A DNA stretch of 64,000 bases from an uncultured Pseudomonadota bacterium (GTDB lineage Bacteria; Myxococcota_A; Polyangia; Fen-1088): contig CAVSOL010000017.1 of assembly GCA_963729535.1 (NCBI GenBank), positions 233,456-297,455 of the forward strand. Reading direction: 5' to 3'. Positions within the stretch are counted from its first letter, which is position 1; every line of letters starts with the position of its first letter. The notes below the pieces were generated by a model that was given only the letters and a program-made list of their open reading frames with translations, was not told the DNA's origin and did not search any database. The translations under genes were made by a program, and so were the position numbers. Of the stretch, positions 1-64,000 are shown piece after piece.

Positions 1-241
1 GCCCCCAGATCGCCGATCCCCTTCGCGAACAGGTAGCCCACCATCGCGAACAGGTTCACGACCGCCACGCCTGCGATGCCGAGGCAGATCCACCACCCGC
101 GCCCGGCGCGTGCCTCCATGGGCCGCGCGATGTCGTCGTGATCTTGTGCAGCGACGGCGTGCCGTCGATCCAGCGCGTCGGCGGCAGCAGCGGGCGTCCG
201 GCGGCGGCGGCGTCGTCGTCGTGGTGCTGCAGGTCGCTCAC
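1..241 (-). CDS. actC: Alternative complex III membrane subunit ActC (NrfD/PsrC-like). Only the 5' part is present; the gene runs off the window. One frame change at about 110-150.
   Basis: GTG at 241 overlaps the actB stop (GTGA). The translation reads [23 protein letters not shown], then in another frame WWICLGIAGVAVVNLFAMVGYLFAKGIGDLG, a NrfD-type first TM helix. It lies directly after actB, as in act operons. Confidence 0.6.
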
Positions 242-3200
242 GTGTCCTCCTGCGGCGCGACCTTCTTCAGGTAGCCGACGGCGGGCCTGGTCCCCAGCTC
301 CTCGAGCACGCGGTACGCGCGCCGGCCGGCGAGCAGCTTCGACACGCGGCTGTCCGGATCCTTGAGGTCGCCGAACACGATGGCGCCCGTCGGGCAGGCC
401 TGCTGGCAGCGGTGCGCGACGTCGCCGTCGGCGAGCGGCGCGCCGCGCCAGCGTCGGCCTGGTTCTTGCCCAGCTGGATGCGCTGCACGCACAGCGTGCA
501 CTTCTCCATCACGCCGCGGCTGCGCACGGTGACGTCCGGGTTCAGCACCAGGCGCCCGAGCGGGCTCGCCATGTTGAAGTCGAAGTCGAGCGTGGATTGT
601 CGCGGTGTAGTTGTACCAGTTGAAGCGGCGCACCTTGTACGGGCAGTTGTTGGCGCAGTAGCGCGTGCCGATGCAGCGGTTGTAGACCTGCTGGTTGAGG
701 CCGTCGGAGCTGGTGGTCGTCGCCAGCACCGGGCAGACCGTCTCGCACGGCGCGTGCGCCGCAGTGCTGGCACATCATCGGCTGGTGCACGCTGCGCGCG
801 CCGTCGCCGTCGCCGTCGTAGTAACGGTCGATGCGCAGCCAGTGCATGATCGCGGCTCGTTGCGCACCTGCTCGGCGCCGACGACCGGGACGTTGTTCTC
901 CGCCTGGCAGGCGACGACGCACGCCGAGCAGCCGGTGCAGGCGTCGAGATCGATCGACATCCCCCAGGCGTGCTCCCCCGTCAGCCGCTCGCGCCACAGG
1001 TTCGGCAGCTCCGTCGTGCTCGTGCTCGCGGCGTGCCGGTCCGTCGAGCGTGCGCGAGCGTCGACCTCGCTGCACGATCGGCCGCCCCTCCATCGAGAAG
1101 TGCGTCTGCGCGGCGCGCCAGCGCGCGCCCGCCGCCCGGTCGCCGCCAGCGCGACGCGCGCCCGACAGGCGTCGCACGCCGCCGCTCGGCGCGCGCGAGG
1201 GCGAAGCGCGTTGCCGCCGACGCCGTCGCCCGCCTTGCCGCGCGGCCCAGCGCCCGTAGCCGAGCGCGACCGAGATCGTGCGCGCGTCCTGGCCGGGCTG
1301 CACGAACACCGGCAGCTCCAGCTTGCCGGTCTCGGTCGCCAGCGACACGACGTCGCCGTCTTCACGCCTAGCGCCGCGGCGGTCGCGGGTGCGATCGCCG
1401 CCGACGTTGCCCCACGTCAGCCGCGTGATCGGATCGGGCAGCTCCAGCAGCCACGGGTTGTTCGCGTGCCGGCCGTCGCGCGCGCGCCACGCGTCTCGTG
1501 CAGGTGGAGCTGGTAGCCGTCGCGCGGCGTCGTGGTCGCGCGCCGCCAGCACGGTCGTGCACGGCCGCGCCGACGTCGCCCCGAAAGACGACCGCGCGCG
1601 GGCGCGGCGCCACGGCAGCGAGGGGGAGCTCGATGGCGCCGCGCTCCAGCGCGCGATCCCAGAAGTCGTCGAACCCGGCGGTCGCGCCCGGCGCGCGCGG
1701 GAACAGCTGTCGCCGCCAGAAGTCGCGCACGTGCGTGTGCGCATCCGGCGGGCTGCGCCCGCCCAGGTGAGCAGGCTCTCGACGGCCGCGCGCGTGTCGT
1801 GCAGCGGCGCGATCAGCGGCTGGCGCAGGCTGAAGTGGCCGGCGACGGGCTCGGCGTCGCCCCACGACTCCAGGTAGTGGTGGTCCGGGCAGACGGCGTG
1901 CGACGTGCGCCGCCGTCTCGTCGCGCCGGTCGGCGAACGACACCGACAGCGCGACCTTCGCCAGCGCGGCGCGGAACGCCCGCCCGTCGGGGTGGTCGTA
2001 GACCGGGTTCGCGCCCCACAGCAGCAGCACGCGCACGCCGCCGCGCTGCATGTCGTCGATCAGCGCCGGCAGGGCGCCGTCGTCGGCCTGCTGCTGCAGC
2101 GACGGCCGCTCGACATCGAGGGTCGTGCCGACGTTGCCCAGCAGCGTGTTGAGCGCGGCGACCACGACCTGCGCCGCCGGATCGTCGCTGCCGCTGACGA
2201 CCAGCGACGCGCCGCGGTGCGCTGACCAGCTCTGTCGGCGACGCGCTCGATGTCGCGCCGCGTGGGGCGCGCCCGCCACCGACGGCACCGCGGCCGCCAG
2301 CGCCGGCGCCCGGGCTGCGGCGCGCGACCGCCGCGAGCAGCGCCGCCGCGACCAGCCCCAGTCCGACGGCGGCACCGCCAGCCGCAGGTCGGCGTTGCTG
2401 CCGGTGACCGACACGCCCGACTCGAGCTGGACGTGGAACGACCCGCGTCGCGATCGGCGGTGCGCGCGCGCGCGTATTGCCGCGCAAACTCCACCGGCGC
2501 CAGCCACGTGCCCAGGAAGTCGGCTTCGAGCCCGACGACGACGCGCGCGCGGTCGAACCGATAGTGCGGGACGACGGCGGCGCCGAAGCGCGCCGGTGCG
2601 CCTCGCGCACGCGCCGACAGCGACGTCGGCGTCGTAGACGACGTGCTGGAACGTCGGATGCGCGGCGCGCGAACGCGTCGATCGCCGCCTGCGCCGAAGG
2701 GCTGGTGATGGTCCCCGACAGCAACACCACCTTGCGCGTGTCGCCGCGGCCGCCCGCCAGCACGCCGCTCGACCCGCTCGTCGATGTCGCGCCAGGACAC
2801 CGCCGCGCCCGTCGAGCAGCGGGCCGCGCAGCCGCCCGTCGTCGTAGAGGCCGAGCACGCTGGCCTGTCCGACCGCGCACGTGCCGCCGCCGGTGAGCGG
2901 CGACGCCTCGTTGCCTTCGATCTTGATCGGGCGCCCGTCGCGCTGCTTGACCACCAGCGCGCACGCCGCCGGGCAGCGCGCCGCACGTGGTGGCGTAGGC
3001 GCTCGCGACGCCGGGCACCAGCTCGGCGGAAGCGACGGGCAAGCGGCACCGCGTTCTGCACCGGCGCGCGGCAGCCGGCGAGCCCGGCGGCGCCCAGCGA
3101 GAACCCCAGCATCGACAACATGTCGCGCCGCGACGCCTCGAACCCCGTCGACGCCGAACCGGTGCGCAGCCCGAGCTGCACCAGCGGCGCCGTGTTCGCT

Positions 3201-3251
3201 CTTCGTCGCAGGCAGGTCGATCGACGTGGAGCTTTTGTTGTGCATGCGCAT
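238..3251 (-). CDS. actB: Alternative complex III subunit ActB (molybdopterin-oxidoreductase-like domain fused to a 4Fe-4S domain). At least 8 frame changes as assembled.
   Basis: The protein is spread over three minus-strand frames. Twin-arginine signal: [21 protein letters not shown]. Molybdopterin-type segments: [42 protein letters not shown] and [16 protein letters not shown]. Fe-S motifs: [53 protein letters not shown]. Confidence 0.85.
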
Positions 3252-3267
3252 CGTCTCTCGCGTGCGG

Positions 3268-3846
3268 TCAGTAGTGGCAGCTCGTGCAGTCCTCGCCGGC
3301 GAACGGCGTCGGCCGCTTCATCAGGTTCGCCGCCACGCGCCCGAAGCTGCTCGTCGGCACGTGCGCCTCGGCGCGGTGGCAGCCCAGGCACCACCCCATG
3401 GTCAGCGGCGACACCTGCGCGACGCGGTCCATGCTCTCGACCGGGCCGTGGCAGCGCTGGCACGCGACCCCCGAGACGACGTGCTGGCTGTGATTGAAGT
3501 AGACGAAGTCGGGGAGGTTGTGGACCTTCACCCACGCGATCGGCCGCTGCTGATCGACCGCCTCCTTCAACTTCTGGATCTCGACGGTCTGCTTGGTCGA
3601 GCAGCGCGTGGCAGTTCATGCACACGCTGGCCGACGGGATGCCGGCGTGCCGGCTGGTGCGCGCGGCCGAGTGGCAATACAGGCAGGCGATCGCGTTGTC
3701 GCCGGCGTGGACCTTGTGCGGGAACGCGATCGGGCTGCTCCGGGGCGTAGCCCTGGTGCACGCCGATGCGCGACGCGCCCCGCGCCAGCAAGCCGCCGCC
3801 CGCCGCCCAGCGCGACGGCGCCAAGGATGATCGCGCGCAACCTCAT
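3268..3846 (-). CDS. actA: Alternative complex III pentahaem cytochrome c subunit ActA. Two frame changes as assembled.
   Basis: ATG at 3846 with GGAG upstream. Signal peptide MRLRAIILGAVALGGG. Five CxxCH motifs lie across three frames (CLYCH, CMNCH, CQRCH, CLGCH, CTSCH). The last frame (ORF 3268..3570) reads cleanly. Confidence 0.85.
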
Positions 3847-4756
3847 GGTCCGGTCTTCGTCTCCAGCGGCCGGCGCGGCTGCATCGCTATCGGCGCGCAG
3901 GCCACCGAGCCACTTGCCACCGGCCGCGTGCCGTCCTTGTGCAGCCGGTTGCCGCACCGCCCAGCGCACCTGCGCCTCGGGCCATAGCCACGCGGCCGAT
4001 ACCACGCCGGACCCACGAGCCGCGCCACGCCGGCGCGCGGCAGCCACCGGCCGCATGCACGCCGCGGCCCCGCGCAGCAACGCCACGACCGGAACCGCCG
4101 CGAGCCGGGTGAACGGAAACGCCGCCAGCGCCGCGAAGGTCACGCCCACGTGCAGCCGCGCCAGCGGCGGCAGGTGCTCGATGAGCAGCGTCGCCGGACG
4201 GCCGCGCGCGATCGACGCCAGGTACGGCGTCAGCGTCACCGCGCCCCACGACGATCCCCAGCGATACAGCGGCGGCCAGCAGCAGACCCGACACGAGCGC
4301 CAGCGCGACCAGCGACAGGAACACCGAATCGCCCAGGTCCAGCAGCAACGACGACGGCGACAACATCCGTTGCGCCTGGTGCCGGTCGGCGCCGTTGCCC
4401 GCGTCGCGCCCCGCGAGGTGGCGCCCGAGCGCGCGCAGCCACAGCACGACCACGATCGCCCCGGCCGCCGCCGTGATCGCTTCCAGCACATACAGCCGCC
4501 AGCCGACGCGGTTCCACGCCAGCACGGCGCGCGGGAACAGCCAACGCAATCGCGTGCGCGGCCGCCAGCGTCGCCCAGCGCGACGTGCCACAGCCAGCCG
4601 CGCGGATACGGCGACCGCGCCTCCGCGACCGCGCGCCTGACCGCCGGGACGCGGCCGCGCGATCAACCACGCCCGCAGCGCGAGCCCGCACGCCAGCACG
4701 GCCAGCGCGACGTACGGCCAGCCTCGTTGCAGGAAATCGCCGTCGCTCGCGGTCAT
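3843..4756 (-). CDS. Polytopic membrane protein, tentatively of the NarI/DsrM-like haem-b family. At least 2 frame changes.
   Basis: ATG at 4756 overlaps the upstream stop (ATGA). Hydrophobic helices WPYVALAVLACGLALRAWL and SVFLSLVALALVSGLLLAA. The segment LHVGVTFAALAAFPFTRL resembles the NarI C-terminal PFSRL region. The final frame ends in a TGA that overlaps the actA ATG (ATGA). Confidence 0.5.
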
Positions 4757-5520
4757 GGCTGTCCTCGCTTTCGGTCCGTGACGGTGTAGGCGGCGAACGG
4801 CGCCGCCGAGATCGCGACCTCGCGCAGGAACGCCTTCAGCGCGAACGCCTCCTCGGGCGCCAGGTAGCGGGGCGCGCTCGACTCCGGATGTCGCGGCGTG
4901 CACGGCTGCCGGAGGAAGTTGGTGAGCGCGCGGTCGCGGAACTTCAGGTACGTGTCGGTCAGCTCGGGCCCCAGCGTGCCGCCGCGCCGCCGCCCGTGTT
5001 CACGAACGGCGTGGCACGCCGCGCACGCCAGGCCGCCGTTCGCCAGCGGCACACGTGCCGTCGAACAGCGCCCGCGCCCAGCGTGACGTCGCCCGCCGAC
5101 GCCGTCTCCGCGTCGCGCTCGTCCGGCTGCTTCTGCGTCCGGCCCGTCGGCCGCCAGCCAGTCCATGATCGCGCCGACATCGGCCGGCGACAGGTCGGTC
5201 CAGTCGGGCATGCGCTGCTGCTTGAACTTGCGGAACAGCTCGACGGCCACCGGATCGCCCGCCTTGATCGCCTTCGACGACGAACGAACGAAGCTGACCA
5301 GCCACGGGCGTTGCCGCCGCGCGGTGACGCCTTTGAGATCCGGCCCGACCTTCACGCCCTTGCCGAACGTGTGGCAGGCGGTGCAGCGCTGGTTGAAGAT
5401 CTTCTTCGCGTCGATGGCGTGCGCCGCCGGCGATGACAGCACGGCGAAAGCGAGCGCAAACGCGCAACACCGCCGTTGCGTGCCGCCAACGGCACGAGGG
5501 TTGTCCCTGTTGGAGACCAC
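4753..5520 (-). CDS. Dihaem c-type cytochrome
   Basis: 255-aa ORF with signal CCAFALAFAVLSSPAAHA and two CxxCH motifs (CTACH, CAACH). Its stop overlaps the next gene's start. The middle third may contain compensating frame changes. Confidence 0.8.
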   Translation of the reverse strand: MVSNRDNPRAVGGTQRRCCAFALAFAVLSSPAAHAIDAKKIFNQRCTACHTFGKGVKVGPDLKGVTARRQRPWLVSFVRSSSKAIKAGDPVAVELFRKFKQQRMPDWTDLSPADVGAIMDWLAADGPDAEAAGRARRGDGVGGRRHAGRGRCSTARVPLANGGLACAACHAVREHGRRRGGTLGPELTDTYLKFRDRALTNFLRQPCTPRHPESSAPRYLAPEEAFALKAFLREVAISAAPFAAYTVTDRKRGQP

Positions 5521-5582
5521 CCACAGCGCGATTCACGGAGGCGCGAAGCGCGGCGATGGATCGAACCGTGTGTTGTAGGCGA

Positions 5583-5599
5583 AAGCAGCATGGGCTCCT
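5583..5599 (-). promoter_or_regulatory. Weak candidate sigma-54 (-24/-12) promoter upstream of the cytochrome c / ACIII genes
   Basis: The minus strand reads aGGAGCCcatgCTGCTt. The GG-N10-GC spacing is correct, the -12 element (TGCT) is good and the -24 element is poor. It lies about 60 nt upstream of the 5520 start and directly downstream of a sigma-54 activator gene. Confidence 0.2.
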
Positions 5600-5701
5600 C
5601 GGGTTGTGCGCCCGATGGTGGGGCTGGCCCTGACGTGTCGGCCGCTATCCCAGCAAGATGCGTGCGCGGTCGCGTGGAGCCCGAGCGCGTGCGTCGATCG
5701 C

Positions 5702-7026
<1,325 letters not shown>

Positions 7027-7097
7027 CGCGAGGGCACGTAAGCGAAATCCGGGCCAGCAGCGCGCTGCGGTTAAGGGCGGGGTCGCCGCCAAAAGCG

Positions 7098-8276
7098 TCA
7101 GCGCTGCAACGCGACGCCACGCCGCACTCCTCGGAAGCGTTGTCGGACGAACGCCAGCGCGGCGCCTGCCAGTACGGTCGCGCCGGCGACGGTCCAGAAC
7201 AGCAGCTCGCGGAACGTGGCCGGCGACCAGCGCCGCCCGCCCGCGCCCGGTGTCGCCACGCGCCAGCTCGTGAAGCGCGGCAGCGACGGCGCGCGGCATC
7301 GCTTGCGGTCCATCGAACGCGACGTGCGTGAGCGCGCCGCCGCCGACGTGGTACGCGGCCGCGTGCACCTGCCACTGCCGCGCCCACACCAGCACGAGCA
7401 ACCCGGCGCCAAACGCGGACGCGGTCGCGCGCGGGATCTCCGCGGCGGACGGATCCGCTCCCGCGGCCAGCGCGGCGGTCAGTTGCTGTCGCGTCTCGTC
7501 GGCCGACGCGGGCTCCAGCACGACGCGCACGGTGGCGTCCGCGTCGGCCACCGGCGTCAGGACGCGCCGGCGATACCCGAGCTTGTCGGCGATCAAGTGA
7601 TGTTCGCCGCGCAGCAGGTGCACCCGGCAGGGCGCCACTGGACAGCGCGCGACGCCGTTGACCAGCACGCGTGCCCCCTCCGGCTCCGTCCGCACCTCGA
7701 CGGCGACGGAGCCGCGCCGGTGGGCCGCGGCGCGCTCCTCTTCCGCGATGCGCTGGAAGCCCGGCGTCGTCTGGCGCAGGACGTCTGCATCGACCAGGTC
7801 GCGCGCGGACAGCCGCCGGAGCAGCGCGCGCGCCCCTGCTCGTCGCCCGCGCCCAGCGCGCACGCGGCGGCGAGCGTCCCGGCCCGGGCGGCCTCCGCGT
7901 GCCGCCCGAGCCGCAACAACGCGTCCGCCTCCAGCCGGGCCTCGGTGTGCGCCAGACAGCGAAGGAAGTCGGCCTCGCGGTACGCGCGCGCGACGACGTC
8001 GATGTCGGCGCCGAAGCTGGCGGGTGCGCGCCACCGCCTGCGGCGCGAGCCGCTCGAGCACGCCAGTGGCTGGGCACCTGGCGCGCTCGCCGCAGCCAGC
8101 GCGCCGTCCGAGGGGAGCGTCCGATCACCACGACGGCGGACGGATCCTCCGGGGGCCCAGCGTCGGCGACGCAGGTCGCGACCAATCCCGAGCGCGGCCA
8201 GCGCCACGACGCTCGCTACCCCGCGGCGCCGGATTCGACGACCATTCCCTACAGGCGGCGCGCGACGATCGGACAT
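7098..8276 (-). CDS. PEGA-domain protein with an N-terminal anchor and a C-terminal TM helix. At least 3 frame changes.
   Basis: ATG at 8276 (MSDRR..VASVVALAALGIG). PEGA motif: VAVEVRTEPEGARVLVNGV..LLRGEHHLIADKLGYRRRVLTPV. C-terminal helix: LLFWTVAGATVLAGAALAFV. Confidence 0.65.
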
Positions 8277-8321
8277 GATTTGGCCCCACTACTGTCGTTC
8301 GAGCACCAGGCAAGCAGGCGT

Positions 8322-8346
8322 TGCTTTCGCTAACAGCGCGAAAGCA
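8322..8346 (+). other. Perfect 9-bp stem / 7-nt loop hairpin in a divergent intergenic region
   Basis: TGCTTTCGC taacagc GCGAAAGCA lies between the PEGA gene start (8276, -) and the small gene start (8456, +). Function unknown. Confidence 0.25.
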
Positions 8347-8455
8347 CTGGCATCGCCCTGGGGGGAACGTTTTGTTGAGACCGGATTGTCGCGGCGCGCC
8401 GCCTGGCGCCACGGCGACCCCGATGGTAATCATGGGGAGACCAAGGAGGTCCGTC

Positions 8456-8629
8456 ATGAAGAAGCTCGTTCTCGCGGCAGTCATCTCGGCGTTTTCGTTC
8501 ACCGCAGCGGCCAGCTACGCCTGCGACGGCATGAAGGGGCACGAGAAGTCCGAGAAGTCCGACGGCACCCAGGCCAAGCAAGGCAAACAGGACAAGAAGG
8601 ACACGACGAAGAGCGATCAGAAGAGCTGA
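8456..8629 (+). CDS. Small secreted Lys/Asp/Gln-rich protein (57 aa)
   Basis: ATG preceded by AAGGAGG. Signal MKKLVLAAVISAFSFTAAASYA, then the hydrophilic tail CDGMKGHEKSEKSDGTQAKQGKQDKKDTTKSDQKS. Confidence 0.5.
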   Translation: MKKLVLAAVISAFSFTAAASYACDGMKGHEKSEKSDGTQAKQGKQDKKDTTKSDQKS

Positions 8630-8656
8630 TCCGTAGGTCGTTTCGGTGACTAAACT

Positions 8657-8679
8657 CAGCCGGCATGTGCCGCCGGCTG
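8657..8679 (+). other. 8-bp perfect hairpin that sequesters the first ATG of the next gene
   Basis: CAGCCGGC atgtgcc GCCGGCTG. The ATG at 8665 is in the loop, and an in-frame ATG at 8680 follows the stem. There is no U-tract, so this could be a terminator or a translational element. Confidence 0.25.
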
Positions 8680-9474
8680 ATGCTCCCAATCCTGCTCGCA
8701 GCCGCTGTCGGCTGCGCCCATGACTATGCGTACTGGCCGGCGGGGATTGGCGCCGGCTACGGTCCGGCGACGCGCTATCCGTTTCCGCCCAGTGTGCCGC
8801 GCGGCGAGGTTTACGTGACCTCGTTCGGGTTCACGCAGATGGACGTGGCGCCCGGACAGACGGCCGAGACGCTGCATGTGCGTCTGGCGATCGTCAACGA
8901 GGGCCCCGACAGCTGGACGATCGACGGCCAGCAGCAGGTGCTGTCCGTGCGCCACGATCTGCCGCCGCTCGCCCCCGCATACATCAACACGGAGGGCGGG
9001 CCCGGGCCGACGTACGCCGTGACGGCCGGGCAGCGGCGGATCATCGATCTCTACTTCGCCGTCCCCGGTGCCTTTCGGCAACCGAAGGACCTGCCCTGGT
9101 TCGAGCTCTCGTGGCGCATGCAGGTGGGGACGCAGTCGATCCAGCAGCGCACGGTCTTCCAGCGCTTCGACGGCACAGGGGCGCCGCGCGAGCCGTACCC
9201 GGACTACATCTTCGTCGGCCTCGGCTGGGGCGGCGGGTGGTGGTACGGACCCGCGTTCACTTACCAGCGGCCGCCCGTCATCCGCGGGTACTACTACCCG
9301 CCCGCCCGGGCGCGCACGTCGGCGCCCGACTGGCGTGGCGTCCCGCGCGCGACGCCCGCAGAGCCCGCCCGGCCGGCCGAAGCGGCGCCACCTGTCGCAC
9401 CGACGCCGATGCCTGGACCGCCACCGTCTGCCGCGCCGGCTGCGGCGCCGCCGGGCGGCGGGTCGTGGCGCTGA
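8665..9474 (+). CDS. Hypothetical lipoprotein with a Pro-rich C-terminus
   Basis: Lipobox LLAAAVGC. The 269-aa ORF has coherent composition and a PAEPARPAEAAPPVAPTPMPGPPPSAAPAAAPP tail. No family recognised. The start may be 8680. Confidence 0.6.
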   Translation: MCRRLMLPILLAAAVGCAHDYAYWPAGIGAGYGPATRYPFPPSVPRGEVYVTSFGFTQMDVAPGQTAETLHVRLAIVNEGPDSWTIDGQQQVLSVRHDLPPLAPAYINTEGGPGPTYAVTAGQRRIIDLYFAVPGAFRQPKDLPWFELSWRMQVGTQSIQQRTVFQRFDGTGAPREPYPDYIFVGLGWGGGWWYGPAFTYQRPPVIRGYYYPPARARTSAPDWRGVPRATPAEPARPAEAAPPVAPTPMPGPPPSAAPAAAPPGGGSWR

Positions 9475-9533
9475 CCCGGTTGTGGTTTCCAGGAGCATGG
9501 TCAGGTTTTTTCTTACAGAAAGGGAGGCCGACC

Positions 9534-9755
9534 ATGGCGAACCAGAACCAGTGGCAGGGGCAGCAGAAGCAGGGGCAGCGCAATCCGGTGGAGGAGGAGA
9601 AGCGCTCGCCATCGCAGTCGGACGACGACGGCTACCAGCCGGAGACCGAGAACCCGGAGCCCAGGCGTTCGGATTCGCGCACGGTGCAGAATGCCGAGGA
9701 CGTCGCGACCGGCGGCGGCGACGAGCGCGGCCCGACCAAAGAGTTCCCGGGCTAA
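9534..9755 (+). CDS. Small hydrophilic acidic protein (73 aa)
   Basis: ATG preceded by AAGGGAGG. The product MANQNQWQGQQKQGQRNPVEEEKRSPSQSDDDGYQPETENPEPRRSD.. has no hydrophobic segment. Confidence 0.45.
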   Translation: MANQNQWQGQQKQGQRNPVEEEKRSPSQSDDDGYQPETENPEPRRSDSRTVQNAEDVATGGGDERGPTKEFPG

Positions 9756-9816
9756 CTGTTGAACTGACCGGCTCGCACGGCGGCGGCGAAGATCTGATAC
9801 AGACTTAGCCGCCACC

Positions 9817-11727
9817 GTGCATGACCGCTCCCGCAGGCTCGTAGCGCTCGCGTTGCTGCCGTTGTCGCTCGCGGCGGCCGACGCGTGCCGCACCGGCGGC
9901 GCCCGCCGCCGGCGACGCCTGCCGCGGTCGCGCGGGTGCCGCTGCCGCCGGCGCAGGAGCTGGCCGTGCTCGCCGCCGAGCTACTGGGAGACCCACCTCG
10001 AGTGGAACCCCATGCAGGCGACCGAGCTCGGCGATCGCCGCTTCGACGACCGGTTGCGTGACTACACGCCGGCGGCGCGCGATCGCGAGACCGCCGCGCT
10101 GACCGAGTTGCGCGCGCGCGTCGACGCCGTTCCGTCCGCCGCGCTGCCGCCCGCCGATCGCGTGACGCGCGCGCTGCTGCTGGGCGAGATCGACGCCGAG
10201 CTGGCGTACCGCTCGTGCGCGCTGGACGACTGGTCGGTCGACGCGCGCGATGGGCTGCAGGTCGGCCTCTTGCGGTTGCCCGAGCTGCAGCCGGTGCGGA
10301 CGCCGGCCGAAGGCTGGAAGCTGCTGGCGCGCTGGGAAAAGATGGGCGCCGCGATCGATCAGAACACGGCCAACCTGCGCCGTGGGCTGGCGGCGGGCAA
10401 GGTCGCCACCGCCGACGAGGTTCGCCGCGTCCTGGGGCAGCTGGACGATCTGCTGGGCAAGCCCGACGACAAGTGGCCGCTGCGCGCGCCCGCGAGCGCG
10501 GCGCACGCCGACTGGCCGCCCGCGGAGCGGCTCGCGTTCACGCGCGCGATCGACGCGGCGATCGCCGCCGCGATCCGGCCGGCGTTCGAGCGCCACCGGG
10601 CGGTGCTGCGCTCCGAGATCCTGCCGCGCGCCCGCGACGGCGCGCACGCCGGCATCCTGAACGTGCCTGGCGGCGCCGCGTGTTACCCGCGCCTGATCCA
10701 GGTCCACACGTCGCTGGCGTTGCAGGCCGAGGAGATTCACCGCATCGGGCTGGAGGAGCTCAAGCGCATCCACGCCGAGATGGAGCGGGTGGGGCGGGCG
10801 ACGTTCGGTGCGGGCGGCGGCTCGCTGCCCGAGCTGAAGCGCCGCCTGCGCGCCGGCAGCGGCGCGTACTTTCGCACGCGCGCCGAGGTCGAGACGGCGG
10901 CGCGCAAGGCGCTGACGCGCGCGCAGGCCGCCGAGCCGCGTTTCCTGGGCAAGCCACCGCGGACGCCGTGCGTGGTCAAGCGCATCGACGAGTTCGAGGA
11001 GCGCGACGCGCCCATCGCCTACTACCGGCCGGCGGCGATCGACGGCAGCCGCCCCGGCACCTACTACGTCAACACGTACGAGCCGAAGACGCGCGCTCGC
11101 TACGAGGTCGAGGCGCTGGCGTTTCACGAGTCGGTCCCCGGGCATCACATCCAGATCGCGATCGCGCAGGAGCTGACGGGGCTGCCCGAGTTCCGCAAGC
11201 ACGCGGGCGTCACGGCGTTCATCGAGGGCTGGGGGCTGTACGCCGAGGGGCTGGCCGACGAGCTCGGTCTCTACAAGAGCGGGCGCGAGCGACTCGGGCG
11301 GCTCAACTTCGACGCGTGGCGCGCGTGCCGGCTGGTCGTCGACACCGGCATCCACGCGATGGGCTGGAGCCGCGAGCAGGCCATCGCCTTCTTCGACGAC
11401 AACGTGATCCTCGCGAAGGAGAACATCGTCAACGAGGTCGACCGCTACATCGCGTGGCCCGGCCAGGCGCTGGCGTACAAGCTGGGCGAGCTCGAGATCC
11501 GCAAGCTGCGCGCGCAGGTGCAGGCGCGGCTGGGCACGCGCTTCGACATGCGCCTGTTCCACGATCGGCTGCTCGGGGGCGGCGCGGTCAGCTTGCCCGT
11601 GCTGCGCGCGCAGACCGAAGCCTGGCTGGCGACCGAACCGCCGGCGCCGGCGCCGTCCTCACCGCCGTCGAAGCCCCAGCCGAAGCCGGCGAAGCCGCAG
11701 CCCCAGCCGTCAGCCGCGTTGCCCTAG
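9817..11727 (+). CDS. DUF885-family protein (putative secreted metallopeptidase-like)
   Basis: The 636-aa ORF contains EALAFHESVPGHHIQIAIAQEL and FIEGWGLYAEGLADELGLY, both typical of DUF885. The N-terminal 60 codons appear to contain a compensating pair of frame changes (alternate frame AVARVPLPPAQELAVLAAE, then YWETHLEWNP). Confidence 0.85.
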   Translation: MHDRSRRLVALALLPLSLAAADACRTGGARRRRRLPRSRGCRCRRRRSWPCSPPSYWETHLEWNPMQATELGDRRFDDRLRDYTPAARDRETAALTELRARVDAVPSAALPPADRVTRALLLGEIDAELAYRSCALDDWSVDARDGLQVGLLRLPELQPVRTPAEGWKLLARWEKMGAAIDQNTANLRRGLAAGKVATADEVRRVLGQLDDLLGKPDDKWPLRAPASAAHADWPPAERLAFTRAIDAAIAAAIRPAFERHRAVLRSEILPRARDGAHAGILNVPGGAACYPRLIQVHTSLALQAEEIHRIGLEELKRIHAEMERVGRATFGAGGGSLPELKRRLRAGSGAYFRTRAEVETAARKALTRAQAAEPRFLGKPPRTPCVVKRIDEFEERDAPIAYYRPAAIDGSRPGTYYVNTYEPKTRARYEVEALAFHESVPGHHIQIAIAQELTGLPEFRKHAGVTAFIEGWGLYAEGLADELGLYKSGRERLGRLNFDAWRACRLVVDTGIHAMGWSREQAIAFFDDNVILAKENIVNEVDRYIAWPGQALAYKLGELEIRKLRAQVQARLGTRFDMRLFHDRLLGGGAVSLPVLRAQTEAWLATEPPAPAPSSPPSKPQPKPAKPQPQPSAALP

Positions 11728-12732
11728 CCAGGCGACGGTCGCCTCTTCCGCCCAGTAGTGCGGCCGCCACGGCCATGGACCGGACACGAAGCCGGTGTGC
11801 CCGCCCCACTTGGTCACCTCGAAGCGCAGCTGCGGGTTCGACGCCGCGACCGTGGCGGCGTGCGCCGCCGCTTCCGGGGGAAAGAACGGGTCATCCACGG
11901 CGTTGAGGCAATACGTCGGGACCGCGACGCGGGGCAGGAAGGCGACCGCGCTGGACGCGGCGTAGTAGGCGTCGGCGCCGGCGAAGCCGTGCAGCGGCGC
12001 GGTGAGCGCGTCGTCGAACTCGAAGAACGTCTGCGCCGTACGCACGCGCGCGGCGTCGAGGTGCGCGGTCTCGCGCGGGAACCGCGCGATCAGGTCCGCG
12101 GCCTTCGCCTTCAGCCGGCGCATGAAGTGGGACGTGTAGATGCGGCCAACCCGCCGCTCGAGGTAGCGCGACGCCGCCGCCAGGTCGTACGGGACCGACA
12201 GCGTGGCCGCCGCGCGGATGGCGCTGGCGGCGCCGGCCTCGCCCAGCCACTTGAGCAGCACGTTGCCACCCAGCGAGAAGCCGATCGCGTAAAGCGGCAC
12301 GTTGGGCTCGCGCGCCATCAGCGTGCGCACCACCAGATCCAGATCCGTGGTCTCGCCCGAATGATAGAGGCGCGGGCGCCGGTTGGACAGGCGGCGCTTG
12401 ATGTTCGACGGATCGCGCGCGCACGACCGGAAGTTGAGCACGGTGGCGCGCCAGCCGGCGCGCGCGACCACCACGGCCAGCCCCTGCGTGTGCAGCGAGT
12501 GCGCGCTCCCCTCCAGGCCGTGCAGCAGCAGCACGCGCGGCGACCCTGGCGGTCCGTCGGTGTGGTCTAGCATCAGGTCATCGTCGTCGGGGGTGGTCAG
12601 CACCTCGCGCGAAAACCGGATCAGCCGCCGCGAGCGCGCGAGGCGCGCCCACACCGTCTGCAGGTGGGCGCCCGGCAGCCACCACGCGGGCCCGATTGCG
12701 CTGGCTTGATCCCCTGTTCGATGTCCGGTCAA
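11710..12732 (-). CDS. Alpha/beta hydrolase, YheT-like
   Basis: 340-aa ORF with LLLHGLEGS, the nucleophile elbow GFSLGGN and a family-like N-terminus WWLPGAHLQTVW. Confidence 0.85.
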   Translation of the reverse strand: MTGHRTGDQASAIGPAWWLPGAHLQTVWARLARSRRLIRFSREVLTTPDDDDLMLDHTDGPPGSPRVLLLHGLEGSAHSLHTQGLAVVVARAGWRATVLNFRSCARDPSNIKRRLSNRRPRLYHSGETTDLDLVVRTLMAREPNVPLYAIGFSLGGNVLLKWLGEAGAASAIRAAATLSVPYDLAAASRYLERRVGRIYTSHFMRRLKAKAADLIARFPRETAHLDAARVRTAQTFFEFDDALTAPLHGFAGADAYYAASSAVAFLPRVAVPTYCLNAVDDPFFPPEAAAHAATVAASNPQLRFEVTKWGGHTGFVSGPWPWRPHYWAEEATVAWLGQRG

Positions 12733-12744
12733 TATGGCCTGACT

Positions 12745-13353
12745 ATGTCTAGCACCGCTTCCGCGCTGCCGATCCTACAGTTCTGGTTCGGCGATCTGGA
12801 TGAGCTCGGGCGGTCTGATGCGCTGCACTCGCGGCGCTGGTTCATGAAGGACGACGCGTTCGATCGCGAGATCACCGACAAGTTCGCGGACACCTTCGCC
12901 GACATCCGCGCCGGTCACCGCGAGCAATGGCTCGACAACCCGCAAGGCCGGCTGGCGTACGTGATCGTGCTGGATCAGTTCGCGCGCAACATGTTCCGCG
13001 GCACGCCGCGGATGTTCGAAGGCGACAAGCAGGCGGAGGCCGCGGCGGTCGAGGGCGTCGCGCGCGGCGACGACGCGGCCCTGGGCGTCAACGAGCGCTG
13101 GTTCCTGTACATGCCGTTCATGCACGCCGAAGATCCGGCGCTGCAAGACCGGTCCGTCGCGCTGTTCAGCGCGCTCGCGGCGGCGGCGCCGCCCGAGCTA
13201 CGCGCCAGCCTGGCCCCCGGGGTCAAATACGCGGAACAGCACCGCGACATCGTCGCGCGTTTCGGCCGCTTCCCGCACCGCAACGCCGTGCTCGGCCGCC
13301 AGAGCACGGCCGAGGAGATCGAATTTCTCAAGCAGCCCGGGAGCGCTTTTTAG
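12745..13353 (+). CDS. DUF924-family protein
   Basis: ILQFWFGD.., RLAYVIVLDQFARNMFRG and AEQHRDIVARFGRFPHRNAVLGRQST match the DUF924 pattern. Confidence 0.8.
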   Translation: MSSTASALPILQFWFGDLDELGRSDALHSRRWFMKDDAFDREITDKFADTFADIRAGHREQWLDNPQGRLAYVIVLDQFARNMFRGTPRMFEGDKQAEAAAVEGVARGDDAALGVNERWFLYMPFMHAEDPALQDRSVALFSALAAAAPPELRASLAPGVKYAEQHRDIVARFGRFPHRNAVLGRQSTAEEIEFLKQPGSAF

Positions 13354-13708
13354 GCGTCCGCGGTTGCGGCGGCTTGCGCGGCTTCTTCTTCACGGTGGCG
13401 ACGAACGCCGTGCTCCAGTCGATCCACGCGGACAGCGCGCGGGCGTTGGCGTATCCGGCGGGCGCGACGTAGACGTAGCCACGCATCGGCCGTCCCGTGA
13501 AGTCCATGGGCCGCACGTGCGGGCGGGCGAGCGCCTCGTCATGGCGGTCGGGTCCGACGCGGACCATGAGCTGGTTCTTCGCGAGGCCGATGAACATCTT
13601 GCCGTCGAGCAGGAAGGCGATGCCGCCGAACATCTCCTTCTCGGTCACGCCCTTGCGGCCTGCCGCGATGGCGCGAATTCGCTCGGCGAGCCTGCTGTCG
13701 TATGCCAT
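13328..13708 (-). CDS. TfoX N-terminal-domain protein
   Basis: MAYDSRLAERIR..TEKEMFGGIAFLLDGKMFIGL..LMVRV, followed by a basic tail KKKPRKPPQPRTPKKRS. Confidence 0.75.
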   Translation of the reverse strand: MAYDSRLAERIRAIAAGRKGVTEKEMFGGIAFLLDGKMFIGLAKNQLMVRVGPDRHDEALARPHVRPMDFTGRPMRGYVYVAPAGYANARALSAWIDWSTAFVATVKKKPRKPPQPRTPKKRSRAA

Positions 13709-13737
13709 GGCGGGCGCGATTGTACGATGATGGCGCG

Positions 13738-15070
13738 ATGACGGCGCGCTCACTCGGGACCACACACGCCGCCGCCGTCGTCGTCGGCAGCATGATCGGC
13801 ACCGGCGTCTTCACGACGACGGGGATGCTGCTGCCCGAGCTGGGATCGCCGGTGCTGGTGGTGATCGTGTGGGCGGTGGCGGGCCTGCTCGCGCTGTGCG
13901 GCGCCGCGGTCTACGCCGAGCTGGGCGTCATGATGCCGCGGGTCGGCGGCGAATACGTTTACCTGACGCGCGCCTACGGTCCGGCGATGGGGTTCCTGTC
14001 GGGGTGGGTGGCGCTCATCGTCGGCTTCGCCGCGCCGACGGCCGCCGGCGCGATCGGCTTCGCGACCTACGTGCACGCCGTCGCGCCCGCGCTACCCGAG
14101 AAGCCGATGGCCGTCGGCCTGGTCATCCTGCTCACGGCTGTCCACATGGCGTCCGTTCGCTTTCGGCGCGCGCCTGCAGTCGGCGCTGTCGGCGGCTGTC
14201 GTCGTGTTCATCGTGCTGTTCATCGCCGCGGCGTTCACCGTCGGCCACGGCGACTGGGGTCACCTGACGACCGCCGCCGCCACGGTACGCGGGCTCGGCG
14301 GCGGCGCCGGCGGCGTCGTGCTCGCGGCCGGGGTGGCCGTCAGCCTCGTGCAGGTGTCGTACGCGTATTCGGGATGGAACGGCGCCGCCTACATCGCCGG
14401 CGAGGTTCGCGACCCCGCGCGCGCCTTGCCACGCGCCGTGCTGCTGTCGACCGGGCTGGTGACCGCGCTCTACGTCGCCCTCAACCTGGTGTTTCTGTAC
14501 GCGTCGCCCCCCGGCGACCTCACCGGGCGTCGCGACATCGCGCACGTGGCGGCGGTGGCGCTGTTCGGCGAGCGCAGCGCGACGTTGCTGTCATCGCTGG
14601 TCGCGCTGACGTCGGCCGGCTTCGTCAGCGCCATGTTGATGTCGGGCCCGCGCGTGTCCGTGGCGATGGCTCAGGACGGTGTGTTCTTCCGCGCGCTCGG
14701 GCGGACGAACGCGCGCGGCGCGCCGACGCTGGCGGTGGGGCTGCAGGGCGCGATGGCCATCATCGCGGTGTTGACCGCGACGTTCGACAGCATCCTCGTC
14801 TATGTCGGCTTCGCGCTGACCCTCAACGCCGCCGCCGCCGTCGCCGGGGCCTTCGTGCTGCGCCGCCGCGAGCCTGCCGCCGATCGTCCGTACCGCACGC
14901 CGCTGTGGCCGCTGCCCGGCGTGTTGTTCCTGGTGCTGGCGGCGTTCATGACCGTGTTCGCGGTCCGCGAGCGCCCGAAGGAGACGGGCGCGGCGGGGGC
15001 GACGCTGGTCGCCGGCGGTCTCGCCTACGATCTGTGGCGCCGCCGCGGCCGCCGTCCCCGTCAACCGTAA
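13738..15070 (+). CDS. APC-family amino acid permease. One frame change at the TTT run 14161-14163.
   Basis: VVVGSMIGTGVFTTTG, GEYVYLTRAYGP and SYAYSGWNGAAYIAGEVRDP, with about 12 hydrophobic segments. The two ORFs 13702..15585 and 14204..15070 join as ..VHMASVRFGARLQSAL.. Confidence 0.9.
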
Positions 15071-15552
15071 GGGGTGCCGTCCTTGTGGAGGCAGACCCAC
15101 GAGCCGTCAGCGGCGGGGGTCAGCTTGAGGTCGTCGTCCGGGTAGTCGGCGTCGTCGCCCGCCGTCCGGTCGCCGATCTCGAGCAGCACGACGTCCGCGT
15201 CCGTCTGGTTGATCAGGTGGTGGGCGTCGCCCGTGCCGGCCTTGAAGCCGACACACATTCCCGGCGACAGCTCGCGCGGGCCGTGCGATGTCACCAGCGT
15301 GGGACGGCCTTCGAGCACGTAGACGAACTCGTCCTGGCGCGTATGCGCATGGCGAAGCGCCGTCATCGATCCCGGCGCCAGCAGGGTGTGGTTGACGCCG
15401 AAGTTGGTCAGCCCGAAGGGGTCGCCCAGCGGACGCTTCAGCCGCCCCACCACCCGCACCGCGAGCTCGGCCGGGTAGATGCTCTTCCGGGCGCGCGGCG
15501 TCGCCTCGGCGGCGACCAGCGGCTCGATCGGCTTGAAATCGGTGTTTGCCAT
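15061..15552 (-). CDS. Cupin-domain protein
   Basis: This is the C-terminal part of ORF 15061..17283, starting at MANTDFKPIE. Cupin motif: LRHAHTRQDEFVYVLEGRP..GDAHHLIN. Confidence 0.8.
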   Translation of the reverse strand: MANTDFKPIEPLVAAEATPRARKSIYPAELAVRVVGRLKRPLGDPFGLTNFGVNHTLLAPGSMTALRHAHTRQDEFVYVLEGRPTLVTSHGPRELSPGMCVGFKAGTGDAHHLINQTDADVVLLEIGDRTAGDDADYPDDDLKLTPAADGSWVCLHKDGTPYG

Positions 15553-15600
15553 ACGCCGACGATGGCACGCACGCCGAAGTCGTGACAATGATTCGCGGCC

Positions 15601-16809
15601 ATGAACCGCGGCGCAGACGATCGACCCGCGCCGCTCGCCGCGGTCCTGGCGGTCACCTTCACGGGCTCGCTCAGCGGCGGCGTGTTCTGGGCGGCGATCT
15701 TCTTCCTGACCGCCAACCACTACGGGTTCTCCCCGGAGCGCAACCTCGTGCTGGCCGCGGCGATGGGGGCGGTCTACGCGATCGGCGCCGCCACCGCGGG
15801 CCGGCTGGTGCGCAAGCTCGCGGCGTCGTCGCCGCGGGCCCTGCTGATGGCCGGCCTCGCCTGCTGGACGATCGCCGCGCTCGCGCCGCTGCTCGCCCCG
15901 CACACCGAGGCGGTCATGTGGGGCGGCGCGCTGCTGGGCGCCGCGGCGTCGGCTGTCACGTGGCCGATCGTCGAGAGCTACCTCGGCGCCGGCCGCCACG
16001 GCGCGGGGATGCGGGCCGCGATCGGCTGGTTCAACGTGACGTGGACGCCGGCCACCGCGCTGGCGTTGTTGCTGATGCCGGTCGTCGGCCACTTCAACCC
16101 GCTCGGCACGCTGGTGCTGTCGGCCGCGGCGAGCACGGCGGCGCTGGTGGCGGCGTTCGCGTTGCCCGTCCGCCCCGGCGCGCACGAGGCAGAGGTTGCT
16201 GACGCCGCCGTCGGTCGCGAGTATCGACAGCTGCTTCGTTCGGTGTCGTGGCTGTTGCCGACGAGCTACGTGTTGTGCTCGGTCATGGGCCCGCTGCTTC
16301 CCCATCGCCTGGCCGAGGTCGGGGGCAGCACCAGCGGAGGCTTCGTCCCAGCGTTGTGGATGATCGCGCGCTGCTTCACGCTGATCGTCATGTGGCGCAC
16401 GGGCTTCTGGCATGGCCGCTGGGGAACGCTGGTGCTGGCGGCGTGCGCGCTGACCGCTGGTCTGGCGACGATCCTGCTGGCGCCCACGGTCACGGTGCTG
16501 GCGGCGGGGCTGGTGGTGTTCGGCGTCGGGATGGGCCTGACCTACTACGCGGCCCTCTATTACGCGCTCGCCGTCGGCCGCGCCGAGGTCGACGCGGGCG
16601 GCACGTTCGAAGCGCTGATCGGCGTCGGCTACTTCGTGGGACCGCTGCTCGGCGTCGCCGCCGTTGCCGTGGTGCCCGCGCACCCCGGTCCCGCGACTGT
16701 CACGCTGGTCTGGCTGGCGGCCGCCGCCGGCTCTGCCGGCGGGTTTCGCCCCTACCTGGCGGCGCGCCGCGCGCGCATCAGCGCCGCGATGTCGCGCAAG
16801 CCGAGCTGA
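15601..16809 (+). CDS. MFS-type transporter
   Basis: 402-aa ORF with about 12 hydrophobic helices and a basic loop in the middle. Confidence 0.75.
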   Translation: MNRGADDRPAPLAAVLAVTFTGSLSGGVFWAAIFFLTANHYGFSPERNLVLAAAMGAVYAIGAATAGRLVRKLAASSPRALLMAGLACWTIAALAPLLAPHTEAVMWGGALLGAAASAVTWPIVESYLGAGRHGAGMRAAIGWFNVTWTPATALALLLMPVVGHFNPLGTLVLSAAASTAALVAAFALPVRPGAHEAEVADAAVGREYRQLLRSVSWLLPTSYVLCSVMGPLLPHRLAEVGGSTSGGFVPALWMIARCFTLIVMWRTGFWHGRWGTLVLAACALTAGLATILLAPTVTVLAAGLVVFGVGMGLTYYAALYYALAVGRAEVDAGGTFEALIGVGYFVGPLLGVAAVAVVPAHPGPATVTLVWLAAAAGSAGGFRPYLAARRARISAAMSRKPS

Positions 16810-17207
16810 CTGCCCGCGACCGTCAGCGGCGCCAGCGTGCGCTCGAGGAAGCGCGCGCGCTCGCTGTCGTCCAGGTCGGCGAACAGGATCGCGGGCAGCG
16901 CCACGCCCGTCGCCCGTAGCTGGCGCAGGATCAGGATGCCCTGGGTCTCGGCCAGCCGCCGCCGCGTGCCGTCGTCGGGCGCGCTGGCGAGGGCGCCGCG
17001 CTCGTCGATCAGGCGGTCGGCGGGCGTGCGGCGAAAGTCGAGGTCCATGAGCAGCCCCGCGGCGCCGTCGAGGACATCGCAGGCCTGGGCGTAGTCGTGC
17101 GCGGCGACGAAATCGAACTCCTCGCCCAGGAAGCGGCGAAAACGATCGAGGTACTCGTTGCCGTCCTCGCAGACGATGAAGCGGAGCTTGCTCACAGCGG
17201 AAAACAT
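16752..17207 (-). CDS. Stand-alone atypical receiver-like protein
   Basis: MFSAVSKLRFIVCEDG..LLMDLDF..QGILILRQLRATGVALPAILFADLDD. It is a paralogue of the N-terminal domain of the activator at 20225..21952. Its start overlaps the kinase stop by 16 nt. Confidence 0.6.
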   Translation of the reverse strand: MFSAVSKLRFIVCEDGNEYLDRFRRFLGEEFDFVAAHDYAQACDVLDGAAGLLMDLDFRRTPADRLIDERGALASAPDDGTRRRLAETQGILILRQLRATGVALPAILFADLDDSERARFLERTLAPLTVAGSQLGLRDIAALMRARRAAR

Positions 17208-20200
17208 GCCCCCACGACCTTGGTGAACGGACGCGCTTCGGGGCGCACGACCATGTGACCGCGCCACTCGCGCACGAGGTCACGCACGATCGCCAGCCCG
17301 CGGCCGCTCTCGCGCGCCTCGATAGTCTCCAGCGTCAGCGGCTTCGTCGCGGAGTCGCCGAGCGACAGGCTGACCTCCTGGCGCCCGGTGACGTCGCGCG
17401 CGCGGTCGACGCGCACGACGACGCGGCCGTCGGGCTGGCCGACCACCGCGGCCTGCGCGTTGCGCAGCAGGTTGGCGAAGATCGCGGCCAGCGCGTCGTG
17501 CTCGACGGGGAAATCGATGTCGAGCTCGGTCAGCGACAGCGCCGGCGCCGTCCACCCGCCGCCGGCGCTGCGCGCCGACGCCTCGACGGACGCGATCCAC
17601 GACGACAGCGTCGCGGCGTCCAGGCGCGTGCGCGGCCCGAGCTGCAGCAACCCGACCAGCGCCTCCTGGTGTGGCCCGCGCAGGCGCGCGTCGATCTCCG
17701 AGAACTCGGCGTGCGAGCGCCCCGATCCGAGCAACGCCTCCGCGCGCGCGAGGTCGCTGTGTATCGCGCCGAGCACCGGCTCGCGCGCGAGGGCGCGCAG
17801 CGTGATGCCGTGCCCCGTCGCCTCCTGCGCCAGCCGGTCGTACACGGTCGCGACCACCACCGACGTCGGGCGCGGCTGGGTCATGGCGGCCACGACCTCT
17901 TCGCGCGGCGCATCGGGTTCCGCGAGCAGCGCGAGCAGCCCGGCGCGGTGCTTGAGCACGTCGTGGCGCAGCTCGCCGACCGCGCGCGCGACGTCGGGAA
18001 ACAGCGCCGGCCGCCGCCGCAGCGCGCGCGCCAGCGTGTGGCCGCGCCAGCGCCGGCGCGCGAGCAGACCCAGCACCATCACAACCGCCGCGATGGCGGC
18101 GGCACCGGCGCCGCGCTGGCGATCGCGGCGCGCGTTCGCGTCGGCGCGCAGCGTGTCCTTCATCCGCTTCTTGCCCGCGCGCGCATCGTCGACCCAGCGA
18201 TCGCCGTCGGACGCGTTGCCGGCCGCCAGCTCCAGCGCGCGCTCGGTCCGCGCGAGCGCGCCCGCGCGATCGCCCTCTGCCTCGGCCAGCCGGGCCAGCG
18301 CCCACTCGGCCGCGCCGATCTTCGCCGCCGCCGCCGCCGCGAGCACGCGCCGGTTCGCTTGCTTGAGCTCCGCGTCGGGCAGCCGCGCGTCCAGGTTCGC
18401 CGCCCGGACCAGCCCGGCGCCGCCCGAGATGCCGCCCGCCTCGGCGGCCAGCTCGTAGCAGGTGCGCGCCAGCGCAAGGCGCTCGGCGTAATCGTGGACG
18501 AGGCCGAGCGCGATCAGCCGATCGCCGGGCGTGTTGCGCGTGCAGCCGCCGCCCAGCGCGCGCAGCGCGGCGTCGGGCTTGTCTTCCAGCAGGCGGATGC
18601 GCGCCAGCAGCAGCGGCGACGATTGCGCGTCGCCGCGCACCCCCGCGGGATCCTCCAGCTCGGCGCGCAGCGCTCGCGCCTCGGCCAGGTGCTCGGGGTT
18701 GGGCTCGCGCGCGACGTACGCGACGAGGTCGTCGCGCGCGCCGGCGCGATCGCCGGTCGCGGCGCGCGCGATGGCGCGGGCGAAGCGCGCCTCCTGGACG
18801 TCGAGCGCGATGGCCCGGTCCATCAGCGGGCGCACGAGCGCTTCGACGTCGTCGGCGCGCGCCACCTTGGTGCCGGACGGCCGGCCCGTCTGGCCCAGCT
18901 TGCGGACGCCGGACGCCAGCGCCCACAGCCCGGGACCGTCGTCCTTCAACGCTTCGAGGGTCGCGGGCGGCAACCTCCCGGTCAGCGCGAACGACGTCAC
19001 CGCCGCCGCGACGAAGCCGGGCGAGTCGGCGAGCGCCTGGTCGAGCAGCTCGCGCCCGAGCCCCACGGGATCGCCGACGTGAATCCACTCCTCCGCCTTC
19101 TGGTAGAAGCCGCGCGCCATGTCCGACGGCACCGTCGCCTTGCCCGGCGTCGCGGGCGGTTTGCCAGCGCTGCGCCGCTTGACCAGCTTGTCGCGCATGT
19201 CGCGCAGGTCCGCCCAGCCCGGCTCCAGCGTCAGCGCGTTGCGCAGCGCCTCGTCCGCGCGCTCGGCCTCCAGCGCGCCGCCGTGGGTCGCCAGGATCTT
19301 GCCCAGCGTGCGCCACGCGACCGCGTCGGACGGCGCGAGGTTGACCGCGATCTCCAGATCGCGCGCCGCTTCGTCCACGCGTCCGATCATCTCCAGCGCC
19401 CGCGCGCGCAGCACCAGCGCGCGCGACCAGGTCGGGTAGCGCTGCACCAGCTCCTCGGCGATGGCGCGCGCGTCGTCGGCGCGCCCGGTGTTGAGGTGGC
19501 GGTTCGCCAGGTCGGCCTGGGCCGCGTCGTTGCGCGCGATGTCGGGCCGCGGCCAGTCCTCGAGCGCGTGCGCGCGATCGTCGAGCGCGATGGCATCCAG
19601 CAGATCCAGCGCGCGCTTGCGCTGCGCGCGCGTCAGCGGCGGATCGGCGTCCGTCGCCAGCAGCGGCCGCAGCCGCTTGCGCGCCGCGGCCGTCCGGCCG
19701 ACCACGCGCTCGAAGTTGGCCAGCCCCAGCGTGACGTTGAACGTCCCCTTGGCGTCGTCCTTCAGGGTGTCGAGACCCTTCTCCAGGAACGCGACGATGG
19801 CGTCCCGCCGCTCCCAGCGTTTCGGATCGTCGGCGTAGATCTCGGCCAGGTTGACCCACGCGTAGATTCGGCGCGGCTCCTTGTCGATGGCTCCGCGCAG
19901 CGCCGCCTCGGCCTCGGCGCGGCGCCCGAGCTTGCCGAGCGCGAAGCCGTAGTCGGTCGCGTAGGCCGCGTTGCCCGGCTCGTTGTCGACCGCCGACGCG
20001 AACAGGTCCGCCGCCGCCTGCACGTCGCCCGCCTTCAACTGGGTCATGCCCTCGGTGTGTGCGACCCGCGCGGTGGCGCGCGCCGACGGCCCTCCTGTCG
20101 TCGTGTGGCCCGCGGCGGCGCCGCCGTCGCCAGCAGACGCCGCGCGCGCACCCGCGTCACATGGGCGCGCCGCCGTCCACCGCCGTCAGCAGCGCCAGCG

Positions 20201-20228
20201 CCAGCGCCGGTGCGCCGAGCAGGCTCAC
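17192..20228 (-). CDS. Sensor histidine kinase with a large periplasmic TPR domain. The probable start is GTG at 20228, with one frame change near 20160; ATG at 20047 is the conservative alternative.
   Basis: TPR repeats fill the first ~640 aa, followed by the TM helix AAIAAVVMVLGLLA. The H-box-like segment is VGELRHDVLKHRAG. HATPase_c segment: IFANLLRNAQAA..SLGDS..GRGLAIVRDLV. GTG at 20228 overlaps the activator stop (GTGA) and encodes a signal-like VSLLGAPALALALLTAV. Confidence 0.85.
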
Positions 20229-21952
20229 GCGCTCTTCCTCATGTCGCGCAGGCGCATGCCGAGCTGGTTCAGGCGCAGGTGGACCTGGCGCGCGGAGCCG
20301 CGTGGTCCCAGCAGCTCCTGCGCCATGCGCCCCAGATCGCCGCCGCACGCGTCGAACAGCGCGCGCAGGTACTGGCGCTCGACGTCGGCGGACACGCGCG
20401 CGAAGCTCGACTCGGGCTGCAGCTCCACCTCGATGCGGCGCGCGCCGGACTTGCCCAGCGCCACCGGCTTGGGGGCGGGGCGCCTGGTCGTCACGGCGCC
20501 GAGCAGCTGCGTCACCAGCGGATCGGGGACTTCGAGCACGGCGGGAGCGCGCGGGCTGCCGCCGGTGGTGGTCGTGTCGGCGACGTCCAGGTGCCGGGAC
20601 AGGCAGAACACCAGCGCGTTCGCCGCCAGCAGCTTCAGCTCGCGGTGGTTGCCCGGCCAGTCGTGCTCGGCGAGCCGCGCCAGCGACTCGCGGCTGACGA
20701 ACACCGAAAACGCGTCGCGCCGCGCCGCCTGCGCGCGCGGCCGGCTGAACACGACCTCGTTGGCGTTCTCGTCGAAGTCGTCCGGCGTCGGGAACTGGGC
20801 CAGGTACGCGCGCACCAGCGGCCGCAGCGACTCGGAGCGCAGCGCCTCCAGGAACGCGAAGCGGACCAGGTCCGGCAGATCCTCGCGGCGCTCGCGCAGC
20901 GGCGGCACGCGCAGCCGCGTCGCCGGGTTGAGCCGCATGTAGAGGTCGGCGCGGAACTTCCCCGCCTGCACCAGGCCCTCGACGTCTTCGTTGGTCGCCG
21001 CGACCAGCTTCGGCGTCGCCGGCCGCGCCTTCGTGTCGCCCAGGCGCGTGACCACGCCGCGCTCCAGCACCAGCAACAGCTGCCGCTGCAGCTCGAGGTC
21101 CAGGTTGGCGATCTCGTCGAGGAACAGCGTGCCGCCGTGCGCCTGCTCGAACACGCCCGCGTGATCCTCGACGGCGCCGGTGTACGCGCCGCGCCGCGCG
21201 CCGAACAGGTGCGCCGCCAGCAGCGGGGCAGGGACCGTCGACAGATCGGTGACGACCAGCGGCCCCTTGGCGCCCGAGCGCGGATGGATCACCTGCTCGG
21301 CGAGGAAGCTCTTGCCGGTGCCGGTCTCGCCTTCGATGAGCAGCGGCAGCGGCGACCGGGCCAGCGCGTCGAGCTGCCGGCGCAGCTCCGCCATCGCCGG
21401 CGCGCGACCCCAGAAGATGCCGCCTTCCTGACCGGTGTGGTGCAGCGCCAGCGCGCGCGAGATCTCGGAGGCGAGGCTGCGGCTGTCGACCACGTCGTTC
21501 TGGCACAGGTAGACCAGCGGATCGGTGGGCCGCGCGGCGCCGAGGTCGGAGCCGGTGGTCGTCAGCATGACGACGGGCAGCGTCGGGTAGGTCGCGCGCA
21601 GCCGCTCCAGGATCAGCAGACCCTGCTTGCGCCGGATGTCGTCCAGCGCCGCGCGCCGCGGCTTCGCTTCTTGCGGCAGCTGCGACTTGTCCTCCGGCAG
21701 CAGCCGCTCCTCGGGCAGCGCGAAGTGCAGATCCAGCACCACCAGGTCGGGCAGCGCGCCCGCGCCCGCGAGCGCCTCCTCCGCTTCACGGTAGTCGTGG
21801 GCGCAGCGCAGCGGGCAGCCGCGCTCGCGCTCCTCGCACACCTGGCAGGGGATGCGGCGATCGCATCGCGTCACGGTTTCGAATTCGGGCAACTGACGAT
21901 GGACCATCTCCACCGTCTGGTCGCGATCATCGATGACCAGGAGTCTAGGCAC
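20225..21952 (-). CDS. Sigma-54-dependent activator with an atypical Cys-rich receiver domain
   Basis: Receiver segment: RLLVIDD..PDLVVLDLHF. AAA+ motifs: GETGTGKS, RGAYTGA, LFLDEIANL, WPGNHRELK. C-terminal HTH: GGDLGRMAQELLG..HLRLNQLGM. The receiver domain carries five Cys (C30, C36, C39, C46, C50). Confidence 0.9.
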   Translation of the reverse strand: MPRLLVIDDRDQTVEMVHRQLPEFETVTRCDRRIPCQVCEERERGCPLRCAHDYREAEEALAGAGALPDLVVLDLHFALPEERLLPEDKSQLPQEAKPRRAALDDIRRKQGLLILERLRATYPTLPVVMLTTTGSDLGAARPTDPLVYLCQNDVVDSRSLASEISRALALHHTGQEGGIFWGRAPAMAELRRQLDALARSPLPLLIEGETGTGKSFLAEQVIHPRSGAKGPLVVTDLSTVPAPLLAAHLFGARRGAYTGAVEDHAGVFEQAHGGTLFLDEIANLDLELQRQLLLVLERGVVTRLGDTKARPATPKLVAATNEDVEGLVQAGKFRADLYMRLNPATRLRVPPLRERREDLPDLVRFAFLEALRSESLRPLVRAYLAQFPTPDDFDENANEVVFSRPRAQAARRDAFSVFVSRESLARLAEHDWPGNHRELKLLAANALVFCLSRHLDVADTTTTGGSPRAPAVLEVPDPLVTQLLGAVTTRRPAPKPVALGKSGARRIEVELQPESSFARVSADVERQYLRALFDACGGDLGRMAQELLGPRGSARQVHLRLNQLGMRLRDMRKSA

Positions 21953-22278
21953 TACGACCTGCCATCCAAAGATCGGGCCAGCCGCTCGAAGGCCGCCTCC
22001 AGCTCCATGACGCCGGCGACGTCGTCAGCCGCGGCGGCGGCGACGGCGCGCGCGAGCGCGGCGGCGAACGCTTCCAGGTCGGCGCCGGGCGGCGCATCCG
22101 CGGCGAGCTCCGCCCAAACATCCTGCGGGGTTGCGGCCTGCCCTTCATTGTCGATCAGCCGAGGCGTCAGCTCACCTGGCACCGGCGCGCCGCCCGCGTC
22201 GCGCCGATCGCGCGCCGGCCAGACCAGCCGTTTGACCAGGTCGTGACGGACGCGCGAGAGCCAGGCAGCCGGTTGCAT
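21952..22278 (-). CDS. Hypothetical protein (108 aa), first gene of the signalling operon
   Basis: Its stop shares 1 nt with the activator GTG. No family recognised. Confidence 0.45.
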   Translation of the reverse strand: MQPAAWLSRVRHDLVKRLVWPARDRRDAGGAPVPGELTPRLIDNEGQAATPQDVWAELAADAPPGADLEAFAAALARAVAAAAADDVAGVMELEAAFERLARSLDGRS

Positions 22279-22395
22279 CGCTATTGATTCTATAGAACGT
22301 AGTATTCAAAAGGTAGAGCATGTAGGCAAACGGCGTTTTCCCCTGTGATTACGCGGGCTCGTGCCGCGGCACAGCCGGTGCAATTCAACGCCGCC

Positions 22396-22771
22396 ATGAC
22401 CTCAACCCAGTCGATCATCGCATCTCCCGGCCGCGCAGAGAAAGCCAGCGCAGCCCGCTCCATCTCCCTCGCGGTCGGCCGCCGCATCGTCAACGACGAC
22501 GTCATCGGCCGCCCGCACCCGGACGATCCGTTCCGCGCCGGCGAGACCGTCTACGCGCACACGAAGCTGGCGTCGTTCCGCGACGGATTCCTCGAGCACG
22601 TCTGGAAGCGCGACGGCGTCGAGGTCGCTGCGCGAGGTGATGCCGATCGGTGAAGGGCGCTGCTGGCGGACGTGGTCGTACCACGTGCTCGCAGCCGGCG
22701 CGTACACGGTCGAAGTGTTCGCACCCGACGGCGCGTTGCTGGCGTGGCGCGCGTTCAACGCCATCGCGTAG
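22396..22771 (+). CDS. DUF2914-like protein. One frame change near 22640.
   Basis: VGRRIVNDDVIGRPHPDDPFRAGETVYAHTKL..FLEHVWKRDGVEV continues in another frame as MPIGEGRCWRTWSYHVLAAGAYTVEVFAPDGALLAWRAFNAIA. This pattern is typical of DUF2914. Confidence 0.55.
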
Positions 22772-22814
22772 AGCGCAGGCGGGCTATGCCCGCCGAAGCT
22801 CATCGCGGGAGGGC

Positions 22815-22839
22815 ATGGGAACCCTTTGAGGGTTCCCAT
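22815..22839. promoter_or_regulatory. Perfect 11-3-11 palindrome ATGGGAACCCT-TTG-AGGGTTCCCAT. This is copy 1 of a repeated leader motif that spans 22804..22839 including CGCGGGAGGG.
   Basis: Read directly from the sequence. It lies 25 nt upstream of the SPFH ATG, with AGGAG between them. Copy 2 is at 55926..55959. Confidence 0.6.
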
Positions 22840-22863
22840 CTACAACGAACTCAGGAGCCTGCC

Positions 22864-24142
22864 ATGCAACGGATCAAGGACCGCCTCAAGCTCATCGCAA
22901 CCCGCATCTACGTCATCGTGCGCGCCGCGCTGGCCGCCGTCGTGCTCGGCATGATCGAAACCTTCGGCAGCCAGCGCGGCCGCCGCCTGCTGGCGACCGG
23001 CGCGCTGCTGGGCACGGGCCTGCTGCTGGTGCTGCGCCCGCCGGTGCGCGTGATCGCGCCGGGCGAGGTGGGCGTGCGGGCGAACCGCCTCACGGGCGGC
23101 ATCGCCGTCCTCGGCGAGGGGCCGGCGATGGTGCTGCCGATGCTCCATGAGCTGCGGCGCTATCCGCTGCGCGATCAGATCTACAAGCCGGCGGACAGCG
23201 CGCGCGCCGAGGGCGCCGCTCCGTTCCAGACCGTCGAGGGGTTGTCGGTGGGCGTGTCGGTGAGCGTGCGCTATGCGCTGGACCGCGATCGCATCGCCGA
23301 CATCGCCAAGCGGCTGCCGACCAACGTCGGCCACGAGCTGATCGAGCCCGTCGTCGACGGCGTGTTGCACCGGTCGCTGGCCAAACACACAGTGCGCGAG
23401 ATCTTCACCGACAAGCGGGTGGAGATTCAGCAGGCGATCGAGCAGGAGTTGCGCGCGCTGCTGGCCAAGGACGGCGTCGTCATCCGCTCGCTGTTCATCG
23501 GTCACGTCGATCTGCCGGCGCAGTACCGCAGCCGGCCTGGAAGGTCTGCTGGCCGAGGAGCTGGCGAGCGAGAAGATGCGTTTCACGCTGCAGCTCAAGG
23601 AGAAGCAGGTGACGGAGAAGTCGCTGGAGGCGGACGCCGCGAAGATCCAGCGCGAGAAGGCGGCGGAGGCAGCCGCGTCCGAGCAGCTGATCGCCGCCAA
23701 GGCGCGCGAGGAGGCGATGAGACATGTGCTGCCGCTGAAGGAGAAGGAGATCGAGCAGCGCCGCCTGGAGGCGGAGGCGCGCAAGGTGCAGCGGGTGAAG
23801 GACGCCGAAGGCGAGGCGGAGGCACGCAAGATCGAAGCCGGCGCCGAGGCGGACTCGCGCCGCAAGCTGTCCGACGCCGACGCGTACCGCATCGAGGTGA
23901 CCGGCAAGGCGCAGAGCGAGCAGCTGGCGCGCGATTCGCTGCTGATCGCCAAGAACCCGCTGCTCATCCAGAAGACGCTGGCCGACAAGCTGAGCGACAA
24001 GATCCAGGTCATCGTCGCGCCGCCGGCGGCGGGCGGCTTCTTCGCGGGCGGGCTGATCGGCACGCAGCCGCGCGGCCAGCTGTCGGCGGCGGTGGACACC
24101 CGGACGGCGGCGCCCGCCAACGACAACAACGGAGGCGAGTAA
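22864..24142 (+). CDS. SPFH/Band-7 (prohibitin/flotillin-like) membrane protein with a long coiled-coil tail. One frame change near 23525.
   Basis: N-terminal TM segments, then VRVIAPGEVGVRANRLTGG..FQTVEGLSVGVSVSVRYALD..VREIFTDKRVEIQQAIEQEL. After the frame change the sequence continues EKMRFTLQLKEKQVTEKSLEADAAKIQREKAAEAA.. (E/K/A-rich). Confidence 0.85.
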
Positions 24143-24143
24143 C

Positions 24144-25615
24144 GTGACCGCCGCCGCCATCGTCCTGATCGCGCTGGTCGCCGACGACCCCGCCGTGCTG
24201 CGCAATGCGCCGCGCGACGACGCCCCCGCCCAGGCGACGCTGTGGCGCGGGGACTGGCTGGAGGTGCGCGGTGAGACCGCGGGCTTCCTGCGCGTCTACG
24301 ACCACCGCCGCGAGCGCCCGGGCTACGTGCGGCCGGCGAGCGTGCGCGTCCACCGCCTGGAGGCGGCGAGCACGGCGGAGCTGGCGGCGATCGTGCGCTT
24401 CCTGCGCGACGGCGTCGGCAACGAATCGCTCGGCATCGGCTACGCGGCGGCGGCGCTGCGGGCGGCGCCGGCCGGGATGGACACCAGCGAGATCCTGGCG
24501 TCGATCGGCACGATGGCCGATCGGCTGGCGCGGCGCGCGTCGGCGGCGCGCGCCGATGCGCGCAACGCCGCGCTGTCGGCGCACATCGAGGTCGTCGAGA
24601 GCTACGGCGTGAAGTTCAAGTCCATCGACCCGGCGCCCGCGGCGGGCCTTGGCGGCAAAAGCAGCGCCAGCGCCCGGGCGCGCCTGTGTTACGACGGCGA
24701 GGCGTGGGAGCGCGTGCTCGCCGCGCCGGCGGCGGCGCCGGTCGAACGGACCCGCGCGGCGCTGTTCCTGGCGGGCCGCGGCTGCCAGGACCCGATGCTT
24801 CCGCCCGCCGAGCTGCGCGCGTGGAACGACCGGCGGCTGCAGGTGCTGCAGGCGATCGACTACCCGACCGAGGGGGCGCTGCCGGCGGCGCTGCTCGGGC
24901 GGCTGCGGCTGCGCCGCGCGGAGGCGTTCGCGTGGCGCGCGTTCGACGAGGCCCGCCGCGGCAACGTCGACGCGGCGTCGCGCGCCGAGGGGGCGGCCGT
25001 GCGCGAGCTGGCGCTCGCCGACCGCGGCGTGCTGGCGCCCGAAGACGTCGACGCGTACGAAGACGTCGCCGTCCGCGTCGCGGCGTCGCGCTGGGCGACC
25101 GAAGCGCCGGCGAGCGACGCCGGTAGGCGCGGCGTCAGCCTGGTCGTCGCGCCGCGCGACGAGGGTGAAACCTGCGTGCGCGTGGTCGCACGCCGGCAAG
25201 GCCTGCCGTATTGGCCGAACGTTGCACGTACGGCGTCGTCTGGCTGAACGCGCTGCGCTGGGCTCCGTCGGGGACGGCGGCCACGATCCCGGTGCAGCCG
25301 CTGGCGGCGTGGAGCGAGCTGTGGGTCGTGCGCCGCGCCGGCGACGCGAGCTGGGTGTTCGAGACGCTGACGCCGGCGACGACGGATCCGGACGTCACCG
25401 CGGGTTACGTCGAGTCGGCGGGGTTCTCGCCGGACGGCGCCCGCCTGCTGGTGGTGCGCGAGGCGCGCGGCGGCGGTCAGGTGACGCGGCGGTTCCAGGT
25501 CATGGAGACGGCGACGCTGGCCGTCGAGCGCTGGGCCGCCAGCGCCGACAAGCTGGGGGCGTTCAAACGCTGGGGCGCGCCGTCGTGGCGCGCCGGGACG
25601 CTGGCGCTGCGATGA
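24144..25615 (+). CDS. Hypothetical protein with an N-terminal SH3-like segment. One frame change near 25205.
   Basis: GTG lies 1 nt after the SPFH stop. The segment ATLWRGDWLEVRGETAGFLRVYDHRRERPGYV is SH3b-like. ORFs 24144..25247 and 25211..25615 join into one gene. Confidence 0.55.
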
Positions 25616-25896
25616 AGCGCAGGACGGTCTACTTCTTCGGCGTCGCGGTGCCGCTGGCGCTGCTGCTCGGCTTCAAGCTGGGTCGCGATCGGCTCGTCGT
25701 GCGGCCGGGCGTCGTGGACACGCAGCACGGCCGCGCGTTCAAGGTGGCGTGGTCCGGGACCTCGTACGACACGGGCCGCGCGATCTACGGCCGCGTGGTC
25801 TGGCAGCCGGGGCTGTTCACGCCGCGCGTGCTGGAGAGCATCAGCCAAGCAGATTGCCTGTCCGACGAAACCATCGACGAACTGATCAACCAATAG
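25612..25896 (+). CDS. Small membrane-anchored protein (94 aa)
   Basis: ATGA start/stop overlap. N-terminal helix VYFFGVAVPLALLLGF. Confidence 0.5.
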   Translation: MKRRTVYFFGVAVPLALLLGFKLGRDRLVVRPGVVDTQHGRAFKVAWSGTSYDTGRAIYGRVVWQPGLFTPRVLESISQADCLSDETIDELINQ

Positions 25897-25912
25897 AAAG
25901 CAGGAGAAGACC

Positions 25913-26377
25913 ATGTTGACCGCTGTGTTCGCAGTGCTGCTCGCCGTGACCCCGCCGGCTTCCGACCGGGATCCCGACGTCGTCCGCAAGTCGTTCGTGA
26001 TCCTCAAGGCGACGGCCAGCTATGCCGACGCCAGGACGCTGGCGGCTGACGCGGCCGAGCGGCTGGCGATCCGGCTCGACCTGCGCAACCTGGGGCCGGA
26101 TGGAACCATCGGTCTGACGTTTCCCGAGGATGACTGCCGCAACGAGTTCGGCGAGTTCCCGTGTTACGTCGCGCGCGGGCGCTGGGACGACGGCGTCTAT
26201 CTGAGCATCGAGCACTCGAGCTCCTACGAAGACTTCGAAGCGGGGCAGTACCTGGTCGTGCTGGCCAGCGGCGGGCCGCGCGACCGCACCGTCGGCGCGG
26301 CGCTGCGCCGGGCCAAGGGGTCGTTCCCCGAGACGATCGTCAAGACGGTGCCGGTCTACGTCGGCTGCCTTCACTGA
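25913..26377 (+). CDS. Hypothetical secreted protein (154 aa)
   Basis: AGGAGAAGACC precedes the ATG. Signal-like MLTAVFAVLLAV. No family recognised. Confidence 0.55.
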   Translation: MLTAVFAVLLAVTPPASDRDPDVVRKSFVILKATASYADARTLAADAAERLAIRLDLRNLGPDGTIGLTFPEDDCRNEFGEFPCYVARGRWDDGVYLSIEHSSSYEDFEAGQYLVVLASGGPRDRTVGAALRRAKGSFPETIVKTVPVYVGCLH

Positions 26378-26423
26378 CGGTCGCGACTTTCATTCGATGA
26401 TTCACACCAACCTGGGAGGGGAC

Positions 26424-29400
26424 ATGCGTTCACGAAGGGTGTTGCTGGCGGCGGTGTTTGTCGCGGCGGCGGCGGCGATGGGATGTGGGCCGAAGGTCAA
26501 GCCGGGGTTGACGGTCACCGGCGACAAGGTGACCGCGACCTTCGATCGGCCGATGGTCGGCGACGACAAGCTGGGCGTCCCGGCTACCGACCCGCCGTTG
26601 CGCATGAAGCCCGCGGTGCCGGGGATCTTCCGCTGGCTGGACGCGAAGGTGATCGCGTTCGTCCCGGACGAGGCGCTGCCGCGTTCGACGAAGATCGACA
26701 TGGAGGTGCCCGCCGGCGTCAAGGCGCTGGACGGCTTCGGCGTCGCGAAGGCGGTCAAGTGGTCGTTCGAGACCGAGCGCTTGCACGTGTCGTTTCCGCA
26801 GCGCCCCGACAAGTGGGCGACGCGCGACCAGCGCATCGTGGTCGCCTTCAACCAACCGGTGCGCCGCAGCGACGTCGAGAAGCGCTGCGGCTACGTCTCC
26901 GAGCGCGGCCGCGTCGCGGCGGTGGTCGACAACACCAGCGAAGATTCGGATGCGCGCGAGAAGTTCGCCGTGCTGCCGCACGGGCCGCTGGAGCTGGCGA
27001 CGAAGTGGCGGTTCGAGTGTAGCCCGGAGCTGACCGGCGCCGAGGGGCCGCTGGGGCTGGAGGCCGACGCCAAGGGGGCAGACGTGCTCGCGTTCGAGAC
27101 CTACGGTCCGTTCAAGGTCACGTCGGTCGCGCCGAAGGGCGGCCAGCTGTCGCCCGACCACGTCAGCATCGCGATCAACTTCTCGACGCCGATCGATGTG
27201 AAGAACGGCGCGCTGCCGTTCGCGATCGAGCCGGCGGTCGACGGCTTCCCCGAGCGCGCCGCGGTCGTCGACGATCGCGTGACGTTTTCGGCGCGCGCGC
27301 TGCAACCCAACACGCGCTACACGATCACCGTCGACGGCGGCATCGTCGATCGCTTCGGCCAGAAGCTGCCGGGGAAACACGTCGCCAGCTTCGGGACCGG
27401 CAACGGCACGCCGCGCATGGACGTCGAGACGGGCGCGTGGATCGTCGAGGCGAGTCGGCCCGGGTATCCCGCGTGGTCGCGCAACCTCACCAAGATCGAG
27501 GTCGACGTCGCGGCGGTCCCGGAGAGCAAGCTCAGCGAGCTGTCGAGCCAGCTCAACTGGTGGGACGCGGGCATCGTCGACGCTGACAAGCTGGGGCTCA
27601 AGACCAAACACGTGACGGTGCCGGTCAAGGGGCGCAAGAACGACTGGACGCAGGTGCAGATCGAGCCGGCCAAGCTGCTCGGCACGGCGGGGCAGCCCGG
27701 CGGCCTCTACTACCTGGTGCTGCGCGCGCCCGAAGAGCCGGAGCCGGGCCCGGAGCGCGAGGGACGCGAGGCGCGCGAGCTGCTGCTCAACTTCACCAAC
27801 CTGGGCGTCACGGCGAAGCTGTCGGGTCCGTCAGGGCTGGTGTGGGTCACCCGGCTGTCCGACGGGCAGCCGCAGCCGGGCGCGGAGGTTTCGATCCGCG
27901 ACGTCGAGGGCAAGGTCCGCTTCCGCGGCAAGACCGACGCCGACGGCGTCGTGATGACGCCGGGGCGCGCGAAGCTGCTCCCCAAGGACAAGCGGGACCG
28001 AATCAACGCCGCGGCCGCGCAGCGCGGCGACGCGGGCGACCAGGTGGGCGACGGCGAGGGCGAAGGTGAGGGCGACTTCGCGGGCGACGGCGAGGACTTC
28101 ATGGGCGGCGGTCGCCAGAAGGCCGATCTGCTGGTGTTCGCGCGCCTGGGCAAGGACCTGACCTGGGTGAACCCCGATCGCGCCGGCGGGCTGGCGGCGT
28201 GGAACTTCCACGTCCCCACCGACCAATCCACGTTTGCGGCGCGCGCCGAGCAGCTACGCGGCTTCATGCACACCGATCGCGGCCTGTACCGCCCCGGCGA
28301 GACCGTGCGCCTCAAGGGGCTCGCGCGCACGATGAAGCTGGGCGGCGCGCTGCGCGTACCGTCGGCGCGCAAGGCGCGCATCACCGTGCGCGATCCGCGC
28401 GGCGAGGAGCTGCTGGCGAAGACGGTGCCGCTGTCGAAGTTCGGCGGCTTCGCGTTCGACGTGCCGCTGTCCGAAGGCGCGCGCCTGGGCGACTACCGCG
28501 TCGAGGCGGCGCTGGCGGACGGCGTGTTCCGCGAGCGTTTCTCCGTCGAGCAGTACCGGACGGCGACGTTCGAGGTGAAGGTGCCGCAGCCCGCGCGCGA
28601 GCCGGTCGCGGGCGAAGATCTGAAGCTGACCGTGGAGGCGCGTTACCTGTACGGCGCCCCGCTGCGCGGCGGAAAGCTGGCCTGGCGCGTTTATCGGCGC
28701 AACCGCGCCACCAGCTTCCCGAAGCTCCCCGGTTACGAGTTCGAGGACGCGCGTGTCTGGCGATCCTGGTACGACGCGCGCTCGGCGGTCTCCGAGCCGC
28801 TGATGGACGAGAAGGAGCAGAAGCTGGACAAGGAGGGGCGCGGCAAGCTGTCGCTGACGTTGAAGAAGGAGGACTTCCAGTCGGCGCAGGACATCATGGT
28901 CACCGCCGAGGTCCAGGACGAGACCCACCAGACGATCGCCGCCAACGTCGCCATCCCGGCCCACCGCGCCGGCCTCTACTTCGGCATCGACCGCGGCAGC
29001 CCGATCGGCGCGGCCAACGGCGCGCGCGCGATCCGCATCGTCGCCGTCGACCCGAAGGGGAACCGCATCGCCGGCAACGGCACCTTCAGGGTGGTGCGCC
29101 ACAACTGGAGCTGCGCCTGGGAGGCGTGGGGCTATCACGGCAGCTACCGCTGCGACAAGCAGGACGGCGAGGTGATGAAGCAGGCGGTCGCCGTGCGCGC
29201 CGAGGCGCCGGCGGAGGTCCGCTTCACGCCCCCGGGTCCCGGTGATTACGAGATCGTCGTCGAGGGCAAAGACGCGGCCGGCAACGCGACGGCCGCCGCG
29301 ACGTACTTCTGGACGTGGGGCGACGGCGACGCCGGCTTCCAGGCGGAGGACAACGAGCGGTTCGACGTCATCGCCGACAAGCCGAGCTACAAGGTGGGCG

Positions 29401-32088
29401 AGACGGCGCGCCTGCTGCTGAAGACCACGGTGCGCGACGCGGCCGGCTTGATCACCATCGAGCGCGATGGCGTGATCGAGAAGTGGCCGATCACGGTCGG
29501 CGCCGGCACCAGCACCGTCGACATCCCGATCAAGGAGGGCTACGGCCCGAACGTCTTCGCGTCGGTGATGCTGGTCAAGGGGCGCACCGGCAAGGGTGGC
29601 CGCGGCATGCCGATCATCCGCATGGGCATGACGACGCTGGCGGTGAACACCGAGGCGAAGCGGTTGAAGGTTGACGGTCGCGACCGACAAGCCGAGCTAT
29701 CGGCCCGGTGAGATGGTGACCGCGGAGCTCAAGGTCACCGATGGTGCGGGCAAGCCGGTGCAGGCCGAGGTGGCGCTGTCGGCCGCTGATGAAGGCGTGC
29801 TGTCGCTGATCGGGTTCAAGACGCCCGATCCGATCACCACGTTCTACGCGGCGTGGGGGCTGGGGGTCACGACGACGACGCAATATGAGCGGCTGGCGCG
29901 GCTGCCGGAGCCGGGCGAGGAGCGCTACGCGACGGGCGGCGACGGCGCGGGCGCGCCCGGGACGTTCAGGTCGCGGTTCATGTCGACCGCGTACTGGAAC
30001 GCGCGCATCGAGACCGACGCCGAGGGGCACGCGAAGGTTAGCTTTCAGGCGCCCGACAACCTGACGGCCTACCGGCTCATGGCCGTCGCCGCCGACGCCG
30101 GCGAGCGCTTCGGATCGGGCGACAAGCGCATGACGGTGCGCAAGCCGCTGCAGCTGCTGGGCGCGATGCCGCGCTTCCTCAGCGTCGGCGACGAGGCCAA
30201 GGGGGGCGTGCTGCTGGTCAACGACACCGGCAAGGCGGGGACGGTCACCGTCGACGCGAGCGTGACCGGGGCGCGGCTGCGCGGCGGCGAGCACCAGGAG
30301 GTGGCGGTGCCCGCGGGCGGCCGCGTGCCCGTCGTCTTCCCGATTCGCGCCGACAAGGCCGGCGAGCTCAAGCTGCGGGTGAAGGCGGCGCTGGGCGAAG
30401 AAAAGGACGGACTGGAGCTGCGCATCCCGATCAACTACCCGGCGCGCGTCGAGACCGAGCTGGTCGCCGAGGGGCACACGGGCAGCTCGGTCGACATCCC
30501 CGTCAAGGTGCCGGCCGGAATCATCCCCGCGTCGGCGTCGCTGGAGGTGTCGACCGATCCTGACGGCATCGCGGGCCTGGAGGAGGGGCTGCGCGATCTG
30601 ATCGAGTACCCGTACGGCTGCCTGGAGCAGACCACGTCGCGGCTGATCCCGCTGGTGGCCGTCGAGGAGCTGGCGAAGTCGCTCAAGCTGGCGGGGCTGG
30701 ACGGGCCGGCGCTGCAGAAGTTCATCCGCGCCGGCATCGGCAAGCTGGAGAAGTTCCAGACCGAGGAGGGCGGGTTCTCGCTGTGGGTGGGCGGCCAGGC
30801 CGAGGGCTATCTGACGGCGTTTGCGCTGTGGGGGCTCAAGCTGGCGTCCGACGCCGGGCACAAGCTGCCGCCGGGGATGCTCGATCGCGGCGTGAAGTAC
30901 CTGCGCGCCCAGCTGGGACGCGACGTCACCGTCGCCGGGGGCGTGCACAGCGAGCTCGGCGAGATGGGGAGCCGCGCCTTCGCCGTGCACGTGCTGGGCC
31001 TGCTGTCGCAGCCGGACCCCGGCTACGCGGCCAAGCTGCTCGAGAAGAAGGCGGGGCTGCCGCGCTTCGGCGAGGCGTTCCTGGCGCGTGCGCTGGCGCA
31101 GAACGTCGGCGCGCAGCACCCGTCGGTGGTCGCGCTGCTCGACGGGCTGGTGAACGCGGCGCAGCCCAAGGGCGCCACGGCGCTGATCCGCGAGCCAGGC
31201 GGCGCGTCGATGCACTGGTACATGAGCGACGACGTGCGCACGACAGCGATCGTGACCGACGCGATCATCGACCTGCGGCCGTCGGAGCCGATGTTGCCCA
31301 GCCTGGTCAAGGGGCTGTTCGGCGAGCGCCGCAACGGCCGCTGGTCGAGCACGCAGGACAACCTGTACGCGCTGGTCGCGCTCACCCACTATGTGAAGTC
31401 GCGCCCGACCGGCGGCGTGTCGGTCGAGGCGGCGATAGGCGCCAAGACGGTCCTGTCGGGCGACTTCCGCGGCAAGACCACGCATATCCGGCGCGCGACG
31501 TTTCCCATCGACGCGACGAAGCCACCGTCGGCGCCGCTGCACATCAAGGCGTCGGGCGGCGAGGTCTACTACTCGTCGGTGCTGCGCTTCCGGCGCGACG
31601 TCAGCCACCAGAAGCCGTACGAAAACGGCCTCACGGTCCGTCGCGAGTACCTGAACCCGACCACGGGCGAGCCGATCGACGCGAAGAAGGGCGTCAAGGT
31701 CGGCAGCGTCGTGCGCGTGCGCATCACGCTGTCGTCGTCCGAGCGGCGCAATCACCTGGCGGTCGACGATCCTGTGCCCGCGGGGCTGGAGCCGATGAAC
31801 ACGCGGCTCGTGACCACGGGCGCTGCCCCCAAGAAGGCCGAGCGGCACGGGCACGGCGAGCCGCGCGATCTCGACCAGCAGTGGTGGCGGCCCGCGTTCC
31901 GCGAGGTGCGCGACGACCGCGTGCTGGTGTTCATCGACAACTTCTCGCCCGCGCCGGCGTCGTTCGAATACCTGGCGCGCGCGACGACGGCGGGGACGTT
32001 CGTGGTCCCGGGGACGTCGGTCGAGGAGATGTACCAGCCGGAGATCGCCGCGCGGCTGCAGCCGGGGACGTTCGTGGTGACGCCGTGA
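26424..32088 (+). CDS. Bacterial alpha-2-macroglobulin family lipoprotein with a thioester motif. One frame change at the TT run 29671-29672.
   Basis: GGGAGGGG RBS and lipobox AAAAMGCG. It spans about 1888 codons across ORFs 26397..29711 and 29671..32088. Thioester site: IEYPYGCLEQTTSRLIP. The C-terminal receptor-like domain includes FEYLARATTAGTFVVPG. Confidence 0.95.
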
Positions 32089-34400
32089 AGCTGCGGGCGC
32101 TGACGCCGAAGGCACGCCTGCGCCTGCGCCGGGCGGCCATCACCGCCGGCGTGGCGCTGGTCGCGCCGATCGCGGCGTGGTGGCTGGCCGTGCACCTGGT
32201 CAGCTTCCCGCGCGCGCGGCTGGAACCGCGGCACGCGGCGTCGCTGACCGTGCTGGACGCCAGCGGGAACGTGCTACGCCAGGACGCGACCACGGCGGGT
32301 GGGCGCGAGACGTGGGTGCCGCTGCCACGCATCGCGAACCACCTGGTCGCCGCGACCATCGCGTCGGAGGATCGGCGGTTCTGGCAGCACGCGGGCGTCG
32401 ACCCGGTCGGCGTGGCACGCGCCGCCTGGCTGGATCTGCTGCGCGGGAGGATGGCGTTCGGCGGCTCGACGCTGACGATGCAGCTCGCGCGCCTCGTCGA
32501 GCCGCGGCCGCGCAACCTGTGGGGGAAGTTCAAGGAGGCGGTGATCGCGGGGCGCATCGAGCGCGCGTTCGACAAGCGCGAGATCCTCGAGCAGTACCTG
32601 AACCGCGTTTACTACGGCAACGGCACGTGGGGCGCCGAGGCCGCCGCGCGGTTCTATTTCGGCAAGCCGGCGGCGGCGCTCTCGCTGGGGGAGGGCGCGT
32701 TCCTGGCCGTGCTGCCGCGCGGTCCCCAGGTCTACGATCCGTTCCGCCACCTGGACGCCGCGGTTCGCCGACGCCGGCACATCCTGGGGCTGATGGCGGA
32801 CGCGGGGCTTGTGTCGCCCGCGGACCGCGAGCTGGCGGAGCGGACGCCGCTGGTGTTCCGGCGCGAGCACCCGGATCTGCGCGCGCCCCACTTCGTCGAG
32901 CACGTGCTGGCGCAGCTGACCCCATCCGATGAGGCCGGCGTCACCGTCGAGACGACGCTGGACTGGCCGCTGCAGAACCGCGTCGAGATCGCCGTGCGCG
33001 ATCACCTGGAGACCGTCGGCGGCCGCGGCATCTCGCAGGCGGGGCTGGTCGTCATCCGCAACAGCGACGGCGCGGTGCTGGCGATGGTCGGCTCGCGCGA
33101 CTACTTCGACACGCGGCGCGCGGGCGCCGTCAACGTCACCACCATCCTGCGGCGGCCGGGCTCGACGCTGAAACCGTTCGTCTACGCGCTGGCGCTGGAG
33201 GCGGGCGATTCGCCGGCGACGCTGGCCTACGACGTCGTGCTGCCGGGCGAGACGCGCGAGACGTACACGCACGAGGTCAAGCAGCACGGCCTGGGCCGTT
33301 ACCGCGAATCGCTCGCCGGCTCGTACAACCTGGCGGCGGTGCACACGCTGGCGCGGGTCGGGCCGGCGTCGCTGGTCGAGCGCCTGAGCCGCGCCGGCAT
33401 GACGACGTTCACCGACCCGCCCGAAAGTTATCCGCTGTCGCTGGCGATCGGCGAAGCCGAGTTCCGCATCATCGAATACGCGGGCGCGTTCGCGGCGTTC
33501 GGCAACGGCGGCCGCGCCGTCGTCCCACGCGCGATCACGCGCGTGCGCGTACCTGGCGGCCAGACGTATGCGCCGCGAGCCGCGGCCGAGCCGCCGCGCG
33601 TGTTCTCGCCGGAGGTCGCGTACCTGGTGTTCGACATGCTGGCCGATCCCGACGCGCGCCGGCCGATGTTCGGCAGCGGCGCGCCCATGGTCCTCGACTT
33701 CCCGGTGGCGCTGAAGACCGGGACGACGCGCGCCTACACCGACGATCTGGCGTTCGGCACGACCGCCGAATACACGGTCGGCGCCTGGGCCGGCAACTTC
33801 GACGGCAGCCCGACGGCCGGCGTGATGGCCATGCAGGGGGCGGCGCCGATGGTGCGCGCGGCGTTCGTCGCGCTGGCGGCGCGCTTCGGCACGCCCACCG
33901 CGCCCGCGCGCCCCGACTCGCTGGAGCGCGGCGAGGTGTGTGCGCTGTCGGGGATGCGGCCCGGCCCCGACTGCCCACACAAACACGAGAGCTTCGCGCC
34001 CGGCACGCGGCCACGCACGTTGTGCACGTGGCACCGCCGGATGTGCGGGCGGCGCGAGGTGGTGTGGCCGCCGGAGGTCGCAGGCTGGGCGCGCGCGCAC
34101 GGGCTGATGCCGCCGCCCGCGTCCGACTGCCCGCAAGCTGCCGGCGGCGCAGCCGGCGCGGCGTCGGGCGGGCTCGCGATCGTCTACCCGGCGGACGGCG
34201 CGCGCTTCCTGCTCGATCCCGAGCGGTCGCCCGCGCTGCAGCGGCCGCCCCTGCGCGCGATGCCGGCGGGCGGCCTCGTGCGCTGGACGATCGACGGTGT
34301 CCCTGTCGATCGCTGGCTGCCCGCGCCCGGGACCTACGTGGTCAAGGCCAAGGCAGTGATGGGCGGCGCCGAACGGGCGATCTCGATCTCGTTCGAGTGA
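32085..34400 (+). CDS. pbpC: Penicillin-binding protein 1C (bifunctional transglycosylase/transpeptidase)
   Basis: GTG overlaps the A2M stop (GTGA). Transglycosylase motifs: EDRRFWQHAGVD, GGSTLTMQL. Transpeptidase motifs: STLK, SYN, KTGTT. Confidence 0.95.
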   Translation: MKLRALTPKARLRLRRAAITAGVALVAPIAAWWLAVHLVSFPRARLEPRHAASLTVLDASGNVLRQDATTAGGRETWVPLPRIANHLVAATIASEDRRFWQHAGVDPVGVARAAWLDLLRGRMAFGGSTLTMQLARLVEPRPRNLWGKFKEAVIAGRIERAFDKREILEQYLNRVYYGNGTWGAEAAARFYFGKPAAALSLGEGAFLAVLPRGPQVYDPFRHLDAAVRRRRHILGLMADAGLVSPADRELAERTPLVFRREHPDLRAPHFVEHVLAQLTPSDEAGVTVETTLDWPLQNRVEIAVRDHLETVGGRGISQAGLVVIRNSDGAVLAMVGSRDYFDTRRAGAVNVTTILRRPGSTLKPFVYALALEAGDSPATLAYDVVLPGETRETYTHEVKQHGLGRYRESLAGSYNLAAVHTLARVGPASLVERLSRAGMTTFTDPPESYPLSLAIGEAEFRIIEYAGAFAAFGNGGRAVVPRAITRVRVPGGQTYAPRAAAEPPRVFSPEVAYLVFDMLADPDARRPMFGSGAPMVLDFPVALKTGTTRAYTDDLAFGTTAEYTVGAWAGNFDGSPTAGVMAMQGAAPMVRAAFVALAARFGTPTAPARPDSLERGEVCALSGMRPGPDCPHKHESFAPGTRPRTLCTWHRRMCGRREVVWPPEVAGWARAHGLMPPPASDCPQAAGGAAGAASGGLAIVYPADGARFLLDPERSPALQRPPLRAMPAGGLVRWTIDGVPVDRWLPAPGTYVVKAKAVMGGAERAISISFE

Positions 34401-34416
34401 CGGCCGCCGCCCGCGC

Positions 34417-35046
34417 TCAGAAGCTGCCGCGCAGGCCGAACGAGGTGCCGTTGGGGCCGGCGGTCACGTTCGGCGACAGGAACGACAGCCGCGACGATGT
34501 CGCGGCCGGACGCTCCCTGGTCTCGGTCGACAGGACCGCCATGTCGAACACGCTGGCTACCACGGTGCCGATCAACGCCCCCACCGCCATCTCGCTGAGA
34601 CCGCACAGGAACTGGTCGCTCCGCGCCGAGCAATTGGCGACCTGGGCGCCGACGATCGCACCGGCGATGGGAAACGCCAGCCGTGCGCCGACGCTCGCGA
34701 GCGCGTGCATGGGCCGCCCGTGCGTCAGGTGAACGGTGGGCGCCGCGATGAAGTAGGGGATGATGCAGGCATCCGCGTTCGAGAACGACACGCAGGCCGC
34801 GGTCCCGAGGATCCCGGCGGCGTCGGCGGCCAATACCTGCCAGCCGTACCAGTGTTCCTCCTTGTCGCGCTCCGGGGCGACATCCGGCGTCGTGATCGGG
34901 GAGACAACCGCGGCCCGAGCCGGGGACGCGACCGGGGAGACGACCGGGACCTCGTCGTCGTCCGCGGCGCGCGCGGTCGAGGCGGCGGCCAGTACCCCGG
35001 TCAGGATGGCGGCGATCATCGTCGGCGTTCGCGTCAGGCGCAGCAT
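34417..35046 (-). CDS. Hypothetical secreted/membrane protein
   Basis: Signal MLRLTRTPTMIAAILTGVLAAASTARA, Gly/Ala-rich hydrophobic segments and a C-terminal ..GLRGSF. Confidence 0.5.
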   Translation of the reverse strand: MLRLTRTPTMIAAILTGVLAAASTARAADDDEVPVVSPVASPARAAVVSPITTPDVAPERDKEEHWYGWQVLAADAAGILGTAACVSFSNADACIIPYFIAAPTVHLTHGRPMHALASVGARLAFPIAGAIVGAQVANCSARSDQFLCGLSEMAVGALIGTVVASVFDMAVLSTETRERPAATSSRLSFLSPNVTAGPNGTSFGLRGSF

Positions 35047-35117
35047 GCACCAGTCAAAGAGCACGGCGCGTGCCACGCCGGATCGCCGCGAGATGCGGCC
35101 CCACGGGTGTCAGGTCT

Positions 35118-36017
35118 TCAACGGTCTTGCCGCGCGGTGACGGAATCGTGCCAGGCCGCCAGGCGGGGATAGAAGGGGCGCAGCAGCTCCCACCCGGTTC
35201 GCGCACGCGCGGCCGCCAGCAGCGGCGCCGCCGACGCGCGCTGGCCGGAGCGCTCGTACGCCCACGCCACCAGCAGCAGGAGGGGGAGGGCGCTGGGCAG
35301 CGCCAGCGCGACGTCGGCGCGTTCGCGCAGCACCACCGGCTCAAACCGGGATTGGTCCTCGCCGAACGCGACGTAGAGCTCGGTGCTGGCCCGCAGCGCG
35401 CGCAGGTAGTCCCCCTCCAGCGTTCGCGTGATGGCGTCGAAGCGCCGCCGTGCGTCCGCGACACGGTTCAAGTTCACCAGCGTGACCACCATGCTGTAGT
35501 CGACCGCGCGCAGCTGCCAGCGCGCGGCCTGTGGGTCGCCTGCCGCGGTCTCCAGCGCGGTCTCGAGCAGCGCGAGCGCCTCCGGGTAGCGGCCGCGCAG
35601 CGACGCGATGCGCCCGAGATCCTGTAGCGCCCGGCTGCGGATCGACGCCGACGCCGAACGGCCGTACGCCAGGCGTCGCAACACGGGCTCGGCCTCGGCG
35701 GTGCGGCCGGCCGCCAGCCAGCCGACGGCGCGCCGCAGCCGGAACCACGGCACCGCCTGTCGTCCCATGAGCACGGTCAGCACCGCGCCGATGGCCAGCC
35801 CCGGCGGCCCCAGCGATGAGTACAGCAGCCAGTTCAACGCGCCCCATGTGACAGCGGCGGTCGACGCGTAGGCGACGCCGACCTTGCGATAGTGCGTCGG
35901 CGAACGCACCTGACCGCGTTCGTCGACATAGACCATCGCGCCCGCGGACGCGTCTTCGAAGCGCTCAGCGACCTGGCCCGCGCCCGCGCCGCGCTCAGCT
36001 TCGCCGTCGTCCGCCAC
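35118..36017 (-). CDS. Hypothetical membrane protein with TPR-like helical repeats
   Basis: 299-aa ORF with two TM helices (AVTWGALNWLLYSSL, LAIGAVLTVLMG) followed by a helical repeat region. Confidence 0.5.
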   Translation of the reverse strand: MADDGEAERGAGAGQVAERFEDASAGAMVYVDERGQVRSPTHYRKVGVAYASTAAVTWGALNWLLYSSLGPPGLAIGAVLTVLMGRQAVPWFRLRRAVGWLAAGRTAEAEPVLRRLAYGRSASASIRSRALQDLGRIASLRGRYPEALALLETALETAAGDPQAARWQLRAVDYSMVVTLVNLNRVADARRRFDAITRTLEGDYLRALRASTELYVAFGEDQSRFEPVVLRERADVALALPSALPLLLLVAWAYERSGQRASAAPLLAAARARTGWELLRPFYPRLAAWHDSVTARQDR

Positions 36018-36026
36018 GCAGCAAAG

Positions 36027-36998
36027 CTAGCGCACGCGGCGCGCGACGTCCGCGATGATGGGTCGGTGGTCCGAACCCAGGCCCACGCCCAGCGTCGCGC
36101 GCAGCACGTTCAGGTCGGGTGACACGAAGACGTGGTCCAGGCGCATCGGCGGCAGCCTGAACATGCCGTTCGGCCAGGTGAAGCCGAAGCCGCTGCCGGC
36201 CGCCTCCCAGGCGTCGTCGCTGAGGCCGCGCATGCGGGCGGCGAAGATGGAATCGGGGGTCGAGTTGAAATCGCCGGCGACGATGAAGCTCTTGCCGCCC
36301 AGACGCTGAACGATGTTCACCAGCTCGTCGGCGCCTTGCCGGTAATACGGCACGTAGTCCAGTGAGCGCGGCGGCAGCAGGTGCACGTTGAGCAGCTCGA
36401 CGTCGCGGTCGTCGACGCGCAGCACGCCGCGCATCTGCGGCAGCTCCGCGCTCCAGAACACCTGGAGGTCGCGGACCGGAAATCGCGACGCGATCGCCGT
36501 CCCGAACGAATCCTCCGACGTCAGCCGCTTGTTGAAGGGGTAGCGGCTCCAGAAGCCACGGCGTTCGAGCTCGTCGTCCCAGTGCGGCGACAGCTCCTGC
36601 AGAAAGTAGACGTCGGCATCCAGGCGATCGAGCTCGTCGGCCAGCCGCGCGGGGGCGTCGTGGACCATGAGCAGGTTGGCGCTGACCACGCGCAGCCGGC
36701 GTCCCGTGGTCGCGGCCGCCGCGCGCGGCAACAACGGCGCGATCGTCCAGTAGCCGTGCAGCGCGGCGACCACGCACGCCAGCGCGGCCAGCCGCTTCCG
36801 GCGCGCCACCACCGCCGCCGCCGCGACGGGCCAGGCGGGCAGGTACAGGTAAGGCGTCAGGCCGTTGCCGAGCATGAACAGCCACAGCCCGTCGTGCCAG
36901 ACCAGCCGCATGGCGGCGAAGCTGGCGAGCACGGCCGTGATCACCCAGGCGGCGCCCCAGAGCGCGCGGCGGACGCCGACAGGCAACGCCGGTTTCAC
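36027..36998 (-). CDS. Endonuclease/exonuclease/phosphatase (EEP) family protein with an N-terminal membrane anchor
   Basis: EEP motifs: VVSANLL, YFLQEL, IVAGDFNSTP, GSDHRP. Three N-terminal hydrophobic helices. Confidence 0.85.
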   Translation of the reverse strand: MKPALPVGVRRALWGAAWVITAVLASFAAMRLVWHDGLWLFMLGNGLTPYLYLPAWPVAAAAVVARRKRLAALACVVAALHGYWTIAPLLPRAAAATTGRRLRVVSANLLMVHDAPARLADELDRLDADVYFLQELSPHWDDELERRGFWSRYPFNKRLTSEDSFGTAIASRFPVRDLQVFWSAELPQMRGVLRVDDRDVELLNVHLLPPRSLDYVPYYRQGADELVNIVQRLGGKSFIVAGDFNSTPDSIFAARMRGLSDDAWEAAGSGFGFTWPNGMFRLPPMRLDHVFVSPDLNVLRATLGVGLGSDHRPIIADVARRVR

Positions 36999-37128
36999 CT
37001 GCCGACGATTGTACCCGTGGCGGCGCGCGCGCGTGCCGAATTGGCAGGCGCCGACGCGCCCGGGCGAAGATCGCGGCGGATCTGCGCCGTCGCTGCGCCG
37101 GGCCCGGTCCTTGCTCCTTGCTGGCTGG

Positions 37129-37564
37129 ATGTGGAAAACGGTCGCGTTCGTGGTCGCGCTGGCTGGTGGCAGCGCCCGCGCGGGGCGTCGCGGCGCCCGA
37201 CGAGGGGGCCGTCACGTCATGCCGGAGGATGCCGCCCGGCAAGCGGCTGAAGCTGAACCTCAAACCCAACACCGAGCTCGGCGATCTGATCGCGTGGATC
37301 GCGGCGATCACCTGCAAGCAGTTCGTGCTGCCGGGGACGATCGCCTCCGCCGGCAAGACCGTCACGATCATCGCGCCGCAACCGCTGACGTCGGCGGAGG
37401 CCTACCAGCTATTCCTGCAGGCGCTCGACTCGGTCGGGCTGACGGTCTATCAGTCGGGGCGGTTCATGCGCGTCATCGAGACGGCGAAAGCGAAGGCGTC
37501 TCCGATCCCGATCTTCATCGACGCCGACGTCGACGTGGGCCGCGACGTAGACCAACGCCGCTGA
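37129..37564 (+). CDS. Orphan secretin N0-domain protein (GspD/PilQ N-terminal fragment only). One frame change near 37180.
   Basis: Signal MWKTVAFVVALAGGSARA, then LKLNLKPNTELGDLIAWIAAITCKQFVLPGTIASAGKTVTIIAPQPLTSAEAYQLFLQALDSVGLTVYQSGRFMRVIETAKAK, which matches the T2SS secretin N0 pattern. No N1-N3 or secretin domain follows. Confidence 0.55.
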
Positions 37565-37566
37565 CG

Positions 37567-37968
37567 TCAGCGCCGGCGGCGCGTCGCGATCAGCGCCAGC
37601 AGGCAGACGCCGCCGAACAGCAGTACCATGCGCCAGAACAGTGGATCCGCCGGGCGAACGAAGTAGCGCGCGAGCCCGCGGCCCAGCGCCGGCGCCGCGA
37701 TCAGCGTCAGCAGCACCTGGCGGCCGGCGTGATAGCGGATGCCGCCGAGGCGCTCGGCGATGAACTCCACCGTCACGGGCAGCGGCAGCAGATACAGCAG
37801 CGTCGTGTCCCAGCGGGCGGGCCAGTGCAGGCCGACGAGCGACAGCGCCGCGGTCACGGCCGCGGCGGTATACAGCACGACGCAGCGCCGGCAGACGTGG
37901 AAGCGTCCGACACGGAAGCAGCGCGCGTACTGGCTCGGGGGGTGGTGCGCCAGCCACAGTGCGTTCAT
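37567..37968 (-). CDS. Small polytopic membrane protein, DUF2085-like (tentative)
   Basis: 133-aa ORF with CFRVGRFHVCRRCVVLY and three or four TM helices. Confidence 0.45.
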   Translation of the reverse strand: MNALWLAHHPPSQYARCFRVGRFHVCRRCVVLYTAAAVTAALSLVGLHWPARWDTTLLYLLPLPVTVEFIAERLGGIRYHAGRQVLLTLIAAPALGRGLARYFVRPADPLFWRMVLLFGGVCLLALIATRRRR

Positions 37969-37983
37969 CGGCTCGCATCATTG

Positions 37984-37998
37984 TGGCACACGGCCGGC
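37984..37998 (+). promoter_or_regulatory. Candidate sigma-54 promoter
   Basis: TGGCACacggcCGGC has a perfect -24 hexamer and a -12 GC at the correct spacing, but GGC replaces TGC. It lies in the divergent intergenic region, about 35 nt upstream of the 38025/38034 start. Confidence 0.25.
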
Positions 37999-38033
37999 GC
38001 GGCGATTGCACTTCCCGCGTAGCATGAAGCTCG

Positions 38034-38564
38034 TTGATACGCAGGGCGTTCGCGGTTGTCGTTGGAAGCGTGACTTTGCTTGTGCTCGCGGCAGGCGCAC
38101 ATGCGCAAACGGCGCACACCGAGCGCCGCGTGCGCATCGCCGACGTGGGCCTTCGCCCGCTGGTGTCGTTTCCGGACGCGCTCGGCGTCACCGCCGAGGT
38201 GCATCCATTCGGCGGCAATCTGGCGCTCGAGGGCGGCGTCGGCATGTCGCCCTACGTCGCCTTTACCTGGACAGCTGCCGTGAAATATCGCTTCGTCGTC
38301 TACACCGGCGAGCAGCTCCAGTTTTCGGTCGGCCCCGGCGTCGGATCGCACTGGCTGTTCGAGCGCGGACAGCCGATCGACGGCCACCTGCTGAGCGGCT
38401 TCGTCACGGCCGAGGCAGTGTGGTGGAAAGACAACTTCGGCTTTCGTCTGGCACTGGACGCGGGCGTCATGCACCCGATCTACGACGCGCCCACTGGGGC
38501 CAATCTGGCCACGTCCCCGATGTTCAACGGCACCATCGGCATGGCGTTCCGGCTCGGGCGCTAA
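38034..38564 (+). CDS. Hypothetical secreted protein, possibly a small beta-barrel
   Basis: Signal AFAVVVGSVTLLVLAAGAHA, alternating hydrophobic pattern, C-terminal ..GMAFRLGR. The ORF-track start is TTG; ATG at 38025 plus a frame change is an alternative. Confidence 0.5.
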   Translation: MIRRAFAVVVGSVTLLVLAAGAHAQTAHTERRVRIADVGLRPLVSFPDALGVTAEVHPFGGNLALEGGVGMSPYVAFTWTAAVKYRFVVYTGEQLQFSVGPGVGSHWLFERGQPIDGHLLSGFVTAEAVWWKDNFGFRLALDAGVMHPIYDAPTGANLATSPMFNGTIGMAFRLGR

Positions 38565-38573
38565 GCTTCACCG

Positions 38574-38957
38574 GTGCCCGTTCGTACCAAGCGCTGGAAC
38601 GATCCCGCGGACGTGGACGATGGGTTCCGGCTGCTCGTCTGCCGCATCCGCCCGCGCGGCATCGCCAAAACTGATGAGCCCTGGGACGAGTGGTGGCCCG
38701 ATCTCGGCCCCAGCCGCGGCCTGCTCGACGACTTCCACGGCAAGCGCGGCGCCGCCATCACCTGGGACGACTACGTGCCGCGCTACCTCGACGAGATGCG
38801 GGGCGCGGCGCAGCTGTGGCGCATCCGCGACCTCGCGCGCCGCGTGGGGGAGGGGGCCACCGTCACCTTGCTCTGCTCGTCGGCGTGCACCGACCCCGCC
38901 CGCTGCCACCGCACGCTGCTCGCCCGGCTCGTCACTGCGGCGGCAGCGCGACCATGA
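38574..38957 (+). CDS. DUF488-family protein
   Basis: RWNDPADVDDGFRLLVCRIRPRGIAK..WWPDLGPSRGLLDDFHG..VTLLCSS matches the DUF488/YeaO pattern. Confidence 0.7.
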   Translation: MPVRTKRWNDPADVDDGFRLLVCRIRPRGIAKTDEPWDEWWPDLGPSRGLLDDFHGKRGAAITWDDYVPRYLDEMRGAAQLWRIRDLARRVGEGATVTLLCSSACTDPARCHRTLLARLVTAAAARP

Positions 38958-40272
38958 GCACGTTGAGGCACATCTCGTTGCGCGTCCCCCAGCCCGGGAA
39001 CACGGGATCGCGATCGCGCGACGTATCGTATTCGCACGTGACCTCGAGCTGCGTGTCCGCCGTGATCCGCGGCGGCGTCCGGTAGAAATAGAACTCCTGC
39101 CAGTGGAAGTCCCAGTTCTCGATGCGCGACGCGCAGCTCATGCCGCCGGCGGGCCCCATCATCATCGTCTGGCGGACGCCGCGCTCGTGCATGTGCGGCA
39201 TGACGGCCACCAGGTCGACGTACGGGAGGCTGCCCAGGCCGAGGTCGGCGCCGGTTCGCGTCCACGTGTACTTCGTGTTCGCCTGGCCGGACGGTAGCGA
39301 GTCGGGCGTCGCGCTGTCCAGGCTGTCCAGGAACGGATCGGGGAGCAGGAACGCCAGGCCGCGGCTGACCGAGCTCGCGAAGCGCAGGCGCACCGTGGTG
39401 CTGTCGGTCTTGCCCGCGCTCGACGGGTCGACGAGGTTGTAGTGCACCTGCACCACCAGCTTGTCGGTGGTGCTCACGGGGAACCCCATGCCGCTCGGGT
39501 AGTTGACCACGCCCTGGCCGGGCGCCCAGGTCACGGGCACGCCGCTGACGTCGACGCCGTCGCCCGCGGCGCCGAAACACGGCCAGCCCAGACGATCGGG
39601 CGACGCGCCGTCGAGCTCCTGCATGATCGCCGCGTTGGTCCGGCCGCCGGAGCCCATCGCCGTCGGATCGACGGCGAAGACGAGGACGTGGTGGACGATC
39701 GACGGGTCGCCCGGAACCACGTCGTAGCCGGTGAGGAACGCGTTCGACGGGTTCGGCGGGTCGAGCAGGAAGCAGCGGTAGTCGTCGAACTCCGCCAGCG
39801 TCCCGCCCTGCGGGACGGGGGCGAACGTCGGCGTCTCGATGTCGAGCGCGCCCTCCAGCGCCGGCTTGGTCGGCAGCGTCAGCGTGACCTTCGTGCCCTC
39901 GGCCTGCGCACCTTCGACCCACGCGGCGATGGTCGCTTCTCGGCGGCGGTCAGCGTCGCGTCGCGCTTGAAACGACCCGCAGCTGTCGTCGTGGACCATG
40001 AAGTACGGCGGCATCGTGCCTTCGTTGACGCGCGCGAGCTCGGCGGCCGCGTGGGTCTTCGCGTCCGCGTAGTTGTCGAGGCGGAACGGGCCGATGCCCC
40101 CCTCCTGGTGGCAGCGCACGCACTTGGCGTTGTAGATGGGCGCCACGTCCTGCCAGAACGTGACGCCCATGCCTCCATCGCCCGGCGGGTTCGATCCGCC
40201 GCCACCACACGCGGCGGCGGACGTGATCACGATCAACAACACCAACAGCGTCAACGGTCGCTTTGTCTGCAT
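38932..40272 (-). CDS. Copper type II ascorbate-dependent monooxygenase-like (PHM/DBH-like) lipoprotein with an N-terminal CxxCH segment
   Basis: GAGGAG RBS and lipobox ITSAAACG. The N-terminus carries VAPIYNAKCVRCHQEGGIGPFRL. CuH-like residues: SIVHHVLVF and VQVHYN. CuM-like residues: MPHMHERG and RNEMCL. Confidence 0.75.
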   Translation of the reverse strand: MQTKRPLTLLVLLIVITSAAACGGGGSNPPGDGGMGVTFWQDVAPIYNAKCVRCHQEGGIGPFRLDNYADAKTHAAAELARVNEGTMPPYFMVHDDSCGSFQARRDADRRREATIAAWVEGAQAEGTKVTLTLPTKPALEGALDIETPTFAPVPQGGTLAEFDDYRCFLLDPPNPSNAFLTGYDVVPGDPSIVHHVLVFAVDPTAMGSGGRTNAAIMQELDGASPDRLGWPCFGAAGDGVDVSGVPVTWAPGQGVVNYPSGMGFPVSTTDKLVVQVHYNLVDPSSAGKTDSTTVRLRFASSVSRGLAFLLPDPFLDSLDSATPDSLPSGQANTKYTWTRTGADLGLGSLPYVDLVAVMPHMHERGVRQTMMMGPAGGMSCASRIENWDFHWQEFYFYRTPPRITADTQLEVTCEYDTSRDRDPVFPGWGTRNEMCLNVLMVALPPQ

Positions 40273-40355
40273 GTCACTCTCCTCAACACCGGAGGTAATG
40301 ATTCGTGTTACCGCCGCGCGGTTGCCCGCGGTGTTCGAGTGATTGTGCGACTAGC

Positions 40356-40960
40356 TCAAAGGACGAAGTTAACTAGCAGCTTTTCTTCGCCGCGAAGCAG
40401 TTCTTCCGGAAACCGCCAGCGTTTGAGTCGGTTGCTGTAGCAGCGCTTGACGTCTTTCGGCGAGCCGTCCGCGCCCAGGATCTGCACGAAGTCGACGGCG
40501 CCGTCGGATCCGATCTCGAACGCGGCGCCCAGCTTCATCGGCGGGCCGCGATCGGGCTCGGCGAGGCAATCGCGCAGCTCCGGCGCGCGCTTCTCGGCGA
40601 ACGCGCGCAGCGCCTGCGTGCGCGCGCCCTCGTCCATCGGCTTGCTATCCGGCAGCGGCGCCAGCGTCTTCGCCACCGGCTTGCTGCGCTTGCCCGCCGG
40701 CACGGCGGCGTGATGTCGCGCGGGCGCCGGGGCCGGCGCGGGCGCGCACGCGACGGGGGCGAGGGCACGCCGGGCGGCGGCGGCGGCGGCGCGGCCGCCT
40801 GCGCCTGGCGGCCGGCGACGAGGTATCCGGTCAGCCCGCCCGCCGCGAACACCACCAGCGCGAACGCCACCGCGCTGGCGGCGCGCCGCTTGGTCGCCGG
40901 CGCGCCGCCGGGGCGCGCGCCGTTTCTCAGCCAGGGGGGAAGGTCGGACCGGTTGGCCAT
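40356..40960 (-). CDS. Bitopic TonB/AgmX-like protein (TM helix, Pro-rich spacer, TonB-C-like domain). One frame change at the G5 run 40755-40759.
   Basis: MANRSD..KRRAASAVAFALVVFAAGGLTGYLV, then AAAPPPPPPGVPSPPVACAPAPAPAPA, then ELRDCLAE..KLGAAFEIGSDGAVDFVQILG..VKRCYSNRLKRWRFPE. Confidence 0.65.
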
Positions 40961-40979
40961 GTTCGCCGCTCGTGCGCGG

Positions 40980-42050
40980 TCAGCGCGAGCCGACGACCGC
41001 GGCGACACTCTTCCCGAGCTTCTTGACCGCCTCCTCGGGGTTCTCCGCGATCAACTCGCAGAAGTCGCCGATGTGGCCGGTGCCGCGGTTGGCGCCGTTG
41101 AGCGACAACATGAGCGGCATGAAGTACAGGTTGGCGGACGGCCCCATCACGTCGAACAGGTTGCCCGGGAAGCCGTTGATCTTCGAGCAGCGGGTCCGGA
41201 ACGCCGACAGCGACTCCCCTTCGGCGGTCGCGATGGCGACGTGGACGACCTGTCCGGCCGGGATGCCGGCGCCCGGGAACTTGAGCCACGCCGCGTTCCC
41301 GGCGGCGTCGGTCTCGCTCAGGATGTCGGCGGGCGCGCGTCCGTCGACCAGGCAGGCCGCGCTGTCCGCCGCGCAGCGCCGCTCGAGCGGCTGCAGGTAG
41401 ATGACGATGAACAGATCGCGCGGCTTGTCGAACAGCGCGGTGCGATCGATGCCGCCGAGTATCGGGGGCAGCGCCTCGCCGCCCAGCCCCTGCCCGAACT
41501 TGATCACCGCCTCCGCCTCCGAACGCGGCGGGTTGTCGCCTTCGAAGCTGCCCGACGACGCCAGCAGCCGGAGGACCTGCGGCAGGTCGTCGTTGCTGAT
41601 GTTGCCCAGCGAGCCGCCGATGAACGGCAGCAGCGACTCGTAGTCGCGCACGCCCGCGTCAGCCGCGCGCGCCAGCGCCGCCACCAGCACCTGCGAGTCG
41701 GTCGGCTGCGTCCCCGGCCGCTGCCCGAGCACCAGGCGCGGTCCGAACCGATCGGCGTACGTCGCGATGACGCCGATGTTCTCGACCTTCAGCCCGACAC
41801 CCTCCAGGTAGGCGCTGAGCCCCGTGAGGATGCTGGTGTACTTGTCCGCGAGGTTGGCCGACGAGCGCTGCAGGTTGGCCACCACCAGCACGCTCGCCGT
41901 CAGCGGCTTCGGCTGCGGCAACGCGTCCGGCCGGATCGGAATCAGCACGAACTTGGGCTCGCCGCCGTCATCGCCGCCCGGCACGACGACCGTACAACCG
42001 GCGACCGCCGCCGCCACCAGCAACACTCCCGAGAACACACGCGACTTCAT
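40980..42050 (-). CDS. Hypothetical lipoprotein (356 aa)
   Basis: ATGA overlap with the upstream stop. Lipobox LLVAAAVAGC. No family recognised. Confidence 0.6.
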   Translation of the reverse strand: MKSRVFSGVLLVAAAVAGCTVVVPGGDDGGEPKFVLIPIRPDALPQPKPLTASVLVVANLQRSSANLADKYTSILTGLSAYLEGVGLKVENIGVIATYADRFGPRLVLGQRPGTQPTDSQVLVAALARAADAGVRDYESLLPFIGGSLGNISNDDLPQVLRLLASSGSFEGDNPPRSEAEAVIKFGQGLGGEALPPILGGIDRTALFDKPRDLFIVIYLQPLERRCAADSAACLVDGRAPADILSETDAAGNAAWLKFPGAGIPAGQVVHVAIATAEGESLSAFRTRCSKINGFPGNLFDVMGPSANLYFMPLMLSLNGANRGTGHIGDFCELIAENPEEAVKKLGKSVAAVVGSR

Positions 42051-43156
42051 AGCGCCACCACCTTGCTCTTGGTTCCTTCATTGTCGGACGCAAGCCCCAG
42101 CGTCGGTGACGTCAGACCGCGATCGCGCAGCGCCTTGCGCAGCGCCGCGAACATCGCGCGGCGTGCCTCGGCGGATTCGCGCGGCGTCGGCGCCACCTCC
42201 AGCGACAGGTCTTCCTGGATCGCCGCCGCGACCGTCCGCGGCAGCGCGGCCAGCGCGCGCGTCGCGACGACCTCGGGGGCCTCCCGCAGGTAACGCGCCA
42301 GCACCTCGGTCGGCACCGCCATCGCGGCGGCGGCGAGCAGCTCGTCCGACACGCGCTCGAACGACTGGTCGTTGATCAGCGCCGCCTGCACGGCGCGCGC
42401 CTTCGCCGGGTCGGCGCGGCGCATCGCCTCCAGGATGTCGCCTTGCTCGTCGGACGGGCGCTCTTCGATCAGCTCGACGGCGAGATCGATGTCGCCGGTC
42501 TCGCCCGCGTCCAGGTGCGCCTGCTCCTCGGCGCGCGCGCGCAGCGTCGCGGCGACGTCGAGCAGGTGCTCCTTCGACAGCGACCGCGGCGCCGCCAGCG
42601 CCGCCGCCAGCGCCGAGCGCTCGGCCGGCGAGCGCTCGCCGAGGTAGACCGACCGCAGGTGGGCAGGGGCATAGCGCAGCGCCGCGGCCTGCACGGACGC
42701 CTGCTCGGGCGCCAGCACCGCCGCCAGCCGCTGCGGCGACAGCCCCAGCAGGAACGCGAACTCCTGTTCGACCGGATCCTCCGCGCCCACCATCCGGTGC
42801 TTGAGGATGCGCCGGTGAAGCTGCGCGACGATGTCGCGCGTGTCGCTGCGCGATCGCCCCTCGACGAGCAGCGCCGCCGCCTCGCGCAGCGGGACCGCGC
42901 ACGCCGGATCGCCGCGCAGGTCCTCGACCACGCCCGGGCCGACCAGCTCGACGGTGACGGCGACCTTCTCCAGCTCGCGCTCGCGCAGCAGCTCGCCCAT
43001 CACGCGGCGGGCCAGCACGCGATCCTCGCGCAGCGCGCGCCGCACGTCCGGCAGGTGATCGGCCGCGGCGGCGGCCGCGGCGGTCGACGCTGCCTTGCCG
43101 GCGCCCGCTGCCGTCGTCCGCGCTCTTGTCACGCCCCTGCGCCTGCGACGCTTCAC
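42047..43156 (-). CDS. FliG-like (FliG/MgtE-N superfamily) cytoplasmic domain protein. Probably continuous with 43153..43836 after frame correction.
   Basis: GDILEAMRRADPAKARAVQAALINDQSFERVSDELLAAAAMAVPTEVLARYLREAP and ALAALPRTVAAAIQEDLSLEVAPTPRESAEARRAMFAALRKALRDRGL resemble the FliG middle and C-terminal domains. This is pattern-level only; no alignment was run. Confidence 0.55.
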   Translation of the reverse strand: MKRRRRRGVTRARTTAAGAGKAASTAAAAAAADHLPDVRRALREDRVLARRVMGELLRERELEKVAVTVELVGPGVVEDLRGDPACAVPLREAAALLVEGRSRSDTRDIVAQLHRRILKHRMVGAEDPVEQEFAFLLGLSPQRLAAVLAPEQASVQAAALRYAPAHLRSVYLGERSPAERSALAAALAAPRSLSKEHLLDVAATLRARAEEQAHLDAGETGDIDLAVELIEERPSDEQGDILEAMRRADPAKARAVQAALINDQSFERVSDELLAAAAMAVPTEVLARYLREAPEVVATRALAALPRTVAAAIQEDLSLEVAPTPRESAEARRAMFAALRKALRDRGLTSPTLGLASDNEGTKSKVVAL

Positions 43157-43836
43157 CCTGGCGGCGCCGCGCCGACAGCAGCGCCATCACCAGCGCGCCG
43201 ATGATCAGGCCGGCGATCGCCAGCGCGATCGCGATCCAGATCGGCGTGCCGCGCAGCCCGGACGGGCTCCTGCGGCACGGGCGGCGGCGGCGCGGGCGCC
43301 GGCTGCCGCGCTCGGCGGGCTGCGGCGGCTGCTGCATCTGCGGCATCGGCGGGTAACTGAACGGCATCTCGCGCGGCGCCGGGCGCCTGCGGCCGCGGCG
43401 TCGGAAACGCGATCAGCGTCTCGCGGATATCGATCGGCACCGCGATGCCGTCCAGGCGGTTCTTGATCAGGGTCTTGAGGTCCTTGCGAAACGGCACCGG
43501 CAGCTTGGAGTCCAGCGTCAGCGCCACCTCCGCCTTCTCGGCGACGAACTCGGTGCCGGGCGCGAACTCCTCGAAGCCGGGCGCGGCGCCGGCGGGGAGC
43601 GCCGTCGGGCGCGTGACCCGCACGTCGACGTACTTGAGCTCCGCCTGACCGGGTGCCATCTGTTCCAGCAGCGGCACGATGCGGCGCTCGATGTCCTCGC
43701 GGACCCGCGCTTCCAGCATCGCCGCGTCGCTGCCGTTCGGCGGCCGCCGCTCGGCGCGTGCGGCGCCGGCGCCCAGCCACGTCAGCACCGCCGCGCAACC
43801 CGCGGCCAACACCACATGTCGTTTGAATCGAGACAT
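43153..43836 (-). CDS. Signal peptide, periplasmic domain, Pro/Gln-rich linker and single TM helix. This is the N-terminal part of the FliG-like protein if the two frame changes (about 43370 and 43140) are errors.
   Basis: ATG at 43836 with GGAGG 10 nt upstream. Signal VVLAAGCAAVLTWLGAGAARA. TM helix IWIAIALAIAGLIIGALVMALL followed by SARRRQ (frame of ORF 42078..43367). Confidence 0.55.
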   Translation of the reverse strand: MSRFKRHVVLAAGCAAVLTWLGAGAARAERRPPNGSDAAMLEARVREDIERRIVPLLEQMAPGQAELKYVDVRVTRPTALPAGAAPGFEEFAPGTEFVAEKAEVALTLDSKLPVPFRKDLKTLIKNRLDGIAVPIDIRETLIAFPTPRPQAPGAARDAVQLPADAADAAAAAARRARQPAPAPPPPVPQEPVRAARHADLDRDRAGDRRPDHRRAGDGAAVGAAPPG

Positions 43837-43849
43837 GGACCTCGTCCTC

Positions 43850-44554
43850 CTAATGAACACGGATCACCACTCGCCTGTTTTCCGAACGGGCGCGGGTCTG
43901 CGCCGCCCCGTCGCCGGTGACGGTCGTCGCCGGCCTCGTCTCCGCGTAACCTTGCGCCGACAGCCGCTGCGGGCTGATGCCGGCGGCCGTGAACTGCTTG
44001 AGCACGTTGATCGCGCGCGCCGACGACAGATCCCAGTTGGAGTCGAAGCGCGCCGTGTGGATGGGGACGTCGTCGGTGTGCCCCTCGATCGCGATCTGGT
44101 AGCGCGAATCGATGGTGGGCACCATCTTGACGACGCGATCGATCGCCGTGCGGCCCCCCTGCGTGATGTCGGCCTGGCCGCTGTCGAACAGCAGCGCGTT
44201 CTTCAGCTCCATCCGCAGCCCGGCGTCGTCGACGACGGTCTTGACCTGCGCCTGCAGCCCCTGCACCTCGAGCATCTGGTCGATCTTTTCCTTCAGCGCG
44301 TCCAGCGACGGCGGCGGCGCCGTGCGCGACAGCGCGGCGGACACCATCTCGAACTTGTGCAGGCTGACCTTCGACATCGCCAGCGCCAGGATCAGGAACG
44401 CGAGCAGCAGGCTGATGACGTCGACGTAGGGCAGCAGCCACGACGTGTCGTCGTCCTCGCTGTAAGCCAGCAGGTCGGAGTGGTCGTGCCCCCGACTGGC
44501 GCGCGCCGCCCTGGCGGTGCCGGGGACGGCGGCCTGGGAATCCGCCACGCTCAT
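43850..44554 (-). CDS. motB: MotB-type stator subunit with an OmpA-like peptidoglycan-binding domain
   Basis: ATGA overlap with motA. TM with conserved Asp: WLLPYVDVISLLLAFLILALAMS. OmpA-like domain: IAIEGHTDDVPIHTARFDSNWDLSSARAINVLKQF and GYAETRP. Confidence 0.9.
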   Translation of the reverse strand: MSVADSQAAVPGTARAARASRGHDHSDLLAYSEDDDTSWLLPYVDVISLLLAFLILALAMSKVSLHKFEMVSAALSRTAPPPSLDALKEKIDQMLEVQGLQAQVKTVVDDAGLRMELKNALLFDSGQADITQGGRTAIDRVVKMVPTIDSRYQIAIEGHTDDVPIHTARFDSNWDLSSARAINVLKQFTAAGISPQRLSAQGYAETRPATTVTGDGAAQTRARSENRRVVIRVH

Positions 44555-45312
44555 GCAGCCTCCGCCGACGGTGGCGCGCTACCGGACGCGCCCGACAGCA
44601 GCCGCAGGTCGTAGAGCGATCGCCCCTCGGCGATGCTGGTCAGGCCGCGCTCGAGCAGGCGCGCGCTGACCGACAGGTTGCGGCCGTAGCTGTCGATGCG
44701 GCGCGCGAACGGCGCCCAGATGCCGTACGCCAGGATGAGGCCGTAAAGCGTCGCCAGCTGCGCGACCGCCATCGCCGGCCCCAGCTGCTCGAAGTTGCGC
44801 AGGTTCATCAGCATGTTCACCAGGCCGACGATCGTCCCCATCAGGCCGACGGCGGGCGTCGTGCGCGCCAGGAAACGAAACACCTCTTCGCCCGCCTTGA
44901 CCTCGGCGAGGCGCGCGTACGACAGGGTCAGCACGGTCTCGCGCGCGTCGGCGCCGCCGCCCGGTTGCAGCAGCAGCGGCCCGACCTCGCGCAGCAGCGG
45001 GTCCTGCGCCTCGGCGAGCACCTTCGACGCCTCGACGTTGCGCCCCTGTTTCAGCTCGCGGCCGAAGCGATACAGGTCGGCGATCATGCGCGCCTCGGCG
45101 CGGCGCGGGTTGTGGCGAAGCGCCTGCGCCAGCGTCACGATGCCCCGCCAGATGTCGGACAGGTTGTGGCCCACCAGCAGGATCGCGGGCGGCGCGCCGA
45201 GCAGCAGGATGAACGCCGCCGGGTGGAAGAACCCGGTGAACCCCGTGGGCATGTGGTTGCGCGTCGCCACCAGCGTCAGCGCCAGACCCGCCAGACCAAA
45301 GATGATGTGCAT
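44551..45312 (-). CDS. motA: MotA/PomA-type stator channel subunit (4 TM)
   Basis: TM1-2: IIFGLAGLALTLVAT and AAFILLLGAPPAILLVG. A cytoplasmic loop of about 100 aa follows. TM3-4: TTPAVGLMGTIVGLVNMLMN and AVAQLATLYGLILAYGIWAPFARRI. Confidence 0.9.
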   Translation of the reverse strand: MHIIFGLAGLALTLVATRNHMPTGFTGFFHPAAFILLLGAPPAILLVGHNLSDIWRGIVTLAQALRHNPRRAEARMIADLYRFGRELKQGRNVEASKVLAEAQDPLLREVGPLLLQPGGGADARETVLTLSYARLAEVKAGEEVFRFLARTTPAVGLMGTIVGLVNMLMNLRNFEQLGPAMAVAQLATLYGLILAYGIWAPFARRIDSYGRNLSVSARLLERGLTSIAEGRSLYDLRLLSGASGSAPPSAEAA

Positions 45313-45342
45313 TCGTTTGTCTGCCTTTTACGTTGCTGATGT

Positions 45343-46113
45343 CTATTTGCTGAGGCGCTGCAGCGCTTCCAGGATCGCCAGGTTGTAGGGATTGATGCGC
45401 AGCGCCTGCTGCCACGCCTCGCGCGCCATCTGCTTCTGGCCCAGGCGCTCGGCCAGCGAGCCCTTCATCGACAGGATGTGCTCGTCGTCGGGGTATTGCC
45501 GTTCCAGCTCGACCAGCTCGACCAGCGCCAGCTCGTATTGCCGCGCGCGGTACATGTCCTTCACGCGCGCCAGCGTCAGCAGGTAGCTGGCCTTCGCCGC
45601 CGGCGGCTTGTCGGCGCCGGGCGCGGACGCCGGCGTCACCCTGCGCCGGTCGGGCTTGGCGGCCTTCGCGTCCTTACCGTCATCTTCGTCCTCGTCGTCC
45701 GCGGCCGCACGCTTGCCGCGCGCGCCCGCCTTTCTACCCACGTTGCCGTCGCGCGCGTCCTTGGGCCGATCGCCGTCGGCGAGCTGTTCCGCCCGCGCCG
45801 ACGCCTCGCGCTCGGCCATGATCTCGCGGTCGGCGGCGGTCATCGACGCCAGGTCGGCGCGCATGCCCGTCACCTTGCCGCTCATCGGCACCTTGACCTC
45901 GTACGCGGTCGCGATCTCGGGCAGCTGGATCTCCCAGTCGCGCTGGCCGTCGGTCATCTTGACGACGTAGCGCGTGCGCGGCGGCTCGCCGCCCGCCGTG
46001 TACGGCGCCCCGCGCAGCAGCTCGGGCGGCACGCGCACGTCGGCGGGGACGGGCCGCGTCAGCGTGCAGCCGCCCGCCGCGATCAGGAACGCCAGTATCG
46101 AAAGTCTTGCCAT
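45343..46113 (-). CDS. TPR lipoprotein with a highly charged central linker
   Basis: Lipobox AFLIAAGGC. Central linker KRAAADDEDEDDGKDAKAAKPD. C-terminal TPRs: YELALVELVELERQYPDDEHILSMKG..AREAWQQALRINPYN. Confidence 0.7.
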   Translation of the reverse strand: MARLSILAFLIAAGGCTLTRPVPADVRVPPELLRGAPYTAGGEPPRTRYVVKMTDGQRDWEIQLPEIATAYEVKVPMSGKVTGMRADLASMTAADREIMAEREASARAEQLADGDRPKDARDGNVGRKAGARGKRAAADDEDEDDGKDAKAAKPDRRRVTPASAPGADKPPAAKASYLLTLARVKDMYRARQYELALVELVELERQYPDDEHILSMKGSLAERLGQKQMAREAWQQALRINPYNLAILEALQRLSK

Positions 46114-46118
46114 CGATT

Positions 46119-47537
46119 TCACCAGTTCATCGCCGCGCGCAGGCGGAAGCCAACGCCACCTAGATCGTAGCCCGAGAACTTCGTCGGGAACACGTACATG
46201 AGCCCTCCCTGCAGTGACAGCCGCCACTTGAGGTGCGTGTCCAGGCCGCTCTCGACATAGAACGTGTTCCCCTCGTTGCCGGAGAACATGCCGCCGCCCT
46301 CCGTGTAGAACCAGACCTCGGCGCGATTGAGGTTGGGCGGCGACAGGTTGTGCGAGAAGTACGCGCCGAGCAGGATCGAGTTCAGCGCGGTCGGGCCCCC
46401 GGCCGTCGCCTGTTTGGGTGGTCCGGTGGTGAAGATGCCCGCGGACAGCCCGAACAGGCTGCCCAGGTCCTCACCGAACTTCTCGTGAAACCTCAGTGAC
46501 ACCTGCGCGCCGGCGATGCTGCCGGTGGGCGCGTTGTAGCCGACCTGCGCGACGCCCAGCGACGCCGCGTAGCCGTAGTTGGGGCGCGCGGCGATCTTCT
46601 GTTCCAGCTCGGCGGCGCGTTCGGCGCGGGTCGGGATGCGGCGTCCGGTGCGCAGCAGCGCCGCCATCGTGGCGTCCGACCGATAGGCGTCGCTCCACAC
46701 CACGCCGCCGTCGGAGGCGCGGAACGCCATCGCCTGCATCCACACCACGTTCGAGTTCGGCGCGTAGGTGAAGTCGACGTCCATGAACGTCTTGATGCCG
46801 GTGGTCTGGCCGATGCGCCGCAGGTCCTCCTGCTTGACCGCGCCCATCGTCACCATCCAGTTGCCGTCCTCGACGCGCGAGCGCAGCGACGTGCACTCGG
46901 CGCACACCGTGATCTTGACGCTGGTCGAGTTGACCAGCCGCGCGATCAGGCGCGTCTCCAGCGTGCGCGCGAACTCGGGTCGCAGGTTCGCCGACAGGCG
47001 CACCAGCCGGATCGACATCGGCGACAGCAGGTTCGGATCCTCGCGCGCGAGCTGGCGCGCGATCTCGTCCATGATGTCGTCGACCAGCTCGAAGAAGTCG
47101 ATGCTCGACTGCGATCGCTGCACCAGCTGTTCGACCGCGCTGGGCGACGCCGGCCGCTGGGGCTGCGCGCGCTGCTCGACCTGGACGCGGTTGGAGCTCG
47201 ACACGCCGGCCGACGCGGCTTCGACCATCGTCCCGGGCCGCTTCGGAGTCGTGGCCGGCGGCTGCGTCGGCTGGCGGTAATAGCTGCGCGGGGTCTCCCG
47301 GTCGTTTCGCTGTGGCACCTCGCCGGTCTTGGGATCCGGCTGCCCCTGCGAGGAGTCCTGGCTCCGCCTCGGTTGCGGCGGCAAGGAGTCCGGGGTCCCC
47401 GACGGCGGCACCCACGGCGCTTGCTGCGCCTGCGCCCACGCGGCGCGCTCCGCCAGGGCGCCCGCGACGAGCGCGGCCGCGATCCCGATCGCCGTCAATG
47501 ACCTAGAACGCAATGCCCACCTGGAAACGGACGCCAT
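46119..47537 (-). CDS. Predicted outer-membrane protein: Pro/Gln-rich linker, alpha/beta domain (LpoB/CsgG/FlgO-like pattern) and C-terminal beta-barrel
   Basis: Signal SLTAIGIAAALVAGALA. Alpha/beta domain: IDFFELVDDIMDEIARQLA..IRLVRL..TLETRLIARLVNSTSVKI..EDLRRIGQTTGIKTFMDVDF..AMAFRASDGGVVWS. Alternating beta pattern ending ..GVGFRLRAAMNW. Confidence 0.6.
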   Translation of the reverse strand: MASVSRWALRSRSLTAIGIAAALVAGALAERAAWAQAQQAPWVPPSGTPDSLPPQPRRSQDSSQGQPDPKTGEVPQRNDRETPRSYYRQPTQPPATTPKRPGTMVEAASAGVSSSNRVQVEQRAQPQRPASPSAVEQLVQRSQSSIDFFELVDDIMDEIARQLAREDPNLLSPMSIRLVRLSANLRPEFARTLETRLIARLVNSTSVKITVCAECTSLRSRVEDGNWMVTMGAVKQEDLRRIGQTTGIKTFMDVDFTYAPNSNVVWMQAMAFRASDGGVVWSDAYRSDATMAALLRTGRRIPTRAERAAELEQKIAARPNYGYAASLGVAQVGYNAPTGSIAGAQVSLRFHEKFGEDLGSLFGLSAGIFTTGPPKQATAGGPTALNSILLGAYFSHNLSPPNLNRAEVWFYTEGGGMFSGNEGNTFYVESGLDTHLKWRLSLQGGLMYVFPTKFSGYDLGGVGFRLRAAMNW

Positions 47538-48313
47538 GTTTGTCCGCATCAACGCTGCTTTGCCATATCGCCAGCAAATCCTTGCTCGGGAGCACCATCG
47601 TGTCTTCCGCCCCCGTGAAGTAGATGTATTCGAACAGGTATTCGAGGCTCAACCGTAGCGCGGAGACCGACAGCTGCACGCCGGCCGCCAGGTTGAGGCT
47701 GTGGGCCCGGCCATTGCCTTTCATGAAGACGCTCTGCCCTGTCATCGGGTCGAAGCGAAAGACCTGCAGGTGGGCCTTGGTCACCGAGAAGCCCGCGCCG
47801 ACAAACGGCGTGAAGTCCTTGGGGAGCAGCATCCAGCGTCCGCTGCCGCCCATCAACGTCCGGGTGCAGTCGCCGTTGAGCGACCCGTACATGTCCGTTG
47901 CAGTTCATCTCGCGCTTGCCGTAGCGGGCGGAGACCTCGAGCTGGCGCAGGATGTTCCACGAGAACACCGCGCCGTAGCTGGCCAGGCCGGTGCCCAGGA
48001 AGCCTTCGACCGACAGCGGGCGCTGCACGCGCTGGGGCTGCGTGGTCGCGAGCCAGTTCGCGATCGCGGCCTCGCGCGCCTGTTGCTCGGCGACCATCGC
48101 CTGCCGCCGCTCGTTGGCCAGCCGGCGCTCGAACATCTGCAGCCGGCACGCGCGGTGGGCACGCGCGGCCGCGGGGCTTTCGTCTTCGGGGTCGAACGAC
48201 AGCGCCTGCTCGCACGCGTCGTCGCTGACCTGCTGCACGAACGACTGTGCCCGCGCCGCGCGCGCGCCTGCCAGCGCCAGCGCGACAACGACGAGGACGC
48301 GCGCGGCGATCAC
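47503..48313 (-). CDS. Predicted outer-membrane beta-barrel protein. One frame change near 47890.
   Basis: GTGA overlap with the upstream stop. Signal VLVVVALALAGARAARA. C-terminus ..HGVRFQVGIAF. Confidence 0.6.
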
Positions 48314-50347
48314 GAGCCGCCTCCAGTCGATTGGACGCTGTCGACGCTGCCAACGGCGCCGTTGGCGCCCATGGCGACGCCGAGCGGGCGCGGCCAGCGA
48401 CGCAGTCCGCCGGGGGTGGGGTCATTGCCGCGGCTGGGGACGAACACGACCGGTCCGACCTCTTCCAGCGCCGACCCGACGTCGATGCGCGGCATGCGCA
48501 CGTCGTACTTGCGGCCGATGAGCACGTCGCCGAGCAGGATCGGGCGCCGAGCCGAGCCCACCGTCTCCGCGTACGCGCGCGCCCCGGTCTTGAGGTGGGC
48601 GCTGGCGGCGCGATACAGCGTCGTCAGCTCCTCGTCGACGGGTCCCCGGCCCGCGTCGCCGAGGTGACGCTTCAGCGTATCCACCAGCGTGCCCAGGTTC
48701 GCCTGGTCGTCGTTTTCGACCAGCGCCGGCAGCGCGTCGCGCGCCACCACCAGCAGCGCGCGCTGCCAGTTCACCGACCGCGCCGCGCGCCGCTTGTCGC
48801 GCGCGCGGTCGCGCTCGGCCGTCGCGATCAGCGCGCCGTCCTTCGGAAGTCTGTCCGCGCGCGGTTTGTCAGCATTCGCCTTGGCGTTGAGCGCGATCGC
48901 GTGGCGCATGCTGTCGTCCATGTCGAGCTCGCTGTTCTCCTCCTGGCCGGCGAGCAAGCGGAACGTGCGCGCGAACTCGGCGACGGTCGCCGGCGCGCGC
49001 CGCCGCGACCGACGCGCGCGCCAGGTGCTGCAACGGGCGGCTGCCGTCCTTGTCGTTTTCGTTCAGCCACAGGAAGGTGGCCATCGCCGACTTGAACGCC
49101 TGCGCCTCCAGCGCGAGCTGCGCGAACGCCTCCGCGCGCTGCAGGCGCTCGCGCGGCGGACCAAGCGACTCCAGCACCTCCAGCGTCTCGGCGGAGACCG
49201 GCGACGCCAGCAGCGTGCGCAGCGCCAGGTCCATGACCGCCGCCAGCGCCGGATCTTCGTCCACCTCGCGCCGCGAGCGCCGGTTCAGCACCTCGCGCGC
49301 CTCCGCCAGCAGGTCGCCGCGGCGGCCGGCGCGCGCGTGCGCCTCGGCCTGGCGGAACGCGATGAAGCGCCCCACGGGGTCCTGGCCGTGGGGCGGCGGG
49401 CCGAGCATCACGACGGCTTCGTCCTTCTTGCCGAGCGCGATCAGCCGTTCAGCGAGCAGCAGCGACAGCGATCGGCGTGTCTCGGGCGCCAGCGGCAGCG
49501 CCAGCGCGGCCCGCCCGCGCGCCTGCAGCTCTTCGGCGGTCAGGTGCGGCCACGACAGGGCGGCGACGCCCGACGCCAGCAGCATGCGCGCGCGTTCGGC
49601 GGGCGCGATCGCGTCGGGCGCGAGGCGCTCGAGGCGCGCGAGCGGCGCCGCCGCCGCGGCCGCGTCGCCGCGCGCGACGTCCAGCACCGCGGCCTGCACG
49701 AGCAGCACCGGCGTCGCGGGGTGGGAGGCGGGGAGGGTGGTGGCGGCGTTCGTCACCAGCGCCACCTCGCGCTCGCTGGCGGCGGCGCTGGTGAGCCCGG
49801 CGACCTGGGTCGGTTGGTCTCCGCAAAGGCTGGTGACCGCCGGCATCGGCAGCTCGTCGCTCCAGTGCTCGCGCTCGACGGGCCAGAAGATGCCGCCCTC
49901 CCGCTCGCCCAGCTGCGTGCGCGCCGGCGCCGTCGCCCGCCCCGCCGCCTGGGTGCCGCGACTGAGCCGGAGGCGTTCGATCTGCACCAGCCGCCGCAGG
50001 TGGTCCCACGGATCACGCAGCGGCTTGCGAATCGCCTGCGCCGCCGGGATCGCCGCCAGCGGCTCGCAGCGCAGGAGCGCGAGCAGCTCGGACCAGAAGT
50101 CCAGCGCGGTGTCCGGTCGGCCGGCTTCGCGGTCCGCGAGCCGCGTCAGCGCGACGTGCGCCGTCGTCAGGTCCCCGCGCCACACGGCATCGCCGGTCGC
50201 GACCAGCAGCTCGTCCCGCGTCTCGTGCGCCGGCCCGACAGCGCCGACCAGCGGCGCGCGCTGCGGCCGACGACCGGACGCCGCGCACGCGGCGCACGCC
50301 GAGACGGCGGCCAGAGCCGTCGCGATGACGACGGCGCGCCCGTTCAC
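48310..50347 (-). CDS. Large hypothetical lipoprotein/periplasmic helical protein (about 679 codons). One frame change near 48955.
   Basis: GTGA overlap with the upstream stop. Signal AVVIATALAAVSACAAC. ORFs 48869..50347 and 48310..48957 join as ..ARASVAAARAGDR / ..FRLLAGQEENSEL.. No family recognised. Confidence 0.6.
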
Positions 50348-51120
50348 AGCGTCCCTCCCACGCCGATCGAGGGCATGATCCCCCAGACCGAGACGCCGTT
50401 GCCCGAGCGCTGCTCGCGTTCGTACACCACCGAGGCGTCGATGCGCGCGAACAGCTTGGGCGTGAAGAACACCAGCAGGCCCAGGCCCGTGTCGGCCGAC
50501 GGCCCCGTGTCGCCGTCGTGGACGTGCAGGCCGCCGCGCGCGAACACCTGAGGCTCGAAGTGCAGCACGCCGCCCAGGCCGCCCACCATCAGCTTGCCGT
50601 AGCCGATGGAGTAACGCGCCCCCGCCAGCATCAGCCAGCCGGGCGCGTGGCTGTCCGGGATCGCGCCCAGCGTCTCCTTGATGCGCTCCGCCTCGGCGTT
50701 GAGCGAGCTCCAGAAGTGCGACACCTGCAGCTCGATTCCGAGCTGCTCGAGCAGGTAATACGTGCCGCCGGCGCGGAAGCCGGGGCTGATATAGAAGTCG
50801 CCGCGCGACAGGTACGCGAACCCGCCGGAGATCTGGAACTGCTTCGACTTGACCGCGTAGCGCGACTGCACGCGCACGGCGGTCACGGGGCGCGGCGCCG
50901 GGTCGGCGATCAGGCCGCGCGCGGGGGCGAGCGGCGCGGTCGCCGCCGCCGTCAGCGGCGTGGCCGCGGGCGCCGTGGTCGCCGCCGCGGGCGCGGGCGT
51001 CGCCGCGATCGGCTTCGACGCCGCGGGGGCCGAGGCCGCCGCCACGCGCCTAGTTGTCGTCGTCGTGGCGACGACTGTGACAACTAGGCAGGCGGCCAGC
51101 GTCGTCGAGCGCATCGACAT
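50344..51120 (-). CDS. Predicted outer-membrane beta-barrel protein (myxobacterial OMP beta-barrel-like)
   Basis: This is the C-terminal part of ORF 50344..52500, starting at MSMRSTTLAACLVVTVVA. Ala/Pro/Thr-rich linker, then YAVKSKQFQISGGFAYLS..ARYSIGYGKLMVGG..SIGVGGTL. Confidence 0.65.
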   Translation of the reverse strand: MSMRSTTLAACLVVTVVATTTTTRRVAAASAPAASKPIAATPAPAAATTAPAATPLTAAATAPLAPARGLIADPAPRPVTAVRVQSRYAVKSKQFQISGGFAYLSRGDFYISPGFRAGGTYYLLEQLGIELQVSHFWSSLNAEAERIKETLGAIPDSHAPGWLMLAGARYSIGYGKLMVGGLGGVLHFEPQVFARGGLHVHDGDTGPSADTGLGLLVFFTPKLFARIDASVVYEREQRSGNGVSVWGIMPSIGVGGTL

Positions 51121-52790
51121 CAGTAGTCCTTGCTCGTGCAAAACGGGCTGTCCACCCATGACTCCTGGCCCATGCCACTCGGCGTGACGTAGCCGTGGTC
51201 CTCGCAGTAGCGCGTGCAGATCTGATAGTTGACGCGCACCTGGGCCGCGACGAACGAGCTCCCCGGCACCTCCACCTGTTCGGGCAGCCCGACCAGGTAT
51301 GCCGGCGGATCGGCGGTCGTGATCTCCCAGCTCGGCTCGAAGATCGGGATCGCGTATGGCCCGGCCGACGACACCGGGAGGATCTCGGGGCTCGACGTGC
51401 AGATCTTGATCCGCTTTCCGGCATGGGTCTCGACGTCCTGGGGCGACAGCAGGTGCACGGGAACGTCCGAGCTGTGAAGCTGCGTCCTGAAGGGGAGGTT
51501 GCCCCTTTGGTAGGTGTCCAGCATCAGCTCGAAGGTCGGGTCGTCGTAGGTCAGCCAGGGCTCGGGGTACATCCACGGCAGCTCGGACAGCGTTCTCGTC
51601 GTCGGCGGGGAGAACATCCAGGCGAACGTCTGCAGGGTGTGGCCGGGGGGCGGCCCGGCGAGCGCGGCGAACAGCTCCTCGAGCGACTGGGTCAGCTTCG
51701 GCGGCAGAAACCCATCCGAGTTGTTGAAATACAAGAAGTGGTACTGGTGATGGACCTCTGTGAACGTCGTGACGGTCTGCTTGACGGCGTCCGCGATCTG
51801 GGCGGCCGCGACCGTGCGGCCGGTGGGCTGGTGGCAGCCCGGTGACAGGTCGATCGTCGGCAGCTTGCGGACGACCGCTTTGTCGCCCCTCATGTATTCC
51901 GCCGTGAGGCTCTCGATGGTCGCCGCCGCCTCCGCGCAGCGGTCGGCGAGCGGAATCTCCAGATCCAGGACCACCTGGTAGATGATCGGCGACGTCTCGA
52001 TCGGCGGGTTCAGCACCTGCTGCGCCGTCACGACCTCGGGCAGGGTGGCGATGGGCGCCTGCAGCATCGCCCTGTCGCCGTTGTCGGTTGGCACCGGGCG
52101 GACGGCGACGCAATACCGGCCGGCCGCGGTCAGCGGCTTGTCGGGTGGAATACCGGCCATGAGATCCAGCGGGTGAAACACCACGTCGTCGGGCGGCGTA
52201 TCGGCAACGCACACACCGGCCGTTGGCCACAGGGCGCGCTCGAACTGCCGGGGGAACTTGTAGTCCCCGGCGCTGCCGACGGCGTCCGTCAGGTTGACGA
52301 AAACGGGGTCGTTCTTGAAGTTGAAGAACGCCTTCATCGTGAACGAATCGGCGATGGTTTTCGACTTGGCCGGCGCGCCGGGCAACTCGCCATAGGCCTC
52401 GTGAACCGCCCGGACTGGACGAAACTGTCCGGCCGGCGGGCGCTGCGGGTAGTGGCCACGCACGACGTATTGCGCGCAGCTGTGCGTGCCGTCGCCGCAC
52501 GCGACGACGCCGCCGGTGAACAGCGAGCGCGAGAAGTCGACGGGCTGGTAGCCATCGGGGCCGAGCAGCTCGAACCGCGCCTCATCAACGGGGGCGGTTG
52601 CCTCGACACGCCAGCGCACGATCGTAAGGTGCTCCTGCGCGCTATAAACCAGCTCGACATTCTGTGGGGTGAAGGGCGACGGCAGGAAATGAACGTCGCC
52701 GCAGCCGACGACGGCGGTCGTCAGCAGCGCCATCCACGCCAGGCAGCGATGGCGGCCGGATTGCTTTGTGGGAGACTGAGGAGCAAGCAT
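51120..52790 (-). CDS. Large hypothetical lipoprotein (556 aa), first gene of the operon
   Basis: Lipobox LLTTAVVGC. Intact ORF with lower Arg/Ala bias than its neighbours and 10+ Cys. Its stop shares 1 nt with the next start (TGATG). Confidence 0.65.
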   Translation of the reverse strand: MLAPQSPTKQSGRHRCLAWMALLTTAVVGCGDVHFLPSPFTPQNVELVYSAQEHLTIVRWRVEATAPVDEARFELLGPDGYQPVDFSRSLFTGGVVACGDGTHSCAQYVVRGHYPQRPPAGQFRPVRAVHEAYGELPGAPAKSKTIADSFTMKAFFNFKNDPVFVNLTDAVGSAGDYKFPRQFERALWPTAGVCVADTPPDDVVFHPLDLMAGIPPDKPLTAAGRYCVAVRPVPTDNGDRAMLQAPIATLPEVVTAQQVLNPPIETSPIIYQVVLDLEIPLADRCAEAAATIESLTAEYMRGDKAVVRKLPTIDLSPGCHQPTGRTVAAAQIADAVKQTVTTFTEVHHQYHFLYFNNSDGFLPPKLTQSLEELFAALAGPPPGHTLQTFAWMFSPPTTRTLSELPWMYPEPWLTYDDPTFELMLDTYQRGNLPFRTQLHSSDVPVHLLSPQDVETHAGKRIKICTSSPEILPVSSAGPYAIPIFEPSWEITTADPPAYLVGLPEQVEVPGSSFVAAQVRVNYQICTRYCEDHGYVTPSGMGQESWVDSPFCTSKDY

Positions 52791-52914
52791 GGAGAGCGGA
52801 TCATTCGGCCCCGCGGCGCCAAGACCGAAGCAAAAACCATGCTTACCGCTACTGCCGGGGCGGGGCTCCCCGGCGAGCAGTCTTCTCGCGATTGTCCCTC
52901 AATTTTGTGAAACT

Positions 52915-53409
52915 ATGATCAGAATGTCGCGAACATGGTGTGCAGTCCTCCGCACTTCATGTCTGATTTTAGCGGTCTTCGTGGCGGGTTGCTGCGGTGG
53001 TGGACCGACGCACAAGTGTGACTTCACCCCACCCAACCTCAACATGAATGACGGGGGGGTCGACGGGCAGCTCCTCTGCGGGACCATGGCCTGCGAGCTC
53101 CCCCAGGTCTGTTGCGTGAAGAAGGTGCCGCTGACCGCCTGGTGCATCGACCAGGCCGATTTCATCCCCCTCGGTTGCGAGAAGGCGGACCTCCCCTGCC
53201 TGGGGCCCAGCGACTGCCCGGCCGGTCTGACCTGCTGCCTGTCCTGGTCGCAGCTGTCGGTGTCTTGCCGCCCCGTCCAGCTCTGTCCCAACGACATGAT
53301 GGACACCTACCGGGTCTGCACCGAGGACTCGGATTGTCCCAGCGGGCAGCTCAACGCGTGCATGGAGGTCTCCATGACGGACCAGGGCGCGCTCAGCATC
53401 TGTTTCTGA
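52915..53409 (+). CDS. Cys-rich small lipoprotein (19 Cys from the lipobox onward)
   Basis: Lipobox AVFVAGCCGG. Repeated SDCPxG motifs (SDCPAGLTCC, SDCPSGQLNAC). Divergent from the operon start. Confidence 0.6.
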   Translation: MIRMSRTWCAVLRTSCLILAVFVAGCCGGGPTHKCDFTPPNLNMNDGGVDGQLLCGTMACELPQVCCVKKVPLTAWCIDQADFIPLGCEKADLPCLGPSDCPAGLTCCLSWSQLSVSCRPVQLCPNDMMDTYRVCTEDSDCPSGQLNACMEVSMTDQGALSICF

Positions 53410-53425
53410 CGACCAGGGCGGTCGG

Positions 53426-54934
53426 TCAGTTTCGCTCGGCGGCGAGGCGCTGGGACTCGCGCAGCTCCGCGATGGCTTCGTCCACCCGCCCCATCGCTCG
53501 CAACACCAGCCCCAGGTTTTCGTGAGCGGCGGCGTAGCGCGGGTTGATGGCGACCTCGGCGCGCAGGTGGGTCTCCGCTTCCGGGAGCCGCCCCTGGCTC
53601 ATCAGGATGACGCCCAGGTTGTTGTGCGCGATGGTCTCGGCGGCGTCTTCGGCCAGCGCGGCTTCGTATTCGCGCCGGGCGGCGTCGATGTCGCCGGCGA
53701 GGTGTAACGTGACGCCGAGGTTCTTGTGCGCGAGCGACGAGTGCGGTGAGCCGCGCACGGCGGCCTCGGCGAACGTGCGGCGATCGCGGAAGTTGCCGGC
53801 GTGGACGAACGACGCGGCCGCGAACACCGCGATGACGGCCGCGCCGGCGGCGACCTTCGCGGGCGCGGGCGCGCGGACCGCGCGCGCTATCTCGCACACC
53901 GCGACGACGATCGCGATCGCCGCCAGGTAGAGCCTGCTCTCGAGCGCCAGCAGCGTCGACGCGGGCAGGTTGGGGGCGACGAAGGCGACGAAGCAGCCGA
54001 GCGCGAACGCGAGCTGCGGCCGCCGGACGCCGCGCACGAACAACGCGGCGAGCAGCGCGACGGCAGCGACGATGCCCGGCCACAGCAGGGTGTCCTCGGG
54101 CGTCGCCAGCACCGACAGCTTGATGGGGAACACGAGCTTGCCCAGGCTGGTGAGGAACAGCGACGCATTCGCCGCCGCGCGCCCGAGCGACACGCCCGCC
54201 GCCCCGATGCCCTGATCGAGGACGCGCGCGCGCGCGATGACGTACACGGCGAACGCGCCGGTCCAGCCGCCGAGCAGCCACGGCGCGGCCAGGCTGCGCC
54301 ACGGCCTGCGATCGACGACCAGCGCATGGGCGACGAACACGAACGGCAGCACGATCGCCGTCTCCTTCGACAGCAGGGCGGCGAGCAGGGCGGCCGCGTG
54401 CCCGACGCGGCTGGGAAGCCTGCCGGGGCCCGGTTGCCACGCGCGCGCGAAACACAGCCAGGCGGCGAGCGCCGCGCCGCCGAGCAGCAGATCGGTGCGC
54501 GCCGGGATCCACGCGACGCTCGACGCGAGCGCCGGGTGTGCCGCGAACGCGAGGGCGCCGCCGAGCGCGACACCATCACGGTGGCCGAGCCGGCGCAGCA
54601 GCAGGAACACCAGGCAGGCGGCCGCGGCGTGCAGCAGCAGGTTGGTGGTGTGGTGGGCGCGCGGCGCGCTCACGGGCCAGCGGGCGTCGAGCGCGAACGA
54701 CGCGGTCACCAGCGGTCGGTAGTACGCGTGGTCGCGCTGGGCGGCCGGGAAATACGGGCGCGCGAACGCGCGCCACACGCTGGACGGCTCGGCGAAGAAG
54801 CGCTGTTGCCCGAGGACCAGCGCGTCGTCGTCCAGGTACGAATAGTCGAACGTGATCGTCCGCGCGTGCAGCGCGACGGCGAACACGGCGACCACCGCCA
54901 GCGCGAGCAGCGTGCGTTTCGCGTCGGGCGCCAA
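53426..54934 (-). CDS. Polytopic membrane protein with C-terminal TPR repeats (GT39/TMTC-like glycosyltransferase architecture)
   Basis: About 10 TM helices, then NLGVTLHLAGDIDAARREYEAALAEDA..HNNLGVILMSQGRLPEAE..NPRYAAAHENLGLVL. TTG start in the ORF track. Confidence 0.75.
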   Translation of the reverse strand: MAPDAKRTLLALAVVAVFAVALHARTITFDYSYLDDDALVLGQQRFFAEPSSVWRAFARPYFPAAQRDHAYYRPLVTASFALDARWPVSAPRAHHTTNLLLHAAAACLVFLLLRRLGHRDGVALGGALAFAAHPALASSVAWIPARTDLLLGGAALAAWLCFARAWQPGPGRLPSRVGHAAALLAALLSKETAIVLPFVFVAHALVVDRRPWRSLAAPWLLGGWTGAFAVYVIARARVLDQGIGAAGVSLGRAAANASLFLTSLGKLVFPIKLSVLATPEDTLLWPGIVAAVALLAALFVRGVRRPQLAFALGCFVAFVAPNLPASTLLALESRLYLAAIAIVVAVCEIARAVRAPAPAKVAAGAAVIAVFAAASFVHAGNFRDRRTFAEAAVRGSPHSSLAHKNLGVTLHLAGDIDAARREYEAALAEDAAETIAHNNLGVILMSQGRLPEAETHLRAEVAINPRYAAAHENLGLVLRAMGRVDEAIAELRESQRLAAERN

Positions 54935-55076
54935 GGCCGTGTATTAACGCGCGGGCGCGCGCCTGTCATTCGTCGTTGTCGTAGCGGTCGTCGTCGTGGT
55001 GGTCCCTTGCGGTGGCGTCGTCGTCGCGGTCGTGGCCGAGCGGGCGGAGCAACGCGGGTGACGCTATGTTTGCGGC

Positions 55077-55835
55077 ATGCTGCGAGCTGCCGCCTCGTTC
55101 GTGGTGCTGGTGACGCTGGGGTCGAGCGCGGCGGTCTGCGCCGCGCGGGCGCCCGTTCGCGCCGAACCGCTCCCGTACATCGAGATCGTCACGGGCGGCG
55201 CGTCGCCCGACGCCGAGCTGCCGCTGGTGATCGCGCTGCACGGTCGCGGCGACACGCCTGACGGGTTCGCGCCGCTGTTCAAAGGTTGGGACGTACGCGC
55301 GCGTGTCATCATCCCGCGCCCGCCACACCCGTGGAGCGGCGGCCACGCGTGGACCCCGCACGATCACCTCGCGCGCGACAAGGGTCCGGCGATCGCGTCG
55401 GACCTGATCGGGCTCGCGGATCGGGTAGTCGCCACCGCCGACGCTGTCCGCCGCGCGCGGCCGACGCGGGGCGCGGGCGTGGTCATGGGGTTCTCGCAGG
55501 GCGGGATGATGGCGTGGACGATCGCGATCCGGCATCCGCGCGCGTTCACCGCCGCCTTTCCAGTCGCCGGCTTCCTGTTTGCGGAGGTGCTGGAGCGCCA
55601 GAGCATCGCGGGCGTGCGGCTGCCGCCGATCGTCGCGTTCCACGGCACGGCCGACCAGCTCGTGCCGCTAGCCGACGACCGGCGCGGCGTGAAGGTGCTC
55701 GAGCAGAAGGGCGGCCGCGCTGACCTGCGCATCTACGACGGCGTCGGGCACGAGATCCCCCCGACGCTGCGTACGGACCTGTTCAGGGAAATGGCGGCCG
55801 CGTTGATGCGCGCTGACGCGGCAGGTCAGAAATGA
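55077..55835 (+). CDS. Secreted phospholipase/carboxylesterase-family alpha/beta hydrolase
   Basis: Signal peptide, LVIALHGRGDTPDGF, nucleophile elbow GFSQGG and FHGTADQLVP..DGVGHEI. Confidence 0.85.
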   Translation: MLRAAASFVVLVTLGSSAAVCAARAPVRAEPLPYIEIVTGGASPDAELPLVIALHGRGDTPDGFAPLFKGWDVRARVIIPRPPHPWSGGHAWTPHDHLARDKGPAIASDLIGLADRVVATADAVRRARPTRGAGVVMGFSQGGMMAWTIAIRHPRAFTAAFPVAGFLFAEVLERQSIAGVRLPPIVAFHGTADQLVPLADDRRGVKVLEQKGGRADLRIYDGVGHEIPPTLRTDLFREMAAALMRADAAGQK

Positions 55836-55899
55836 AGCGTCGGCGCGAGAGCTGTCGATCCGGCTGACCCACGTTCGTCGTGAAGACGCGTAGGGCATA

Positions 55900-55916
55900 G
55901 ACGGGCTTCGCCCGTC
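55900..55916 (+). terminator. 7-bp GC hairpin after the esterase gene (no U-tract)
   Basis: GACGGGC ttc GCCCGTC, 65 nt after the stop at 55835. Confidence 0.3.
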
Positions 55917-55938
55917 GGAGCCCAGCGCGGGAGGGTTT

Positions 55939-55959
55939 GGGAACCCTCCCAGGGTTCCC
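55939..55959. promoter_or_regulatory. Perfect 9-3-9 palindrome GGGAACCCT-CCC-AGGGTTCCC. This is copy 2 of the repeated leader motif, which spans 55926..55959.
   Basis: Read directly from the sequence. It lies 20 nt upstream of the YciI-like ATG, with AGGAGG between them. An alternative, mutually exclusive stem is GAGGGTT (55931-37) / AACCCTC (55942-48). Confidence 0.6.
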
Positions 55960-55978
55960 GTTTGGACAGGAGGTCACG

Positions 55979-56392
55979 ATGCGATTCATGATGCTGATGA
56001 TCCCGAAGGGATACGAGACGGCGGCGCCGGGCGTGATACCGGACGCGAAAGGCATCGCCGCGATGATGAAGTTCAACGAATCGCTGCAGAAGGCGGGCGT
56101 GTTGCTGGCGGTGGACGGCCTGCACCCGCCGTCGATGGGCGCGCGCGTGAGGTTCGCGGGCGGCAAGCCGAAGGTGACTGACGGGCCGTTCGCCGAGGCG
56201 AAGGAGGTGCTGGGCGGTTACTGGATGATCGACGTGAAGTCGAAGGACGAGGCGATCGCCTGGGCGTCCCGCTGCCCCTGCTCGGACAACGAGATGATCG
56301 AAGTGCGCCAGGTCCAGGAGATGAGCGACTTCCCGCCCAGCACGCTGACGGGCCGCGAGGCAGAGCTGCACAAGGCGCTGGCTGGCAAATAG
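55979..56392 (+). CDS. YciI-like (DGPF-domain) protein
   Basis: MRFMMLMIPKGYE..KVTDGPFAEAKEVLGGYWMIDVKSKDEAIAWASRCP. Confidence 0.85.
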   Translation: MRFMMLMIPKGYETAAPGVIPDAKGIAAMMKFNESLQKAGVLLAVDGLHPPSMGARVRFAGGKPKVTDGPFAEAKEVLGGYWMIDVKSKDEAIAWASRCPCSDNEMIEVRQVQEMSDFPPSTLTGREAELHKALAGK

Positions 56393-56540
56393 CGGCGGTA
56401 CAAATTCGACGCGCGTCAGGCGAGCAACGCCGATGGCAAGGTACGCAAATAGCAGACGCCGTTGTCGCTAAACCATCGTTGCGCGGGGCCGGCGGAGGAC
56501 GGTCTCCACGAACGTCAGCGTAAACAGACAGATTCAGAGG

Positions 56541-56555
56541 TTGCCCCTAGGGCAA
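56541..56555. promoter_or_regulatory. Perfect 6-3-6 palindrome TTGCCC-CTA-GGGCAA upstream of the LuxR-type gene
   Basis: Read directly from the sequence. It lies 52 nt upstream of the ATG at 56607, in a low-GC intergenic region. Confidence 0.35.
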
Positions 56556-56606
56556 AAGCGCACACAAACTGAAACTATCGTCGTTGCGCGGAAGGAGGCC
56601 CCCCTG

Positions 56607-57194
56607 ATGGTCGACGAGGTCGACGAGGTCGAGGCGACGAAGGCGATTGTGTTGCTTTGCACGCAGGACAGACCGACGGGCAGGTCCTACGTAGAGGCGT
56701 TAGAGAAGGCGACCATCCCGGTCGAGTGGGTGAGGACGCACTCGGAGCTGCAAACGCGGCTCGATCGCATGGACCTGCCCAGGCCAACGCTGGTGATGGT
56801 GCTTCCGTCCCGGCAGGCGCCGCTGCACCCCAGCGAGCTGGCGAACATGGCGTCGCGACTCGCGTCGGACGGGGGCGGCGAGTCGGGCGCACAGGTGTCC
56901 CGCTCGGCGCTCGACGATACGCTCAATATCTATTGCACGATGCGCGGGCTCAGCCGGCGGCAGCGGCAGGTGCTGGAGCTTTACTTGATTGGCAACAACG
57001 ACAAGGAGATCGCCGACTCATTCGGTTGTTCAGTGGCAACCGTCTACGAGCACTGGCGCCGGATGGCACGAAAGGCCAATGGCGTGCACAAGTCCGACGC
57101 CATCAACGACTTTCACCGCTTTCTGGGCGGGCGGTCCGACAACGACGTCATCCCGAGCTTGCCTGCTTCTCCTCGTCCGTCGAACCTGCGGTAG
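56607..57194 (+). CDS. LuxR/GerE-type HTH regulator with a degenerate receiver-like N-terminus
   Basis: GGAAGGAGG RBS. HTH: LSRRQRQVLELYLIGNNDKEIADSFGCSVATVYEHWRRMARK. The N-terminus (AIVLLCTQD..TLVMVLPS) lacks the acidic pocket and phospho-acceptor Asp. Confidence 0.8.
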   Translation: MVDEVDEVEATKAIVLLCTQDRPTGRSYVEALEKATIPVEWVRTHSELQTRLDRMDLPRPTLVMVLPSRQAPLHPSELANMASRLASDGGGESGAQVSRSALDDTLNIYCTMRGLSRRQRQVLELYLIGNNDKEIADSFGCSVATVYEHWRRMARKANGVHKSDAINDFHRFLGGRSDNDVIPSLPASPRPSNLR

Positions 57195-57226
57195 CCGCCG
57201 CCGGCTCGGGCTGACCAAGCTGTGCA

Positions 57227-57433
57227 GTGACTGACGGACGCGCGCTACTGCGGAACGGAGATGGTCTGGTCAGGCGCGGCGCCGAGCCTCTGGGGTTTCC
57301 GACGCCGTTTTACGACGAGCGCCCGAGCAAGGTGTTCATCGCGCGCGGCGGCGCGCACGGGCTGACCAGCGAGCCCGCGCTGACCCTGTCCGGTGCGCCC
57401 GGCTACGGCGTCGCCTTCACGGCGGGCGACTAG
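57227..57433 (+). CDS. Possible small ORF (68 aa) of unknown function
   Basis: Third-position GC is strong in this frame from codon ~28 onward (FYDERPSKVFIARGGAHGLTSEPALTLSGAPGYGVAFTAGD). It has a GTG start and no recognisable RBS or family. Confidence 0.3.
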   Translation: MTDGRALLRNGDGLVRRGAEPLGFPTPFYDERPSKVFIARGGAHGLTSEPALTLSGAPGYGVAFTAGD

Positions 57434-57498
57434 AGCCCGCAACACCGAGCCTGGGCGCTCAGGCTTCGGGTTGATTCCTCCGATCAACTGGATGACGC

Positions 57499-58782
57499 GT
57501 GACGGGGAGAGGCGCATGGCTTCGAACGCTCGTGGGGGTCGCCGCCATCGGCGGCGCGGCGAGGCTGGCGCGCGCCGAGGCGCCGGTCGTGGCGGCCGCG
57601 ATGGCGCCTCGACTGAAGGACCCGTGTCCGAAGGGCGCGCGCCCAGGCGAATGGGTGAGGCTGCCTGACGGCGGCCCGGCGTCCCCTCAGCGTCCCGCGC
57701 CGGCCTCGGCGCGCTTCGACGGTCGGCGCTTCGTCGTTGGATACGCCGAGCGGTCGGCCAGCTTCGATCTCTGCGGCGAGACATGGTCGGCTTCGGCAGC
57801 CAGCGCGGACCGGCGCGCGCACCGTCGGGCCCGCGCGCGGTCGATGGCATCGATGTTGGCGGCGCGCGGCTCATCCCGGGCTACGACCCGCGGCGATCGA
57901 GCTACGACGTGTTCGCGACGGCGCGGCTGGTGCTGCCCTCGGGCAAGGAGATCCGCGCGCCCGCCGCGGGCGCTCCGTCGCCGCGCATGTACGCCGTCGT
58001 CGCGTTCGACGGCCGGCGGCTGCTGGTGTGGGGCGGCTACGGGCCCACGCCCGACGGCCGCCGCGAGGCGTTCGGCGACGGCGCCGTCCTGGACACGCGA
58101 ACGAAGACGTGGCGGCCGATGTCGGCGGCGGGCGCGCCGTCCGCCCGCTTCCTGCCGGTGTCGGCGTGGACGGGCAGCAAGCTGCTGGTGTGGGGGGGCG
58201 GCGCGGGCTCGCCGGGACGCGAGCCGACGCTGTTCCGGGACGGCGCCGCGCTACGATCCCGTGCGCAACGTCTGGACGGCGATGTCGGCGGACGGTGCGC
58301 CGCCGCCGCGCTGGAAGCCGGTGACCGTGTGGACGGGAAGCGCGATGGTGCTGGCGGGCGGCGGCGACTCGCTGACCATCGGCGGCGCGCGCGGCAAGGA
58401 CGACGCCTACGTCTACGAACCGAAGGGCGATCGCTGGTCGGTGGTCGACGGCGCGCCGAAGCTCGCCGAGGCGCACTGGGTCCGCAGCTACGTCGATGCG
58501 CAGGGGCGCGTGCTGTTCTTCGACACGCACAGCCTGAAGTCGTTCGGCGTGCTCGATCCACGGACGCGGCGCTTCGACGACGTCGCGCTGCCCGAGACGC
58601 TGCGCGAGCGCTCCGGCATCGGCGTGGCGTGGACGGGAGCGCGCGCGCTGGTGTGGGGCGGCTACCGGCAGATCCCCGGCTACGTCAACCCGTGCGACAA
58701 CTTCCGCGGCCCGGGTGGCTGCGACCCGCCGTCGCCACCGTTTGCGGTGTTCGCGGACGGCTGGGTGTTCACGCCACCGTAG
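57499..58782 (+). CDS. Secreted Kelch-like beta-propeller protein. Two frame changes (about 57830 and 58250).
   Basis: Signal LRTLVGVAAIGGAARLARA. Repeated blades carry LLVWGGYG, LLVWGGGAG, MVLAGGG and ALVWGGY. ORFs 57499..58782 and 57783..58985 interleave. Confidence 0.75.
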   Translation: MTGRGAWLRTLVGVAAIGGAARLARAEAPVVAAAMAPRLKDPCPKGARPGEWVRLPDGGPASPQRPAPASARFDGRRFVVGYAERSASFDLCGETWSASAASADRRAHRRARARSMASMLAARGSSRATTRGDRATTCSRRRGWCCPRARRSARPPRALRRRACTPSSRSTAGGCWCGAATGPRPTAAARRSATAPSWTRERRRGGRCRRRARRPPASCRCRRGRAASCWCGGAARARRDASRRCSGTAPRYDPVRNVWTAMSADGAPPPRWKPVTVWTGSAMVLAGGGDSLTIGGARGKDDAYVYEPKGDRWSVVDGAPKLAEAHWVRSYVDAQGRVLFFDTHSLKSFGVLDPRTRRFDDVALPETLRERSGIGVAWTGARALVWGGYRQIPGYVNPCDNFRGPGGCDPPSPPFAVFADGWVFTPP

Positions 58783-58801
58783 CTACGTCATCCGGTCGCG
58801 C

Positions 58802-60388
58802 TCAGGGCGCGCCGGTGACCAGCACCGGCTTCTGCGGCACGCCGCCCACGTATTCGATCGCCACCGCGACGTTCTTCGACGGGAACATCGTGCGGTCGGC
58901 CAGGTTCAGCTTGTCCCAGCCGACGCCGCGCGCGCGCAGATCGGCGACCGAGGCCGCGGCGATCCACGACCCGGTGTTGGCGTAGAAGCCGGAACGGTCC
59001 TGCGCCCGGATGGCCTCGACCGAGCCGCCGACGGCGTGGGTGTGGCCGAGGACGACGACGCTGATGCCGGCCGGGCCGCCGAGCAGCCGCGCCGCGGCCG
59101 CGTTCAGCGGATCTCCGAACAGCTCGGCGCGCAGGTGGACGAGCGCCTGTGGATCGATGGCGCGCAGCTCGGTCAGCGCGGCGCGGAAGTCGGGCAGCGC
59201 CTTGGCGGCGCGGGTGAGCGCGGTCCACAGCCCGGCCAGCGCGGGATCGAAGCGGAAGCGCATCAGCGCGCCGGTGAGCGAGGCGACGCTGACGTCGCCG
59301 TTGATCAACCGGTTGCTGACGTGCTCGATCATCTCGGTCGACGGATTCCGGGCCGCGGTCGCTCGCCCCTGGCGTGCCGAAGGCGCTCTGCAGCAGCGAC
59401 GTCGACCGCGTTGCGGTTGAAGTCGCCGCTCTCGGCGACGCGCAGCAGGTCGATGAAGCGCATCACCGCCCCCGCGTCGCGCTGCGGGTCGGGGTTGTCG
59501 CGCATCGCCCACAGGATCGCGGCCGACTGCGGGTAGAGGTTGTCGATGAACGGCAGCCGGCGCTCGACGTCCGTGTAGAACTGGTCGACGAAGATCTCGC
59601 CCCAGCTAGCCTGCAGGCGGCAGGCGCCGTCGCGATCGCGGCCAAACGGCGCGTGGCTGGTCGAGAACCTGTTCGCCGCGTCGAACGCGTGCCCGTGCTC
59701 GACGTGAACGCCGCCGTGGTCGTAGGTCGGGCCGGGCGTGAACAGCAGGCGCGACGGGTCGCGCGGCTGGATGGCGCGCGCGATCGCGAGCTGCACCTTG
59801 GGCCACAACAGATCCGCGTCGTGGTTGCCGGCGACGATGATCACGCGGTGATCGCCGCCGTCCAGCAGCTTGCCGAGGTCGCGTGAACACCGAGCGGTGC
59901 GCCGCGATCACCAGCTCGACGGCGGCGACGCCGAAGGCCTGGTCCGCGCCCAGCACGGCGCCCTCCGCCGGCTGGCGGGCATCCGTCCGTCTGGGCAGCG
60001 CGCCCAGCGCCGCCGCGATCTGCCAGAACTCGATGAAGTCGCCGTTGATGATCAGGTCGGTGGGGCCGGCCGCGGCCTGCCGCGCGAGGAACGCCGTCCA
60101 GGCGGCCTCGGAGTAGAAGTCCTCGATGCCGGTGAACCGCGCGTCGGTGGCGCCGGGGCCGAGGTGCAGGTCGCTGACGATCACCTTGCGCCGCAACTGC
60201 GGCTCGACATCGACCAGCGCGGCGTCCGCCACCGTCCGCGCCAGCAGCCGATCGCACAGCGTCCGGTCGTCGAGCTGCGCGGCCGGGAAGCGCGCCGCGA
60301 TCGGATCGCCCGCCGGGGTGGCGGGCGTCGGCCCGGTGATGGCGCACGCGGACGCCAGAAACAGCACGGCCCACGCCCTTGCGAGCAT
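58802..60388 (-). CDS. Secreted calcineurin-like metallophosphoesterase. Two frame changes (about 59340 and 59865).
   Basis: Lipobox-like AVLFLASACA. Metallophosphoesterase motifs: VIVSDLHLG, INGDFIEFW, IIVAGNHD, VVLGHTH. Confidence 0.85.
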
Positions 60389-60505
60389 GGGCCGAGCTTA
60401 ACTCAATGGGCGGCGATCCAGCGTGACGCCGCTCGCTGCCTGTCCTTGAGCTTCAATCGGGCGACGCTGGGGCACGCGCTGACCGGCCGGTGCTAGGCTG
60501 CGGTC

Positions 60506-61094
60506 GTGGCTGCGAAGGCACGCGCGGCGCTGGGATTCAGCGTCCACATCGGCAAGGCGGCGGTGGTCGCGGTCGGCGGGGCGGCCGGCGCGCCCGAGAT
60601 TCTTGGCAAGGCCGCGCTGCAGGTGGCGACGACGTTCGAGGAGGGGGCGGTGTTCCACATGGGGCAGGAGCTGCCGCTCGACGAGGCGCGTGCGCTCATC
60701 CGGGATTCCGAGGTGCGGTTCACCGAACGCGCGCGCGACCAGCTCGCGGCGTTCGTCGCGCAGCTAGGCGCGCGCGTCGTCGCCGCCGGCATGGTGGCGG
60801 CGCCGCCCAAGGCGCTGCCGCCGATCGAATCGATCCTGAAGGCGCACCCGCTGGTTCACGCGGCGGAGGGCGAGCTGTACCGGCGCGTGTTCTCCGAGGC
60901 GGCGGCATCGTCTGGGCGCCGCGCCGGCGCGCGTGCCGGCCGACGCGCTCGCCGGCCGCGCCGCTGCTGCCGCGGGGCTCACGCCGGCGAAGCTCGCGGC
61001 GCGGCTGGCCGCGATGGGCAAGGCGTCGGGCAAGCCTTGGGCGGCGGATCAGAAGCAGGCGGCGCTTGCGGCCTGGATCGCGCTTGTGGGTTAA
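60506..61094 (+). CDS. Hypothetical protein. One frame change near 60915.
   Basis: GTG start. AALGFSVHIGKAAVVAVGG..ILKAHPLVHAAEGELYRRVF continues in a third frame as ..LTPAKLAARLAAMGKASGKPWAADQKQAALAAWIALVG, ending at TAA 61092-61094. Confidence 0.45.
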
Positions 61095-61104
61095 CGTCGG
61101 GCCG

Positions 61105-61938
61105 ATGCTGTCGCTGATGCTGTCGCTGGCGCTGCTCGCCGTCGATCCGCCGTCGCTGCAGGCTCTCGCCGCGCCCGCGCGCGGAAGAGTCGGCTTCGCT
61201 GCACTGGATCTCGCGGCGGGGCGAACGCTCGGGCTGAACGAGAAGAAAGCGTTCCCGACGCAGAGCGTGTTCAAGTTTCCGATCGCGATCGAAGTCCTGC
61301 GCCAGGTCGATGCCGGGAAGCTGTCGCTCGATCGCGTCGTTACGCTGGACGCGGCGGACGCGCGCGTGGGCCCCCCCAGCCCGATCACCGTCCCCGGCAA
61401 GGCGACGATCCGGCAGCTCCTGGAGGCGATGGTCGTTCGCAGCGACAACGTCGGGTGCGACAAGCTGCTGGCGCTGATCGGCGGACCGCGCGCCGTCGAC
61501 GCGCGCATGCAGGCGCTGGGCATCGACGGCATCGTCATCCGCTTCACCGAGCTGGAGATGGGCGCCGGCAAGGGCGACAACACCGCGACCCCGGCCGCGA
61601 TGGTGGCGCTGCTGGCGAAGGTCGCCCGCGGTCAGCTCGGCCTGTCGGCGGGCACCGCGAAGGTGCTCGACAAGCTGCTGCTCGACGTCGTCACCGGTCC
61701 GCAGCGCATCAAGGGCGGCCTTCCGCCCGGCACGCCGGTGGCACACAAGACGGGCACCTCCCGCACTCTCGACGGCAAGACCGACGCGACGAACGATGTC
61801 GGCCTGGTGACCTTGCCCAACGGCAACCGCATCGCCGTCGTCGTCTTCGTCAGCGCGTCACCCGCCGACGAAGCGACGCGCGAACGAACGATCGCCGACC
61901 TGGCGCGCGCGGCCTACGACAGGTTCAGCGCGAAGTAG
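61105..61938 (+). CDS. bla: Class A beta-lactamase
   Basis: Class A motifs: SVFK (SxxK), SDN, TELEMG (Glu166 region) and HKTGTS (KTG). The position expected for Asn170 reads Gly. Confidence 0.9.
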   Translation: MLSLMLSLALLAVDPPSLQALAAPARGRVGFAALDLAAGRTLGLNEKKAFPTQSVFKFPIAIEVLRQVDAGKLSLDRVVTLDAADARVGPPSPITVPGKATIRQLLEAMVVRSDNVGCDKLLALIGGPRAVDARMQALGIDGIVIRFTELEMGAGKGDNTATPAAMVALLAKVARGQLGLSAGTAKVLDKLLLDVVTGPQRIKGGLPPGTPVAHKTGTSRTLDGKTDATNDVGLVTLPNGNRIAVVVFVSASPADEATRERTIADLARAAYDRFSAK

Positions 61939-62001
61939 CCGCTGGCACTTGATTGGGCAGAGAACCACCCCCCGTTCTCTGCCTAATCAAGATGCGCCTG
62001 G

Positions 62002-62571
62002 TCAGCGCAGCGCCGCCGGCCAGGCGGGCAGGGCTTGCGCCTGGGCGAGCGACAGCGGCGGCGCGGGGGTCGCGACCAGCTCCTGCAGCGGGAGCCGCCA
62101 CCAGCCGACGTCGTGCCAGGCGCCGTGTTTCCAGCCGACCGCCGGGTAGACGCCCACCGGGCGGAAGCCGAACGCCTCGTGGATGCCGACGCTGGCGGCG
62201 TTGGGCAGCGTGATGCCGGCGTGGGCCACGTAGAAGCCTTGCAGGCGCAGCAGCGGCAGCAACGTTTCGTACAGCGCCCGCCCGACGCCGCGGCGATGGT
62301 GGCCGGCGCCAACGTAGACCGCGACGTCGACCGACCACTGGTAGGCCGCGCGTTCGTGGTGGCGTGAGGCGTACGCGTAGCCGCACGGCTCGCCGCCGTC
62401 GCCGGCGCACACGAGCCAGGGGGCGCGCGCCAGCACGGCGTCGATGCGCGCCGCCATGTCGGCGGCGCTGGGCGGCTCGATCTCGAACGACGTCACCGCG
62501 TCGGTGACGTAGGGGCGGTAGATCGCCGCGATCGCGGCGGCGTCGCCGGTGGTGGCCATGCGGATGTCCAT
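62002..62571 (-). CDS. GNAT N-acetyltransferase, phosphinothricin-acetyltransferase-like
   Basis: MDIRMATTGDAAAIAAIYRPYV..TSFE..YAYASRHHERAAYQWSVDVAVYV..HRRGVGRALY..NAASVGIHEAFGFRPVGVYPAVGWKHGAWHDVGWW. Confidence 0.9.
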   Translation of the reverse strand: MDIRMATTGDAAAIAAIYRPYVTDAVTSFEIEPPSAADMAARIDAVLARAPWLVCAGDGGEPCGYAYASRHHERAAYQWSVDVAVYVGAGHHRRGVGRALYETLLPLLRLQGFYVAHAGITLPNAASVGIHEAFGFRPVGVYPAVGWKHGAWHDVGWWRLPLQELVATPAPPLSLAQAQALPAWPAALR

Positions 62572-62660
62572 GCGCAAATCCTAGTCCCAATCTCGCCGCG
62601 GCGTCTAGACGGCTCTAACATCAAAAGAGCACCGCAGCTGTGTCTAAGCGGGTGGGAGCC

Positions 62661-63461
62661 ATGTCGAAGCTCATAGGACTGCTGGTGATTGCGACGCTCG
62701 CGTGCGGGGGCGGGGGCCGGGGGCACGGGCGCGGGCGGGGGTGCGTCGCCGGCAGTGGCGGCCGCGGCGGCAGCGGCACGGACGCCGCGCGCCGTCGGCT
62801 GCACGTACAACCCGCTGGTCACGCTCGCCGCCTGCGTCGACACCATCCGCGACGCACCGTCACGGCCGCCCCGGGCACCCGCTTCGACTACGGGTCGACG
62901 CACCTGAGCGTCGCGGCGCGCATGGCGGAGGTCGCTTCGGGCAAGACGTGGGCGCAGCTGTTCGCGGACACGTTGCGCACGCCGCTGGGCCTCAGCGCGG
63001 AGGTCGCGTACTTCGCGCTCCCCAAGCAGCAGCTCGGGGCGATGAACCCGCTGGCGGCCGGCGGCTTGCGCGCGTCGATGAACGACTACTCCGGCTTCCT
63101 GGCGCTGGCGTTCCACCGCGGCAGCGCCCGCGGCATCACGATCGGTACGCCCGCGCTGTTCGACGAGCAGGCGAAGGAGCCGTATCCGGCCGCCGTCATC
63201 GGCTCCTCGCCGGTGATGCAGGTCGGCCTTCCTTATCGTTACGGGCTGACCGCCTGGTTGATGTGCGACACGCCGGCGACCGGCTGCGCGGAGCTGAGCT
63301 CGCCGGGCGCCTTCGGCTTCACACCGTGGTTCGATCGCGCGGCCGGCTACTACGCCATCCTGGGCATGGAGCTGGACGGCGACCAGGTCGACAACGGCGT
63401 CGTCGACTTCGCCGTCAAGCTGCAGCAGCAGCTCGCGCCGCTGATCCGCGCGCAGCTCTGA
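62661..63461 (+). CDS. Truncated or degenerate beta-lactamase-family (class C/PBP4*-like) serine hydrolase lipoprotein lacking the SxxK segment. At least 1 frame change in 62700-62880.
   Basis: Lipobox VIATLACGG. Only the C-terminal two-thirds of the fold is recognisable (PGTRFDYGSTHLSVAARMAEVASGKTWAQLFADTLRTPLGL). YSN reads YGS, and no KTG/HTG motif is present. Confidence 0.55.
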   Translation: MSKLIGLLVIATLACGGGGRGHGRGRGCVAGSGGRGGSGTDAARRRLHVQPAGHARRLRRHHPRRTVTAAPGTRFDYGSTHLSVAARMAEVASGKTWAQLFADTLRTPLGLSAEVAYFALPKQQLGAMNPLAAGGLRASMNDYSGFLALAFHRGSARGITIGTPALFDEQAKEPYPAAVIGSSPVMQVGLPYRYGLTAWLMCDTPATGCAELSSPGAFGFTPWFDRAAGYYAILGMELDGDQVDNGVVDFAVKLQQQLAPLIRAQL

Positions 63462-63528
63462 GTCTCCCCGTACGGCGTTGGCGTAAAACGCGCAGACCGC
63501 GCTGGCGCCGGTCTTAGCTTCAGGCGGC

Positions 63529-64000
63529 ATGAGCGATTTGTGGTTCGCGGTCGCCGTGTTCGTCGGGATGCCGGCCTGCTGCCAGGTGGGTTACTGGCTG
63601 GGGCGGCACGCGCGGCGGCGCCCCGAGGGCGACGCGCTGTCGCACACGATGAACTGGCAGGCGGCGGTGCTGGCGCTGGGCGCGCTGCTGATCGGCTTCA
63701 CGTTTTCGATGGCGACGCAGCGCTTCGAGGACCGCAAGAAGATCCTGATCAACGAGGCGAACGCGATCGGGACCGCCTACCTGCGCACGCGGGTCGTCGA
63801 TGACCCGGCGGGGGAGGAGATCCGGGCGCTCATGCGCCAGTACATCGACGAGCGGATGTCGCTCTACGACGTCAACGACCCGGCGCGCGTCGAGGCGGTG
63901 GAGCAAGCGTCGGCGGTGTTGCAGCAGCAGATCTGGTCGCGGGTGATGGCGGTCGCGCGCGACTATCAGCGCCCGGTCATGACCAGCCTGCTCGTCGCCA
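63529..64000 (+). CDS. Membrane protein, DUF4239-like (tentative). 5' part only; the gene runs off the window.
   Basis: The frame is open from the ATG at 63529 to the window end. MSDLWFAVAVFVGMPACCQVGYWLG..AAVLALGALLIGFTFSMATQRFEDRKKILINEANAIGTAYLR. Confidence 0.5.
   Translation, partial: MSDLWFAVAVFVGMPACCQVGYWLGRHARRRPEGDALSHTMNWQAAVLALGALLIGFTFSMATQRFEDRKKILINEANAIGTAYLRTRVVDDPAGEEIRALMRQYIDERMSLYDVNDPARVEAVEQASAVLQQQIWSRVMAVARDYQRPVMTSLLVA

Follow-up and report, generated by a model that had tools for sequence, protein, structure and literature searches.

An operon of uncultured soil myxobacteria that joins a MotA/MotB-type stator to a membrane-bound FliG-like protein looks like an undescribed cell-envelope machine

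The operon and its envelope proteins

The genes described here occupy positions 40,356 to 52,790 of a 64-kb stretch of DNA (the window, meaning the whole stretch that was analysed) from uncultured soil myxobacteria (Polyangia). They form a cluster of 11 genes, g1 to g11, all on the minus strand, and have 11 intact counterparts in related contigs. In a tblastn comparison of the window with the related contig L001, 40359-52772 is matched in the same order by 11 intact L001 proteins, which bears out the genes and extents of the original prediction; the coordinates likewise agree with the start/stop overlaps and short gaps it described, including a 4-nt overlap between the start of g10 and the stop of g9. 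Seven genes (g1, g2, g5, g6, g7, g8 and g10) are clean open reading frames in the window, with a coding-type GC3 of 0.88-0.95. However, g3, g4, g9 and g11 are broken by frameshifts, which the original prediction had read through.

What is the nature of these frameshifts? There are at least seven one-base shifts over 12.4 kb: one frame change in g3 (48310-50347), near 48981-49022; one in g4 (47503-48313), a 1-nt insertion at ~47896 whose junction is resolved at the nucleotide level; four in g9 (42047-43836), between ~43385 and 43100, leading through frames -2, -3, -2, -3 and -1; and at least one in g11 (40356-40960), between 40691 and 40805. Most likely they are consensus errors of long-read assembly and not biology, because the homologues P0001-P0006, 92-98% identical, are all intact, all three indels inspected are a short homopolymer longer by one base, and an alpha-2-macroglobulin gene unrelated to the operon is likewise split, at ~29690. 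The density of shifts could also mean that they are genuine and that this strain carries the operon as a set of decaying pseudogenes, but this seems improbable. Besides the homopolymer extensions and the split unrelated gene, in-frame stops and deletions are absent apart from the shifts, coding-level GC3 is maintained through the shifted frames, and the pieces of g9 reach 98% identity with intact homologues (92.7% over the C-terminal 371 residues). The close relatives, moreover, are supplied by long-read MAG projects and show split matches of the same kind.

The eight products of g1-g6 and g10-g11 are all envelope or exported proteins. Four are lipoproteins, one with TPRs, as had been predicted. 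The first, g1 (51120-52790, 556 aa, GC3 0.88), is Cys-rich with the lipobox ..VGC/GDV, which is kept in its orthologues; it has no match in Pfam, NCBIfam or the PDB sequences, and orthologues occur in the divergent loci L024, L025 and L026. The ~670-aa g3 has an intact 665-aa L001 orthologue, whose tblastn match is split over two frames; its lipobox is present, variable among orthologues, and family searches place it in no known family. Conserved lipoboxes are found in g6 (45343-46113, 256 aa; AGGC), which carries a C-terminal TPR region (TPR_2, E = 1.9e-5), and in the clean reading frame g10 (40980-42050, 356 aa; AGC/T), for which profile and PDB searches returned neither a known family nor a PDB relative.

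Three further products had been predicted to be outer-membrane beta-barrels, and for g4 and g5 this is supported by beta-signals conserved across orthologues. The ~270-aa g4, matched in two frames, has a signal peptide and ends in ..VGYAF (Phe). In g5 (46119-47537, 472 aa, a clean reading frame) a signal peptide comes first, then a disordered stretch rich in Pro and Gln and a conserved periplasmic domain that holds a CxxC pair; the C-terminal barrel ends in ..NW, of which the Trp is conserved. Relatives of g5 are absent from Pfam and PDB searches, and its single-sequence AF2 model (pLDDT 33) is unusable. The third predicted barrel, g2 (50344-51120, 258 aa), has a signal-like N-terminal segment and orthologues in L024 and L026; its match to TIGR04565 OMP_myx_plus (E = 4e-12), at 46 bits, lies under the cutoff of 60. 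A similar restriction applies to the TonB/AgmX-like bitopic protein g11 (~200 aa, a two-frame match to its L001 orthologue), which has a linker rich in Pro and, at its C-terminus, a TonB_C-like AgmX/PglI domain: the match to NF033768 myxo_SS_tail (AgmX/PglI) is there (E = 3e-7), but at 30.4 bits it stays under the cutoff of 40. The intact L001 orthologue shows a weak TonB match.

The stator and its FliG-like partner

No gene of the cluster is better conserved (84-88% identity) than g7 (44551-45312, 253 aa), a stator A subunit of the MotA/PomA type (MotA_ExbB, E = 4.6e-15). It scores 7e-20 against the PomA model and ~2e-18 against MotP and MotA, whereas ExbB and TolQ reach 2e-4 and 4e-4; its best PDB matches are flagellar MotA (8gqy) and PomA, with ExbB at only 4e-3. 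Both prolines that correspond to E. coli P173 and P222 are invariant, and alignments disagree over the equivalents of MotA R90 and E98. The adjoining g8 (43850-44554, 234 aa) is a MotB-type B subunit with a transmembrane Asp45, a plug (MotB_plug, 2.7e-8) and an OmpA-like peptidoglycan-binding domain (OmpA, 3.7e-17). Its model scores are 2e-40 for MotD and 3e-38 for MotB, the PDB matches are MotB of 6ysf and 6ysl (~1e-26), and D45 and a GHTDD..SNWELS motif, common to E. coli MotB, are invariant across lineages. Judged from these sequences, g7 and g8 form a predicted stator unit of the flagellar MotA/MotB type, not of the TolQ/ExbB type, as originally proposed.

The candidate rotor is g9, a protein of ~590 aa whose intact homologues have 580-600 aa and reach 98% identity. 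Its FliG-like cytoplasmic region, which scores 28 bits with Pfam FliG_C (cutoff 23.3), is preceded by a signal peptide, a periplasmic alpha-beta-beta-alpha-beta domain, a linker rich in Pro and one transmembrane helix. TIGR00207 fliG is matched at E = 8e-6 over model positions 108-318 (M and C domains), with a score far under its cutoff, and alignment with E. coli FliG by hhalign reaches E = 2e-4. With FliG, g9 shares only ~14-20% sequence identity; searching the g9 profile against PDB sequences did not retrieve FliG, and public pipelines label g9 homologues "flagellar motor switch protein FliG". In the AF2 model (pLDDT 75 overall, ~90 in the periplasmic alpha-beta-beta-alpha-beta part), all 13 of the top 13 Foldseek matches are FliG (best E = 7e-7), with ~310-325 aligned columns against full-length FliG chains. 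The model thus describes g9 as a type-I inner-membrane protein whose cytoplasmic 320 residues are predicted to take the FliG fold. The FliG-like character claimed in the original prediction therefore stands, but not its extent, as the modelled region appears to span the full N-M-C length of FliG and not M and C alone.

The alignment of 36 members of the g9 family suggests that the cytoplasmic part retains the charged signature of the C-terminal "torque helix". Position 539, the equivalent of FliG D289, is acidic in all 36 and position 538 in 19; basic residues lie at 531 and 533 (R281 region) and at 548 (R297 region). The FliM-binding EHPQR motif is not conserved among these 36 sequences, which fits the absence of FliM and FliN. 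On the periplasmic side, the modelled head seems to share the alpha-beta-beta-alpha-beta topology of ring-building motifs, so that g9 resembles a FliF-FliG fusion. Foldseek matches of this N-terminal domain to FliF, PrgK and EscJ are weak (E = 0.02-0.1), about the same as those to OsmC and MamM-CTD folds. Longer relatives contain the periplasmic module two or three times, comparable to the repeated ring-building motifs of FliF and SctJ.

Conservation and genomic surroundings

The same gene order had been suggested as something to look for in relatives, and the order g1-g11 is indeed identical in ~10 MAG species, all carriers found being Polyangia/Myxococcota. It is also kept in L017, L024 and L026, in which g9 is only 25-30% identical, while L025 has the cluster in reduced form. 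The triad of MotA, MotB and g9 is the constant core, and together with most accessory genes it stays linked over deep divergence; the three genes are kept together even with a 969-aa g9 variant, and in one low-GC g9 relative MotAB is absent within its short contig. Among the accessory genes, g5 (61-81% identity among Polyangia loci), g6 and g10 are present in every divergent locus and belong to the conserved core. The least conserved component is g11, undetected by profile in three divergent loci. A divergent gene for a small Cys-rich lipoprotein (52981-53406, plus strand, ~144 aa) is a neighbour kept in the Polyangia group, at the same position in L001, L003-L007, L009 and L012; family searches gave no match for it, and it may be a twelfth component.

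No flagellar gene beyond MotB was found in the 64 kb by tblastn with 30 E. coli flagellar proteins as queries, in agreement with the original prediction. In the relatives' loci, profile comparison finds no flagellar genes up to 10 kb either side of the match, and there are no flagellar partners among the operon products.

Proposed mechanism, alternatives and known systems

Given a MotA/MotB stator, a membrane FliG-like protein and outer-membrane proteins, with other flagellar genes absent nearby, the operon looks like an undescribed proton-driven cell-envelope machine; we found no published account of the cluster in the literature searched. The interpretation put forward in the original prediction is supported, in that each testable element held, and its observation is partly confirmed. 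We put at roughly 55% the probability that the 11 genes encode one self-contained, envelope-spanning, non-flagellar machine, driven by ion-motive force, in which a peptidoglycan-anchored stator acts on the FliF/FliG-like g9. The stator (g7 and g8) would be fixed on peptidoglycan, and ion flow would turn the MotA ring; as in the flagellar motor, the cytoplasmic domain of MotA would then push on the FliG-like part of g9. Behaving as a natural FliF-FliG fusion, g9 would probably oligomerise, and the small rotor ring so formed would work without a FliM/FliN switch, export gate or rod; we infer both the formation of this ring and its rotation. Its periplasmic ring and Pro-rich linker could hand the motion to g10, g6 and the TonB_C-like g11 and to the barrels g5, g4 and g2, along with the lipoproteins g1 and g3. 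The surface output could be gliding-type surface transport, surface-polymer export or outer-membrane remodelling; by analogy with Agl-Glt/Nfs and GldLM, we favour surface transport or a gliding-type role.

Could the stator instead serve a non-rotary use, as in Ton and Tol systems? MotAB would then energise g11 (or g9), which would pull on partners in the outer membrane, and the FliG-like domain would be a clutch or adaptor that recruits, gates or regulates the stator without a rotor ring. This is unlikely, though it deserves to be kept in view: g11 carries the AgmX/PglI, TonB_C-like domain, outer-membrane barrels and lipoproteins are many in the operon, the g9 ring is hypothetical, and all known non-flagellar 5:2 motors act via a periplasm-spanning partner (PMC9389320). 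However, g8 has a fixed-stator plug and an OmpA-type anchor that TolR, ExbD and AglQ/S lack, the strictly kept acidic torque-helix position in g9 favours a contact of the MotA-FliG type, and g11 is the very component that conservation least protects.

A spare or specialised rotor-stator set of a conventional flagellum whose genes lie elsewhere in the genome would account for the flagellar-type stator and the pipeline labels, and the flagellar-gene searches covered the window and the relatives' loci. We nevertheless regard it as decidedly improbable, as g9 combines a signal peptide with a periplasmic domain and a transmembrane helix, lacks EHPQR and always lies amid outer-membrane barrel and lipoprotein genes, flagellar genes are absent from its surroundings here and in relatives, and Polyangia/Myxococcota are not known to have flagella. 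The resemblance to Glt and Nfs noted in the original prediction holds for composition (three outer-membrane barrels, TPR lipoproteins and an AgmX/PglI-domain bitopic protein in a myxobacterial host) and for the two sub-threshold matches to OMP_myx_plus and myxo_SS_tail, but homology is not demonstrated. That the operon is a divergent orthologue of the Agl-Glt gliding or Nfs spore-coat machine is very improbable: its motor belongs to the MotAB type and is anchored to peptidoglycan, as opposed to the TolQR-type AglRQS, and a FliG-like component is absent from Glt and Nfs (PMC9389320). NCBIfam, in which GltG is the sole Glt protein testable, gives no Glt orthology, in line with the original prediction (11-13 bits for the GltG equivalog against a cutoff of 650), and the other products reach no gliding model. 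Hardly credible is an anti-phage system of the Zorya kind, based on a MotAB-like ZorAB pair. Although g8 matches ZorB (best E = 1.6e-21), its flagellar MotB/MotD matches are far higher (2e-40), g7 has no ZorA match, the remaining products have no PADLOC match, and the operon encodes envelope proteins.

How does the machine we favour, with g9 as rotor, compare with known systems? It resembles the core of the flagellar motor, in which MotA5B2 acts on FliG carried by the FliF MS-ring, in its MotA, in a MotB with plug, transmembrane Asp and OmpA-like anchor, and in a stator partner that is predicted to have the FliG fold and keeps an acidic residue in the torque helix. Unlike that motor, it has no FliM/FliN switch, EHPQR motif, export gate, rod, hook, filament or FlgH/FlgI rings, its FliG part is covalently joined to a membrane anchor, and its partners are orphan outer-membrane barrels and lipoproteins. 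With Agl-Glt/Nfs it has in common the myxobacterial host, a pmf motor, envelope-spanning barrels, TPR lipoproteins and the AgmX/PglI bitopic protein, and it may similarly move something at the cell surface. In contrast to its anchored MotAB-type stator, the Agl motor is TolQR-like, carries no OmpA domain for anchoring to peptidoglycan and moves within the membrane. TonB-ExbBD and Tol-Pal are likewise inner-membrane ion-driven motors for outer-membrane processes, and the operon includes a TonB_C-like protein; yet its A subunit scores ~1e-4 against ExbB/TolQ and ~1e-20 against PomA/MotA, its B subunit has the MotB plug and OmpA domain, and a FliG-like partner is not known in those systems. Finally, GldLM-GldKNO of Bacteroidota gliding and type IX secretion, whose proteins have no sequence relationship to the cluster products, is a non-flagellar 5:2-type ion-driven motor in which rotation is thought to be passed across the periplasm to an outer-membrane-associated complex, as we propose here. 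There, the B-type GldM is a rotating periplasm-spanning shaft, whereas the B subunit of the cluster is a MotB anchored to peptidoglycan, and a separate protein, the FliG-like g9, is the candidate for the moving part and would be driven from the cytoplasmic side.

Gene models and reading-frame breaks

The operon comprises eleven minus-strand genes, g1 to g11, at 40356-52790, which encode four lipoproteins (g1, g3, g6 and g10), three predicted outer-membrane barrels (g2, g4 and g5), a MotA-type and a MotB-type stator subunit (g7 and g8), a FliG-like candidate rotor (g9) and a bitopic protein (g11). Long spurious open reading frames are common in the window because of its G+C content of 68-76%, and coding was judged by third-position G+C (GC3) together with homology. 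Seven of the eleven ORFs of the original prediction proved clean on the minus strand, with GC3 values of 0.88-0.95, whereas the other four (g3, 48310-50347; g4, 47503-48313; g9, 42047-43836; g11, 40356-40960; all minus strand) are interrupted by internal stops on direct translation, and a GC3 frame plot shows the coding frame switching within each of them. The gene extents themselves were correctly assigned: L001, a related metagenomic contig of 100 kb, has intact counterparts of all eleven genes in the order of the window, and its g1 to g11 proteins (561, 266, 665, 278, 461, 251, 253, 233, 594, 357 and 202 aa, respectively) cover window positions 40359-52772 in tblastn, with the matches to g3, g4, g9 and g11 divided between frames.

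In total, the operon sequence of the window contains at least seven frameshifts. Single shifts occur in g3 and in g4, the latter through a 1-nt insertion at ~47896; g9 has four between ~43385 and 43100 (frames -2, -3, -2, -3 and -1), and g11 at least one. The three indels that were resolved each add one base to a short homopolymer, homologues of 92-98% identity are intact, and the nearest genomes are metagenome-assembled genomes (MAGs), several of which show similarly split matches. Together with a split in an unrelated gene of the window, for alpha-2-macroglobulin, these observations speak for errors in the consensus and against decay of the genes.

The alpha-2-macroglobulin gene (26397-32088, plus strand) is present as two overlapping ORFs in different frames with a break at ~29690, the first encoding MG and bait-region domains and the second the A2M, TED and MG10 domains, a sign that frameshifts are not confined to the operon. 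Next comes a PBP1C-type gene (32100-34400); alpha-2-macroglobulin and PBP1C usually occur as a pair. Neighbouring same-strand open frames that overlap and have coding-type GC3, for instance at 8650-9755, 22654-24147, 24057-25896 and 58802-60397, suggest further single-base indels across the window, roughly one per few kb, as in an unpolished long-read assembly.

The FliG-like protein and its stator

Homologues of g9 are ~590 aa in length. The score of g9 for the FliG_C family (PF01706), 28.0 bits, exceeds the gathering score of 23.3, and precomputed PF01706 matches exist for many of its homologues, with FliG_M (PF14841) also matched in some. Against the full-length fliG equivalog TIGR00207, g9 reaches 21-25 bits for a cutoff of 226.7, in an alignment covering model positions 108-318. 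Comparison with E. coli FliG by hhalign gives E = 2e-4 at a probability of 45%, and a profile search with the g9 family did not match FliG among PDB sequences. As this sequence signal alone is too weak, a comparison of folds was needed. The AlphaFold2 model used is that of P0003, a homologue 97% identical to g9 of the window, and was obtained with an alignment of 31 sequences; its mean pLDDT is 75, with 82-92 for most structured domains, and the FliG-like region lies mostly at 82-92, with 70-79 in four 10-residue blocks.

The model begins at the N-terminus with a signal peptide and a periplasmic domain, continues through a disordered Pro-rich linker into a single TM helix, and ends in an all-helical cytoplasmic region of ~320 residues. 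In a Foldseek search of the PDB with this model, FliG accounts for all of the top 13 matches, the best being 8wiw_3 (E = 7e-7, 318 aligned columns out of 310 residues), so the match covers the whole N-M-C length of FliG. The original prediction, which saw the middle and C-terminal domains of FliG in this protein, was thus right about the similarity but too narrow about its extent. The predicted structure shows the cytoplasmic part of g9 with the three-domain armadillo-like fold of FliG. Unlike FliG, which is soluble and docked on the C-terminus of FliF, g9 comes with its own signal peptide, periplasmic domain and TM helix, and in the model the FliG-like part is covalently linked to the periplasmic domain through that single helix.

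Is the torque-generating surface of FliG preserved in this family? Residue statistics were taken from a 36-sequence family alignment, with FliG positions transferred through hhalign (probability 45%). The equivalent of D289 is acidic in all 36 sequences and that of D288 in 19; basic residues are found in the R281 region at position 531 (16 of 36) and position 533 (24 of 36), and in the R297 region in half of the sequences (18 of 36). The g9 family therefore carries a charged helix resembling the torque helix of E. coli FliG (R281, D288, D289, R297), of which the key acidic position, as aligned, is strictly conserved. The columns equivalent to the FliM-binding motif EHPQR are unconserved in the same 36 sequences.

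The periplasmic head of g9 is predicted as H-E-E-H-E, i.e. alpha-beta-beta-alpha-beta, at a pLDDT of ~90. Foldseek relates it to FliF MS-ring domains (E = 0.02-0.1) and PrgK/EscJ (~0.1); as the OsmC and MamM-CTD folds score about equally, a ring-building motif is only suggested by the model.

Of the stator subunits, g7 (253 aa) matches MotA_ExbB (Pfam E = 4.6e-15). Flagellar models (PomA 7e-20, MotA 2e-18, MotP in that range) score far better than ExbB (2e-4) and TolQ (4e-4), and the same is true of PDB chains (flagellar MotA, 8gqy, 2e-16; PomA 1e-15; ExbB 4e-3), which confirms a MotA/PomA-type channel rather than a member of the TolQ/ExbB family. The residues of g7 that correspond to P173 and P222 of E. 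coli MotA are invariant, and its cytoplasmic insert of ~90 residues can be aligned with the inserts of MotA and PomA and contains the conserved basic residues R85, K/R88 and R91; the equivalents of R90 and E98 are placed differently by three alignments. MotB_plug (2.7e-8) and OmpA (3.7e-17) are both matched in g8 (234 aa), which scores 2e-40 against the MotD model and ~1e-26 against solved MotB chains. Its D45, which aligns with E. coli D32, is kept in every lineage examined, as is the peptidoglycan-binding motif GHTDD..SNWELS common to E. coli MotB, in agreement with the proposed MotB with a TM Asp and an OmpA-like peptidoglycan domain. At the level of sequence, g7 and g8 represent a stator of the flagellar type with a peptidoglycan anchor.

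Distribution and accessory components

Among genomes sampled at one per species, 14 loci of the g9 family were found; every one of them lies in a MAG of an uncultured organism, under the label Polyangia, Myxococcota, Myxococcales or 'uncultured proteobacterium'. A gene order shared within Myxococcota was indeed found, as g1 to g11 follow the same order in g9-family loci wherever the contig is long enough, and the best-conserved product is MotA (g7, 84-88%). When 1.84 billion representative proteins were searched exhaustively with the family profile, only 249 clusters reached E <= 1e-3, so the g9 family is small, and canonical FliG lies beyond the reach of its profile. Of three large homologue searches, one led back to the Polyangia clade and another to no more than 8 proteins. 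Relatives with just 25-30% identity to g9 of the window lie on contigs of 55-66% G+C, and the eleven-gene layout is common to the divergent loci L017, L024 and L026. A 969-aa variant of g9 with extra periplasmic repeats directly follows MotA-MotB. Across these divergent layouts, including the reduced locus L025, the constant core is MotA-MotB-g9 with g5, g6 and g10, and the gene set is inherited as a unit.

The reduced layout of L025 runs from g5 to g11 without g2-g4, and the g1 orthologue has moved downstream of g11; the absence of g2-g4 suggests that their products, the large lipoprotein and two of the barrels, make up a module that is either dispensable or encoded separately. Longer relatives of g9 (739-969 aa; P0191 at L018:2036-4255, and P0216/P0273) contain the periplasmic module in 2-3 tandem copies, each with a CxxxC pair that has been lost in the Polyangia group, and match both Pfam FliG_M and FliG_C. 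The 739-aa relative comes from an 8-kb contig of 33% G+C on which MotAB is absent, and its gene adjoins a DsbA-like one.

All eight remaining operon products are exported or envelope proteins. The four expected lipoproteins, one of them a TPR protein, were recovered, with lipoboxes in g1, g3, g6 and g10 (conserved in g1, g6 and g10, variable in g3) and the TPR at the C-terminus of g6. Two of the three proposed barrels, g4 and g5, have a signal peptide and end in a conserved beta-signal (..AF and ..NW, respectively), whereas g2 matches the myxobacterial barrel model TIGR04565 (OMP_myx_plus) below threshold. Likewise, g11 is bitopic as described, but its AgmX/PglI (TonB_C-like) C-terminal domain is sub-threshold. 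No relatives of g1, g3, g4, g5 or g10 were found in Pfam, NCBIfam or PDB sequences, the profiles of g1, g5 and g10 in particular drew no match when run against PDB sequences, and hhalign detected no paralogy among the accessory products. A single-sequence model of g5 has a pLDDT of 33. Promoter and terminator scans of both operon ends returned nothing on the operon strand.

The only conserved neighbour outside the operon, in the Polyangia group, is a divergent gene for a small Cys-rich lipoprotein (52981-53406, plus strand; ~144 aa, lipobox VAGC, ~16 Cys), which matches no family and may be a twelfth component or an assembly regulator. On the operon strand, 84 nt downstream of g11, lies a gene for a 446-aa protein (38932-40272, minus strand) that combines the N and C domains of copper type II monooxygenases with a cytochrome c-like N-terminus; as it is conserved downstream in L001 only, it probably does not belong to the system. 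A sigma-54-dependent activator (20225-21952, minus strand; Sigma54_activat E = 1e-50) is encoded ~30 kb from the operon, and inspection by eye upstream of g1 revealed no convincing sigma-54 promoter. The larger nearby genes (TPR proteins, the sigma-54 activator, an SPFH protein, alpha-2-macroglobulin and PBP1C, DUF885 and the copper monooxygenase-like protein) are unrelated.

A possible envelope machine among known systems

How could these components work together? Ion flow through MotAB would turn the MotA ring against the anchored MotB, and MotA would engage the C-terminal helix of the FliG-like domain. In such a scheme g9 would be a natural FliF-FliG fusion, probably forming a ring that rotates in the inner membrane, and its head and Pro-rich linker could pass the motion on to the lipoproteins, the TonB_C-like g11 and the barrels. 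For the surface output we favour transport along or across the cell surface, by analogy with the myxobacterial gliding and spore-coat machines (Agl-Glt and Nfs) and the Bacteroidota motor GldLM. The most far-reaching interpretation, to which we assign a probability of about one in three, is an independent, non-flagellar rotary machine in which a one-polypeptide rotor (ring-building head, TM helix and FliG) is driven by anchored stators of the flagellar type and coupled to an outer-membrane complex. It may be a surviving relative of a pre-flagellar rotor-stator pair, or an exaptation of that pair by which Myxococcota and other uncultured lineages gained a new function at the cell surface.

The chief rival of the rotary mechanism is a non-rotary device that pulls in the manner of Ton/Tol, with the FliG-like domain serving as an adaptor only; the TonB_C-like end of g11 would sit well with pulling, and the conserved acidic position of the torque helix with a contact of the MotA-FliG type. 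A spare flagellar rotor-stator set is a less probable account. The class of the stator would be consistent with it, but neither the window nor the set of operon products revealed any link to a flagellar basal body: of 30 E. coli flagellar proteins used as tblastn queries against the window, MotB alone found a match, upholding the claim that the 64 kb hold no other flagellar genes, and neither fliM nor fliN was found near g9 in the 64-kb window. In addition, hhalign of the 11 product profiles against the 30 E. coli flagellar proteins matched MotA and MotB only, so g10 is not FlgI- or FlgH-like by sequence.

Orthology with Glt or Nfs also ranks lower. The likeness to an Agl-Glt/Nfs scaffold stated in the original prediction holds for composition, but not for the class of the motor or for GltG: for NF033760 (gliding_GltG), whose cutoff is 650, the score is no more than 11-13 bits, and the only feature of GltG/GltJ seen is their shared C-terminal domain NF033768, at 28-30 bits against a cutoff of 40. 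Zorya was rejected, with a ZorB match (1.6e-21) weaker than those to MotB/MotD, no ZorA and no other PADLOC match. Genuine pseudogenisation of the operon, for which the frameshifts would speak, is disfavoured by the homopolymer insertions and the intact homologues.

To our knowledge, flagellar-type stators and FliG act together inside the flagellum only. Full-text searches of a literature library that leaves out most subscription journals found no non-flagellar system of MotAB with a FliG-like protein, in keeping with the suggestion that the machine is possibly undescribed. In a 2025 survey of how MotAB evolved, stators of this class (the 'FIT' group) are regarded as flagellum-specific (PMC12505986), a 2022 review of 5:2 motors covers flagellar, Ton, Tol, Agl and Gld systems only (PMC9389320), and such a system is absent from both. 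We rate the operon, on evidence that is all computational, as a new kind of envelope machine built on a known motor principle. A conserved operon with just the torque pair, its FliG fused to a membrane and periplasmic anchor of its own and set among orphan outer-membrane proteins, would add one more class to the ion-driven machines of the envelope. Such an operon would offer a natural 'minimal rotor', generating torque without a switch or export apparatus, as well as a concrete test case for the origin or re-use of the flagellar rotor-stator interface, and would point to a function to be sought in the abundant uncultured Polyangia of soil.

In comparison with known systems, the pair that generates torque has its homologous counterpart in the flagellar motor, whereas all other defining parts of the flagellum are missing from the locus, and g9 departs from FliG itself in falling outside the equivalog and in lacking the switch-binding motif. 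The accessory set is like that of Agl-Glt and Nfs in composition only; their motor is the TolQ/TolR-type AglRQS without an OmpA domain, whereas the motor encoded here is of the MotAB type and carries one.

Follow-up and report, generated by a model that had tools for sequence, protein, structure and literature searches.

The stretch between positions 42047 and 43836 of the window (the whole 64-kb segment of DNA that was analysed) lies directly downstream of a MotA-MotB gene pair and presents itself as three overlapping open reading frames. This raises the question of whether it codes for one protein, and what such a protein might do next to a stator. An earlier reading of the letters alone (hereinafter the original prediction) had proposed a single polypeptide of about 595 codons resembling a fusion of FliF and FliG, broken by two frame changes and acting as a minimal membrane-embedded partner for the stator. 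Using comparative analysis of its relatives, sequence profiles and structure prediction we show that this region, here termed g9, is one gene of an undescribed, non-flagellar envelope cluster.

A single gene interrupted by four single-base indels

Tracking the coding frame by third-position GC (GC3) places g9 in frame A from 43836 to about 43400, in frame B to about 43110 and in frame C to 42047, with GC3 above 0.9 throughout; these shifts reflect a real coding signal rather than chance. The ATG at 43836 is borne out as the start, with a GGAGG 9 nt upstream. Over 190 full-length homologues of 580-600 aa span the conceptual fusion end to end, and every orthologue is an uninterrupted single ORF, rather than two genes parted by an in-frame stop, the outcome that the original prediction had named as fatal to it. 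Alignment of the window to intact orthologous DNA (L001/L002), together with the protein P0064, revealed four single-base differences:

42047..43836, minus strand: g9, a single gene coding for 595 aa, with four single-base indels in the window
43381..43383, minus strand: indel 1, an extra C (+1) in a run of three C, taking frame A to B (alignment to L001/L002)
43305..43310, minus strand: indel 2, -1 or +2, frame B to A (comparison with P0064 and P0001)
43260..43266, minus strand: indel 3, an extra C (+1), frame A to B (P0064/P0001 comparison and DNA alignment)
43101..43103, minus strand: indel 4, an extra C (+1), frame B to C (orthologue DNA alignment and ORF restoration)

Upon these four one-base edits g9 becomes an uninterrupted ORF of 595 codons, the length originally proposed, and the repaired product shows 94.4% identity with P0001 and 97.4% with P0064 (intact metagenomic orthologues of 431-592 aa). 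The frame changes thus number four, not two as in the original prediction; consequently, the Arg-rich RGSRRPRRRRPCRRSPS of its frame-B reading is out of frame and the true linker reads ...PPQPAEQRQPAPAPPPPVPQEPVGLRGTPIWIAI.... Apart from the effects of the indels there are no in-frame stops. As given in the window, g9 is untranslatable as one protein; the net shift is +2 and the window therefore holds no single ORF for it.

A mechanical ORF list, with its three overlapping ORFs in three frames, could also be taken to mean separate genes, with a secreted product from 43153-43836, a FliG_C protein of the cytoplasm from 42047-43156 and a small membrane protein as the third or, in a variant of this, programmed frameshifting. 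We assign such readings next to no probability: each orthologue is uninterrupted, ORFs A and B have tails beyond the shift points that are low in GC3 and lack homologues, and the four shift sites lack slippery motifs and are missing in the relatives. Three separate genes are thus refuted by the one-ORF orthologues and the indel-free orthologous DNA.

The frameshifts are probably assembly errors, since three neighboring genes, g3, g4 and g11, are also frameshifted in the window. All indels of g9 and g11 fall within GC-rich runs of Pro codons. It is also conceivable, though unlikely, that the cluster is decaying in the source organism and that the indels of g9, g3, g4 and g11 are biological, as might be argued from the presence of at least 7 frame-disrupting indels in 4 of the 11 cluster genes and from the net +2 shift that leaves g9 without a single ORF. 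Against such a pseudogene stand the absence of in-frame stops in g9, its 94-97% identity to intact orthologues, its high GC3 and the location of the indels in Pro-rich segments of 79% GC, within runs of C or G; indels in such runs are typical of homopolymer sequencing error. Moreover, genes beyond the cluster seem split too: an alpha-2-macroglobulin gene appears as two overlapping ORFs, a Band_7 domain is interrupted at a frame change and the match of an amino-acid permease begins at profile position 155. Like artefacts also occur in related loci from long-read MAGs, e.g. a 128-aa MotA in L003.

Domain architecture of the g9 protein

The repaired protein is predicted to comprise a cleavable signal peptide, a periplasmic module, a Pro/Gln linker, a single TM helix and a cytoplasmic FliG-like domain:

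43753..43836, minus strand: signal peptide (aa 1-28), read directly from the sequence, with predicted cleavage between ARA and ERRPP
43408..43731, minus strand: module of the periplasm (aa about 36-143) in alpha-beta-beta-alpha-beta order, with AF2 and Foldseek results consistent with a ring-building motif (RBM)
43176..43241, minus strand: single TM helix IWIAIALAIAGLIIGALVMALL in the translation, with the positive-inside SARRRQ after it
42113..43060, minus strand: all-helical cytoplasmic domain, corresponding to the whole of FliG (N, M, C) by Foldseek, Pfam and a sequence bridge
42131..42427, minus strand: FliG_C (PF01706) match in Pfam, including the torque-helix equivalent PRTVAAAIQEDLSLEVAPTPR

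The N-terminus, MSRFKRHVVLAAGCAAVLTWLGAGAARA followed by ERRPP, is signal-peptide-like, and the A-x-A/ERRPP junction is invariant among 81 relatives (A28, R30, R31 and P33 being invariant), in agreement with the cleavable signal originally proposed. The TM helix followed by SARRRQ is likewise present as predicted and agrees with helix 198-228 in the AF2 model of an orthologue, and so are the Pro/Gln-rich linker and the periplasmic domain, which is about 110 aa long (about 120 in the original prediction) and ends in an invariant FPTPR. AF2 models this module with a pLDDT of about 90 (H38-60, E65-75, E97-109, H114-128, E135-142), in the same alpha-beta-beta-alpha-beta order as the RBMs of FliF and SctJ. 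Its best PDB match in Foldseek is RBM3 of FliF (6sd1_A, E 1.9e-4), with a TM-score of about 0.38; as OsmC and MamM-CTD match equally well, the assignment of the RBM fold is not unique. There is no Pfam YscJ_FliF match in g9, nor any detectable sequence similarity of the module to SctJ or FliF. In longer relatives the module is tandemly duplicated, as the RBMs are in SctJ/FliF. The likeness to a ring-building motif, first suggested as a weak inference, is thus strengthened by the predicted fold and the top match, though this match is weak and not unique.

In Foldseek searches the cytoplasmic part aligned with FliG chains over 312-335 columns (E 3e-8 to 5e-5), including 8wiw_3 (E 3e-8, 312 columns; a chain of 310 residues) and Aquifex FliG (3hjl). 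ORF 42047-43156 recovered Pfam FliG_C with 28.0 bits (E 2.7e-6), above the gathering cut-off of 23.3, in keeping with the FliG-like nature first suggested for it. An orthologue gave FliG_M with E 0.01 and TIGR00207 with E 0.015; the TIGR00207 score of 14.7 bits is far below the cut-off of 226.7. A search of PDB sequences with the g9 family profile found no FliG, and the distant member P0205 bridges the family to the FliG of Aquifex (E 5e-11) and Thermotoga (E 7e-9). The full-length Foldseek matches, FliG_C and this bridge together establish the FliG fold that the original prediction had left to profile and structure searches. The three domains of FliG serve in ring polymerisation and stator contact. 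In the equivalent of the torque helix, the acidic pair E538/D539 aligns with D-E of Thermotoga, equivalent to D288/D289 of E. coli, and the Arg is one residue out of place relative to FliG. E538, R555 and R556 are invariant in relatives. In the alignment with FliG, the FliM-binding EHPQR is lost and MFxF is not conserved.

The stator and the 11-gene cluster

The g9 gene belongs to an envelope cluster of 11 genes found in uncultured myxobacteria, undescribed and non-flagellar, all carriers of g9 being uncultured MAGs. Wherever a locus offers enough flanking sequence, which is so for 16 of them, all 11 genes are collinear; beside MotA, MotB and the fusion, they code for three OM-barrel-type proteins, four lipoproteins and one TonB-like protein:

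51120..52790, minus strand: g1, first gene of the cluster, secreted or lipoprotein, about 560-600 aa (synteny)
50344..51130, minus strand: g2, OM beta-barrel, about 261 aa (tblastn; NCBIfam OMP_myx_plus)
48310..50347, minus strand: g3, helical lipoprotein, about 680 aa (tblastn), with a window frameshift near 49000
47503..48313, minus strand: g4, OM-barrel-like, about 268 aa, ending ...QVGIAF, with a window frameshift near 47897 (extent by tblastn with Illumina-MAG references)
46119..47552, minus strand: g5, secreted, 477 aa, its C-terminal part barrel-like and ending ...AAMNW (synteny)
45343..46113, minus strand: g6, TPR lipoprotein with lipobox AAGGC (Pfam TPR)
44551..45312, minus strand: g7, MotA/PomA-type stator A subunit, 253 aa (Pfam MotA_ExbB)
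43850..44554, minus strand: g8, MotB-type stator B subunit (Pfam MotB_plug and OmpA; PDB MotB 6ysf, E 1.8e-26)
40980..42050, minus strand: g10, lipoprotein, 356 aa, its ATG overlapping the g9 stop (ATGA; synteny)
40356..40960, minus strand: g11, TonB-like bitopic protein in a two-frame reading, with a window frameshift within its Pro-rich spacer

The g2 orthologue matches OMP_myx_plus with E 1e-12, below the cut-off, and g5 has neither a Pfam nor a PDB match. Both g5 and g6 are core partners that are present in distant clusters too (for g6, by tblastn to L025, L027 and L029). The g11 protein combines a TM helix, the Pro-rich spacer and an AgmX/PglI-type C-terminal domain (NCBIfam NF033768, E 2.3e-7, 30.8 bits, not reaching the cut-off of 40).

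Judging from sequence, the g7/g8 stator is of the flagellar type: g7 matches Aquifex MotA (E 2e-16) and PomA (E 1e-15), and ExbB only at 4e-3, and its cytoplasmic loop, ...GRELKQGRNVEASK..., is invariant in 17 orthologues, while g8 displays a plug, a TM helix with a conserved Asp in PYVDVISLLL and an OmpA-like domain. A translational link joins MotA, MotB and the fusion, with a 4-nt overlap between MotA and MotB, a 13-nt gap containing an RBS between MotB and g9, and an overlap between g9 and g10. This gene order is kept in all close loci and the pairing in 4 of the 5 distant subfamilies examined (P0151, P0139, P0273 and P0205, the genomes ranging down to 50% GC); in the case of P0211 (L028), likewise a distant relative, no MotAB lies within 8 kb. 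These observations support g9 as the partner of the adjacent stator, although calling it minimal was misleading, because it belongs to an 11-gene envelope cluster.

A FliG-like protein outside the flagellum

Beside those of the stator and the fusion, we found no flagellar Pfam families in the cluster or in about 30 other ORFs of the window, and no fliM, fliN, flhA, rod, hook or filament genes in the cluster, the 64-kb window or the roughly 20-kb flanks examined. With neither a FliM/FliN switch nor a type III export apparatus encoded in these regions, the g9 machine is therefore in all likelihood not a flagellum. The notion that g9 is a divergent part of a genuine flagellum, i.e. a natural FliF-FliG fusion serving as MS ring and C ring of a flagellated myxobacterium, might appeal to the annotation of many family members by JGI as "flagellar motor switch protein FliG", to the flagellar-type stator and to engineered FliF-FliG fusions that work in Salmonella (PMC4768692). 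We hold it to be very improbable in light of the lack of flagellar genes in the regions examined, the single periplasmic module of g9 as opposed to the three RBMs and collar of FliF, the loss of EHPQR and the low TIGR00207 score.

Compared with FliG and FliF of Salmonella, Vibrio, Aquifex and Thermotoga, g9 shares the full three-domain FliG fold, the acidic pair within FliG_C, the order of elements in the RBM and the link to a flagellar-type MotA/MotB, next to which it is encoded. However, FliF and FliG are two polypeptides and g9 is one; FliF has a beta-collar and two TM helices, whereas g9 has a cleavable signal peptide and a single TM helix; and g9 lacks conserved EHPQR and MFxF motifs, with its similarity to FliG falling far under the equivalog cut-off.

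A natural FliF-FliG fusion of about 330 aa, with SctJ-type homology (RBM2) and only an M-like region of FliG, has been described in Chlamydiaceae and discussed as a possible injectisome partner (Bergeron 2016, PMC4768692). Like g9, it is one polypeptide in which a signal/TM segment and RBM-type module(s) are followed by a TM helix and by a FliG-like part in the cytoplasm, and it occurs in bacteria not known as flagellated. In contrast to it, the FliG-like part of g9 is full length and includes the stator-contacting C domain, and at the sequence level no likeness of the g9 module to SctJ/FliF can be detected. Engineered full-length FliF-FliG fusions are compatible with ring assembly in Salmonella and Vibrio, and with rotation in Salmonella (PMC4768692, PMC11481574), making a tethered FliG mechanically plausible, though these are laboratory constructs within a complete flagellum and g9 is a natural component of a non-flagellar cluster.

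A candidate trans-envelope machine

The best reading is that g9 and MotAB form a flagellum-independent stator/rotor or stator/adaptor pair. We favor, with a probability of roughly 60%, g9 being a bitopic inner-membrane protein which together with MotAB constitutes a stator/rotor pair driving an undescribed trans-envelope machine, preferably as a ring. From the data we infer, as follows, a contact with MotA, assembly into a ring, its rotation and what the machine puts out. The g9 protein would be the dedicated cytoplasmic-face partner of the MotA5B2 stator encoded directly upstream. The OmpA domain of MotB would anchor MotAB on peptidoglycan and ion flow would turn the MotA pentamer, whose conserved charged loop (K88, E94) may engage conserved acidic and basic residues of the g9 torque helix (R530, E538, D539). 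The tethered g9 would thereby be driven within the membrane, and its periplasmic module could hand the movement to other products of the cluster. In the favored geometry, the g9 subunits would form a ring that combines, in one polypeptide, the counterparts of the MS and FliG rings.

It is less probable, but a serious contender, that g9 is a force-transducing adaptor rather than a ring rotor: a single subunit, or a few of them, could act as a rack or lever for a single MotA5B2 wheel, being pushed laterally in the membrane or changing conformation and conveying force to an OM complex, like TonB with ExbBD, TolA with TolQR or GltG/GltJ with AglRQS. The TonB-like protein with its AgmX/PglI-type domain, the myxobacterial-type OM barrels and the TPR lipoproteins, which recall Agl-Glt/Nfs, speak for such an adaptor, as do the one small periplasmic module and long flexible linker of g9, the non-unique RBM assignment and the lack of those switch-complex motifs by which the C ring of flagella is organised. 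Conversely, g9 retains all three FliG domains, with their known roles, and the top structural match of its module is a ring-forming FliF domain, duplicated in relatives like RBMs, both of which favor the ring rotor.

The Agl-Glt/Agl-Nfs systems of Myxococcus (PMC3858216) similarly combine an ion-driven 5:2-type motor with TonB-like proteins, OM beta-barrels and TPR lipoproteins. However, their motor is the TolQR-type AglRQS, whereas that of the g9 cluster is a flagellar-type MotAB with plug and OmpA domain, and the partner in the g9 cluster is FliG-like; as matches to the Glt families fall under the cut-offs, they do not establish orthology. In ExbBD-TonB, TolQR-TolA, GldLM and ZorAB (PMC9389320, PMC12505986), as in the g9 locus, an ion-driven A5B2 unit is encoded beside its target protein. 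In those systems the motor is engaged via TM or periplasmic parts, whereas the interface predicted for g9, between the cytoplasmic MotA loop and the FliG C-domain, is flagellum-like.

Reconstruction of the fusion gene

In the mechanical list of open reading frames, the segment encoding the putative fusion protein (g9; 42047-43836, minus strand) is broken into three overlapping ORFs in three frames of the minus strand (43153-43860, 42078-43367 and 42047-43156). The window has a GC content of 72%, and at this composition the GC content of the third codon position (GC3) is a strong sign of coding. GC3 values of at least 0.9 are found successively in frame A from 43836 to about 43400, in frame B to about 43110, and in frame C to 42047, with a GGAGG ribosome-binding site 9 nt 5' of the ATG at 43836. 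Reading along this path we recovered every element that the original prediction had described, namely the signal sequence, the periplasmic segment, the Pro/Gln linker, the TM helix (IWIAIALAIAGLIIGALVMALL, then SARRRQ) and the C-terminal ORF. A search of 5.8 billion proteins with the conceptual three-frame fusion (596 aa) as query retrieved over 190 relatives; nearly all of the top 120 are 580-600 aa in length and cover the query from end to end with identities of 61-92%. Two contigs from soil metagenomes (L001 and L002) carry the orthologous DNA in intact form, which matches the window base for base save single-base differences. Using this DNA and a 97%-identical protein (P0064) we placed four indels:

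43381-43383, minus strand: indel 1 of g9, +1 C
43305-43310, minus strand: indel 2 of g9, -1 (or +2)
43260-43266, minus strand: indel 3 of g9, +1 C
43101-43103, minus strand: indel 4 of g9, +1 C

The first and last of these are the two frame changes recognized originally, whereas the middle pair had been missed: both frames are GC3-rich at these points, and hence they escape the frame statistics. As a consequence, the Arg-rich stretch RGSRRPRRRRPCRRSPS of the earlier translation is out-of-frame text, and the true linker reads ...PPQPAEQRQPAPAPPPPVPQEPVGLRGTP.... Four one-base edits restore an unbroken ORF of 595 aa, which shows 94.4% identity to the intact orthologue P0001 and 97.4% to P0064; with the orthologues likewise being single ORFs, the proposal of one protein of about 595 codons holds. 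Programmed frameshifting was ruled out, as there are four sites, none of them conserved, and the orthologues are uninterrupted.

The indels of g9 fall in a stretch of Pro codons with 79% GC, the gene has no in-frame stops and, apart from the indels, its conservation is very high. The cluster has three more split genes: relative to Illumina-assembled MAG references g4 is frameshifted near 47897 and g3 near 49000, and g11 is frameshifted within its Pro-rich spacer, so that the cluster counts at least seven indels. On these grounds we read the indels of g9 as probable homopolymer-type assembly errors; less probably, they may reflect a very recent pseudogenisation. More generally, the assembly of the window appears to be indel-prone. 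An alpha-2-macroglobulin is spread over two overlapping ORFs, the first of which contains MG domains and stops inside the bait-region domain (profile positions 3-103 of 140), with the second opening with the A2M, TED and MG10 domains; these are probably a single gene of ~1,900 aa that is interrupted by a further frameshift near 29690. Two further cases look like frameshifts, a Band_7/SPFH domain that halts at profile position 153 of 176 exactly at a high-GC3 frame change, and an amino-acid permease ORF that begins at profile position 155 of 427:

26397-29711 and 29671-32088, plus strand: alpha-2-macroglobulin
22852-23538 and 23531-24097, plus strand: Band_7/SPFH protein
14204-15070, plus strand: amino-acid permease

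Loci from long-read MAGs carry artefacts of their own, such as a 128-aa MotA fragment (L003, 8820-9206) and an 805-aa g1-g2 chimera whose middle is out of frame (L004, 1023-3440), and the called proteins of these MAGs should be checked before being used as references. A g1/g2 frameshift in the window, which the latter protein might imply, was rejected because Illumina MAGs show separate g1 and g2 genes and it is L004 that is faulty.

Domain architecture of the fusion protein

For the intact orthologue P0001, AlphaFold2 modelling from an alignment of 81 sequences (mean pLDDT 75.8) gave an N-terminal hydrophobic helix, a compact helix-strand-strand-helix-strand domain (aa 38-142; pLDDT about 90), a disordered linker (145-197), a TM helix (198-228) and an all-helical region (258-568). 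The A-x-A|ERRPP junction is invariant in the aligned relatives, and appears compatible with cleavage by signal peptidase I.

A second AlphaFold2 model was built from the N-terminal 151 aa of the window's own g9, and in both independent models the periplasmic module comprises H38-60, E65-75, E97-109, H114-128 and E135-142 with a pLDDT of about 90. This compact module next to a TM anchor presents the alpha-beta-beta-alpha-beta order of the ring-building motif (RBM) proteins FliF, SctJ, SctD and SpoIIIAG. Its best match in the PDB by Foldseek is the RBM3/collar of FliF (6sd1_A; E 1.9e-4, TM-score ~0.38), followed by many MS-ring chains and PrgK (2e-3); OsmC (2e-4) and MamM-CTD (1.7e-3, TMt 0.6) match it equally well. 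At the sequence level there is no FliF/SctJ signal, with YscJ_FliF absent from the Pfam matches at E <= 0.1. The ring-motif resemblance that had been suggested for this domain gains some weight from the topology and the top match: the modelled module has the RBM topology, but its assignment as an RBM is not unique.

Relationship of the cytoplasmic region to FliG

Foldseek searches of the PDB with the cytoplasmic region recovered FliG (8wiw_3; E 3.2e-8, 312 columns against a 310-residue chain), Aquifex FliG (3hjl; 335 columns against 321) and Salmonella C-ring subunits, and the AlphaFold2 model contains the three-domain (N, M and C), all-helical, armadillo-like fold of FliG. Given that the alignments extend over full-length FliG, the region corresponds to FliG N, M and C together, beyond the C domain alone. 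In Pfam searches the frame-C ORF of the window matches FliG_C (PF01706) with 28.0 bits against a gathering score of 23.3, as does the orthologue in locus L010 with 26.6 bits; FliG_M remains under its cut-off (16.4 bits vs 25), which some distant relatives reach, and the equivalog cut-off of NCBIfam TIGR00207 is missed by far (14.7 bits vs 226.7). A profile of the g9 family run against PDB sequences gave chance matches only, with no FliG at E <= 10, and for this reason we made the link to FliG through Pfam, structure and an intermediate sequence. The latter is the distant member P0205, which the g9-family profile finds at E 2e-23 and which itself matches the FliG of Aquifex (E 5e-11) and Thermotoga (7e-9). 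The FliG-like cytoplasmic fold originally proposed is thereby upheld by three lines of evidence. An MgtE_N-type regulatory domain was rejected, as it scores 16.5 bits against a cut-off of 25.9 and the fold search places full-length FliG first.

A joint MAFFT alignment of the g9 family with Thermotoga and Aquifex FliG showed that the FliM-binding EHPQR motif is not kept (EHPQ is replaced by PEQA, with Glu alone retained) and that neither is the MFxF hinge (MFVF is replaced by LIND). In the torque helix, the acidic pair D288/D289 of E. coli is aligned with E538, which is invariant, and with D539, which is nearly so (at least 90%); R530, which is not invariant, lies one residue before the position of E. 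coli R281, and R549 one residue after that of R297. This is essentially the charged pattern, 1-2 residues longer than in FliG, that had been read from the sequence. We conclude that g9 is a FliG-like protein homologous to FliG, and not an orthologous switch protein. Unlike flagellar FliG, which is soluble and encoded with fliF, fliM, fliN and export genes, g9 is membrane-tethered by its own TM helix.

Conserved gene-neighborhood and the associated stator

A scan of 185,579 species-representative genomes yielded 20 loci, all from Polyangia or Myxococcota MAGs, and in all 16 loci with enough flank g9 is part of a collinear cluster of 11 genes with an identical order:

Genes of the envelope cluster, minus strand of the window
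g1: secreted protein or lipoprotein, about 590 aa
g2: OM barrel (OMP_myx_plus-like match, 48 bits, cut-off 60)
g3, 48310-50347, minus strand: lipoprotein, about 680 aa; split over two reading frames
g4, 47503-48313, minus strand: barrel-like; split over two reading frames
g5: about 480 aa, C-terminal barrel
g6: TPR lipoprotein
g7, g8 and g9, in that order: MotA, MotB and the fusion protein
g10: lipoprotein, about 360 aa
g11, 40356-40960, minus strand: TonB-like bitopic protein; TM helix, Pro-rich spacer, C-terminal domain of the AgmX/PglI type

The genes are closely spaced, with a 4-nt overlap between those for MotA and MotB, a gap of 13 nt with a ribosome-binding site in front of g9, and the stop of g9 overlapping the start of g10. 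Searches of Pfam, NCBIfam and PDB sequences returned nothing usable for g1, g3, g4, g5 and g10. The C-terminal domain of g11 weakly resembles the AgmX/PglI (GltJ/GltG) tail (NF033768; 30.8 bits, E 2.3e-7, cut-off 40), and its orthologue in locus L012 lies at 12778-13389. Flagellar families are absent from the cluster, from the ~30 other ORFs of the window and from the genes flanking the related loci.

MotA (g7; 253 aa) matches Aquifex MotA with E 2e-16 over aa 21-208, a region that includes the cytoplasmic loop, and PomA with E 1e-15 vs only 4e-3 for ExbB; its best NCBIfam matches are PomA, MotP and MotA. MotB (g8) contains the Pfam domains MotB_plug (33.7 bits) and OmpA (62.9 bits), and the channel Asp of its TM segment PYVDVISLLL aligns with that of the MotB segment TFSDTITLLL. 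We compared the loop charges of g7 with R90/E98 of E. coli MotA: K88 and E94 fall on the Lys and Glu of the Aquifex motif RKEGILALEG, with a spacing 1-2 residues shorter, and the loop DLYRFGRELKQGRNVEASKV that bears them is invariant in 17 orthologues; the two charges are less clear in the MotA of the distant locus L027. Judged by these sequence features, g7 and g8 are stator genes of the flagellar type, and the features fit the published criteria for flagellar-class ('FIT') stators (PMC12505986).

Certain other genes outside the cluster also deserve mention. Directly downstream of it, a secreted lipoprotein is encoded that joins a cytochrome c-type domain to N and C domains resembling those of copper type II ascorbate-dependent monooxygenases. 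The window also codes for two enhancer-binding ATPases of the sigma-54 type, one of them FHA-containing, and a sigma-54 activator occurs about 8 kb from the cluster in L003:

38932-40272, minus strand: secreted cytochrome c/monooxygenase-like lipoprotein
6053-6844, minus strand: sigma-54 enhancer-binding ATPase
20225-21952, minus strand: sigma-54 enhancer-binding ATPase

Distant subfamilies and core partners

When 1.84 billion cluster representatives were searched exhaustively with the family profile, 317 clusters (at 50% identity) were recovered with E <= 1e-3, 166 of them at E <= 1e-10, and every traceable source of these g9-like proteins is a metagenome or an uncultured MAG. The superfamily falls into length classes of about 540-620 aa and about 720-970 aa. 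In the long forms (e.g. P0205 and P0226) the periplasmic module is present in two tandem copies (internal repeat E 1e-5), each with a CxxxC motif that is missing in the window's family and an FP(Q/R)P end, followed by a Ser/Asn-rich spacer. SctJ and FliF, too, carry several RBMs. The P0205-type long form is encoded at 1636-4041 of L027.

Gene contexts were available for five distant subfamilies. The cluster is retained in full in those of P0151 (on a 7.5-Mb contig) and P0139, and that of P0273 (969 aa) shows the MotA-MotB-fusion combination. In the locus of P0205 (L027; 50% GC) the order is g5-like, g6-like, fusion, cNMP-binding protein, MotA and MotB. Of all contexts examined, only that of P0211 (734 aa; L028 8001-10205, GCA_016186945.1, 'Deltaproteobacteria bacterium') departs from the stator pairing: neither motA/motB nor g5-like or g6-like genes occur within 8 kb of it. 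The original proposal of a partner of the adjacent stator is thus matched by the gene order in 16 of 16 close loci and in four of the five distant subfamilies, and pairing across the latter indicates that the stator link is ancient and nearly universal. We also conclude that g5 and g6 are further core partners of the stator-fusion pair.

In L025, the locus of P0151, the g5-like and g6-like (TPR) genes are apparently fused into one 689-aa product (6226-8295), which would support a physical interaction of g5 and g6. The protein encoded between the tethered FliG-like gene and motA in L027 (4035-4541) is a 168-aa cyclic-nucleotide-binding protein, which may be a regulator of the motor.

Functional implications

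As the best-supported reading, we propose that g9 serves the adjacent MotA5B2 unit as its dedicated partner. In the fashion of the flagellar motor, the loop of MotA would act on the FliG-like C domain, and the resulting motion would travel via the TM helix and periplasmic module of g9 to the cluster's envelope proteins; in this scheme contact, ring, rotation and output are all predicted steps. In its geometry, a g9 ring would combine the MS ring and the FliG ring in one polypeptide. We favor such a ring because all three FliG domains are kept, the RBM-like module is duplicated in relatives, and engineered FliF-FliG fusions are able to assemble and rotate (PMC4768692, PMC11481574). The nearest natural precedent is the FliF-FliG fusion of Chlamydiaceae, which is shorter than g9, retains SctJ homology and contains only an M-like part of FliG (PMC4768692).

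The composition of the cluster is Glt-like, which speaks for a serious rival, namely that g9 acts as a non-ring 'rack' or a TonB-like transducer. Unlike the Agl-Glt system, with its TolQ/TolR-type AglRQS motor, the motor here is of the MotAB type, and the Glt-related matches stay below their NCBIfam cut-offs, with GltG and GltJ at 12 and 11 bits against 650 and 450. A GltJ match on g9 itself (22 bits vs a cut-off of 450) spans the Pro-rich linker and TM helix and was taken to be compositional.

Taken to its full extent, the ring reading holds that g9 forms an inner-membrane ring spun by MotAB without a flagellum, with rotation conveyed across the periplasm to OM barrels and lipoproteins to drive a surface process, and that this adds a seventh class, so far unrecognised, to the ion-driven 5:2-motor machines (A5B2 units such as MotA5B2); we put the chance of this full version at roughly three in ten. 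If it is true, the surface process might be gliding, transport of surface polymers or proteins, or envelope remodelling, and, depending on the phylogeny, the system might have arisen by exaptation of the rotor-stator pair of the flagellum or else be a pre-flagellar rotary relic. There is a substantial chance that the cluster as a whole represents a new class of 5:2-motor machine.

To our knowledge, the FliG/MotA interface has no established role outside the flagellum, and in the full-text literature covered, from which subscription journals are mostly absent, we found no account of this cluster or of a FliG family that is tethered to the membrane and linked to MotAB. What seems to be new is a widespread family of FliG-like proteins that are covalently tethered to the membrane and almost always encoded beside a flagellar-type stator, with other flagellar genes absent. 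We rate this as a redeployment of the flagellar rotor-stator pair; it suggests that the torque-generating pair of the flagellum has come to serve, or first arose, as a module in its own right. In practical terms, g9 might serve as a naturally minimal rotor, of one polypeptide and without a switch complex or export apparatus, for reconstituting and imaging stator-rotor coupling, and scenarios for the origin of the flagellar motor could be tested against it as a concrete outgroup or derivative. It also directs attention to a trans-envelope machine, so far undescribed, in soil myxobacteria. Genes of this family are currently annotated as 'flagellar motor switch protein FliG' or 'hypothetical', and such labels may falsely imply flagellar motility in MAG-based trait prediction.
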